The notes beneath the pieces were generated by a model. The model saw nothing but the letters and a program-made list of their open reading frames with translations. It did not search any database and was not told the DNA's origin. A stretch of DNA of 64,000 nt from the human T2T-CHM13v2.0 reference genome, Homo sapiens, in the NCBI RefSeq assembly GCF_009914755.1, contig NC_060947.1; one strand, given 5' to 3'. Each line of letters starts with the position of its first letter. The first letter of the stretch is position 1. The translations under genes and the position numbers were made by a program. Of this stretch, positions 1 to 64,000 are shown piece after piece.

Positions 1-467
1 ATTTCATGATATGACTGTTTTTAAGCATATCCAGTGCAGATACAGTCCTTTTAGTCCTTAAAATTCATGATATTGTGAGAAAAATATACTGTGAATTGTT
101 GCATTTAATCTAAAGTGATATACACATCTTAGTGCACTTTTATGGTAACAACTAGAATGAATTAGAGACGCATTCAGAATGAATATATTCCTGGTCACTC
201 ATTGCGAAAAGATTGGTTAATATACCACATTCATTACTTGTGCAATCTCCTCTTATTGCTATATTTGCATGCAAACGACTTAGTTTTTCCTTCAATTTAA
301 ATGAATTCTCTATTAGAAATAAAGATCCAAATGTAAAACCATAAAATAAAGTTTGTGGGCTGCTTTTATTAAAAGTGGTCCTAAAAAATTAGGAGAAAGC
401 CACGGGCAGATTAGTCTCATTTTTATATTCTCATTGAAATTTTAGCAAGTTTTAGGCAAAATAGGCG

Positions 468-716
468 TTATTTCATCTCATCTAGACTTGTTTTTTCTCA
501 ATAGTGATAATTGCTAGAAATAGAAATCATAAGGTCAGACTTAATTTTAGGGGAATGGGGTCAGGGTGGGTGAGTTGGGAGGGAAACAAAATAAAAGGAA
601 GGGGTACAATGAAAATAAGTTGGGTGAGGAAGGCAAGGAAGGAGTTCTGCATAAGTTTGTAGTTGCACAAATGTAGAAAAGTGGGATGTAAGTCACATAC
701 ACGCACACACCAAAAA
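468..716. repeat. Left arm of ~245 bp inverted repeat (partner 1391-1636)
   Basis: Reverse complement aligns to 1391-1636, e.g. TCTCATCTAGACTTGTTTTTTCTCAATAGTGATAATTGCTAG vs CTAGCAATTATCACTATTGAGAAAAAACAAGTCTAGATGAGA. Confidence 0.97.
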
Positions 717-1390
717 TAACTTGAACTTCATTCTTGTGAGTTTACTCCTCCTTCTTACCACCATTCCAAGTCCTTACCACACACACATTTCAGAGCATGT
801 CTGTCCCTTTAATGCTAGCTGTCATTCAGTTTAAAGCATAGATCAAATTTTGACTGACAGCGAAATGACTGCATTGCATCATTTTTAGATAGAGTAATTT
901 TAATGCTTTGCCATAATGAAAGCAGGTTGAAATTCTCATGTCTTTCTTTGTCGTGTTTCCCAATAGTGTTAGTTTTAATTGCTTCAATTGATGTTTATCT
1001 GTCATTACAAATTCCAATAAACTGTGAGAATACCACAGAAATAATCTCAAAAGCAAAAGAACAAAAACAAAAAATCATGCCAGAGATATTGTTTTATTTT
1101 TTAACTATCTCTAGAAAAGAGGAATGATAAACAAATTAATATTTTAATGAGGACTATAGGAAGAATGCCTAAATCACTGATTCAAGCTCTTCTAAAACCA
1201 CTTTAGCAACTTCCATTTACTGATAAATACTTAAGGCGTAGTAGATCTTCAAGAAATCTCAGATATAATCTATTCTAATCCATTCATTTTATAGATGAGA
1301 ACACTGAAAACATTTCTAGTGCCAGATCTGGGAGCAGGGCGTATGTGTCATGTCACCAGTCCATTGGGTATTTCCACTCTTCCTTCCTTC

Positions 1391-1636
1391 TTTTTGGTGT
1401 ATGTGTGTATGTGACTTACATCCCACTCTACATTTGTGCCACTATAAACTTTTCCAGAACCCCTTCCTTGCCTTCCTTATCCAATTTATTTTCACTGTAC
1501 CCCTTCCTTTTATTTTGTTTCCCTCCCAACTCACCCACCCTGACCCCATTCCCCTAAAATTAAGTCTGACCCTATGATTTCTATTTCTAGCAATTATCAC
1601 TATTGAGAAAAAACAAGTCTAGATGAGACAAAATAA
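1391..1636. repeat. Right arm of inverted repeat (partner 468-716)
   Basis: Manual alignment to the reverse complement of 468-716; spacer ~675 bp. Confidence 0.97.
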
Positions 1637-2006
1637 TATATAATAATAATATAACTTAATCACAACCTTATTTTTACTAAAGCAGGCCCGCCGATTGCCA
1701 ATAATTGGTTATCTCTTTTTAAAAACTGCATCTTACTACACTGCTTAAACGCAACCCAGCTACGTTTCTTTTCAAAATTATATGATTTAGACTTTTCACT
1801 ATATCAGAATTGCCTTCTTCCAAATTATTCTTAGTTACTGAAGTTTTAGCTGTAGTTGCATCTTAAAGCTTTGCTATTTTTCAAAGCAGAAATTTAGGAC
1901 ATAATGGTAAAGTTTTGTTTATATTTGCTGTCCTGGTATTTTTATCATCCCAAGATAGTTTCATAGAGTCCATGCCATGGATATAAAGAAAAAGGAAATT
2001 TAGCTA

Positions 2007-2325
<319 letters not shown>

Positions 2326-2817
2326 AAGAAAAATGATTTGTTGAAAAGTGTACTTCAAGACTTTTTAGATTGTGAAATCATTTTATAACCATTATCTGAT
2401 TTATGGCACATGATTTTTAAAAAATTAGCCACCCTCCAAAGCACATTCATTCCTGTGCAACTCAAAATGTCAAAATAAATACACGTGTAGAAAATCTTAT
2501 TTATAAAAATGGAAAACTTCCCTGAATATTTGTTGGACTCTTCTGTTTTGTTTTTGTTTTTTTTTTTTTGTTTTTTTTTTTTAAAAAGCTTGGGATTACT
2601 TATATTCTAGTCAATGCATATGCTGGTCATCTCAGAGCTCATTTCAGTATCTCATGACATAGACATATAGTGTCCTCATGCCTGTTTTTCACTGTCTGAC
2701 ATGGAACATGCCCTTGTTCTTCTCCTTTTCCCATCAAAGTGAATCATGTATGTGTTCCATTCTTTAGACACCTATTAGATGATTAACTGGCAGATCTGTA
2801 GATTAGTTTTTTGCATA

Positions 2818-4090
2818 TACTGTATTTCATCTATTTTAAGATTACATTGTTTTTCTACATGCTAATGTCTCTGAAATAGGGCTGCATCCTGAAATTCTAT
2901 GGCATCTTTTCATCAATTAAGAGTGACTTGTTTGTCATTTTCTACACAGCGAGATTTGTTCATCGCTGTTTATATGATCATCACAGCAATGTGTTATATG
3001 CTTTCTAGGTACTATATTACATGCATTGAGTTTAAAATGTCTCCAGAGAAACTATAATGTGATTCCTCATTGAAACAAAAGTTGTTATACATACAGGACG
3101 GTGCAGAAAAAGAGCAGGTACATGAGTTTGATGTTAGTGATTGTGGTAAACAGCATAATATCCCTCTTCCCTCAAAGATGTCCACATAGCCATCCTGGGA
3201 ACCTGTGAATATGTTACCTTACCTGGGGAAGGAGAATTAAAATTGCTAATCAAATGGCTTTAAAATAGGGAGATTTTCCTGGATTGTTTGGGTGGGTCCA
3301 ATGCAATCACATCACCAGAGTCTTTAAAAGTGGGAGAGGGAAGCAGGGGAGGAGTCAGAGTCGAGGGAGATGTGACTACAAAAGAGAGAATCAGAGAGAT
3401 GGCAGTGTGAATACATGGCCTGACATTGCTGGTTTTGAATGGAACCAGCTGGTTCCATTGCTGGTTTTGAATGAGCCAAGGAATGTGGACAGCCTCTAGA
3501 AGCCGGAAAAGGCAGGGAAACGGATTCTATCATAGAGCCTCGCGAAGGAATGCGGCTCTGCTGACAACTTTATTTTAGCCCTTTGGGACACATTTAGGAC
3601 TTCTGACTTCCATAACTATAAGACAGTGAAGTTTGTGTTGTTTCAGGGCACTGATTTGGTAGTAATTTGTTACAGCAGCAATAGAACGGTAATACAATTA
3701 TATTAGTGATTAGTGGAGAAAAGACTCTAATTTCTGATTTTCTGGCAAATAATAAACCAAATATTTTATAAAAACTAAAAAGTAAAAGATACCTACATGT
3801 ACTTGAACCTGCATTATATACCATTAAATTCTTACACATATATGTGGAAAATGATTATTTACCATACAACTAGTAGCGCAACTAAAGGCAGAAGACAGAA
3901 GAAATCGCCAAGTCTTTGGGATCTGATAAAAGAAATCTCAAAGCAACAAGAGACTGGTGGACCAATTCAAATAACACATAGAACTATCTGAGTCATAGTA
4001 TAATTTAAAATATTTGTTCTTTCTTAGGGATACATAAAATAATGGTGTGTCTTACAATTGATGTCACCTTTCATTCAATGAAATATGTTA
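2818..4090 (+). mobile_element. Old Tc2/mariner-type DNA transposon (Kanga/MER104-like), interrupted by an MLT1 LTR
   Basis: Degenerate terminal inverted repeats TACTGTATTTCATC... and ...ATGAAATATGTTA; transposase-start-like ATGTCTCCAGAGAAACTATAATGTGATTC near 3037. Family assigned from recall. Confidence 0.6.
3142..3696 (+). mobile_element. MaLR LTR, MLT1D-like
   Basis: TGTGGTAAACAGCATAAT start; AAAGATGTCCAC, GCCAAGGAATG and CTAGAAGCCGGAAAAGGCAGGGAA motifs; ends TTTGTTACAGCAGCAATAG..TAATACA. Confidence 0.85.
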
Positions 4091-4389
4091 ATATTAATTA
4101 GTGTTTATATCATAAGAGTAAAGCTCATTGTGTAAATTTTGGACGGAAATATATAAATATATAAATAAGAAAAGCGAAATCTTCCATAATTCCCCAGTAT
4201 CAGTCAGGATAGTCTAATTTGTGTTATTATAACAAGCAACCCCCAAATCTCAATTGCTGAAGCAACAAAGATTTATGGCTTGCTCATACTACCTGTCCAC
4301 TGTGGCAAGGCGAGCCTCTACTCATAATACCATTCAGATACTGAGGTTAATGGGGCACCACTGAGTTGAACATTATTGTTAGTCCTGTA

Positions 4390-4840
4390 AAAGTTCAATG
4401 AACCTCAAGCACGACAACATGAGAAAAGTATAACAAAGCACATCAAAATCAAATTGCTTAAAACCAGCAATGAAGAGAAAAATCTTAAAAGTAGCCAGGA
4501 GTTAATGAACAAACTTGGAGAGCTAACACTATCTTATTTTGAGATTCATTATATACTTACAGAGCAGTGTAATTGTAGCCTAAAAATAGGCAAGTAAATC
4601 AACAGAACAGAGTAGCAAGTTCAGAAAGAGATCCACAAGTGCATGGACAACTGATTTTTGACAAAGGTACACAGGCAAGTCAATGGGAAAAGGATAGTCT
4701 TTTCAACAAATGTTACTGCACAATGTGATATCAATATGCAAGAAAATAAACTGTGATACATACCTTGCGCCATATATAAAATTTAATTCAAAACGGGTCA
4801 CTGGACTCAAATATACAATCTAAAATAACACTTGTAGAGA
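4390..4840 (+). mobile_element. Old L1M fragments (ORF1/ORF2 pieces)
   Basis: GAAAATCTTAAAAGTAGCCAG; CTGATTTTTGACAAAGGTACAC..CAATGGGAAAAGGATAGTCTTTTCAACAAATG. Confidence 0.8.
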
Positions 4841-6039
4841 AAGGGACAGCAGTCTATGGCAGTAGACTGACTTTCTGTTTTTGTAAATAAAGTTTTTTTG
4901 AAAAACAACTCTACTCATTTGTTTGCATATCGTCTATAAGAGTTTCCATGCTATGACAGGGTTGAGTAGTTGTATTTCTAGGACAATTGAAAGAGAACAA
5001 GAGAGAGAAACAGATTATGCTTTATAGTAACTGGCATTGCCATAGCCTTTACAGAGGGTCTTGAATTACTGCCTTTGGAAGAAAGTGGCATAGTTAAAGT
5101 ATTTAGCTTTCTGATTATTCTCAAAGAAATACTTCTAATCTAAACCATTACCATGTGTAGTCTTTGTGTCCCCATTCTTGTAAGTTACATAATTAGTAAT
5201 TAATCAGTCTTTGATTTTATTTTATCACTGTGATTTTCCTGTACAAGGGTTTTAAGACTTATAAGTCTGGAAATCATATAATTTGGTGGTAATTTAGAGG
5301 GCATGTAAGGGGCTCAGAAGTCCTCTCTCCTCACAAATTTGTCACCTATGACAGGTACCTAAAATTCTACCATCACTTCTGTCCCACAGTTACTTAAAAT
5401 TTTGACGCCTTTTATATGTTATTACAAATGGCTTATTTATAAGAGCATGCTGGGAATGGGGAATATATAAAGCATGAAGTCAGTTTTCACCTGGTAGGGA
5501 CAAAAGGGTAGTGCATCCCTGAAGATGCAGAAGAACATCAAAGATGAGTCTAACTCTTACAATTTTGCTGAGGCTGCCCCTGGTGACACCCCACTGAAAT
5601 ATATTAAAGCAAACAATTCCAGTTGCAAGTGCATTTCAGCACAAAACAGATATAGTAGGACCACTACCATTGAGTTTCTCTCCTTCAGTTTGTAGGGTGC
5701 TGATATCACCACAAATTAAAAATAACCAAATAGAAATCACTTTTCTTGCTTTCTATTTTGCCAGAACACCCAGATGCAAAATAAAATATTCAATCTCCCA
5801 TCTGGATATTTTGTCTCTGTGATGCCAAATATACAAATGCTTCCAAAGTGCTGAACTATTGATGACATTTTTCATCTTTCCTTTACAATGTTTTGACACT
5901 GGCGATGCAAGTGCTGTATCCAATTAGAAGTTTTACTTCTCAATAAACTGCTCAATTGCATCAATAGCCACCTCCACTTCACTGAGTTGTGTTCATCTAC
6001 TGACAACTTACTATAATGGCAAAAAGTGTGGACAATGTG

Positions 6040-6240
6040 GGTACACTGCTAGAGTCCAAATCCCTTTTCAGCTGCTTACTAGCTGTGTTACCTTAAGGGA
6101 GTTATATAGCTTTTCCTTGCCTATTTCTGCATCTGCAAAATGAAGATAATAAGCATAACTACCAGAATTGTGGCCAAAATTAACTCAGATAAATGTAAAG
6201 TGCCAGGCATATAATGAACATTCAATAAATAATATCTTTC
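6040..6240 (+). mobile_element. MIR SINE
   Basis: CTTACTAGCTGTGTTACCTTAAG..TTTCTGCATCTGCAAAATG MIR core. Confidence 0.75.
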
Positions 6241-7293
6241 TGTTATTCCTTTTAGTAAAGCATTCATTGATGTCATAGAGCTACCTTGGAACCGGGAGTG
6301 AATAACCCTGGGGGCTCCTAGGTCCTCAGTCTTTTCTTCCATTTGTTAAAAGAGATCTAGAGTGACTTGAATGGTGCAAATGCCAAGCCAAATCAGTGGT
6401 GGGGGTGCAGGACCTTGCAATACCCTTCAAGCACACGCAGACCTGCCTGGGCATGTGATCCCATTCTTTCCCATGTGTTTACAAAGTGAGCAAGGCAGGG
6501 GGTCTTCTTTCATTTTGTTATAAGTAGCTACATGATTATAAAACGGGATAACAGCCATTGCTAATCTTCCCTATTCAATGCCAGAGGAATTTCCTCTTAT
6601 TAAGGACCTTTGTCTTGGAATTTGGATTTAGGATTTTATAACCTCAATGGAAAAAGAGGAAGGGAAAATAAGCTATTTAGTGTTGTACATTCCAGCCTGA
6701 AACAATTGTCCTTCAGATATGCACCCTACGGATGCAGCTGTTGATTTGGGAGGTTACTTTTGTTCAGAGGTGAGTCAGCCCTTAGCCAAACTATGAAGGA
6801 TGCAGTGTTGATCCTTTGAGTTCCCCTGCCTCCCTTTGAGTGTTCTTTGGCCCCTGTGTAATGCCTCAGCCTAAGGTGTCCAGTGTATTCTTGATGGTTG
6901 GGATCTTCCCTCCCAGCAATGAAGGAAAGAGATTTGATAAATTATTTCACAATAATGTGTCAGATCCTAATTTGTTACCTCTCTGAGAGAAACTTTGAAA
7001 GACACTGCTTATAAAGGAGAAATCCTTATTGGTGGGCATTGCACCATAAAGAGTCTCAGGGAAGGAAGGGATGCAGACAGAGATTAGGAGACTCTGATCT
7101 TCATATCCCAACTAGCTATTATATTGGAGTCTAAGGCCAACCCCACCTTGAGCACGTATCAAGAGGTAGTGATCACAAAGTTAAACTGTTCAAAAATCAA
7201 TAATTAAAACTACCATTCCCCCAAGTGTCAGTGAATCTCTGGGGCTGAGATAACCTTCGAAGAGAAATAACGTAAAGCTAAAAGAAAAACATC

Positions 7294-7638
<345 letters not shown>

Positions 7639-10451
7639 TCAGGGTGGTTAAGACACCCCACGCTTTTTGGGATCAAGAGAAATATTCACTTTCAGTTCAA
7701 ATATCTGTACCCTATTGGAATACATAGCTTTAGGAACTCACTGAATGTTTGTAAATCAGAATTCAAAATTATCTATCTTGACAATATCATTGTTCTTTTT
7801 TTTCTAAATAAATGAAATGTAGCATCTTTTTGCAAGAATTTTGATATGATAACTAAACTTGATAGGAGGTTCAGCATCTTTATAATTTTATTGCATATTT
7901 TACTGATTACATAAGGATCTTATAAAATAATTGCTTATAACATTATTTATTGCAAAGAGCAACCATTGTAAATTAGGAATCCATTATTTTTATTTTTCCC
8001 CTGCTTATAGAATTCTGAACACAAGTCCAAAACCACTTTACTATAGTCTGTATACGTGTCAAAATAGCCATGATGTCATTCAAAATTTCTATTATTTGAA
8101 CTGAATCAACATAAATTAGAATGAAAGCACTATATGATTTTAGAAGCAGCAAAACTAAAAGCTTTACATTTTAAAAGCTTGATACTATTAATAGATGGAT
8201 GGACCCTGGATTGCTTGAATAGCCTAATTTATTGCAGTAGGAATAAATTAAGTCATTAAAAAAAAATCCCACCAGATATAGACATGCCTTTTTTTTAATA
8301 CTTAAAACGTGGCAACAGATTTCTTCATTAGTATGTGTTGTACATCTCTTCCTACTTATAGATTTAAAAACTCATATTTTACAAGGAGAGTGGAATACAC
8401 ACCTCCCTTCTATGGCCCATCTTTTGAGGCAAAATTGTATTTAAAATAAGACTTCTGTAAATTCTACCCCTACGGTGTTTTTCCCTTTCCTGACTTGTAG
8501 TCACCCAGGAGTTTGTTGCTCTGTCTCCATTTTTATGGTTAATGTTGCTCTGAGAAAAGAATTACATGTCAGTCATTTTCACGTTACAATGAATTCAATT
8601 CAGTGTGCATGGGGAAAAAAATCTAGCATTTTAAAATAGTATTTATACAATTGTATGTATACAATTATACACTGTGCCAAAATAAGTCTGTTTGTATAAA
8701 AGAGATAACTTGCTAAGGTATTTACCTACCCTCACCTTAAGGGAGATGATTTAAATTTGCCAAGGCAGAAATGTTGCCACATGCTTTCATCAGCAGCTAA
8801 GAAGGGAAGTATGTTTGAATGAAGGCCACATCTGAACGTGAACCATAGAACAGAGGTTTTGCTTAAAGAGAAAAATTGCTTCAGACCCTTCTGAAAAGAG
8901 GAAGTTCCATTATTCTTAAAATAAGTCAGTTTCTTTTATATTGTGGGTTTTCACAAAATAATTACAGAAAAAGCCATGTAGAAATCTTTTTGCTACAAAA
9001 CCACAAATAGGCTGGGAGAGAAAAATGGAGAGTGAATAAATTCATCCATCAAATTAAGAAAGAAACTGATAGTTATCATTCACTGTCTTCTTTTTTTGGT
9101 TTATTTGAAGAACTGAATTAATTGCTTTACAGCTTTACTTTGTGCTTGTATGTGGGTAATTCACTGTGATACAATAACATTAGAATGATATTTTCTAAGA
9201 CTTTTTAGTTTTCCAATCAACAACCACAAACAATCCAGATCACTGGGCAGCAATAATGCAAGAAAATGTAGGATTATTAATAAATTGATTAAGCTTTTTG
9301 TAATATTAAAGGAATTTCAGGCATCAGACAGGAATGAGCAGGAGAGTTAATATTTGAAGAGATAGGGAGCTTATCACAGTAGGTAGTTCATGTACCTAAA
9401 TGTAACATCACCCTGCCAAGCAAGGATACCAGGTTACACGTATGTACTTTTCATAATAGATTGATGTTTTGTGGTAAAATCTCTGCTATGAAGAGGACGT
9501 AATCAATCTCATTTTACTAAAAGGGCCATTCAAAAGGCAGTTCATATATTTGCAAAGTGAAGGTATCTAATTATCATTATCTGTGAAATTGTTTTCTCTA
9601 AAAATTCTCTGAGATGTTCAGATATAAGACTCAGAGCAAAATTTCTAAGACATGGCCTTGGAAAATTATATAGATATTTTTCTAAAATGTCATTGGTCAA
9701 ATGATATTCATTGACTGTAAGTATAACTCAATTTAGTACCCTGCATAATACTACCTTCAAAGCATGTATATGATGCATCAAAAGCCTACTCATACAGGAG
9801 CTATAAAACATACGCCTTATAAATCCTTTTCCCCGACTGTAGATCTTTACTTACTGTGGCAATTCCCATAACTCAGTATTATTTGAAATTCCGGACACCA
9901 TCTGAAAGCAGAAAATTTTGTCTGTTTACCAAGTATACATGTTACCTATTTGGGGAATTGCAGAATGTGGTTACTTTAATATATTCCACCTCTTTTGACT
10001 ATGAAGTGTTTATATCTTGCACTAAAAATGTACTTTCATAGTAGATATTGGGATAATATAACGAGTACATTATTTAAAAAATTTTAAGTTGTTTTAGGTT
10101 GTTTGTTCAGCCAAATTTTATAACTTACAAATATGGGACTATGAATGTTGTCAACAAGCTAAATGATCATTATAGTCAGTAACTTTCACCATTTTTCATC
10201 ATATTGCTGATCATATCATTGCAAAAATTAACACACACCTGATTTATCTGGAATCCATAAATATTCATGTATACTTATTTATCACAAACTGTCACAGAAC
10301 TAGCACCATATCAACATTAGCTTTTAACTTGGGAATGCAGTAGACCATTGGTCTATGCACCCAATTCATCAAACTCAGTATTTTATTCATATTTGAAAGA
10401 GGTATTTATACAAATTTAACACATTTTGTTTGGGGATTTGGAAATAACCAA

Positions 10452-10750
10452 GGACAGATGTGGTGGCTTATGCCTATAATCCCAACACTTTTGGGAGGCT
10501 GAGGAGGAAGGATTGCTTGAGCCCAGGGTTTCAAGACCAGCCTGCACAACACGGCAAGATCCAGTCTCTACCAAAAATTTTAAAAAAATAAAAAATTAGT
10601 CAGGCATGGTTGCCTGCACCTGTGGTCCTAGCTACTCAGGAGACTGAAGAGGCAGGATCACTTGAACCCAGGAGGTCAAGGCTGCAGTGAGCCATGTTCA
10701 TGCCTGGGCAACAGGGAGAGACCCTGTCTCAAAAAAAAAAAAAAAAGAGA
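10452..10750 (+). mobile_element. AluJ
   Basis: GGATTGCTTGAGCCCAGG and GGAGGTCAAGGCTGCAGTGAGCCATG J-type motifs; A tail. Confidence 0.9.
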
Positions 10751-11059
10751 GAGAAAAGAACCGAAATGATTGTATTCACAAATACTAAGTAATTTTCTTC
10801 TTAAACCTGATCCCCTTGGAAAATTGAGATTGAAAGATGATTGCAGTTGTTAAATTTCTGTTTTTTTAAAAAAAAAAAAGAATAAATATCAAATTTTATG
10901 CAATATCTTTGTTCAGTTCAAGAGCCAGAAAAAGTATGCTATTTTATTATACTTTACTTTTCTACTTTATTAAAGGAATACTTGCTTTATAAACTAGTCA
11001 CCAAAAACCAAGTTTAAAAGGATTGGAATGTGTCAGATGTGGAAAATTTCAGATAATCT

Positions 11060-11215
11060 CAATTCTGCCACTTGCTAATCAAAGTGACTTTAGCCTTACC
11101 TAAGTGGCATGAGGCCACTTTAAATTCCAGTTTCCACATCTATAAAATGATGATACTTGTTCCTTATTTATTTGATGTTATATAGTAAGCATTCAATAAA
11201 TGTCACCTATTATTT
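11060..11215 (+). mobile_element. MIR fragment
   Basis: CAGTTTCCACATCTATAAAATGATGATA; AGTAAGCATTCAATAAATG. Confidence 0.65.
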
Positions 11216-11910
11216 TTGTTATTATTACATGACTATATCAAAATTTGAATAAAAGAAACCAGGCCTGACAGTTGGCTTATACAGGCATGGCTTCTTTCAG
11301 CATTCGTAAGTATATTTAGTACTCATGTGTTTTCTTGTGATTTCAACCTTTTCATGTTCCTGAAATTCTTTAGAATTCCATGACAGCTTTGTTTCTCAGA
11401 TAGGTGTTCCAATATTTAACTGAAATACTATATCTCATTAGCATGAGAAAGAAAAGAAACTTTTTCGCTGAGGAATGTGAGCCCCTTTTACTTATCAGAC
11501 CCAGAAAGCCATTGAAATGTCACAGCAATAATGTCTTACATCGCCCCCTGCCTTAGCTCCCCCACCACTTAAGCTAAGTAATCATTTCAAAGCCAACTGC
11601 TACATGGACACTAGAGTGAGTTTTGCTGCAAATACCTTATAAATTAACCTAACAATGACCCAGGCTGGACACCGTAATTCATACCCTGCGGTTCAACAGT
11701 GCATAGGCAATCACAAATAAATGTTATTTCTGTAAACCAATGACAATTCTAGAAAAACAACTTTTGTGATTGCCTCCTCTTCCGATTCATCCTTTTATCT
11801 TTAAAAACTTGAACCTTCCCTTTGTTCTCTGGACCACTTCCCAGTGTTTCCCGGGCTACCGTCCTCAACTTGAGGCCAAATAAAATCTCTATATTAATTT
11901 GCCACAGTGT

Positions 11911-12250
<340 letters not shown>

Positions 12251-12372
12251 CCTCCTTTCTTCTTGGCTGAGGTCTAGACGTTATTCGGTCTGCTTATTTC
12301 AACTCTCTCTTTCTAGAAAAGAGGTTCCATATTTTCCTCCGGACAAGAGATTCACATTTTAGGGAGATTTAA

Positions 12373-12477
12373 AAAGAAGAGGAAAAGAAAAAGAGAAGAA
12401 AAGAGAAGAAAAGGGAAGGGAAGGGAAGGGAGGAAGGGAGGAAAGAAAGGAAGGGAAGGGAAGGGAAGGGAAGAAAC
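12373..12477. repeat. Polypurine (GAAAA/GAAGG)n low-complexity tract
   Basis: ~100 bp of almost pure A/G. Confidence 0.9.
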
Positions 12478-13164
12478 CTGCCTGCTCTACCCCTGCTTCA
12501 CAGCTAGTGGTCCAGGTCATGGTATTAGCAGTCCAATGACACCACTGGTTTTACTTTTTTGGCCTAAATCACATAGCATTCTTTTCAAATGGCTGTTGCT
12601 TTGTATTGTTTTTAATTCAGACTTGTTTTTGTCTTATTTGTGACCAATGCTTCTTAGTTTTAAACTAAAATGTGCACGAAAGAGAGTTCTTTTGCCCCAA
12701 AGTTAAGGGATTTCAAAGTTTTGTTTGTTCATTTGTTTTTTAATACAGAGCCCTCTCGGTCCCTTGGAGATATAAATCTTACCATGTCCATGAAATGTTA
12801 ACATCCAGGGAATTAGCTAAGCAACATTCCAGCTGAGATCAGATTTGAAACAGAGTTAAAGTCCTTTAGACCAGCACAAAATTCCTTTCCTCAGTGGGTA
12901 ACTTTAGCTTAAGAGATAAATATTTATAAAAAATTAATTTGAATTACTTGTTTTAAATTATTTGTGTGACTCTTGACCTTTGAGGGCATACATTTGTAAT
13001 CCTTTCTACTGAAGAAAACCAAAATATCCCTCTCTAAAATACTGGAGATTGTTGAGCTGAAGACAGGTATAATCCAGAGGGACTCTCTTTGCTTTTCCTC
13101 TACTTGTCTGATGGCAGGACAGCAATTTACAAAGACAAAGATTTTCCTGCCTGCCTTTTCCCAC

Positions 13165-13571
13165 TGCATTAAGACTACTGCACTGCTATAAAGGAATACC
13201 TGAGACTGGATAATTCACAAAGAAAAGAGATGTATTTGGCTCACGTTCCTTCAGGCTGTACAAGAAGCATGATGCAACCATCTGTTTCTGCTGAGGGCTT
13301 TAGGAAGCTTCCGATCATGACAGAAGGTGAAGGGGAGCAGTGGTGTCACATGGTGAGAGAAGAGGAGGCAAGAAAGAGAGGAGAGAGAGGGGTGCCATAT
13401 TTTTAAACAACCAGTTCTTGTGTGAACTATTAGAGCAGAAATTCATTACTTCATTACTCCAAGGACAGCACCAAGCCATTTATGAGGGATCTGCCCCCAT
13501 GACCCAAACCCTTCTTTTACGCCCTACTTCAAACATGAGATTTGGAAGGAACAAATATCCAAACTATATCA
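13165..13571 (-). mobile_element. MaLR LTR (MSTB-like)
   Basis: TGCATTAAG..AAAGGAATACCTGAGACTGG..CAAACTATATCA; perfect 5 bp TSD CCCAC. Confidence 0.88.
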
Positions 13572-14145
13572 CCCACCTAATAGCAGCCTTCTTTACAACA
13601 CTTGCTTATCAGCTCAGAGACAGCAGCAACAAAGGATCTAGAAGTCGACTTTACTCTTCCCATCAATTTACCCTCCCACATTTTTCCAACTTTTGGCACC
13701 ATTCCCATGGCTGCTTTTGTTTTCCTTTTTTACTATCTCTTTTAATCGTCCATTTGGGCTTCGAACATAAACAGTTAGCTGAGAACTGAGACCTTAGAAA
13801 ATATGGCCTAACACATGTGAGCTGCACTCTATTTGCAGCTAGACTCCATTTGCAGTTAGCAAAACTTTGACCATTTGTAAATCAGGTCATCTGCCTTTTT
13901 GTTTTTGATTTGTAAGAGTTTACTATATATTCTGGATACAGATCCCTTATCAAATATATAACTGACAAACATTTTCTCCCATTCTGTGGGTGGTCTTTTC
14001 ACATTTTTGATGGGGTCCTTTGAAGCATAAAAGTTTTTGATTTTGATAAACTCTAACTTATCATTTTTTTTCTTTTGTTACTTATACTTTTGGTGTCATT
14101 TCTAAGAATCCATTGCCAAATTCCAGGAAGATTTTCACTTACATT

Positions 14146-15805
14146 TTCTTTCAAAACCGGCACAAGACAAGGATGCCCTCTCTCACATTCCTGTTCAATA
14201 TAGTGTTGGAAGTTCTGGCCAGGGCAATCAGGCAGGAAAAAGAAATAAAGGGTATTCAATTAGGAAAAGAGGAAGTCAAATTGTCCCTGTTTGCAGATGA
14301 CATAATTGTATATCTAGAAAACCCCATCGTCTCAGCCCCAAATCTCCTTAAGCTGATAAGCAACTTCAGCAAAGTCTCAGGATACAAAATCAATGCGCAA
14401 AACTCACAAGCATTCCTATACACCAACAACAAACAAACAGAGAGCCAAATCATGAGTGAACTCTCATTTACAATTACTACAAAGAAAATAAAATACCTAG
14501 GAATCCAACTTAGAAGGGATGTGAAGGACCTCTTCAAGAACTACAAACCACTGCTCAAAGAAATAAAAGAGGACACAAATGGAAGAACATTCCATGCTCA
14601 TGGATACGAAGAATCAATATCATGAAAATGGCCATACTGCCCAAGGTACTTTATAGATTCAATGCCATCCCCGTGAAGCTACCAATGACTTTCTTCATAG
14701 AAATGGAAAAAACTACTTTAAACTTCATATGGAACCAAAAAAGAGCCTGCATTGCCAAGACAATCCTAAGCCAAAAGAACAAAGCTGGAGGCATCACACT
14801 ACCTGACTTCCAACTATACTACAAGGCTACAGTAACCAAAACAGCATGGTACTGGTACCAAAGTAGATATATAGATTAATGGTACAGAACAGAGCCCTGA
14901 GAAATAACACCACACATCTACAACCATCTGATCTTTGACAAACCTGACAAAAACAAGAAATGGGGAAAGGATTCCCTATTTAATAAATGGTGCTGGGAAA
15001 ACTGGCTAGCCATATGTAGAAAGCTGAAACTGGATCCCTTCCTCACACCTTATACAAAAATTAATTCAAGATGGATTAAAGACTTAAATATTAGACCTAA
15101 AACCATAAAAACCCTAGAAGAAAACCTAGGCAATACCATTCAGAACATAGGCATGGGCAAGGACTTTGTGACTAAAACACCAAAAGCAATGGCAACAAAA
15201 GCCAAAATAGACAAATGGGATCTAATTAAACTAAAGAGCTTCTGCACAGCAAAAGAAACTACCATCAGAGTGAACAGGCAACCTACAGAATGGGAGAACA
15301 TTTTTGCAACCTACCCATCTGACAAAGAGCTAATATCCAGAATCTACAAAGAATTTAAACAAATTTACAAGAAAAAAACAAACAACCCCATCAAAAAGTG
15401 GGCAAAGGATATGAACAGACACTTCTCAAAAGAAGACATGTATGCAACCAACAGGCACATGAAAAAATGCTCATCATCACTGGTCATCAGAGAAATGCAA
15501 ATCAAAACCACAATGAGATACCATCTCATGCCAGTTAGAATGGCGATCATTAAAAAGTCAGCAAACAACAGATGCTGGAGAGGATGTGGAGAAATAGGAA
15601 CGCTTTTACACTGCTGGTGGGAGAGTAAATTAGTTCAACCATTGTGGAAGACAGTGTGGCAATTCCTCAAGGATCTAGAACTAGAAATACCATTTGACCC
15701 AGCGATCCCATTACTGGGTATATACCCAGAGGATTCTAAATCATGCTACTATAAAGACACATGTACACATGTTTATTGCGGCATTATTCACAATAGCAAA
15801 GACTT
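14146..15805 (+). mobile_element. L1PA (L1PA7/8-like) ORF2 fragment covering the RT and C-terminal domains; frameshifted; no 3'UTR or poly(A)
   Basis: ORFs 14113-14625 (LFADD), 14622-14879 and 15153-15818 ([16 protein letters not shown]) are L1 ORF2p sequence. Confidence 0.97.
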
Positions 15806-18800
15806 ACCTAGTTGCTAGTGAGAACAACATCTTTATTTCTTTTTAATCATTCACAATTTAATGATAGGTTATTTGTAGATAGCCTTTATAAGGTTGAGGA
15901 GGTTTCCTTTTACGACTTATTTGTTGAGTATTTTTATTATGAAATGTCATTAAATTTTTCACAGGCCTTTTTGGTGTCTTCTGAAAAACAGTATGTAGTT
16001 TTTGTCCTTTATTGTATCAATATGGTTGTACAACACTGTTTGATTTTAGTCAATCCCAAATTCCTGGAATAAATCTCACTGAGTCATGATATATAATCCT
16101 TTTTATATGTTGCCTGATTTGGTTGCTAGTATTTTGTTGACTATATTTGCATTTACAGCCTTAAGGTATATTAGCCTGTACTTTTCTTGTGATATTTTTT
16201 CTGGTTTTGGTATCAGAGTAATATTGGCCACATAGAATGAGTTAGAAAGGGTTCTTTTTCCTCTATTACTTATAAAAATATGTGAGGATTTCTGTTCATT
16301 CTTTTTGGTAATGTTTGCTCAAATTCATCAGTGAAGCCAGCTGGACCTGGATTTTCTTTGTGAGAAGTGTTTTTGTTACTAATTCCATCTCTTTACTTCT
16401 TATAAGCCTATTCAGATTTTTTATTTCTTTCTGAATCAGTTTCAGAAGTTCGCATCTTTCTGAAAATGTATCCATTTTATCCAGGGTATCTAATTTTTTG
16501 GTGTATAATTGTTCCTAGTATTCTTTTATTATAATTTTTTTCTGTCATGTTACTAATGACATCTTCTCTTACATTCCTCATTTTAGTAATTTGAGTTGCC
16601 TTTTACATGTTAGTTTTTAATTTCCTTTATCTTTTCAAAGAATCAACTTGCAGTTACACTGATTTCTCTTTTTTCTCTTAACTTTTGTTTTTCTGTTCTA
16701 ATCTTTTCACTTACTTCCTTTTGCTTGTTTTGTATTTAGCATGTTCTTCTTTTCCTAATTTTTTAAGGTGAAGTGTTAATTGATATGAGAGCTCGCTTTT
16801 TTAATATAGGCATTTAATAGCTACAGATTTCACTGTAAGCACTGCTTTAGCTGTGTGCATAGTATGCTATGTTTTCATTTCCTTCTACTCAAATTATTTC
16901 CTAATTTCCTGTGATTTCTTGCTTTCCCGTTGGTTATTTAGGAGTGTGTTGTTTAATTTTCACATACTTGTGAATTTCCCAAATGTCCTTCTGTTGTTGA
17001 TTTCTAAATTTCATTCTATTTTAGCTAGAGAACATACTTTGCATTATTTCAATACTTTTAAATTTGCTGAGACTTGTTTTATGGCCTAGCATAAGTGTTA
17101 TTCAGGATGAAGTTATACAAGGGCTTGAGAATCGTATGTATTTTGCTGTTTTGAGTGTAGTATTCTATATATGTGTTTGGTCTAGTTTATTTATAGTGTT
17201 GTCCAAATCTTATTTTTTCCTTGTTAATCTTGTGTCTAGTTGTTCTTTTCATTATTGAAAGAAGCTGTTGAAGTCTCCAATAATTATTGTTCAATTGCCA
17301 ACATTATTTTCCCTTCAATTCAGACAGATTTTGCTTCATGTATTTTGGGCTTTGTTGCTACCTACATGTATATTTGTAATTGTTATGGTTTTCTAATGGA
17401 TTCATCTTTTTAACGTTATAGAATATCTTTCTTTTTCTCTAGAAATATTCTTTGCACTACAGTCTATTTTGTTCAATAGTAATATAGTTACTCCAGCTCT
17501 GTTTTGGTTACTGTTGCATTATATATATTTTCCATCCTTTTGCTTTACATTCATATGTCTTTTTAAATCTAAAGTGTGTCTCTAGTAGATAGCCTACAGT
17601 ATGATCCTGATTTATATTTTATGCATTCTGTTACTCTGTACCTTTGAAGTATCCATTTTGCTATTTGTTTTCCACATGTCTTATCTCTTTTTGTTTCCTC
17701 TATTTCTGTGTTATTGCCTTAGGATTTTTGGCATTTTTAAAAATTTTATTTTACTATCAACTGAAAATTTATTAATTGTATATATTTATGTTTACGGGAT
17801 AGCCTTGTTTTGTATAAAATAGACATTTTCAAGTGTACCATTTTAACTTCCTTTTTATTTCTTTTACCATTCTTTTAGTTATTTTCTTAATGGTCCTCCT
17901 TGTGATGACAGTTAATATCATATCTTAAAAAGAACTTGTTTAGATTAATACCAACTTACTTTGATCAGTATCCAAAAGTGTAGCTCTAATCCAACTTTGT
18001 TTTTTTCACCCTTCTTTGTATTATGATTTATTGACATAGAAACTATATTGTACCTTGGAAGCCTACTAATAGTTTTATAATTATTGTTTTATGTAGTTGT
18101 CTTTTAAGTCAGATAGGAGAAGAAAATAGTTACAAACAGAAATATACTGATCCTGTATTTTATATTCATCTATGCAGTTACCTTTATTAGTGTTCTTTAT
18201 TTCTTCATGTGGATTTGAGTTTTTGTCTAGTGAAAATTTTTTTTAGAGTGAAGGACTCCTTTTGGTATTTCTTATAGGAAAGGTCTACTCATTATGTCAG
18301 TTATTTTTTGTTATTTTTAAAATCTTGGCACATCCTAATATCTCCATTTTTGAAACATAGTTTGCTAGAGATAGAATTCTTGGTTAATGGGTTGCTTTTT
18401 TCACTTCAGCATGATACATATGTCATCCTACTGCCTTCTGCCCTCCACATTTCCGATAAGAAGTTAGCTGTTACTGCTATTAAAAAATACCTTGTATGTA
18501 GAGCTATAATTCTTTTACTGCTTTCAAGATTCTCTTTGTGTTTTGGCACTTTGTCTATGATGTGTCTGGGTGTAGACTACTTTGAGATTATCCTACTGGA
18601 AGATTGTTTTGCTATTTGAATGTGCAAATTCATGTTTTTTCATCAAATTGTGTTAGCCTTTAGAAATTACGTCTTCAAATATTCTTTCTGTTCTTCGAAG
18701 CTTTCTCTTCTCCCTCAGGGACTTCAGTGTCTCACATATCTTTGAGACTACATTAATTTTCTTTATTATTTCTTCTTTCTGTTCTTTACTATAATCACAA

Positions 18801-19543
18801 TGAACTATATTCAAATTTTCTTATTGTTTCCTTGACAGTTGCAATCTGCTATAGAACTCCTCTAGTGAATTTCTCATTTCAGTTATTGTGATTTTTAAAC
18901 TACTGAGTTACTATTTGGTGCTTTTAAAAAATAATGTCTATCTCTTTGTTGACACTCTCTCTTTAGTGAGAAATCATTGCCATACACTCCTTTATTTTTT
19001 TAGACAAGATGTTTTTTAGTTACTTGAACATATTTATAATTGCCTATTTAAAATCTTTATATAATAAATCTGACATCTTGGCTTCCACCATGACATTTTC
19101 TATTGACTTTCTTTTTTTTTTTTCTTTGTATGGGCCATTCATTCCTGTTTCTTTGTATGTCTACTTTTTCTTTAAAATACTTGACATTTTAATATAACAT
19201 TGTAAATCTTGAAATCAGAACTTCTTCTCCCAGGGTTTGTTGGTCTTGCTGTTAGCTGTTTTGTTGTTGTTGTTTATATTGTTATTGTTCCTCGTTTGCT
19301 GACTTTCTTGGACTGATACTGTAAAGTCTGTTTTCTTTGACATATGTAGCCACTAAAGTGTCTCCTTGGTTAGGTTAGTGATTAGCAAGACAGAGGTGTC
19401 CTTAAATGCCATGAACCAGTAATTCTCCCAGCCACTGCCAAGGATTTGGTATAGTTTTTAGACATGCCTCAAATATTCCTGTAATTAACAACTCTGTTAT
19501 CCTTACTTTCAACTTCTTCAGAGGCTTAAGATTAGTCAGACTT

Positions 19544-19823
<280 letters not shown>

Positions 19824-21724
19824 CTAGATTCTCAGAAATATGTTGACATTTTCAAAGATTGTTATGAATGTCTCATTCACCAGTTTTTCCTTTTAAGTTT
19901 TTAGTCAACCTCTTGTTAATTGCTTCAGGTAGCTGCAGTGTTAAACAACTACCACTTTTTGTGAGAAAATTTTTTAGGTATAGGCTTATTTGTACAGAGT
20001 GAGCTCTGATTCAGGTCCATTAAAGACAACCCTGAGAATAGAGCTATTTAGGGAGTTTCCAGACATTTCAAATAGTCACATTTCTCAGGGAATGGGTTTT
20101 GTGGAAGAACATGCCTGTTTCTGCTTCCTCTAGTGGTTGCTAAAATGCAAGTTTTCATGACTACTGCAGTAGTGAGGCTGTTGATTTCAAGACTCTCACA
20201 AATCTAGGGAGTGAAGAATAGTAATAGAGCGAGCTAACACATCACAGAGATTGCAGTTCTTACAGAAGTTTAGCTGTTTTTCTTGGAGAAATACTCCTTG
20301 CAATGTTGCAAGCCTTTGATTAATTTCCAGAGTTTTAGAAAGGTTTGTTTTGATGATTTTTTCCAATGTTCCGATTGCTTTTCAGAAGGAGAGGTTTTTG
20401 TAAAGCTACTTTTATTAGGACCTTTGACAGCTTTGACTTTTTGTTCATAGCTGCAGAACATTATGTCTTCTACAATATAGTAATACATTCTTCTAATAAA
20501 TCATCTTTGCACAGTGTGAAGGGAACATTTCAATAGTTGAATATTTGGGGATATAAACAAAACTGTCTGTTATATCAAAAGTATAGCCTCATTTAATTTT
20601 TATTTTTCAGAAAGGTTTTGCTGCCTCCATAGATAGCATGTCTTTGGGAAATATAATTCCATGAGAATTTTGGTAGTGATAGTTCTCATTTCGCTCCCTC
20701 CCCGCAGTACGCATACACATTTATTCTTCCTCTCTGGATATTAGCCAGCAAGGCTAATTTTATTGCAAGGCCCTGTGGCATACTAGATACTTCTATTTCA
20801 AATGATATAGACAGTTACAGAATGTTTATCATAGTCTACTGAAGTTTGAATGATACATATTACAAATACAGTTGTTACACAGTCAGCATTCTTCAGACCA
20901 GATGGGTCTGACATGGAGGATCACAGAAAGTTAGAAAGATCGCCATTCTCAGATTTATTTCAGTTTGTGTCTTTTCCAAGGAAATTTCAATTTAGTATCT
21001 TTGAATGTAACCCAAGAGTAACTCTCAGGTTTGGTCTCTGAGTGAGGTGTTCCAATCTCACATTTTATAATACTAATTTCCTAAATAATTAGCAGTGGGA
21101 ATGGTCATTACATTTTTCAAGTGATGCCTGCAGATTTAAAAATTAGGGTTTTAAAAATCTGTCTATTCCAGAGTCTGAATACCTTGGCATTTGGAGCAAC
21201 ATGAAAGAAACACTATCTTGCCTATAGCAAACAGATTTTTCAGCTTAGGTTCTGCATCTCTTGCCCTTTCAGTAGTTTATTGAGCTGTTCCAAGTTTACC
21301 ACTGGTTAAATGGAGTACAAGAAAATAGCATTCATTAAAGCTTGCTTAATCCAAGGAAACTTGGCCTGAGAATGATCTTTGATAGAGCCATTGTTGTACT
21401 TCAAATTACATTTAAATTACTCTAAGACAGATATTCAAATGTAAAATGTAAAAAGCACAAGTGTCACAGAAACACTTCTTGGGATCTTTGGGGAGTTACT
21501 TATACCAATAATGCCTCTCTCAGCTGCATGAAAGGTACAATGATATAAAAATCTCAAGCTCTTGGTTACTTATGAAGGGCTTTACTATGTGGCCAGGAGT
21601 TGACAGACTAAATGTACACTGTTTGAAACTGTGTATATTTCTCTATAATTTTTAGTAGTTACCCATGAAAACAATGCCATTTAAATACCATTACTCTTGG
21701 CTATTGCTGCAACAGTAATTTTCA

Positions 21725-21890
21725 AAGAAGAGTATTATCCTGCACATCTGGGTGATATTTTTCATTGTCCAATGACTGGGATACCATATTAGCAACTAGT
21801 GACTATTAGTCAGAGACACCAAAAAGTCCCACATAACAAAGACTTGTCACACTCAAAATTTTAATATGGTCCCCTTTAAGAAACAGTGAG
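21725..21890. mobile_element. MER20-like hAT DNA transposon remnant
   Basis: CTGGGTGATATTTTTCATTGTCCAATGACTGGG..CCCACATAACAAAGA..TTAAGAAACAGTG. Confidence 0.5.
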
Positions 21891-22249
21891 AAATGGAATT
21901 GCACTTTAGTCATAATAGGCAATATCTTATGATGATGATGCACTTTTTTCATAGTTGCATTCCTCAAGATGACATCCATTGCAACAGGTCAGAATTCTTT
22001 ATGAGTGCTGCATTATGGCCCACTTCACGCTTAAGAACAAACATGAGGATTTCAGAGCTGAATCAACGTTAGACTCTTAAAAAACAATTGTATCATGTAA
22101 GTATCTACTTTGTAGCTCCACCTTAAAAGCTATGGATGGCCTTTGTATAAATTTACTACTACTTGCCTATGGAAAGGACTCTATTACTGAATTAGAAGTT
22201 AGGTCTATGATGGAACAAGTGTGACCATTTAGCATTTAAGTCTAGTTGC

Positions 22250-23006
22250 ATTTCTGCATTGATGCAGGCAGACCTTTCTTTGTCCGGATCTAGGACAGAT
22301 TAACTGAGATCCTGACACTTTTAAAGGTCTGAAAAAAACATGTAAAACGTATTCTCCCTGAGGGCTGCTAACAGTGAGGTTTCATCTACATAACAAGACC
22401 ACCTTTGCTAGCCAGACCTCTTCTTCTCCCCTTCCCATAACCTGTCTTGCCACCATCACCTGATTTACCAACATAACTGTTCTGAGCCCCTATTTTTTTC
22501 TCTAACCTCAAGATGGTGTTTAAGCTTCTGTATCCCATTGCAGAGTTGGTGTAATTACTTTGTGATTCTTCCATGTACATGTTAATAAATTTGTATGCCT
22601 TCCTTCCTATTAATATGCCTTTCTAAAAATTTTATTTATAAAGACACGGTCTCACTATGTTCCCCAGGCTCAATTACAGTGGCTATTCATGGGTACCATC
22701 TCACCACTGATTAGCAAGGGAGTTTTCATCTGCTCCACTTACAACCTGGGCCAGTTCATCCCTCCCTAGGTGACTTGATGGTCCCCTACTCCCTGGCAAT
22801 TACGATATTGATGGCAAACAGTGTGGACACTCTATCAGCATAGTGCACTACAGCCTGTTACCGGACACAAGTGATTCTCCTGCCTTGGTCTCTGGAGTAG
22901 CTGGGACTATAAGCATGCCCACTGTACCTGGCTAATCTGCCTTTTGTCAGTTGATATTTCAGTGAATCTTCAGAGAGTGAAGGGAATGTTTTCCTTCCCC
23001 CGTATA
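22250..23006 (+). mobile_element. ERV1 solo LTR (MER39/MER34-group), interrupted by a 7SL retrocopy
   Basis: CATCTACATAACAAGACCACCTTTGCTAGCC; TTAATAAATTTGTATGCCT; homologous in reverse to 43836-44406. Confidence 0.75.
22623..22932 (-). pseudogene. RN7SL: Full-length processed 7SL (SRP) RNA pseudogene
   Basis: Carries the S-domain that Alus lack (antisense GGCTATTCA..GGAGTTTTCATCTGCTCC..CCTGGGCCAGTTCATCCCTCC..CATAGTGCACTACAGCC); degenerate T tail; TSD TAATATGCCTTT / TAATCTGCCTTT. Confidence 0.92.
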
Positions 23007-23286
23007 GGGGTTAGGAGATCAGTATATGAATTTGGGATTATGAAAGGAAAATAAAATCTTGGGACCCCAAACACACTAAGCCAAAGGGAAAAGTCAAGCT
23101 TGGGAATTGAGTCATAGAAAATTGTCTCCCATTTTTATTCCTACAAAAATTAAAGGCCACATACTTCCCCAGGAAGCCTCCCTCACAATTTGCTCACAAG
23201 GAACTTCCTCATAGGTCGCAAGATATTTACCCTAAAACAGTTCTGTTGAATTTCATGCTGACAAGGTAATTAACAGCTTATCTTCA

Positions 23287-23738
<452 letters not shown>

Positions 23739-24076
23739 TCACTGAGCACAGGCCAGTGCATAATTGACTGTTCTTCTATCCCCTCCTTTTACATATAAAA
23801 TGTAGATTCAGTGAACACTGATGAAAGCCTCAGAAGAATGGAACCACCTGCAGCTTTATCTACCCTACCCCAACATTTTGTTTCTTTCTTGGTTCTCCTA
23901 CTGCCCACCCTTTCCCCTTGAAATACTGGAGTCCCCAAGCCCCCTTTGAAATAAAAAGCACAAATCACAGATGTCCCTGTGGGTTTTGTGTTTCTTTTCC
24001 CTGAGCCCATCCTCAACCTTGGCAAAATAAACCTTGAAATTGATTGAAACCTGTTGCAGATACTTTTGGGTTTACA

Positions 24077-25060
24077 AATTGGCCACTACAGGAGGAATTC
24101 TGAATGGAGGTGGCCCTTAACCTGTGGCAAATCTCCTATCCGTGGCTGGTACTGGTTGGGCTATTTTTATCACTCAAACCAATAAGGAAATTTGCTGAGG
24201 TCTGGAAGCTACCCAGCTCCGGAGAACACCTGATCTCCCAAATTTTGGGTGAGATTTAAGGCTTATTTTGCTGTACAGCTCATTTATGGAGTTCTGCTTT
24301 CTTCCCACAAGAGAAGCAAGTTTTTCCTGCTTTCATGATGATGGGGAGCAGCTAACTACTTCCTGGAGTTCTGCTCACTTCCAATAAGGAAAGTGCTTTC
24401 TTCCTGCTTCTAAAATGGTAGAGAGCAATCTGCAGCCTGGGCCCCACTCCTAGGTAAATAGCTGAGTTGAGATTTTATCTTAAAAATTCTCTTTAATGAT
24501 TAAAATATAAGGTTGACAACCAGCTGGTCTTAACTTCTTACAATTAGAGTGCTCATTCATTGTATAAATCTTGCAATTGCTTACTTGATTTTTTTTTTTT
24601 TTTGGTTGTTTTTGCTGTTGTTTTGGTCTCTTCTCCCATTGGATTTGACCAACTCTAAACTCCTCTAGTGTATGAGTGTGGAATTTCCACTCCAAAGAGA
24701 AAAAGCCCTTGCTCCCCTCAGCCTTTCAGGGCATTCCCAGGTTACTGAGAATCACATGCAGGTATCTGGGAGGAATGCTCCCAGTGATGCACAGCAGCTC
24801 TGACTAGGTTGCCCCTCTGAAAAGCGTACTTATGGTCTAATCTCAGCTGGCAGGTACATATAAGGTACCAACCCCCTCCACACTTTGAACCTCTGATGTG
24901 CTGTGTCAGGGGGCCATAATACAGCGGGACCAAACCGGCTCATGGGATAATGGCCCTGAGAATGTATGTCCACAAGACACACCTCTTGACTTGGTTAAAT
25001 CTGAAGGAGAGTTCCAAATTAAGGGGATCAAGGCCTTTGAATTGGCTATCCCCCAAACCC
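24077..25060 (+). mobile_element. MER4-type internal leader with degenerate PBS (possibly tRNA-Arg)
   Basis: AATTGGCCACTACAGGAGG directly after the LTR; MER4-int-like repeats GGAGTTCTGCT..TTCC. Confidence 0.7.
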
Positions 25061-25063
25061 TCA

Positions 25064-25517
25064 GGTCTTAAAGCTTGAAACTTACATTTCTTTTATCTAA
25101 GTTCCTTCCTCAGGAAAGGACCCTCAGACCTCTCAAAAAGTATCAAAGAACTGAAACTTACCAGATCACCGCATCTAGACAATGAGATGACAGACCCCTC
25201 ATCTGTCATGATTGCTTCCTTACTCCTCATTAATTCCTGTTTTCCTAACCAAGAAACCAAGACTTGCTTCTTGTTGACCAACTCCTCTCACTTTACCCCT
25301 CCCTATTTCCTATTTTCACACATATAGTTACATTTCTTCCTTGCTATATAAACCCTTAATTTTAGTCAGGGAGATTGATTTAAGACTGATCTCCCATCTC
25401 CTCAGCTACAGCACCTGATTAAAGCCTTCTTCCTTGGAAACATTCGTTGCCTTAGTGAATGGCTTTCTGTGCAGCGAGCAGCAGGATCTAGACCGAACCT
25501 CTGGTGTTTCAGTAACA
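25064..25517 (+). mobile_element. 5' LTR (5'-truncated) of nested class I provirus, LTR26/LTR23-like
   Basis: Direct repeat of 32005-32873; TATATAAA box, ATTAAA signal, ends GTAACA; followed by a tRNA-Glu-like PBS TCGTTCCCTGATC at 25523. Confidence 0.88.
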
Positions 25518-25991
25518 GATTTTCGTTCCCTGATCAAAATCGCATTGCTCGTGGCTCAGCTGTCACAGGCCCAGAGAGTTCCTAAGCAGCTGCCTACCCA
25601 TTTTTGGCCAGAGGTGGGGTTTGGTCTCTATCTCTTTGGCCCTGCCACTTCAAATCCCTACCATTTTCCTGATTGTGTAGGAGAAACAGTCTTTGAAATT
25701 AGACATCTATGTCTAAATGGGTGAGTGTCTTTTGTGCCTACCAGACATGGGATGTGCTCCACTCAATTTGAGGACTTCTGAAGGAATTTCCATTTCCAGG
25801 TTGAAAAAGCCCAACCAGCTGAGAGGATAAAGTACCTCGACTGTTTCAGGTTGAACACTCTTGGGGCTTCTTAGTTGCTACTGCAGCAGTTAGATTATAT
25901 TTGAGTACCTAGATTGCATTTTGATAAGTGTGTGCATGTGTCTCTCTCTCTCTCTCTGTCCCTCTGTTTGTGTGTGTGTGTTGATATAGTC

Positions 25992-28070
25992 ATGGGAAAT
26001 TAAAATTCAGTCCCAGAATGCAGCCCACTCTGGTGCATTCTTCAAAATTGGTCTGAATATAGTTATAATCCAATGGAACAAAATAAAATGATATTTTTGA
26101 TAGTACAGTTTGGCCCCTATATTCTTTGTAATCTGGAGAAGTATGGCTCCTCAATGGGTCTTTATATTTTAATGCGATCTTAAAACTAGATTAATTTTGC
26201 TGTTGAATGGGAAAGAGGGATGAAATTCCTTGTGTCTAGGCTTTTATGTTTCTTTATCAGAGCAAACCTAATCAAATGTAAAATTTTGATACAATGGACA
26301 GAGACTTTTAAGAAAGGTGGTGAGTCTGCACTTTGCACTAAGGTTATCATATTTACCAGCAGAAGAAAACTCTCCCTTAGATGAGGAAGCCTGAGCTGCT
26401 ATAACTTCTGAAACCCCAATCCCACCATCTCCGACCTCTGCCAGCTGCCCTGGAGTCAGCTTCTGCCTCTCCAACAGCTCCAACCCCTGAGACTTCTGAA
26501 CCTCTGAAAAACCCTTTCCTGACTTTTGCTAGTCCTCTTCATCATGAACCTGGGACCCCTACCCTAGTTCCACCGGATCCTCCCTCCCTTTATCTTTTGT
26601 TCTCTCATTTCGTCAAGAAGATATCTGAGAACTCCAGGGGAATGGTCTCACCCTCTCATACCTGTCAAGGAACACAATTTAGCCAAGGTTCACCCCTACT
26701 CCTTGCAGGAAAATTTCTTCTAAGGCAGATCCCTATTTGGGGTTTAACTGAAGAACAGCCTGCTGGAATGATGTGGATATGCTGACCATTCACTACGTCT
26801 GACTTATATAATTGGAAGCAGAACAACCCAGCTTACAGGGATGACCCAAAAAGTATAACTTGCCTTTTTGAGTCTATTTTCACTACTCATCACCCCACAT
26901 GGGCTGATGCTCAGAGCCTCCTTAGAGTCTTGTTGAAATCTGAAGAACATCAGAGTACTAGAAAAGGCTTGGGAGGAGGCTGACCGGTTGCATGCAGAAG
27001 ATCCTAATAACCAAGTGAGGACTGATGCCAATATGGCAATGCCTCTCCATGACCCCAAATGGAATCCAAATGATTGTGATGAAAGTGAGATCCAACATTT
27101 CGGGGATTGTTCTGGTGGGGCTCAGAAAGGGGGTCCACAAAACCAAAAGGTTAGACAAGATTTAGGAAATTAGACAAGGAGTGAATGAGAACCCATTAGC
27201 ATTTTTGGAAAGGATTTTGGAGGCTTATCAGAAATATACAGATATATATCCAGACAGTCCTGAGAATTCCAGGTTAATTAATATGACTTTCATAGGAGAG
27301 AGGATGCCCAACATTCAATATGAATTGCAAAATTTGGAGGGCAATCTAATGTTGCCAGTATCTCATTTGATTTATGTGCCATACAAAGTCTTTCTAAGTT
27401 GAGAGCAGACTAAGGAACAACAAAAGCAGAAATGAAACTGCAGGAGATGAAATAGCAGGCTAAGTTCCTAGCAGCAGCCTTAGCTAAGAGTGCAAAAGGT
27501 CCTCCTCAGAAAGGGCAAAGGCCGCAAGGGAGAAAATCCTTAGAAAGTTCTCCCTTAGGAAAAAACAAAACAAAACAAAACAATGTGCATTGATATGGTT
27601 TGGATTTGGGTCCCCACACAAATTTCATGTCGAATTAGAGAAGGGGCCTGATGGGAGGTGATTGGATCATGAGGGTAGATCTCCCCCTTACTGTTCTAAT
27701 GATAGTGAGTGAGTTCTCACTAGAACTGATGGTTTAAAAGTGTGTGGCACTTACCTCTTCTCATTTTCTCTCTCTCCTGCTTCACCATGGTAAGACATGC
27801 TTGCTTCCCCACTACTTACCACCATGATTGTGAGTTTCCTGAGGCTTCCCATCATGCTTCCTGTGAAGCCTGTGGAACTGTGAGTCAATTAAACCTCTTT
27901 TCTTCATGAATTACCCAGTCTGCAGTAGTTCTTTATCGCAATGTGAGAACGGACTAATACATGCATACTACAGAAAAGAGGGACACTGGAAAAAATGTTG
28001 TCCCAAGCTGAATAGAATGGGGAGCCAAGACCCAGAATTGCAAATATTTAGATTCCATGGCTCTGACCTG
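25992..28070 (+). pseudogene. gag: Decayed gammaretrovirus-like gag (MA, CA with major homology region, NC zinc knuckle)
   Basis: MGN*..SPLWCILQNWS; PFTTSDLYNWKQNNP; HHPTWADAQSLL; MHR-like NENPLAFLERILEAYQKYT; QCAYYRKEGHWKKCCP once the MSTA is removed; many stops and frameshifts. Confidence 0.92.
27591..27961 (+). mobile_element. MaLR LTR (MSTA/THE1D-like) inserted in the gag zinc knuckle
   Basis: TGATATGGTTTGGAT..GGACTAATACA; perfect TSD TGCAT. Confidence 0.93.
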
Positions 28071-28074
28071 GCAT

Positions 28075-31000
28075 GACAGGACCTTAAGGCTCTTTCCGTG
28101 ATTAGTATCACCCACCAGGAACCTAAGGTAGCTGCTAAAGTAGGTGATAAATTGGTTGATTTTTCTGATCAACACTCGAGCAATCTACTCAGTTTTAAAT
28201 CTTAAATTGGCTAAACTTGGAAGGGAATCTCTGATAGTCACTGGAGTGTCTGGCAAATCATCCCAAAAATATTTTCTTCAGCCTCTAGAATGTATAATAG
28301 GAAAGTTTTCTTTGGCCCACAGTTTTCTCTATATGCCAGAATATCCTCTCCCATTACTAGGTTGTGATCTTCTTTCCAAGCTACAGGCCCAAGTGACATT
28401 TCAGAATGACTTTCCAGAATGAGCAAGTCCAGAACATGCATGCTTTTTGCAAATGGCCTTAATTGCATCTTTGACTGTTCTTCAGGCTCTGCCCTCTGAA
28501 GTCCTCAAGAAGGTAAACCATGAAGTATAGGCCACTGAGTGTCCTGGACAGGATCATATGGCACCAATCCACGTTAAGTTGAAACCAGAAATTACATTCC
28601 CCCACCCCAATTAAACAGTATCCTCTAAAACTTCAGGCTTAAAGGGGGCTCCAATCTTTGTCACAGCTTTCCTAGATTATGGGCTTCTCTGACCCTGTTG
28701 TTCTCCTTACAATAGCCCTATCTTTCTGGTTCAGAAGCCCGGCGTCCAAGAATACCATTTTGTCCAAGATCTAAGAGCAATAAATCAAATAGCAGAAGAT
28801 AGTCATCCCATAGTAACCAACGCTTACACTCTTCTTATCACCCTCTCTGGGAATTTTGCCTGCTTCTCAGTAATAGACTTAAAGATGCTTTTTTTTTGCA
28901 TCTTCCTGTCTCCTGACTCTCAGGAATTGTTTGCTTTTGAGTGGAAAGATTTGGAGTCTCAAGCTAAATGTGTCAGCATTGCTGGACTGTGCTTCCCCAG
29001 GGATTTAAAAAATTCCCCAATATTTTTGGAGAAATCTTAGCCAAAGACTCGAGGGAAACAACCTGCAATAAAGGAACTATTTTGCCATATGTATTATTTG
29101 TTATTTATTTTTATTATTGAGACAGGGTCTCACTATGTTGCCCAAGTTGGTCTCAAACTCCTTGGCTCCAGCGATTCTCCTGCCTTGGCCTCCCAGAGTG
29201 CTGGAATTACAGGTGTGATGCAATGCACCCAGCCTTATTTTGCAAATACAGATGATATCTTTATAGCCAGTGAAACAGAGAGTGACTTCCTTCTCTATGC
29301 CTTTAAAGTTTTAAATTTCCTGGTAGATAATGCGCCCAAAGCTTCGAGGAAAAAAGCATATATATTTCTTCCCCCTGTACCTGGGATTCGAACTATTCCA
29401 AGGGGCTCACAATCTTTTCTCAGATTAGATTAGGGTGGCAGTTCCCACTACTCACAAACAACTATGGGGCTCCCAGATTTTGTCAAATTTAAATCCCTAA
29501 ATTCAAGTTAAGAGCGAGACCTCTCTTTGAGGTTTTAAAAGAAGATAAGGAGCCCCTTTCTAGGAGTGGGGAATGTTAAAAAGCCTTTTTAACCATCAAA
29601 GAGAAATTGATGATAGTCCCTGCCCTGGGTCTTCCTGACCTATGCAAACCTTTTGATTATTTTTTGTTCAAGAAAGACAGGGAATTAGACTTGAAGTATT
29701 AATTCAAGACCTTGGGACCTTGAAGCATCCTGTGATCATTTTTTTCAAAAAAGCTTGACATGGTAGCTAAGGGCTGGCCTACTTGCCTCAGTGTGGTGGC
29801 TGCCACCTGTGATATATTGCAGGAAGCTGAAAAGTTCACCTTGGGGTATCCCATGACAGTGAATACTATGCATTATGTGTTACTGTACTCCAGAAGAAAG
29901 TGGGCTATTGGTTGACGGCAGGCCAACTGGGAAAGTACCAAGCCATGCTTCTAGATAACCCAAATGTAACTCTTATGGCTGTTTCTACTCTGAATCCTGC
30001 CATCCTGCTCCCAAGGAATATCCAGCCTCCTGTTCATGACTGCATTCAAATAATAGATCAAGTGTATTCTAGTAGACCAGACCTCACAGATTTTCCATGA
30101 ATGGAATGTGACAAAGAATTCTTCACTGATGGAAGCAGTTTCATGGAACAAGGAGTCAGAAAGGTCAGGTATGCTGTAGTTACAACCCAGCAGGTAATCA
30201 AGGCATGTGCCATACCCCCAGGGACATCTGCCCAAAAGGCCGAGTTCATTGCTTTGACTAGAGCTGTACATCTGGGTAAGGGAAAGAGAGTAAGTGTTTA
30301 CAGACTCTAAATATACTTTCTTAATAGCCTATGCTTATGGGGTAATTTGGAAAGAAAGGGGGCTCTGTACTTCCAATAACAAAGAAATAAAGCATGGTCC
30401 TCCAATTCTTGAATTATTAGAGGCCATAAAAATGCCCAAAGAAATAGCAATTGTTCACTGCCAAGGGTACCACAAGGCAGGCACCAATGTTCCACAGGGA
30501 AATATTAACGCTAACCTACAGGTGAAAAAGGCACCCAGAGGCCCACTACCCAGCTGGTTCTCATTCCTACTCTGTCTGGAGACCTATCACCACAGATATT
30601 CAGAGGCTGATCTTAAAAGAGCTGAGGAATGGGGTTTTCTAAATATGTTGACCATAAATGGCTTACAAATAATGAAGGAATAATTCTCCTTCCAGAAACT
30701 TTTATTAGACCAATCCCTGAGCAAATCCATCAAAGCACTCATTATGGGTGGTAGACCACTCTATGCTGGATACATTCTTATCTTACTAGGCCTAACTTGC
30801 AATGAACAATACAAACTGTAATCCAAAGTTGTCTTACTTGCTTGAAAAATAATTCAAAGCCACCGGAAGGCATAAAAGCCCCCTTTAAGCAAGGAACTCT
30901 GTGTAGAGGAACTTTCCCTGGAGAAGACTCGCAATTGAATTTCACTATAATGGCTCAAGCCTCTGGAAATTTTTGATATTTGTTGGTTTTTGTTGATACT

Positions 31001-31795
31001 TTTACAAGCTGAGTTGAGGTTTACTCCATTAAGACTGAGGAAGCTACCAAAATTGTAAAGTTTCTAATGCAGAAAATAATTCCTCAATATGGACTCCCAT
31101 AAACTCTCCAAAGTAACAATGGAGCCACTTTATAGCCCAAGTAACCCAGGAAGTATCAATGCTTAGTAAGTGCTGATTGGATTCTGCATTCATCTTAAAG
31201 ACCCCAATCTTCTGGAAAGACTGAAAGAATTAATAGGAAATTAAAGAAGTGTCTTCCTAAAATTTGCTAAGAGTTCAGTCTTACCGGGGAAAAGGTCGTG
31301 CCCCTTGCCCTGCTGAAGATATGGGTAGCTCTAGAAGTAGGTTGGCTCTTATCTCCTTTGAAATGTTTGAGAGACCATTTCTCTGACCCCCAGGCTCCCT
31401 GACACTTGAGAATGTTTTCACCTTTGAAAAATAAACTAGATAATATATAAAACATTTAGGAAATATGTTCACTAGTTTCTCTGAGTTTGCTTCCAGCAGG
31501 CTGCAGTTCCCTACAGATGTGCGTTTCCACTCTGAAGCCAGGAGATAAGTCTTGATGAAGACCTAGAAATCTCATCAAGCTGAAAACCAACTGCAAGCAC
31601 AATGGATCTGCCTTTTTGAGGTGTTGTTGACCACCCCACTTATCTGTCAAGTTAGCAGATGTTAAGCCTTGGATTCACCATACTCAAGTAAAACCAGTCC
31701 CTCTCTGGGATGTCTCCAGGGGAAACAGTCATGGTCTTGTGAACCCTCAGAGAAACTTAAGTTAATATTCAAAGCTCAGGTAAAGGCCCTAGATA
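28075..31795 (+). pseudogene. pol: Decayed pro-pol (protease, RT, RNase H, integrase)
   Basis: FLINTRAIYSVL and PLLGCDLL (PR); VQDLRAINQ, WTVLPQGFKN, Y-TDD (RT); FTDGSSF, SAQKAEFIALTRA, TDSKY (RNase H); VFVDTFT, PQSSGKTER, PWIHHTQVKP (IN). Multiple frameshifts. Confidence 0.95.
29091..29234 (-). mobile_element. Alu monomer (FLAM_C/AluJ left arm) inserted at the RT YxDD motif
   Basis: T-rich tail plus GAGACAGGGTCTCACTATGTTGCCCAAG..TGCACCCAGCC; degenerate TSD TATTTTGC(C/AA)ATA. Confidence 0.9.
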
Positions 31796-32004
31796 AGAAA
31801 TCATAAAGGGAACATGTGTTTTTCAGGATTATTCTCTTGTATTCCCCAGGAGATCCACTCCATATTCTTTGGTATTTTAAAATTTGGGTTATCTGTGTTG
31901 TCCTCACCATTATCCCATGATGCCCCTCCTCAGCATAAAGCAGCCAGAAAGATCAATGATCAGATTCTCCATGATTAAAGAATTTATAAATGAAAAAAAG
32001 AGAC

Positions 32005-32873
32005 TGAAACTGATGCAATAGTCCCAAAGACAGTTTTCTGGATACACATAGAAATTGATTATTCTGGCTTACATTTGTTTTATTTGAGTTCCTTCCTTAG
32101 AAAACAACCCTCAGGCCTCTCAAAAACTATCAAAGAACTGAAACTCAGCAGATTATCAATCCAGACAATGAGATGCCAGACCCGTCATTTGTCATGATTG
32201 CTTCCTTAGCCCCCACACTCCAATTCCTGTTTTCCTAACTTCCACATGCTTCTTATTGACCAACTCCTCTTCCTTACCCCCTCTGTATTAGTCAGTTTTC
32301 ACGCTGCTGATAAAGACATACCTGAAACTGGGAACAAAAGAGGTTTAATTGGACTTACAGTTCCACATGGCTGGGGAGGCCTCAGAATCATAGCAGGAGG
32401 CAAAAGGCACTTTTTACATGGTGGTGGCAAGAAAAAAATCAGGAGGAAGCAAAAGTGGAAACCCCTGATAAACACATCAGATCTTGTGGGACTTTTTCAC
32501 TATCACAAGAATAGCACAGGAAATACCAGCCCCAGTGATTCAATTACGTCCCCCTGGGTCCCTCCCACAACAGGTAGGAATTCTAGGAGATACAATTCAA
32601 GTTGAGATTTGGGTGGTGACACAGCCAAACCATATCACCTTCCTTAGTTCTTGTTTTTCCACAAATGGTTACATTTCTTCCCTGCTAGGGGTTTGCGATA
32701 CAAACCCCTAGTTTTAGTCGGTCTAAGAGATGGATTTGAGACTGATCTCCCATCTCTTCAGATGCCCTACCTGATTAAAGCCTTCTTCCTTGGCAATATG
32801 CATTGTCTCAGTGACTGGCCTTCTGTGCAATGAGCAGCAGGACCTAGACTGAACCCCTGGTGTTTTGGTAAGA
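32005..32873 (+). mobile_element. 3' LTR of nested provirus (LTR26/LTR23-like), interrupted by THE1
   Basis: Purine tract, then TGAAACTGATGCAATAGTCCC; shares CTCTCAAAAA.TATCAAAGAACTGAAACT and GAGCAGCAGGACCTAGAC with the 5' LTR. Confidence 0.9.
32284..32637 (-). mobile_element. THE1 (THE1C-like) solo LTR
   Basis: TGTATTAGTCAGTTTTCACGCTGCTGATAAAGACATAC..CAGCCAAACCATATCA; TSD CCCTC / CCTTC. Confidence 0.93.
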
Positions 32874-32879
32874 AAACCT

Positions 32880-33090
32880 AGTTTTTGTTTGTTTGTTTAC
32901 TTTGGACATACACTGAGTCAGCATTCTTTCTGTAATTTCAGAATGAATTTGGAAACTAGGTCTTCATTCTGAAGGCTTCCCTGTAGACATGTTAAAGAAA
33001 CCTGTATACCTTTTCTCCTATTAATCAATCTGCCTCATGTCAGTGATTTTTAAGGGAATCTTTAGAAGGCCAAGAGCCTATGGCCCCACA
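32880..33090 (+). mobile_element. 3' part (R/U5) of a MER39-like LTR, followed by a tRNA-Ser-like PBS (33094-33111)
   Basis: GGTCTTCATTCTGAAGG..TTAATCAATCTGCCTCATGTCAGTG matches the reverse complement of 43836-43970; TGGTGCTATAAGCAGAAT matches TGGCGCTGTGAGCAGGAT at 14/18. Confidence 0.75.
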
Positions 33091-33325
33091 GTATGGTGCT
33101 ATAAGCAGAATGACCAAAGCTGCTCTTCTGTTTTGGAGGCTACAGTGAAGAGAAACCAGGAACCCAATCGTCCAGCAAAGGAGTAAAAATTTCTAACCAG
33201 CCAGGCTTCTGGCCTTTCTTTCTGTATGTTCTAGTGGAGCAGATGATAAAAATCACTGTTTGTCTAATCTGCAAGGTTTTGATTAATGGGATAAAAGGGT
33301 CTGTTTGACTAGTCTTGCCTTGTAG

Positions 33326-33667
<342 letters not shown>

Positions 33668-34682
33668 TGAATATTCATATTGTTTGGCGACTTTTCCTCT
33701 CAGAAATAACTTTTTTGGGGCAGTCATTTTCTTTTGTCATTGTCTTTCCATGTCATTCTGTCATAAAGAAGAGTACCATAGGGTAGAATATGGGCCTAGT
33801 GTCCGTAAAGCCTGCTGTTTGAGCCAGCCCTGAACACTGGTGAGCTTGCACTTCTGGCTAGATATATGTCTGTTAAGATAAACTTTGCTGTTGGTCCCTG
33901 AAAGAAAAACTGGGTAAGGTTTCCCTCTTGTCTTGTTTTACGTCCTTGAGAGCTTGATTTTGTGACTAAGTGGCATATTCTCTCATAGTCTCTACTACCC
34001 AGAGGGCATGAATTTTTGTGGTCAAGTGGACAGTCTGAAAGACTGGGAGTCCAACACACATAATATTTTAAGCAACACACTCTTTGTACCAAGTGTGTCA
34101 AGCTCTTAGAGGAGTTTTGTCTTAAAAAAAGGCTTATCCCTATGACACCTTCATTGTCTTTTGTCTATGTTAAGTCTATTTCTGAGAGTAAATTTTTGGG
34201 GATCAGGGAGCTGCCTCCTCTACATTACAGAGGTTTTGGATTGAGTTGCTATTGGAATAAAGCCTACAATTGAGAATTCTAATCGTCAATGGCCAAAAGA
34301 TAGAAAAACAAAAAAGATTTTAGAGATGACTTATTCTAAACAATTGGAAAAAAAGTTTAAATTTTTAAAAAGATACACAATAGTGTCATGGCTAGCCTTT
34401 AAAATTCTCTCAAGCAGTTAAAATCCTATGTAAGTTCAAAACTGCCTGCTCCAGAAGAGCAATGGTGACTGCCCCACACTGTATTTTAGTAGCTGAGACT
34501 CTGCCCTTTCACTGTGGCAATCTGGGTTCAATTCTTGGCTCAGAGAATGAATCCTTTCTGGTTTGATATTTGTGTGACTTTTGAAATATCAACTGTTCCA
34601 GCTAAAATATGATAGTGAGAGATTGGAAAGAATTTTTTTAGAACTCTATGGTTAAAAGTCAGCTTCATTAAAAGCCGATTTC

Positions 34683-35112
34683 TGTCAGGCCTCTGAGCCC
34701 AAGCCAAGCCATCACATCCCCTGTGACTTGCACGTATACGCTCAGATGGCCTGAAGTAACTGAAGAATCACAAAAGAAGTGAAAAGGCCCTGCCCCGCCT
34801 TAACTGATGACATTCCACCATTGTGATTACTTCCTGCCCCACCTTAACTGAGTGATTAACCCTGTGAATTTCCTTCTCCTGGCTCAGAAGCTCCCCCACT
34901 AAGCACCTTGTGACCCCCGCCCCTGCCCACCAGAGAACAACCCCCTTTGACTAATTTTCCATTACCTTCCCAAATCCTGTAAAACGGCCCCACCCCTAAC
35001 TCCCTTCGCTGACTCTTTTCAGACTCAGCCCGCCTGCACCCAGGTGAAATCAACAGCCATTTTGCTCACACAAAGCCTGTTTGGTGGTCTCTTCACAGGG
35101 ACGTGCATGAAA
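34683..35112 (+). mobile_element. HERV-H solo LTR (LTR7)
   Basis: TGTCAGGCCTCTGAGCCCAAGCCAAGCC..GCCTGTTTGGTGGTCTCTTCAC..CATGAAA; perfect 5 bp TSD ATTTC. Confidence 0.96.
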
Positions 35113-35122
35113 ATTTCCAAGC

Positions 35123-35256
35123 TGTGTGTGTGTACATGTGTGTGTGTGGTGTATATGTGTTTATATATGTGTGTATATACGTGTGTGTGTATATATGTGA
35201 GGGTGTGTATATATATGACATCTGTGTGTATGTGTGTGGTATGTATGTATGTTTAC

Positions 35257-35320
<64 letters not shown>

Positions 35321-35346
35321 ACCTTTGTGTGTGAGTGTGTGTGTAT
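35123..35346. repeat. Compound (TG)n/(TA)n microsatellite
   Basis: Alternating purine-pyrimidine tract seen directly. Confidence 0.95.
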
Positions 35347-36004
35347 AAAGACCTGAATGCTTTTTCTCTTCTAGGATTTTGTGGTTGTTGTTGTTGTTTT
35401 GAGAAAAAGTTTTTTCTTCTCAGTCAACTGACTTCTGTTTCTCCATTTACGTCTGACTGCCTCCCTCTTGCCACTATATGCCACATGTGAGACCTAACAA
35501 AAAAATAAGGAATTTATGATAGCCTGGGATCCCCTGAGAAATCACAGGACACTAACAACTCCTCTGAAAGGAATCTGTTTTCCTCAAGGAACCCCACAAG
35601 TTTTAGGCAGACAGATTCCACTTAGGTATAAAAATTCTACTCTCTTTTGTGTTGTATTACCTGATACTTTGGATTTTGGAGGAGTACCAAAAAAGTTATT
35701 TTGCATTATGAGAAAATTTTTTACTTTGGTGTGTGTAATAGCTAAGTAAGAGATACACTTTCAGAGATGGCTAATGGCGGTTGCTTACAGGAAGTAGTCA
35801 TTACTACAGGAGCTACTCTTTGCATGTTTAAGATAAGAAAGGATGCAGTTTAAACTCTTAGAAAAATGTCTGTAAAAGAAAGCATTAAATGGCTTGGTTC
35901 CATGCCATTTCTCCCTTTTTGGGTACCCAGGATTCAGTGTAGGCTCCACCCTGAGCTCAGTGGTCCAGTTAAAAGACAGAGACTAAATTTAAAACTACCT
36001 ATCT

Positions 36005-36320
<316 letters not shown>

Positions 36321-36888
36321 AAAAACAACCTATCTAAATGAATTGGTCACCTTAAAAAATCTTATGGTAAATTTCTATGATTTTGTGTTGCCCTGGCATC
36401 TATTCTTAATCTTGCTCTAACACACCCAAACACACTCTGACTCTCTCTCTTTCTCTCCCTGTACTTTGAAATGTAAATTTGCTACCCTCTTTTCTCCAAA
36501 ACTCAGTAAGGGTGTCTACCATGGCCATGTAAAACAAATAAACTTTAACCTTTTCACAATTTAACCCACCTTTCCTTTTAAACTAGTGAGTTTATCTGTT
36601 TCATGGCTAAAATTTTACAATCAACACTATAAAGTCTTTGTAATGCTCTGTATCTTTATGTGTACATGGGTATATGTCTTTCTGTGTACTGTCTACATGG
36701 GTATCAAATTGACTTACTCGTAAATTAAATAAATAAGCCCAAATGCCTTCCAAGTTCACATGATTTTAGTAATCTCTGGTAAATAAAGACAGTTTTTTAA
36801 TTATTGGTAAAATAGCATAGAAATGCATTTAAAATTTAGACATTTGGTCTGAATTAGTCACTGTTTCTGCTAGATGTTTTAAGATAAA

Positions 36889-37359
36889 CGTGGGGAAAAG
36901 AAAGATGAGATTGTTACTGTGTCTGTGTAGAAAGAAGTAGACATAGGAGACTCCCATTTTGTTCTGTACTAAGAAAAATTCTTCTGCCTTAAGATGCTGT
37001 TAATCTGTAACCCTACCCCCAACCCTGTGCTCCCTGAAACATGTGCTGTGTCAACTCAGGGTTAAATGGATTAAGGGTTGTGCAGGGTATGCTTTGTTAA
37101 ACAAATGCTTGAAGGCAGCATGCTTGTTAAGAGTCATCACCACTCCCTAATCTCAAGTACCCAGAGACACAAAACTAAGGGAACTTAGTATTTATAAATA
37201 CTAAGGGAAGTCAGAGGCCGGTGCCGGTGTGGATCCTCCATATGCTGAACGCCGCTCCCCTGGGCCCCTTTTTCTCTCTCTATACTTTGTCTCTGTGTCT
37301 CTTTCTTTTCCACCTAATGAGAAACGCCCACAGGTGTGGAGGGGCAACCCACCCCTTCA
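36889..37359 (+). mobile_element. HERV-K(HML-2) solo LTR (LTR5B-like) with a large internal deletion
   Basis: (C)GTGGGGAAAAGAAAGA..GATTGTTACTGTGTCTGTGTAGAAAGAAGTAGAC start; CAGGTGTGGAGGGGCAACCCACCCCTTCA end; perfect 6 bp TSD GATAAA; only 471 bp long. Confidence 0.95.
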
Positions 37360-37922
37360 GATAAAAATCTTTGTTTCTGACACTTGCCTGTCTAAAAATG
37401 TTTGTCCTTTGACTTGAGCCTTTAGGATTTGACAAAGCCTAACTCCAGGCATTGTCCTTTGCTCTTGGCTCCATACCTGGTACATATTAAAATTGTTTAC
37501 CTCCCAGGTTTTTCACTAAGAATAAGAGTTACTAAGAGTTAACATTATAATTAATGAATGTAATTAAAACTACTAGGTACACACAAAGTGTATAAGAAAA
37601 CTAAGATGCGTTTTTGGTAAAAGGTTATTAAAAAAAGGGAATGTGGTTTTTATTAAAGGGAAATTTGTCTAGTTTAGACATTTTTAAAGATTGTCTTAAG
37701 CAAAAAGAAAGGACACAACTGAAGGTTTAAGCAAGTTGTAAAAATTTTAAGGAAAATCAATCTTGTAAAAACAATTCTGTTCATAAACAAGTTGGCTAAA
37801 CTTTAAAGAGGATTTTTTTGTCTGTAAATTAAACATTAAAATAAAAATCCACACTAATGCAGGGCCAGAATCTAGACCTCAGTGCCAAAATAACAGGGTT
37901 TTCTTGCAATGTTGATTTGTTC

Positions 37923-37925
<3 letters not shown>

Positions 37926-37964
<39 letters not shown>

Positions 37965-38346
37965 AGGGGAGTTTATTAAGTATTAACTTACATGATCACA
38001 AGGTCCCATAGTAGGCTGTCTGCAAGCTGAGGAGCAAGGAGAGCCAGTCCAAGTCCCAAAACTGAAGAACTTCGAGTCCGATGTTCGAGGGCAGGAAGGA
38101 TCCAGCACGGGAGAAAGATGTAGGCTGGGAGCCTAGGCCAGTCTCTCCTTTTCACGTTTTTCTGCCTGCTTCATATTCACTGGCAGCGGATTAGATTGTG
38201 CCCGCAAGATTAAGGGTGGATCTGCCTTCCTTAGCACACTGACTCAAATGTTAATCTCTTTTGGCCACACCCTCACAGACACACCCAGGATCATTACTTT
38301 GTATCCTTCAATCCAATCAAGTCGATGCTCAGTATTAACCATCACA
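37926..38346 (-). mobile_element. HERV-L LTR MLT2A, main 5' body (antisense)
   Basis: (TA)n AAAGGGGAGTTTATTAAG..CTGCAAGCTGAGGAGCAAGGAGAGCCAGTCC..AGTATTAACCATCACA. Confidence 0.92.
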
Positions 38347-38596
38347 GTGAGTGACCTGTAATTCCATTTTGTGGTATCGAGTGTTTTGAACCTTTGATAT
38401 TTGACAAACTTTCTAAAAATCAAATTGTAAATTCAGTCTCTTGGCCTAAAACTAACTTTTCAGAAGGCCAAGAGAGACATACTTGGCTTATTTGGCATGT
38501 TAAAATTATACAAGAAGCACTGTCAAATATAAAATTGTATTTAGATTTTTTTGGCTTACATTTATATAAATGTGTTATTAATATGTTTTCCAAAAT

Positions 38597-38649
38597 TATA
38601 TATATATATACTATTAGTTATGTCCCTCTAGAGAACCCTGATTAATACA
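38597..38649 (+). mobile_element. MLT2A 3' terminus, detached and in the opposite orientation
   Basis: (TA)n CTATTAGTTATGTCCCTCTAGAGAACCCTGATTAATACA, followed by CTCAC. Confidence 0.9.
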
Positions 38650-39442
38650 CTCACTTTGAAATAAATCATTCATTTATCCAAAGTGATAACGCAAAGATGT
38701 TTTTTAGAATAAGCAGAAAATTTTACTCTGATAAAAAGGAGACTAAGTTTCGCAAATAATAAAACCTAATCATATTAGACAGTGTGAAGCCAACTGAATC
38801 TGTCTCTCTCTCCCCCTCCCCCCCCCGTTTATTTTTTTTTGGTAATTTATTCAAAGAGGCAATTACATGAAATCTTGCTCCAGAGAGAAAAACAAATTTT
38901 ACTTTTGCATTCGCATGTTATTAATGCTAAAGCTAATTTAATACATCTTATAAACAAATCTATTTAATTTTAATCAGGCGGAAGCACTGGTTATTTTACC
39001 AAGGCTTTGACTGGAATGGCATATTTTCAGAAATGAGAAGACTGCTTTAAGAATTGAGATTGACTTTATAGAGCCAATAACAGCCCTTTGGAAAAACTGG
39101 CCTCACACCTTATCTATGCAGTTCCTTTGCAGGTAGGTTCCTGATCTGCAGTAGGTAAAGAATGCCACTTTCTGACAGACCCAGGGGCCCCAAATTATTT
39201 TGGGACATTAAAAAGAGAGGAATCCACCCAATTAATATAAGTATATGCAGGCACAGATAAATCCTTGGCTGGCTGTGGCTTGAGGCTTTTATTTAGAAGG
39301 TCTAATCTGAGATTCTTCATGAAAAAAATACTCCAGCAAAGCCAATTTAAAAATGAGCCATATGGCAAATAATTATTCTTGCTGCACTTTATGCAAAAAA
39401 TCAAGCCGAGTATAATAAGACGAAAACTTCTTTTGCAAATAA

Positions 39443-39800
<358 letters not shown>

Positions 39801-40417
39801 GAGAAAAATTATTTTTCAAAAGAAGCTATAGTACACCTGTTATTAGATTGTAGCCTTGTCCACTGTGTTTCAGGTTTTATTATTTTCTACAATTTGGTAC
39901 GGATTCTGAAATTTTTCGTGGTTACAAGTCTCCAAACTAATATTTGCCTTTTTTTCTCCCATTTTTCTGACTTGAAATCACTAGAAATTAAAACTGTGGT
40001 TTTCTTAAATCCTTGCAAACTAATGTTAGACGACTTAAGCTTTGGGAGAAAATAACAGGAAATTATATATAAATAAATTTCGTACTTGCTTGCTGATGTA
40101 TAGACATCAGGGTTATACGGCCTAAATCAGTTTTCCGGGATTGCTTTTCCCATTTGTTATTATGATATTTCCTCCCTCCTTTTCGTTCTTTTCCATTTTC
40201 TTTCTCTTTCTTCCTCTCCCCGTTTTTCTCCACAAGACGTAAGACTTCACAGCCTACTAAGAATAAGCTTTCCTAACGCTGTGGGACCTATTTGTCTAGG
40301 AATAAATCATCCTAGTGATGAGAGATCAGACAAAATATGAGACCATGAGACCAGAGACTCCTTTTCTTCCAATATGTTTTCCGTGAAAGATTTTTTTTTT
40401 TTTTTTTGTGAGGGAAA

Positions 40418-41098
40418 TGGGATAGGAAAATAAAATCTTGGGACCCCAAACTCACTAAGCCAAAGGGAAAAGTCAAGCTTGGGAACTGAGTCACACAAAA
40501 TTGCCTCCCACTTTTGTTCCTACAAAGATGAAAATTCACATAGCTCCCCAGGAGCCCTCCCTCACAAGGAATTTGCTCACAAGGAAATTCCTTGTAGGCC
40601 CCAAGATCTTTACCCTAAAACAGTCTTGTTGAATTTCACCCTGACAATGTAATTAACAGCTTATCTTCACGGGTACAGGACAAAAACTGGACCAGAAGTC
40701 ATCTCTGACACAATGACACACTTTCCACCTGACACAAATGCATATTAATGCAGATTCACTGAACATGAAACAAATGCATAATTGACTATTTCTGTACCCC
40801 CTCATTTCACATGTAAAATATGGATTCAGTGAGCATTGATCAAAACCTCAAAAGAGTAGTACCACTTGCCCCTTTTATCTGCTCCCCTTTCTCCGCTTGT
40901 TTTTCTTTCCTCTTTCTTTTATTTCCCACTCTTACCCCTTTTAAGTATTGAAGTCCCCAGGCCTTCACTGGAAAAAAAGCACAGATCACAGATCTTCCTG
41001 TGGTTTTGTGTTCTTTTTCCCAGGGTGCATCCTCAACCTTGGCAAAATAAAACCCTAAAATGATTGAGACCTGTTTCTGACACTTTTTTTTTTTAACA
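40418..41098 (+). mobile_element. 3' LTR of MER4D-like provirus
   Basis: Direct repeat of 23039-24076 without the Alu; ends AACA. Confidence 0.9.
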
Positions 41099-42289
41099 GA
41101 GCTTACATAAGCATTCAGTCCATTGCATATAGCAAGGTCAAGGGACAAATTTTTCCAATAGATGCTATATCACTTCCATCTCCCTTTCCTTTTATTCAGC
41201 TATACATGCACTTATACACTCAAACTCAAGAACAAAATCTCTAATAACTTTGTGAAAATCATCTCTTCTCAGGCTTGCTCACCAATTCATTGCCAAGAGT
41301 GCTCAGATATATCTGAATATTAGGCTAAAAGAAAGCTGATCTTCTACTATAGGTGCCTAAGGGTTTAGGTATTTTTTATGTCTTATTAATATATGCTATC
41401 TACATAAATATATTCTAGTCCATCTTCTTACTAACTTGCTATGGACGTTTAGCCAGAATAATTGGTCCAAATCTGATTTTTCTTATGTGCAATATAAGAA
41501 GATGGGACCAAAACTAGAAGTTATTTAAGCCTAAGATCATTTTCATTTCAGCTGTTTCATTGTTTCATTCAGTTGTTCCATTTAGCTGTGATTCTAAGGG
41601 CAGAATCAAAGAAGATGTATCATTAACCTAAATTTAAATTCCCTCTTAGATTCCCTGATAAAAATTCACATATTATAATGATCAGTCAATTGATAATCAA
41701 TTTTATGGTACATTTACTATTCAATTGATAAGTACTCAACTAAGAAACTACAAATTCAAAGAAAGGGATTTGTTTTTTATGTCTCAGATATATATATTGG
41801 ATGATAAATCCTCAGTGGTCTTTTGTCACCAATGAAGATTTATAACTTTTAATTTTTCTTTAATGAATCCTTCTGTCTGAACTTGCTGTGGTCACTGGTA
41901 ATATCTCAAACAGGTAGCACACAAATGTCATTACAGAAAGATATTTTTGAGATGTAAATAATAACATTTATAATAAAATTGAAATCAAATGGGAAATCTT
42001 AATGAAAATATTCTGTAAATGACCTTTTTGGTAAATGGTTTGGTAAGTGGTTTAACATATAAAATTTCTCCACAAACCTTGTGCTTTAGTTTAGTAACCT
42101 AAAACAAACAATAGAAAAGAAAAACATAAATTAAACAAATAATTTATTTAAAAGTATATTTTACAATGATATTTCCTTTTATCATTTTATTCTATTATGA
42201 AAGCTACCAATTTGGTGCTTTTTGTGAAAATTATAATTTTTAATCCTATAAAACCATCAAAAGTAATGTCATTAATTGCCTAGCAGAAT

Positions 42290-42520
42290 TGGAAATTCTA
42301 TGGACTTTGGAGTAAGACCAACCTGGGTTCAAATCCTACTTTTCTATAGCCTGAAGCAAATCATTTGACCATTTAACCCCTGTGAGTCTTGGTTTGCTAA
42401 TCTGTAAAATGAGAATATTGTTAGTTCATATTCTCTAGGATTTATCTTTTTAATTAATGAATAACATTTAGCTATTGGCTCCTGGCATATAGTAGGCAAC
42501 CAGTAAATGTTAGTGCTAAC
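42290..42520 (+). mobile_element. MIR SINE
   Basis: GGACTTTGGAGT..CCTGGGTTCAAATCC..ATCTGTAAAATGAGAATA. Confidence 0.8.
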
Positions 42521-42769
42521 CAAAATACCTTCCTCTAAATGCCCAACAAACACAATAAAATATAAGTTCCCCACAATAATACTTTCTCCCTCTATTATAG
42601 TTATCAGTGAATTATTTAATGATGGACATGATTGTTTGGTCTAATTAAAATAGCCAGACTCCCCAATAATTGGTATCTTCCTTGTGTAGAGCTAATAGGT
42701 TAAAAAAATTAACCATCAATTTTGCCCAGAGTCATATAGCAGAAAAGGCAAATTTCACAGTAGAATAAT

Positions 42770-43770
42770 TTGCTCATTCAACAAATACTGTACATCTACC
42801 TTCAGCTGGCTACTTTGTCATGCACTATAAATATAAAGATGAAAGACCAGTCACTGCTTTCAAGGTTTAGTGGGAGAAAATAATTTCAGAAGATTATTAT
42901 AGTACACAGTGACAGAAGTGAGTGATGGGTACTTAGTGAAAGAAGAGTAAGTGAAGATGTTGTTTGTGGAAGACCATAGTAAGAGATTTCTGGAAGAGGG
43001 ACACCTGAGCTGAATCTGAGGATGAATAGGAATTTACAGATTTCCAAGAGCAGGGAGACTTGAAATATTGTAATGACTTATGGTTGAATTTGGTATATGG
43101 AACATTGGTGGAATGTCAACAGGTGAAACCGGAGGTGTTTACAGAGGCTTGGAAATAATGAGCCTTCTATATCACAGTACAAAGTTTGTATTTTAACCAG
43201 AAGCTAAGGAGAAAAAAAAAAGGATTTTGAGCAGGAAATAAAATGATCAATCAGCATTTTAGAAAAAAAAAAATACTGGCAGTGGTGTAGAGAATACCAT
43301 TTAAAAAGAATGGGATTAGTATCAGGTACTCTGGGTAAGAGGTTATTGGTCACAACCCAGGAGGAAATGATATGTACATGAACTAAGGCATTGACAAGGG
43401 AAAAGAAGACAATACAAACACTAATAACAAAATAGGATCAGCAGACTTTGAAATCTGTTGATATGAGGAGTTTTAGCAAAACAAAGGCGTTCTCACTTGA
43501 GCTATAGAGAAAATGGTATTTCTATTCATCAAGTTCAGGAATTCAGGGAGACTTGCAACTACAGCATGGTATGAATTGGGAGTAGAAGAAATGGTTTGCG
43601 CTACCTGTGAAACATCTCTGTGAGATTGTGCTAAAGCTCAACATAGATATAGATACAGACACAAATACAGATAGATACAGATATAGATAGATACAGATAT
43701 AGATATCTGGAAGTCATCATGATCTTCACATAAGGGGTAGTTTAATCCCATAGGATGAGATGAAACTCTT
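42770..43770 (-). mobile_element. L2 fragment, antisense
   Basis: CTCATTCAACAAATA 3' end; CCTGAGCTGAATCTGAGGATGAATAGGA; GGATTTTGAGCAGGAAAT..ATGATC. Confidence 0.7.
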
Positions 43771-43835
43771 CTGGGGCATGCTAAGAGTATTGTTTGTATG
43801 TGTTCTTCACACAGCCTACATCAGAAATATCTAGT

Positions 43836-44406
43836 GGGGAGGACACAAGCTCTTGACCCTCTAAAGGTTCACTAAAGATCACCAACATGAGGTAGATTGA
43901 TTAATAGAAGAAAAGGCATACAAATTTATTTAACGTGTATATATGGTAGTCCTTCAGAATGAAGACCCAATTTGCCAATGAGTTATAGAAACTTATATGC
44001 CATCCTGAGGCCACAGTAACATATGTAGAGTTAGAGCATGGCCAGAAACAGCTACTGTTGGTAAATCAGGATTGGTGGCAAGACAGGTTAAGAGAGAGAG
44101 AAAGGAAGACACTTGGCTAGCAAAGGTGGCCTTGTTAGGTAGATGAAGACTTCCTCAAAGAGAATAACTGGTAAATTTTTCTTTTCAGATTTTTAATGAT
44201 GTCAGACTCTCAATTTCTCTTGGATCCAGGGAAAGGCATAGAAAGGGAAGGGGGCATGGTTGCATCAATGGAGATTCTCTACAGACACAAACTTTCCCCA
44301 CAAAAGACAGCTTTGCAAGACCACTTCTGTTTGCTGGCCAAGTGGTGGCCATTTCAAAGTATGTCAAAGAAATATATTTTGGGGCAAAATATTTTAATTT
44401 CCTTCA
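43836..44406 (-). mobile_element. ERV1 solo LTR (MER39-like)
   Basis: Reverse complement begins TGAAGGAAATTAAAATATTTTGCCCCAAAATATATTTCTTTGACATA. Confidence 0.8.
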
Positions 44407-44528
44407 CTAGAATGCATCATGACAATGTTCCACTCCTGACATCAAAACTTTTGAGAATTGGCTCAGGCACTCTATATTTTGGAAAAGGGATCCTTTAGCA
44501 TAATAATTGTGAAGATAGGGACAGAAAC

Positions 44529-45388
<860 letters not shown>

Positions 45389-45572
45389 GTGACAGATTCC
45401 ATATGAAAAACACAAGGCAAGATTCGAAATCATTAACTGAGGTTTTAATGAATATGTAAAAGCTCTTTTCTCTTTAATCAATTAATATTGGCTTATGAAT
45501 TCACAGATACTTATCAGATGTCTTCTCTGTATGTACGTATTTATTGCCTGTTTCCTCTATTAGAATTACAGT

Positions 45573-45775
45573 CACTTGGACACAGGATGGGGAACATCAC
45601 ACACCAGGGCCTGTCATGGGGTGGGGGGAGGGGGGAGGGATAGCATTAGGAGATATACCTAATGTAAATGAAGAGTTAATGGGTGCAGCACACCAACATG
45701 GCACAGGTATACATATGTAACAAACCTGCACATTGTGCACATGTACCCTAAAACTTAAAGTATAATAAAAAAATA
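45573..45775 (+). mobile_element. Short 5'-truncated young L1PA 3'UTR
   Basis: GGGTGGGGGGAGGGGGGAGGGATAGCATTAGGAGATATACCTAATG..AAAGTATAATAAAA; perfect TSD AGAATTACAGT. Confidence 0.96.
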
Positions 45776-45789
45776 AGAATTACAGTAAT

Positions 45790-45898
45790 CACCTCACCCC
45801 AGGTGTTAGCACTGAGATTTTTTGGTTTTAGCACTGAAAGTCCCACATTCCAAGAAACCTCTTATGTTCCATTTAAACCAGGACAGTTGGTCACTCTA
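45790..45898. mobile_element. MER96-like hAT remnant
   Basis: AGCACTGAAAGTCCCACATTCCAAGAAACC..CCAGGACAGTTGGTCACTCTA. Confidence 0.55.
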
Positions 45899-46586
45899 AT
45901 GAAAATGAACCAAGAAGTAAGGGACAGTTTATTGTTTATTACTAGACACCAGTATCTAGAACAGAACCTAACATATAGGTGGTGTCTAAAAAATATTTTG
46001 AATGAAGGAATCAGCGAAATAGCACTTTATGTGTTTGTTGATCATACCTTCCCTAATGTGGCAGCAAGCTGAGTGTTGGGCTCCATTTGAATGGCACACT
46101 GTGCATTTAAGTCACAATTGGAAGGAAAGTTGGTAGAGGGGTACTAACCATGGGATTAAAACCAATTAAAGCTGATTCTTTCATTTTACTCTACCTAGAA
46201 TGAGAAATCATTGGAAGATATAAAACAAGAGAGTAAAATAATTTGATTTATAATTTTAGAAGATTACTTCGGATACTCTGTGACAAAGGACTGTCATGGA
46301 GCATGAGTGCCAATTAGCTGAGCATTGTACTAGACACTGTAGATAATTTGGAAGTATGCAAATACAATGTAGTTGGAAAGCAGAATTAATGAATAGAAAA
46401 CAGTTACCAATATGAAGTAAGTATACAACTATGATGCATTAGTGGTGAAGATTCTAAAGGTGACAGAATTTCAAAGGGAGAAAATAAGAGTAAGTGATGT
46501 AGGACAACTAAATAGAATAGATAAGGGATGGCATTCCTGGCAAAAGAAATGAAGTCACAGATGGCATAATAAAGATGGTATGTTTG

Positions 46587-46897
<311 letters not shown>

Positions 46898-47431
46898 TTA
46901 AGCCTGAAGATTCTTTTTAGTGAGAGGTAGGCTATTGGATAGTTAGGCCAGGCCTAGTTCACACTTTGATGACGTTATCCAGGCAGTAGTTTGAAGTGCA
47001 GAAAGTTGGTTGCCACTCTTTCTTTTATTGATGTGATACAGTATGTCATTAAATGAAAGGTTATGGGGAATTGAGGATACAAAAGAAAAAAGACCTAAAT
47101 CTTCTTCCCTCATTCTAATTACATTTGAGATACTTATCCAACTCACTGATTTTCTTTAGTAGATCTCGAGGAATAAGATCTACACAAGACACAGCTGGTA
47201 CAAATACTCAATTGTCCTTGTGGCAGAAAATAGAGCTCAGAGGAGGGATTTCAGTGAAGGGCAGCCCCACAGGAGAAGACTGAATTCGGATACTCAAATT
47301 CATGGCCAACAGGCCCTGTCATCTCTAGGAAGATATTTGTGGCTTGTTACTCCACTTAAAGTTGACAGTAAAATTTATCCATCACTGACCTTGCCAACTG
47401 CCTATCATTTATTGCTTGATAATGAGGTTTT

Positions 47432-47520
47432 TATTATTTATTTATTTATTCATTTATGAGATGGGGTCTCCCTCTGTCGCCCAGGCTGGAGGGCAGTGGC
47501 GTGATCTTGGCTCACTGCAA
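47432..47520 (-). mobile_element. Severely 5'-truncated Alu (~65 bp plus tail)
   Basis: Perfect TSD GATAATGAGGTTTT at 47418-47431 and 47522-47535. Confidence 0.92.
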
Positions 47521-49886
47521 GGATAATGAGGTTTTCAATGCTAACTTTAGATTAATGAAATCAATGACCAATAATATATTCTAAAAATTCAACAGCAGGA
47601 CTACCCTTTTTAGTATGAAAGGGTCAAGATCCTTTAAATAGAATAACAATTTTATTATGGACAATCATTTTCTTTTTATTTAATAACTTAACAGTGGAAG
47701 AAATGGCTTGAGATCAAGCCTTTTACTATATAATACACTGATTCGTAGACAAGGTCAGAGCAATTTTTACTCAATGAAATATGACCATTTTACTCTTCAA
47801 TTTCAGAATGAAAATCAGAAACATTTGTTTTATAAAAAAGTGTTCGTCTTTCTCACTCTGTGGAATCAACCTTGTAAATTGCTTGTGATGCTCCTGGCAG
47901 TAAGTTATTCCAGTTCATCTTTTCTTTTTTTATTTTTAAAATTTTAAGTCAAATGTATATATTTTTTCAACTTAAATTTCTCTCTTGGCTTATTATATGG
48001 ATAAAGCCTGTGTGAAGATGGTTGTTTTAATTAGCTACCACAAATTAAATATTATTCTTAAAGAAAAAATTTCAACCAGTTCATAATAAATCACATTAAA
48101 TCTGAACATACAAGTGACAAGAATTAGTGAATATTTATTAAGTATAAGTTTTAGAGAGTTAGCACTTGGGGACAAAGGCAAAGTTGGGACCTGGCCGGAT
48201 CTATGCTCTCCAGAAGGACTCCATGGCCTGGACTATTTTTTCTGACTTTGCAGCTAATCAAATCTGCCTACCATATTTCCTATTATCTGGGGTCTACAAA
48301 CCCCAACTGTTATATTTGAAAGTGACAAAATGACTAATCCTTTTCAGGGTATAAATGGGTGAATGTGGCTTAACGTGTTAACTTTCATCTTAACTAGGCC
48401 CTCCTAGAGATCTTGTAACTGCTACAGAGGATTTAATCCTAACGGTACCATCAAGCAGCTTGTAGCAAGAAAAGGAGGATAGATTGATACCATTGGTCAT
48501 AGCTACCAAGTCTATTTTTATGGAAGGCTACATCCCTAATGATATCTTGTGAAAAATAAGTCTTATAAAAATATCTACATTAATTGGACTTTAAACTAGA
48601 AATAAGCAAGTAATGTAACAAGACATAGCAGACAATATGTGGTTTTATATATTCAGTAACACATGACTTCTCCAACCTGATGAGTCAATATTAGTGCATT
48701 ACCATTCATTCATTCAAGAGACACATCATGAACCAGATACAGATTTATAAAGCAGAGGAGCAGAAGATAGTTCATTAGTTATTGTAGGGGATACACTACT
48801 CTAACAAAGACATCCACAATTACTGCGGATTTCACAATAATATTTACAATATGAGATATACATTTATTTTTCTGTCAAATCCAGACTGGGTTAGACAGAT
48901 AAAATTAAAAAAAAACTTCTTTTCATCTTATTGCTCCATTCTCTTCTAGGGTGCTGATTTTGTCCACAAGGTTCAAACTAACCTTTGGGAAGGATAAACA
49001 TCAAAATTCAGAGAAATCAGCATGTCTTTCTGGTAGAAATGGCTCAGATCTTACACACTTACTTACACTCACTTTCCATTGGTTTAAATTTGGTCATGTG
49101 GTTACACCTATATGCAAGGGAGGCTAAGAAATGAACATTTTAGCTAAGTGTGTAGCTATTTGAGTGAGAAAGGTAAAATAGGTATTGGTGGCATTAATAG
49201 TGGTCTTAGAATGGAGTGCTTTTCCATTCCATTCTAAGCTGTTTTGAGTATTCTACAGGTGCTGGGAATTACTTAAAGGTTTTACACAGAGTAGTGCTTT
49301 GAAGAACAGATTGGAGGGGTATAAGATGCTGAGATACCACATAGGATGCTGTGGCAATAGTTCCAGGGAAGAGATGACTAAGTCCTTAACTAAGGTAGTA
49401 GCCTACTTTTATGGTTTATACTAAGTTTTACACTCAACTGCTCAGCACATTCAAAAGGGGAAAAGATATATGCTAACTGGAAGGAGGGAGTGGCACCTAC
49501 TTAATATAGTCCCATTCTCCTACCCTCTATTCCAAGGCAGAACACTCTGAACATTCTTCTCTTTGGAACAGATATAGCTAACGACAAATGTGATATTAAT
49601 GGCTCCTCATTAACTATTGTACAACAATATGGGTTTTCATTTTTTTCTAACTGCAGAAAGCTGGCGAGAATAATATAGCAACAATCCCAGCAGATACAGT
49701 ATTATAGGTGGAGCCCTAAGATAAATATTTTCACAAATTCCACATGATTCTTAAGAACAGTCAGAATGAGCAACACTATTAAATTATCAAGATACAAAAA
49801 TTAGTAGTGATAATAGACATTTATTTACAGTATACTCTTAAAACACATTTTATAGATTTAAGGATCAATAACAGAACAAAATTCTA

Positions 49887-50205
<319 letters not shown>

Positions 50206-50678
50206 CTGTGGTTGGTAACATGGGTATTGATGAGCACTTTGACATAGGACCCTTAGAATTTGAGATAATTGATATTTAGACCTGCTTACTATATGCCACC
50301 AATATTGAAAAATCATGTCAATCACAACTATATTCCATATAATTCTTATTAATCAATTAATAGAAACATTCTTAGTAACATCACAGACTCAAGGTTGCCT
50401 TACAGACTCAACATATTCATTGCCCTTTCCTGCCTCACCTCATGTTACCCTAGCCATCACTTACTCGGCTTTTTCTGTTCTATATAGCCTCTACAAGAGT
50501 GCCCTGCCCTAAATCACTTTACACTTACATTTATAATGGACTCATTCTTCTCCACCCCTTCCAGCACTGTACAGATTTTACTTTTCAACTTTCTCGTGAC
50601 CAGTTCTCTGCCATGCCCCAGCTTCCATGTCCTAGCACACCTGATATAACATGTCAGACCATGCCCTGATTTGCCTGA

Positions 50679-51095
<417 letters not shown>

Positions 51096-52104
51096 TGAAA
51101 GGTACTATTCAATCCCTCCTGGACTTTTTCAAACCCTCCTTACTCTGTTGGGCTTGAACCTACCCCTACATTTTCTAATGTGCCCCACCCTGCCCTGAAC
51201 AGTCATTTCCTGCCCTGCACAACACTTTCCTTCTCTGCTCTGCAATTTTTATAGCTCTCCTGATTCCTGACTGATGATACCTTTCTATCAAATAGACCTT
51301 GAGTAAAGCTCTGATGTCTGTTATTCAGCAGTAAGATGATGGCAATGACCTGAGACACTTCTAGTAAGTATCCTGGCACTAGCACAAGATCCCTGAATTC
51401 TGAATTTGTATGTGTCAAAATTTAACAAAGCCCCCTCTTTAAATTCAGGTCTAGAAACTGTCATAAGCTCTTTTTTATTTAATTCAAGCTTTATATGAAC
51501 AGCTACAGATAGCAGAGACAGAGAGCAATTTTAACAACTATTTCAAAAATCATAAGTTACATTGAACTTTTCTAGACTATGATACAACAACAAAATATCA
51601 ATTCAAACTGGAAAAGAAGAAATGAAAAACAACCAGACTGAATTTATATATGTAAAATAATGAACAATAGGCACAATTTATAAACTATTTTCTACTATTT
51701 TACTTCTATTTTATAGCATTTCAAAATTACCTAAAACATCTTTTACTAGTCTTATTTTCATGAAAACATAGGTATTTACATTTTGTATAGATAGACAAGA
51801 ACTGTAGCAAAACAAGCTTGACAACAAGAGAGTTATATTGAATGCTAAAACAGTCAAGAGAAATTTGTTACATAAAATAAAGAACACAGAAAAGACATGT
51901 TTAATTTTGTTTTAAATTTTTCTCAATTTTGGTAGTCAGTAAGTGATTTTTAAATGTATATCCTTGTGTTATCAATAATTCGTATCTTTCAGCTTATCAG
52001 TGTAGAGACAGGTATTTACAACAGAGTACCTAATAGGCCATGTGATTATAGGTCCAAGGGTTTGCGTTATAATTTCTCTTTAATTAAAGTTGATTCTTTT
52101 AGTG

Positions 52105-53950
52105 TGTAGTGGGATGAATGGTGGTCTCTAAGAAATCAGGTTCCTAATTCCTGAAACATGTAAATGTTATCTTATTTAAAGAATGGGTCTTTGTAGATGT
52201 GATTAAGAATCTTGAGATGAGGCAATTATCCCAGATTGTTGAGGTGGGTCCTGAATGCCAATACAAGTGTCCTTGTAAGATAGATGTAGAGTAAGACTCC
52301 ATTCATGTAAAAGAGAAGGTGTTGTAAAGATTGAGGCAGAGATTGTAGTAATATGGCCACAAGCAAAGGAATACTGTGAGCCACCAGAAGCTGGAAGACG
52401 CAAGGAATAGGTTTTTTCCAGAGAGAGCATGGCTCTGCTGACACCTTGATTTTGGATTTTGGACTTCTGGCTTCCATAACTGTGAGAGGATAAATTTGTG
52501 TTTATTCTTAAATGATCCACTGTATTAGTCCGTTCTTGCATTGCTGTAAGGCACTAAGTGAGACTGAGTAATTTATAAAGAAAAGAGGTTTAATTGACTC
52601 ACAGTTCTGCAGGCTGTACAGGAAGCACGGCTGGGGAGGCTTCAGGGAACTTCCAATCATGGCAGAAAGTGAAGGGGAAGTAGGCACATTTTCACATGGC
52701 AGAGGAGGAGAGAGAAAGAGCAAAGGGGGTAGTGCCGCGCAGTTTTAAACAACCAGATGTCGTGAGAACTCAGTCACTATCATGAGAACAGCAAGGGGGA
52801 AAGGAAGTCCACCCCATGATCCAATCACCTCCCACCAGACCCTTCCTCCAACATTGAGAATTACAACTCCATGTAAGATTTGGGTGAGGACACAAATCCA
52901 AACCATATCATCTACCCAGTTTATGGTAATCTGTTACAAATGCCATAGGAAACTAATAAGAGATTTTTGTACCAGGAAATGAGATGTTGCTGTAGCAAAT
53001 GTTAAAAATGTGGAATTGGCTCTGGTATTGACTAATGGGTAGAGGCTGGAAAACTTTTAATAACATGATAGATAAAATGTACATGCCTTGAGCAGACTGT
53101 TGATAGAAATGAGGATGTTAAAGACGCTGCCAGTGAGGACTCAAGAGGAAGTGAGAAAAATAGTAGAGGAAATCTGTATCATATTAGAGAATACATATTC
53201 TGCCTGTCATCATGAACAGAATGTTGGTAGAAATATGAACATTAAAGGCACTTACAGTGAGAACGCAGAAGGAAATGAGAAACATATTATTGAAACCGGA
53301 GGAAGGATGACCTTCATTATATACTGATATAAAACTTAGCTGAACTGTGTCTTATAGTTGTGTGCAAAGCAGAACTTGTAAGTGATGAACTTAGAGGTCT
53401 AGCTGAGATTTCCAAGCAAAATGTTAAAGGTACATCCTGGATTTTTCTTGCTGCCTGTAGTAAAATGTGAGAGGAAATAGGTAAATTGAGGGAAGAACTG
53501 TTAACAATAGCAACAAAAACCAGAACTTGATTTGGAAAAATCTCAGCCTATCCAGATTGCAAGACTTGCTAAAATTACAAGATTCACAGTTAATAAAGGA
53601 TGCTCTAAAGAGAAGGCCAAGGATGTGGCTAGATAACCCTGGCTAATGCCATGAAGAAATCTTAAGTTTGAAGTATTCTCTCACACAGAGGGCTCTTTGT
53701 AGAGATGAAGCTTGTGACTCATGAATCTACTCAACAATCTCAGCAGACTAGAGATGAAATTATCTGGGAAAGGTATGAGAGGGATTCTCTTGTTTAATGG
53801 TGTGAGTATCTGTAACATATACAGAACACCCACAAAGTTTTTAAGAATGTTATATCAGCAGCAACACACACAGCTTGGCCTGAAAGGTACTGACAGAACA
53901 GTGAAGAAAGAATGCCTCTGAAGGCAGATCCTTGGGCCCACAGGCGGGGA
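52105..53950 (+). mobile_element. MaLR element: MLT1B/C-like LTR (52105-52959) plus MLT1 internal sequence
   Basis: TGTAGTGGGATGAATGGTGG..GGGTCTTTGTAGATGTGATTAAG; internal AAAATGTGGAATTGGCTCTGG..AATGGGTAGAGGCTGG and AGCTGAGATTTCCAAGCAAA. Confidence 0.82.
52521..52910 (-). mobile_element. MSTA LTR inserted in the MLT1 LTR
   Basis: TGTATTAGTCCGTTCTTGCATTGCT..CAAACCATATCA; TSD TCCAC / TCTAC. Confidence 0.9.
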
Positions 53951-53959
53951 CTACAGAAT

Positions 53960-54445
53960 CAGAACAATTCAACTTCTAAGTATTTACCCAAGAAAAATGA
54001 AAACACATGTTCACACAAAGAAGTGCACATGAATGTTCATAGTAAGTTTATTTACAATAGCCAAAAAAATAGAAAGAACCTGAATTTCCATTTGAAGAAA
54101 ATAATCAAATTGTGACATATTCGTGCAATGCAATACTACTGAACAATAAAAAGGGATTATCTAAAAATATACATAAAATATGAATAAATCTCAAAAACTT
54201 TATATTGCACAAAAGAAGTCACACATGAACATTTTATACTGTAATATTCCATTCCCATGAAGTTCTGGAATAGGCAACATTAAATGTGTGAAGGGATTGA
54301 TTGGGAAGGGGAATGAGGGAACTTAACTGGAGTGTTGGAAATGTTCTTGGTCTTGATAGGTGTGAGTTATAAGGGTGTCTGCATTTGTCAGAACACATCA
54401 AACTGTTCACTTACAATTTGGGAAATTTACTCTGTAAATAATAAT
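53960..54445 (+). mobile_element. Old L1M (L1ME-like) 3' end
   Basis: TATTTACCCAAGAAAAATGAAAACAC; TGAATAAATCTCAAAAAC; TGCATTTGTCAGAAC. Confidence 0.8.
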
Positions 54446-55973
54446 TCATACTAAAAATTTTCATTCACAATCTCACCAAATTAAGTATTATTCTTAATAC
54501 ATTATTCTTCTTTATTCTTCAAGGGTCCCCTTGAAGGGGACCTTTATTCTTCAAGGGTCCCCTATTTGAATCAAAATAAAACACAAAGTTCATACAAAGC
54601 CTAGAAGAATATCCAAAACCTGACCCCACCAACCTTTCTAATATTTTTTTTTCTACTCTTCTTATGAATTCTGCTCCATCCACACTGGCTTTCAAACTAT
54701 TTCTTGAATATTCTATGCACACTCCCAACTCAAGGCTTTTGATCAGCACTCCCTCTGCATGGGTCCCTCCTTACTTTCTTCAATATTTGCTAACATCCCA
54801 CTTTATCAAAGAGGCTTACTCTGTCCATCCTATTTAATTTTTTAATGAGGTACAAGTCACATAACAAAAATTGTACGCCTTTATGGTACACTATAAAGTG
54901 GATTTTATCATATTTGCAAAGTTAGACAACCACTATCTAATTAAGGAAAACTTTCATCACCTTGAAAAGAAACCCTGTATCCATTAGGAGTCAATCCAGA
55001 ATCCTCCCTCTCCTCATTTCTAGGAAGTCACTAATCCACTTTCTGTCTCTATTGATTTGCCTATTCTGGACACTTCATATGAAATCATATGATACCTAGA
55101 CTAGTGTGTCTGGCTATAATGTTTTCATGTTGCAGCATGTAGCAGAAATGCATTTATTTTTATAGCTGAACAATATTCTACTAAAAAGATATAACACGTT
55201 TTGTTTATTATCCATCACTTGACGGACAATTTGGTTCCTTCAACCTTTTGGTTATTACGAATAATGCTGCTGTGCCCATCTCTATGCATGTTTCTGCATG
55301 GACATATGTTTTAATTTTTCTTGGATGTATGCATAGAAGGGGAATTATTGGGTCATAAGTTAAGTCTGTGTTTTAACTTGTTTCAGGAATTGCCAGATAT
55401 ACTACCAAAGCAGCTGCACTATTTTACATCCCCACCATAAGTGTATGGGGGTCCCAATGGTACTACATTCTCTAAACTACTTGTTATTGTCTTTTTCATT
55501 AAAACTGTCCTAGTGAGTGTGATACAATGTCTCTTTGTAGTTCTGATAAGCATTTCCCTAATGATTAATGATGTTAAACATATTTCCGTGTGTTTACTGG
55601 CCATTTGTATATCTTCTTCGGATAAATGTCTATCCTATCCCTTTGCTCATCCGTATTATTATTATTATTTTGCTCATCTTTAAATTGGTTTTTGTCTATT
55701 TTTATTGAGTTTACGGAGTTCTTTATATATTCTGTATACTACACCTTTAAGGGGTATATGATTTGCAAATGTTTTCTCCTTTTCTGTGGGTTGTCTTTTT
55801 ACTTTTTTGATTGCATTCTTTGAAAAATAAAAGTTTTTAAATTTTAATTAAATTTATTTCTGTAATTGCTTGTGCTTTTGGTGTCATATCTAATGAGCAA
55901 CCACCTAACCTAAGTTCACACAATTTATGCCTGTTTTCTTCTAAGAATTTTATCACTTTAGCTCTTACATTTA

Positions 55974-56487
<514 letters not shown>

Positions 56488-57225
56488 CTATCCTTAATGC
56501 TAGTACCATAGTGTCCTGATTACAGTTGCTTTGCAGTAAGCCTTGAAATTGAGAAATGTAAGTCTGACAACTGGGTTCTTTTTTAGGAGTTTTTGGTTAT
56601 TTGGGGTTCCTCAAGTTCTCATATAAATTTTAGGATCAGCTTGTCAATTTCTATAAAAAAGTTAGCTGCTAGGATTCTAGTAGGGATCACACTGAATCTG
56701 TAGATCATTTTGGGGAGTATTGCTATGTAAATAAACTAAGTTTTCTGATACATGAACATGAAATGTCTTTCCACTTATTTAAGTCTTCAATTTTATTGAA
56801 AAATATTTTCTAGTTTTGAGTGTATGTTTTGTGCTTCATTCATAAAATTTACTCCTAAATATTGTATTCCTTTTGATGCTGTTGTAAGTTAAATTTTCTT
56901 AATTTCCTCTTTAGATTTTATCTCTAGTATATAGAAATACAACTTATTTTTAATATAAATTTGTATCCTACAACTTTGCTGTACTTGTTTATTAAGTTGA
57001 ATAGGTCTAATAGTTTTACTTCTTCCTCTCCAATATAGATGCATTTTTATTGCCTGTTTGCTGTGCTAGATAGATCCTCCAGTACCCTCTTAAATAACAG
57101 TGGTGAGGTTGGAAATCTTTGTCTCATTTCTAATATTCATGGGAAATTTTTCAGTCTTTCACAATAGAGTATGATGTTAGCTGAAATTGTTCATAAATAC
57201 CCTTTATTATGTTGAGGATTCCTCC

Positions 57226-57469
57226 TTTTTGTTTTTTTGAGACAGAATCTCACTCTTGGCTCACTGCAACCTCTGCCTCCTGGGTTCAAGCAATTCTTCT
57301 GCCTCAGCCTCCCAAGTAGCTGGGACTACAGGTGCGTGCCACCACGCCTGGCTAATTTTTTATTTTTAGTAGAGACGAGGTTTCACCATGTTGGTCAGGC
57401 TGGTCTCGAACTCCTGACCTCGTGATCCACCCGCCTCAGCTTCCCAAAGTGCTGGGATTATAGGCGTGA
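57226..57469 (-). mobile_element. AluS (Sg/Sc-like), antisense, with a short internal deletion
   Basis: GAGACAGAATCTCACTCT joined directly to TGGCTCACTGCAAC. Confidence 0.9.
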
Positions 57470-57819
57470 GGATTCTTCCCTTTGTTCCTAGTTTTATGAG
57501 TGTTTTTTTTCTTTTTAATAATGAAATGGTGTTGAATTTTATCACATGCTTTTTCTGTTTCAATTGAAATGATCATGTGGTTTTTGTCTTTTTTTAATAT
57601 GGTGCATTAGATTAATTGATTTTGTTTTGTGATTTTTCATTAGTCTATTCTTTGCCCCAGCTGTTACCTACTATCTCAGGCAGCCAGTTTCAACAATTGC
57701 TTCTCACTGATTTTAATAAATGTTCCCAAGAAAAAGCCTGTTCATACTAGGTAAGCTCCAAGTCAGGTCAAATAAAGACAATTTCATTGGCAAGTCTTCC
57801 TAGGCACCTTCAGGCAGGA

Positions 57820-58215
57820 CATTATGGTCTGAATTGTGTCCCCAGAAAACTCACAAATAAAACCTTAACCCCCAATACCTAGAATGTGACTGTATTTGGA
57901 GATAAGCCTTTAAAGAGGCAACTAAGTTACAATGAGGCCATTTTGGCAGGCTCTACTACAGTCTGAGTAGTGTTTTTCATATTAAGAGTAAATTTGGATT
58001 CACAAAGAGACGGCAGGGATGTCAGTGCACAGAGAAAAGATTATTTGAAGTAGCAGCAAGAGGGAAGTCATCTGCAAGTAAAGAAGAGAGGTCTCGGAAG
58101 TACACAATCCTGTTCTTGAATTTCTAGCCTCCAGAACTGTGAGAAAATTAATTTATGTTGTTTCATCTATCCATTCTGCAGTGTTTTGTTATGGCAGCCC
58201 TAGCAAACTCATACA
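57820..58215 (+). mobile_element. MaLR LTR (MLT1A/B-like)
   Basis: TATGGTCTGAATTGTGTCCCC..GAATGTGACTGTATTTGGAGATA..TTGTTATGGCAGCCCTAGCAAACTCATACA. Confidence 0.85.
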
Positions 58216-58651
58216 TTCAAGTAATGACAATTCTCCAGAAATGGGGTTTTAAAGGATCTCCAACCCTATTTTGTCCCTCCTGTACCAACCAGGCTTTTCA
58301 TCATGATTGTGAGTTGTTGGTTTTCAAGGCTACCATGGAGCTTGGGGACGTGGGAATAGTACAAGTTAAAGGCCACAAAACTTGCTGTTCTTAGCAAGAT
58401 TCATCTATATTTCTTGAACAAACAATCCTCAGATTTGCTGCAAATATATGGTCATTTCCAGAGTTCTGAAAGTTTTTTCTGACCATTATTGACAGACTTT
58501 CACTGCTTTCGTAGCTAATAGAATTTTCAAAGGCTCTTACTTTACCACTTTTCACTGCCATCCTCTACCAGGTATAAAATGTAATTAACCACTGTCCCTG
58601 GCATTCCTGATCATCATTATCCTATTCACACTTTAAAAAACAGTATGTATA

Positions 58652-58962
<311 letters not shown>

Positions 58963-58984
58963 CATGTATAGCTTTCTAACATAC

Positions 58985-59165
58985 TGATTTATTTATTATA
59001 ATGTTTTCAACGTATTTATTATATCTTCTGTCTCCTCGCACTAGACTATACGTTTAAGAGAACTGGGGTATTTTCGTGTTTTATTCCATGATACATTTGC
59101 AGTGTCTTGCATGATACCTGGCCATACTAGTAATCAACAAAATTCTGAAATAAATCAACAAATAT
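58985..59165 (+). mobile_element. L2 3' end
   Basis: CTGTCTCCTCGCACTAGACTAT..ATGATACCTGGC. Confidence 0.6.
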
Positions 59166-61109
59166 TTACTAGCTTTAACTGACAAGACATTGTGTAAGGC
59201 TTTGTGTACTGATAGAGTTGCGAAATAAATAAGCTCTAAGTCCTGCCATCTATGTTTATGATATAGAATGTGGCTCACAAGTAATTGAATTTCAAGTAGC
59301 ATGTACTCAATACCATAAGACACATAATAATGAGCAGCTAGGTGATTTTGGGGAGGTAGATATTGGTTTTGTTTAGATAATTAAGATACTCTGCATTGTG
59401 ATGTGATGCTATTTGAGATGGGCTTTAAAGGGTTAGTATGATTGCTATGAGCAAAGTTAAGTGTAGGTGAATGTACAGCATTGGAAGAAGAAATGTGAGC
59501 AAGAAAACACTTAAAATCTTAAAGGATATCTGTGGGAGGTTGAGCAGAACACTATAACTGGAAGTCATTTTTATTTTTCTTGTGGATAGTGAGAGATAAG
59601 GCTAGAAGAATGGTAGGGGCAAGATTCTAGTAAGCCTTAATTATTTGTTAATAAAAATAATAACTGTTGCATGTTTACTATGTGTCAAGAACTTGGAAGC
59701 CAGTGATTCCTACAATATAAACCATACCCTCAAGAAAATTGCAGAATGCTTTGAATGTCAGATTAAGAAAGGCATAAATTACCTTACTGTTACTATTGTG
59801 GTGAGACATCTCTGTCTTTTCTCAGAAAATTTTCTTACTCAGTGTTGCTTCTTCTAGAACATCATGTACAGGAAATAGTAGAGGGCATATTCTTGTGTCT
59901 AGCTTCTTTTGCCCAACATAATATGCTTGAGATTCATCCAGGTTGCTGTGAGTATATTTACTGGTTCCCTTTCATTGCAATCCTAGTGAGACATATGACA
60001 GATACACTCCAGAGTTTTCTATTTTAATGTATATCTGGCTTCAAAGATTAGCTGTACCACATTTTAGGATTATGAATAAATGGAATGGAGATAAAAACAG
60101 CCTGGGCATATAATATTGACAGAAGGCAGTCTGAATGAACAAGGAGAAAAGGGTTTTGAATCAGCAATAGGGCAAGAATTAGTATTAGCATGAGTAGAAG
60201 GAAAAGATACTTAAGTATTAAAAGGAGATTATAAAAGACTGCAGAAGCAGCAGTCGGCACTGGTGGTAATAATGAAAGGTAGATATAGAGGCTGCTAATA
60301 CAACGCAGTGGTAAATCTCTATAACACAACTGAAAGAAATAAGCAGAAAAACAATGGTCAGCGTAGTTGCTCTGATCAACAAATGAGAGAGATCAAGACT
60401 AAGAAGAAACACCCTGAAACAATGACCTTCCCCCCTTTAGTAAAAGATTAGCGACTCTATTAAGAAAGGATTAATGGTTGAATTTCAATTCACATCTCCA
60501 GAGTTTTTGAAGTGTTAATTGTAATTAGCTAATTGGTTTTATAATTAACTGCTCTGTTCTTTCTAATATAGTTTTCACCCACATTATGTTTACTGTGTTA
60601 TTCTCAAATTATTTCTTATATTATTTAAATTTGTTTTTTAAAATTTATGTACAATAAGACATTCTTTTTGTTATGCCATTCTATAAACTTTGACAAATGC
60701 TTAGAGCCATGTAATCCTCACCACAACATGGGTGAATTACTTTTATTTTTAAGTCCTGGTTTTTTACAACTGTAGAAGGGTGTGTGTGTGTATGTGTTTG
60801 TGTAAGATAAAGGCTAGGGATAGAGATGTAATTTTTCCCCAGATATTTATGGATTAAAGAGTTAAACATAAAAAATAAAACATTGAAAGTATTCTAAGAA
60901 AATATGAAACAATATTTCATTACCATTTAGTGATACTTTGTTAATCATGAAACAAATCAGGAATTTTTATGAAAACACTAGCATCAGATTTGATTACATA
61001 GTTTATAAAAATTCATGTTTGGTAAAAGACTGTAAACAAAGCTAAATAAGAAGCAAGAAAATATTTTGCAATATAGAGGAAGCGCAAAAGATTTTGGTCT
61101 AGCAGAAGT

Positions 61110-61365
61110 ATAGTGTAGTGGAATTATAGTGTAGAACATTGGTCTTGAATTAAGTCAGAAAAGACAGATACATATCCTAACTTTGCCACATAAACCGTAG
61201 ATGACCTTAGTGCAATTATGCATCCTCTTTCTCCTCATTGCCACATTTGTAAAATTAGCAAAATAGTAGTATTTATCTCATCAGATTTTTGGAGGTTCAT
61301 AATTTACATTAAAGACTTGTTACAATAATTTGCTCATAGTAAATCCTTAATTAATATTAGCTATA
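61110..61365 (+). mobile_element. MIR SINE
   Basis: GTATAGTGTAGTGG..ATGACCTTAG..CACATTTGTAAAAT. Confidence 0.65.
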
Positions 61366-61403
61366 GTATTACTTTCATTGTTGATAAATGATTCTGCAAA
61401 TCA

Positions 61404-61785
<382 letters not shown>

Positions 61786-61989
61786 ACCAACAAGAAGATT
61801 TTAAAGAAAAAAACAGGAAATTTCATAAACATAAAATCTTCAGAAAATAAAATACATATGGCTAATAAGTATGCAAAAGATGCTAAACTACATAATTAAC
61901 GATACACAATTATTTAAATGAAATAACTTCAATCAAAATGAAAAATATTAAAATTTGATGATGCAACTATATAGATATTTTTATACACT

Positions 61990-62790
61990 GTGTTAGCCAA
62001 GGTCCTCCAAGAATCAGAGACCAAGATATGATTATTCATATAAGAAATTTATTGAAGGCCGGGCACGGTGGCTCACACCTGTAATTCCAGCACTTTGGGA
62101 GGCCGAGGTGGGCGGATCACGAGGTCAGGAGTTCGAGACCAGCCTGACCAACATGGTGAAACCCCATCTCTACTAAAACTACAAAAATTAGCCAGGCGCG
62201 GTAGTGCGCACCTGTGATCCCAGCTACTCAGGAGGCTGAGGCAGGAGAATCGCTTGAACCTGTGGAGGTGGGGGTTGCAGTGAGCCGAGATCGCACCATT
62301 GCACTCCAGCGTGGGTGACAGAGTGGGACTCCGTCTTAAAAAAAAAAAAAAAGAAAGAAAGAAAGAAATTTATTGAGAGAACTACCTGTGATAGAAAATG
62401 GGGAAGGAGCTGAAAGAATCTGGGAGAACTGCCAAACTACAATGCAGAACTGGCTCTGGATGAAAGGGAAGGGTAAAGAAGGAAGAATTAAATAAAGGTT
62501 GGGAGAGAAAGCATTCTAGACTTCATTGTGGTTTAAGAGACTTCTGAAAGGTCGTTGGAGAGTCCTTGAGCCAAAATCCCCTATCAGAGCAGCCCTGCAT
62601 GTCTTAGAAATGGACCTGTCTTAGAATCTCTGCTGTGCTCAATTGTTTATTGGCTAGAAGCAACCCTTAGGAAGAGTGGTCTGTGCACAGCACAAGTACT
62701 GTGATGGATTTCTAAGTGCTACAATTGGGCCGCAGGTCAGTTACACTCTCTTCCATCAGAGATATAAGAAGCACATTTTCATGGCACTAT
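61990..62790 (-). mobile_element. Old ERVL LTR (LTR16-like), interrupted by an Alu
   Basis: GGTCCTCCAAGAATCAGAGACCAAGAT..AAGAAATTTATTG..CCTGTGATAGAAAATGGGGAAGGAGC. Family from recall. Confidence 0.55.
62057..62362 (+). mobile_element. AluS (Sg-like)
   Basis: Full dimer; TSD AAGAAATTTATTGA. Confidence 0.95.
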
Positions 62791-62796
62791 GCATGG

Positions 62797-63173
62797 TGTA
62801 TTAGTCCATTCTCACACTGCTATGAAAAAATATCCGAAACTGGGTAATTTATAAAGAAAAGAGGTTTAATTGACTCACAGTTCCACATTGCTGGGGAGGT
62901 CTCAGGAAACTTACAATTATGGTGGAAGGCAAAGGAGAAGCAGGCACCTTCTTCACAGGGCAGCAGGACGAAGTGAGTGCAAGCAGGGGAAATGCTGTAT
63001 GCTTATAAAACCATCAGATCTCATGAGACTCTCTCATTATCATGAGAACAGCATGTGGGAAATGGTCCCCATGATCCCATTACCTCCACCTGCCCCCACC
63101 CTTGACATGTACGGGTTATGGGGATTACAACTGAAGATGAGATTTTGGGTGGGGACACAGGCAAACCATATCA
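62797..63173 (-). mobile_element. THE1D/MSTA-like solo LTR
   Basis: TGTATTAGTCCATTCTCACACTGCTATG..GCAAACCATATCA; TSD CATGG / AATGG. Confidence 0.9.
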
Positions 63174-63801
63174 AATGGCAACATATATTTATATATTTGT
63201 AGGTCATTTTAGCAATAGTTTTTACATTTGGAATGTTCATTTCCTTTCACATGGCAGTTCTACCTCTAAGAATTTATCCTTCAGAAATATACAACTATAT
63301 ATATACATGATGACTTACATGGACTCTCATTCAGCTAATGACTTGCTGCTGAAACATGGAAATCTGATTTTTAAAAATATAAAATAAGTAAAAATATAAA
63401 TAAATTAAAATAAAATAAATTTTTAAAATAATTACACGACTGTAAAAATCTATGAAAAGTAATGATTATTGCATCATCATCATGGGTCATTGTTGAAAAT
63501 TAGAAACAATTTAAAAGTTAATCAATAGCGGACTGGGAAAAAAATAACATAGCATTGAATATGATATTGTCAGGATATATGTACATTGAAAGGAATACAT
63601 GAGATAGTATTGAGCAATAACGGATTACAAATAGGATGTCTCCTGTGAACTTTCATGTCTATGAAAAAGAAAGTAAACCAAGTAAGTGGAATAAAAGTGC
63701 TCATCTTTCTGAATATAAGCTGAAATTCTAGCTCAATATTTTGTCTCATAAAGAAAATGAAACATAAAATTTTTCCCATAGTAGAGAACCCTTCTTAATT
63801 A

Positions 63802-64000
63802 CTTTCTTTTATTATTATTATTATTATACTTTAAGTTCTGGGGTACATGTGCAGAACGTCCAGGTTTGTTACATACGTATACACGTGCCATGGTGGTTTG
63901 CTTCACCCATCAACCCACCATCTACATTAGGTGTTTCTCCTAATGCTATTTCTCCCCTAGCCCCCCACCCCCCGACAGGCCCCAGTGTGTGATGTTCCCC
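63802..64000 (-). mobile_element. L1PA (7/8-like) 3' end, antisense, continuing past the window edge
   Basis: TTATTATACTTTAAGTTCTGGGGTACATGTGCAGAACG..CAGGCCCCAGTGTGTGATGTTCCCC. Confidence 0.95.

What the first reader, a model, noticed from the sequence alone, without database searches (positions are those of the whole stretch)
468..1636. Non-transposon ~245 bp inverted repeat with a sharp identity gradient: candidate recurrent micro-inversion or gene-conversion site
Seen: 468-716 and 1391-1636 are reverse complements around a ~675 bp spacer. By my manual alignment, the outer ~130 bp differ at one position (plus two at the extreme edge). The inner ~110 bp carry about 11 substitutions and a 3 bp indel. 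I recognise no repeat family in the arms. Known: close inverted repeats homogenise by gene conversion and mediate NAHR inversions. Inference: this is an old local duplication whose outer part was recently converted, and the spacer may be orientation-polymorphic. If transcribed, it would form a long dsRNA stem.
Basis: partly seen in the sequence, partly recalled or inferred. Interest (0 to 1): 0.7.

Follow-up and report, generated by a model that had tools for sequence, protein, structure and literature searches.

The report
Re-copied inverted duplicate inside XACT
A unique 250-base piece of the human X chromosome sits as two facing copies 670 bases apart inside the span of the long non-coding RNA XACT; its outer half was likely re-copied from one copy onto the other long after the duplication, an ordinary process, and no flip of the middle was found in the inversion lists checked.

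Summary
The inverted repeat is real: arms 468-719 and 1388-1636, 92.9% identical, spacer 668 bp, only two copies found in the genome. Positions 476-608 differ at 1 of 133 sites, 609-719 at 13 of 109 columns (post hoc p about 0.001-0.035). (1) It lies about 36 kb inside XACT (minus strand), which the gene table omits; on that strand the outer arms are predicted to form a 150-bp unbroken helix, the longest of 43 close inverted pairs in 264 kb. (2) A six-run G-quadruplex motif lies inside the near-identical tract. (3) A 2005 human-chimpanzee table has a chrX row of 249 versus 246 bp, 95.12%, that fits left arm against chimp right arm, so the right-arm type with its 3-bp gap likely predates the split. 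The locus is absent from a 612-entry inverted-repeat inversion catalogue and from a 65-genome inversion sheet, but was probably never genotyped. Best reading: an old small inverted duplication whose outer part was later homogenised arm to arm (conversion or template switch, possibly G4-triggered). A recurrent micro-inversion is unsupported. Known kind; modest interest.

The parts
468..719 (+). Left arm of the inverted duplication (249 bp to 716; carries 3 extra bases at 677-679)
1388..1636 (-). Right arm (246 bp from 1391)
476..608 (+). Near-identical outer tract of the left arm: 1 difference in 133 bp (partner 1496-1628); likely conversion or template-switch tract
609..719 (+). Diverged inner part: 12 substitutions (8 transitions, 4 transversions) and a 3-bp gap in 109-111 columns (partner 1388-1495)
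468..475 (+). Outer edge: 6 matching bases then 2 transitions (CA against TG); either old homology with one CpG decayed on each strand, or junction microhomology
   Evidence: both readings are inference
550..583 (+). G-quadruplex motif with six G-runs in the left arm (G4Hunter peak 2.04)
1521..1554 (-). Same G-quadruplex motif in the right arm, G-rich on the minus (XACT-sense) strand
720..1387 (.). Unique spacer, 668 bp, no internal inverted homology (p=0.94)
1259..1299 (+). 41-bp piece with a 90% match elsewhere on chrX; looks like a MIR core (family name recalled, from no call), so the spacer is likely old genomic DNA
469..1635 (-). Predicted RNA stem in XACT sense: unbroken helix 469-618 with 1486-1635, 150 bp, 4 G-U pairs
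   Evidence: prediction
1..37475 (-). Part of the XACT transcription unit; published TSS amplicon at 37375-37475, '-2kb' primer at 35533, RT-PCR primer at 6907

Best explanation
Two facing copies of a unique 250-bp sequence, 668 bp apart, differ at about 12% in their inner part and at 1 of 133 sites in their outer part; they likely arose as one small local inverted duplication tens of millions of years ago, and the outer part was likely overwritten later by the other arm through gene conversion or a replication template switch. Shown: the anatomy, the two-copy status, the gradient, the G-quadruplex motif in the tract, the place inside XACT's published span. Inferred: (a) origin by a templated inverted copy, the commonest inversion-type class in long-read surveys; (b) one or a few homogenising events of 130-150 bp, probably before the human-chimp split or else right-to-left on the human line; (c) as the most specific trigger (about one in three within this reading): a polymerase coming from the spacer side stalls at the inner edge of the G4 (583 or 1521), the new strand pairs with the other arm and copies outward to the end of homology, which would give identity from just inside the G4 (608) to the outer edge, from either fork direction. 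The long XACT stem would be a by-product.
For: Gradient p=0.0011 and 0.035, most extreme of 80 local pairs. Inner differences have an ordinary spectrum, 8 transitions to 4 transversions, 1 at a CpG, no clear clustered-mutation signature (read by eye). Tract length inside the CI of human non-allelic conversion, mean 250 bp, 63-1000, with escape as copies diverge (10.1101/135152, passages). Inverted duplications: 277 events, median 284 bp (PMC12350158, passages); two more small inverted duplicates, 97 bp at 94% and 136 bp at 89%, lie within 30 kb. Feuk 2005 Table S1 row chrX 113003180-113003428 (249 bp) against chimp 246 bp at 95.12% = 234/246: same lengths as a strict alignment of the two human arms, 12 mismatches against 14 between the human arms; about 26 would be expected had the chimp outer part stayed unconverted relative to the human left arm. 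G4 motif inside the tract: 19 other such motifs in 264 kb, chance 0.008 for a random 133-bp tract. Template switches that perfect inverted repeats are described in human (PMC5453318, PMC7954356, passages); G4s stall forks (PMC12708500, passages).
Against: No ape or population sequence could be aligned, so the defining test (arms grouping within species) is not done. The change-point p is only 0.035 and the locus was selected for the pattern; 0.001 times 80 pairs is about 0.08. The G4 link was found after the fact, and both arms offer the same G-rich template, so a switch does not plainly escape the block. The published template-switch passages that I saw concern much shorter events than a 900-base jump. 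The Feuk row is tied to this place by lengths, identity, zero in both content columns and build offsets that I recalled; its column heads were not seen; that table had only 11 of 60 BAC-checkable rows confirmed, and the row passed a reciprocal-best filter that a plain cross-arm alignment should have failed.
Confidence: 0.6

Rival explanations
1. One duplication of middling age (about 6% divergence) with no later exchange; the gradient is chance clustering of 16 changes.
For: Change-point p only 0.035, exact-run p 0.044; locus selected for the pattern; Bonferroni over 80 pairs about 0.08.
Against: One-mismatch run of 133 bp, p=0.0011; no other local pair exceeds 63 bp and the null looks calibrated, 5 of 80 under 0.05.
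Confidence: 0.13
2. Two steps: an old 110-bp inverted repeat primed a later template switch that copied 140 bp of the other arm's outer flank, extending the repeat outward; the 6-bp edge match is the return microhomology.
For: Identity runs almost to the outer edge and homology stops abruptly (outer flanks p=0.30); 6 matching bases then 2 mismatches at the edge.
Against: The edge pair CA against TG also fits one old CpG decayed on each strand. If the extension were human-only, the chimp row should be about 140 bp at about 99%, not 249 bp at 95% (inference); an extension before the split is not excluded.
Confidence: 0.12
3. Recurrent micro-inversion: crossovers in the outer tract flip the spacer and keep the tract homogenised; both orientations exist in people or apes.
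For: Validated inversions have inverted repeats as short as 140 bp and segments as short as 197 bp (PMC13629690, abstract and results); repeat-mediated inversions recur and are poorly tagged by SNPs (PMC6748972, passages); small inversions are easily misaligned.
Against: No X row with 11395 in the 612-entry hg38 table; chrX rows go from 110.96 to 118.41 Mb in the 65-genome sheet; no spacer-sized row among the 3 hits for 11300 in the human-chimp table; only 6 of 319 inverted duplication pairs picked without prior evidence were polymorphic; longest exact match 76 bp.
Confidence: 0.09
4. Selection keeps the outer arms alike because XACT uses the 150-bp duplex or the G4/duplex switch.
For: All 4 differences in 468-618 are G-U pairs on the XACT strand, giving 150 bp unbroken against 76 bp on the other strand; longest predicted helix of 43 close pairs; the duplication looks older than XACT's promoter (about 20 Myr) and the homogenisation younger (inference).
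Against: Only 6 of all 11 transitions are wobbles on that strand, as chance gives (read); XACT has limited identity across primates; no paper held XACT, A-to-I and double-stranded RNA together; no conservation or editing data seen.
Confidence: 0.05
5. Terminal inverted repeats of a DNA transposon, or an assembly artefact.
For: Paired inverted ends around a short interior resemble a non-autonomous element.
Against: Two copies only, against 1621 candidates for a repeat control; no direct repeat in the outer flanks (p=0.87); MIR-like bit inside; the same arm lengths appear in an independent human build and in chimp; 16 differences tell the arms apart.
Confidence: 0.01

Closest known systems
Non-allelic gene conversion between nearby paralogues (Harpak et al., 10.1101/135152)
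   Same: Tract of 130-150 bp of near identity inside older duplicates; rest escaped by divergence.
   Different: Their rates come from gene duplicates, mainly 5% or less diverged; here a 250-bp non-genic pair, with the tract at the outer end and holding a G4 motif.
Small inverted duplications (277 events, median 284 bp; Schloissnig et al., PMC12350158)
   Same: Size and local inverted copy of unique sequence.
   Different: Those are polymorphic and young; this one is diverged and likely shared with chimpanzee.
Short-range template-switch mutations and quasi-palindrome correction (PMC5453318, PMC7954356)
   Same: Near-perfect inverted repeat made more perfect by copying the other arm; may also flip the spacer.
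   Different: Examples seen there span tens of bases; here about 140 bp across a 668-bp spacer.
Inverted-repeat (NAHR) polymorphic inversions, InvFEST/GeONTIpe sets (PMC6748972, PMC13629690)
   Same: Unique segment between inverted repeats over 90% identical; size at the lower edge of the known range.
   Different: No second orientation reported; not in the 612-entry catalogue.
Feuk et al. 2005 putative human-chimp inversion, chrX 113003180-113003428 in hg17 (PMC1270012, Table S1)
   Same: Very likely this left arm: 249 against 246 bp, 95.12%.
   Different: Listed there as a putative 249-bp inversion; its low identity points to a cross-arm alignment, not a flipped segment.

Membership tests
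Non-allelic gene conversion tract | Local excess of identity between paralogues over their background divergence | tested here: met
   1/133 against 13/109; p=0.0011 and 0.035; most extreme of 80 pairs; post hoc
Non-allelic gene conversion tract | Tract length of tens to about 1000 bp | tested here: met
   133-141 bp against mean 250, CI 63-1000
Non-allelic gene conversion tract | Paralogues group within species in the tract and by position outside it | not testable with these tools
   No ape sequence on hand; only one summary row for chimpanzee
NAHR polymorphic inversion | Flanking inverted repeats of at least about 140 bp, over 90% identical | tested here: met
   252 columns, 92.9%; range
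NAHR polymorphic inversion | Both orientations observed | tested here: inconclusive
   Absent from two inversion lists; locus not shown to have been genotyped; two other searches had no working positive control
NAHR polymorphic inversion | Recurrence: orientations mixed across haplotypes or species | not testable with these tools
   No haplotype data
DNA transposon or MITE terminal repeats | Dispersed copies in the genome | tested here: not met
   2 candidates against 1621 for a control; weak for very old families
DNA transposon or MITE terminal repeats | Target-site duplication at the outer ends | tested here: not met
   Outer flanks share no direct repeat above shuffles, p=0.87; junctions read by eye
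Segmental duplication | At least 1 kb and 90% identity | tested here: not met
   250 bp; definition as quoted
Small inverted duplication (long-read SV class) | Local reverse copy of unique sequence, a few hundred bp | tested here: met
Small inverted duplication (long-read SV class) | An allele or outgroup without the copy | not testable with these tools
   The chimp row is open to a draft gap or a true absence of the left arm
ADAR-edited long dsRNA | Both arms in one transcript and a long duplex | tested here: inconclusive
   Inside XACT's published span; 150-bp helix predicted only
ADAR-edited long dsRNA | A-to-I editing observed | not testable with these tools
   No RNA reads; literature search empty

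The most novel reading that the evidence does not exclude
A G-quadruplex inside each arm drives repeated, polar fold-back copying from the G4 outward, in several ape lineages, and so keeps a 150-bp unbroken double-stranded stem (with a competing RNA G4) in XACT, the best duplex in the part of this X-coating RNA that was surveyed; the stem is edited or bound and matters for XACT behaviour.
Probability: 0.06. Interest if true: 0.75.

Novelty: new member of a known kind. Interest (0 to 1): 0.3.

Why it matters
As most likely read it is one more small inverted duplication with a conversion-like tract, and matters little. It is, however, a compact natural test case: one alignment of complete ape assemblies would show whether homogenisation starts at the G4 and runs outward, a polarity that ordinary conversion does not predict. 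It also marks the first place to look for double-stranded structure or editing in XACT, and explains one row of an old human-chimp inversion list as a likely cross-arm alignment.

Tried and rejected
Rfam scan of 1-3000: only Alu-derived and sub-threshold matches, none on the arms. Third copy of the arm or spacer in 264 kb at low stringency: none above noise. Homology beyond the arm ends, outward or inward: none. Porubsky 2023 supplements (PMC10150506): no hit, but the positive control also failed, so this negative is dropped. Schloissnig supplements (PMC12350158): no hit, file cut when stored and no inversion table seen; dropped as evidence. Porubsky 2022 was not held. QTRT1P1 as a literature anchor gave 1 unrelated paper. 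PMC13669635: outline only, not used. PMC11794170: passages only; its repeat catalogue (200 bp, 80% or more) should by its thresholds include this pair, but I did not see the list. APOBEC-type or other clustered mutation of the inner half: 1 of 5 G/A differences in a TC context, read by eye; rejected. Which arm is the copy: the purine skew runs on from the right arm into the spacer and flips at the left inner junction, a weak hint that the left arm is the copy; not relied on. A chromosome-wide base rate for such pairs was not obtained; the background is the 264 kb in hand, each 10-kb stretch scanned alone, so pairs across stretch ends are missed.

Full report
Observation. The window holds an inverted repeat with arms 468-719 and 1388-1636, 252 columns, 92.9% identity, E 2e-103, spacer 668 bp. 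There are 16 events: 474, 475, 532, and 13 between 609 and 717, one being a 3-bp gap. The tract 476-608 has 1 difference in 133 (95% CI 0.02-4.1%), the inner part 13 in 109 (6.5-19.5%). Against random placement the one-mismatch run has p=0.0011, the best change point p=0.035, the longest exact run (76 bp) p=0.044. Of 80 repeat pairs of 200 or more columns within 9 kb of each other in 264 kb (37 inverted, 43 direct), this is the most extreme; 5 of 80 fall under 0.05 and the next longest run is 63 bp. The gradient is probably real, but the tests are post hoc and the locus was chosen for it.

Not a transposon. The arm and each half give 2 candidates in the whole assembly; a 97-bp L1-like control gives 1621 (family name recalled). 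The search is weak for very old repeats: a MIR-like bit at 1259-1299 gave 1 outside match (name recalled). No homology goes beyond the arm ends and the outer flanks share no direct repeat. Rfam finds nothing on the arms.

Context that the gene table lacks. Published XACT primers (PMC6906429 supplement) map at 37375 and 37456-37475 (TSS amplicon), 35533 ('-2kb') and 6907 (RT-PCR). XACT runs on the minus strand over GRCh38 chrX:113,740,044-113,991,913. The repeat thus lies about 36 kb downstream of the TSS, at about GRCh38 113,955,000-113,956,200 (my estimate). That XACT is largely unspliced is recalled, not checked. Folded on the XACT strand, 469-618 pairs with 1486-1635 as one unbroken 150-bp helix with 4 G-U pairs; on the other strand the longest helix is 76 bp. 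Among 43 inverted pairs of 80 or more columns within 5 kb in 264 kb (window plus 20 stretches scanned one by one, microsatellite self-hits included) it is the longest on the XACT strand, 151 columns by alignment; next come 72 (a microsatellite) and 69 (Alus 4.6 kb apart). Over the whole arm 6 of 11 transitions are wobbles on that strand, so the four outer ones are no sign of selection. A full-text search for XACT with A-to-I and double-stranded RNA found 0 papers.

G-quadruplex motif. A six-run motif lies at 550-583 (+) and 1521-1554 (-), inside the near-identical tract; 19 others occur in 264 kb, so a random 133-bp tract would hold one with chance 0.008. A polymerase coming from the spacer meets it at its inner edge in either direction; pairing of the new strand with the other arm and copying outward would give identity from near the G4 to the outer edge. 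The inner boundary (first difference 609) is 25 bases inside the motif. This is inference, found after the fact. G4 fork stalling (PMC12708500) and template switches that perfect inverted repeats in human (PMC5453318, PMC7954356) were seen as passages; the examples there are much shorter.

Chimpanzee. Table S1 of Feuk et al. 2005 (PMC1270012; hg17 against panTro1) has the row chrX 113003180-113003428, chimp chrX 116853434-116853679, lengths 249 and 246, two zero columns, 95.12. Identity there is matches over aligned length without gaps, so 234/246, 12 mismatches. A strict local alignment of the two human arms ends at 468-716 and 1391-1636, 249 and 246 bp, 232/246. My estimate of the hg17 place, from partly recalled offsets and made before the search, was 113,001-113,004 kb. 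I take the row as human left arm against chimp right arm. If so, the right-arm type with its gap predates the split; a human-only overwrite of right by left is excluded (about 26 mismatches expected); homogenisation before the split is about 3 times likelier than a recent human-only overwrite of left by right. The row does not tell whether chimp lacks the left arm or the draft had a gap; it passed a reciprocal-best filter that I cannot fully explain; only 11 of 60 checkable rows of that table were confirmed; I did not see the column heads (duplication and repeat content inferred from the methods). All 3 hits for 11300 are accounted for, and none is a spacer-sized inversion.

Inversion. The locus is not among 612 candidates flanked by inverted repeats (PMC13629690 Table S1, hg38: the one hit for 11395 is a chr17 size; X rows seen in plain numbers). 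In the inversion sheet of 65 genomes (PMC11451754, file cut when stored) consecutive chrX rows go from 110.96 to 118.41 Mb. Two other searches were uninformative. Size does not exclude an inversion: validated repeats go down to 140 bp. But 6 of 319 inverted pairs chosen without prior evidence were polymorphic, and small inversions are easy to miss. bioRxiv supplements and variant files outside the papers could not be seen and may bear on this.

Reading. An old small inverted duplication (class: 277 events, median 284 bp; two more small inverted duplicates within 30 kb) whose outer 130-150 bp was later homogenised arm to arm; human non-allelic tracts average 250 bp and cease as copies diverge. 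The inner 12% is about ten times the 1.23% human-chimp figure, so the duplication likely predates XACT's promoter (about 20 Myr), and the homogenisation likely follows it. Confidence 0.6; chance 0.13; outward extension 0.12; recurrent inversion 0.09; selection on RNA structure 0.05; transposon or artefact 0.01.

Papers seen. PMC1270012: first part of the text, passages, supplement hits. PMC13629690: first three of eight parts, one supplement part and hits. PMC6906429: passages, one supplement part. PMC12350158, PMC10150506, PMC11451754: supplement searches (passages too for the first). 10.1101/135152, 10.1101/2025.01.03.631201, PMC6748972, PMC11794170, PMC5453318, PMC7954356, PMC12708500: passages. 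PMC13669635: abstract and outline. The claim that this repeat is not described as such rests on searches and the supplement look-ups above; it may be an unnamed entry in repeat catalogues.

Verdict. Interest 0.3; the G4 polarity and the XACT stem are the cheap, testable upside.

Noticed in passing
window 1-37475: The gene table omits XACT, yet its published TSS amplicon maps at 37375-37475 and an RT-PCR primer at 6907; the listed enhancers at 34494-35193 and 39111-40139 flank this TSS, and LOC102724491 (+) runs antisense inside it.
   Followed up: partly
L007:446-542 / 1113-1209: 97-bp inverted duplicate, 94% identical, 570 bp apart, within L1-like sequence; looks like a templated inverted insertion.
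   Followed up: partly
L007:6848-6982 / 7901-8036: 136-bp inverted duplicate, 89% identical, 918 bp apart, around a long CA/TA microsatellite.
   Followed up: partly
window 23042-24067 and 40421-41087: Direct repeat pieces of 274 bp (86%) and 366 bp (77%), 17 kb apart, LTR-like by size; not identified.
   Followed up: no
window 49892-50203 / 50751-51063: Inverted Alu pair only 547 bp apart, 84% identical, upstream of the classic XACT TSS but inside the longer 443-kb form reported in K562.
   Followed up: no
window 459-465 and 1629-1635: The same 7 bases occur just outside the left arm and at the outer end of the right arm; possibly junction microhomology, possibly chance in AT-rich DNA.
   Followed up: no
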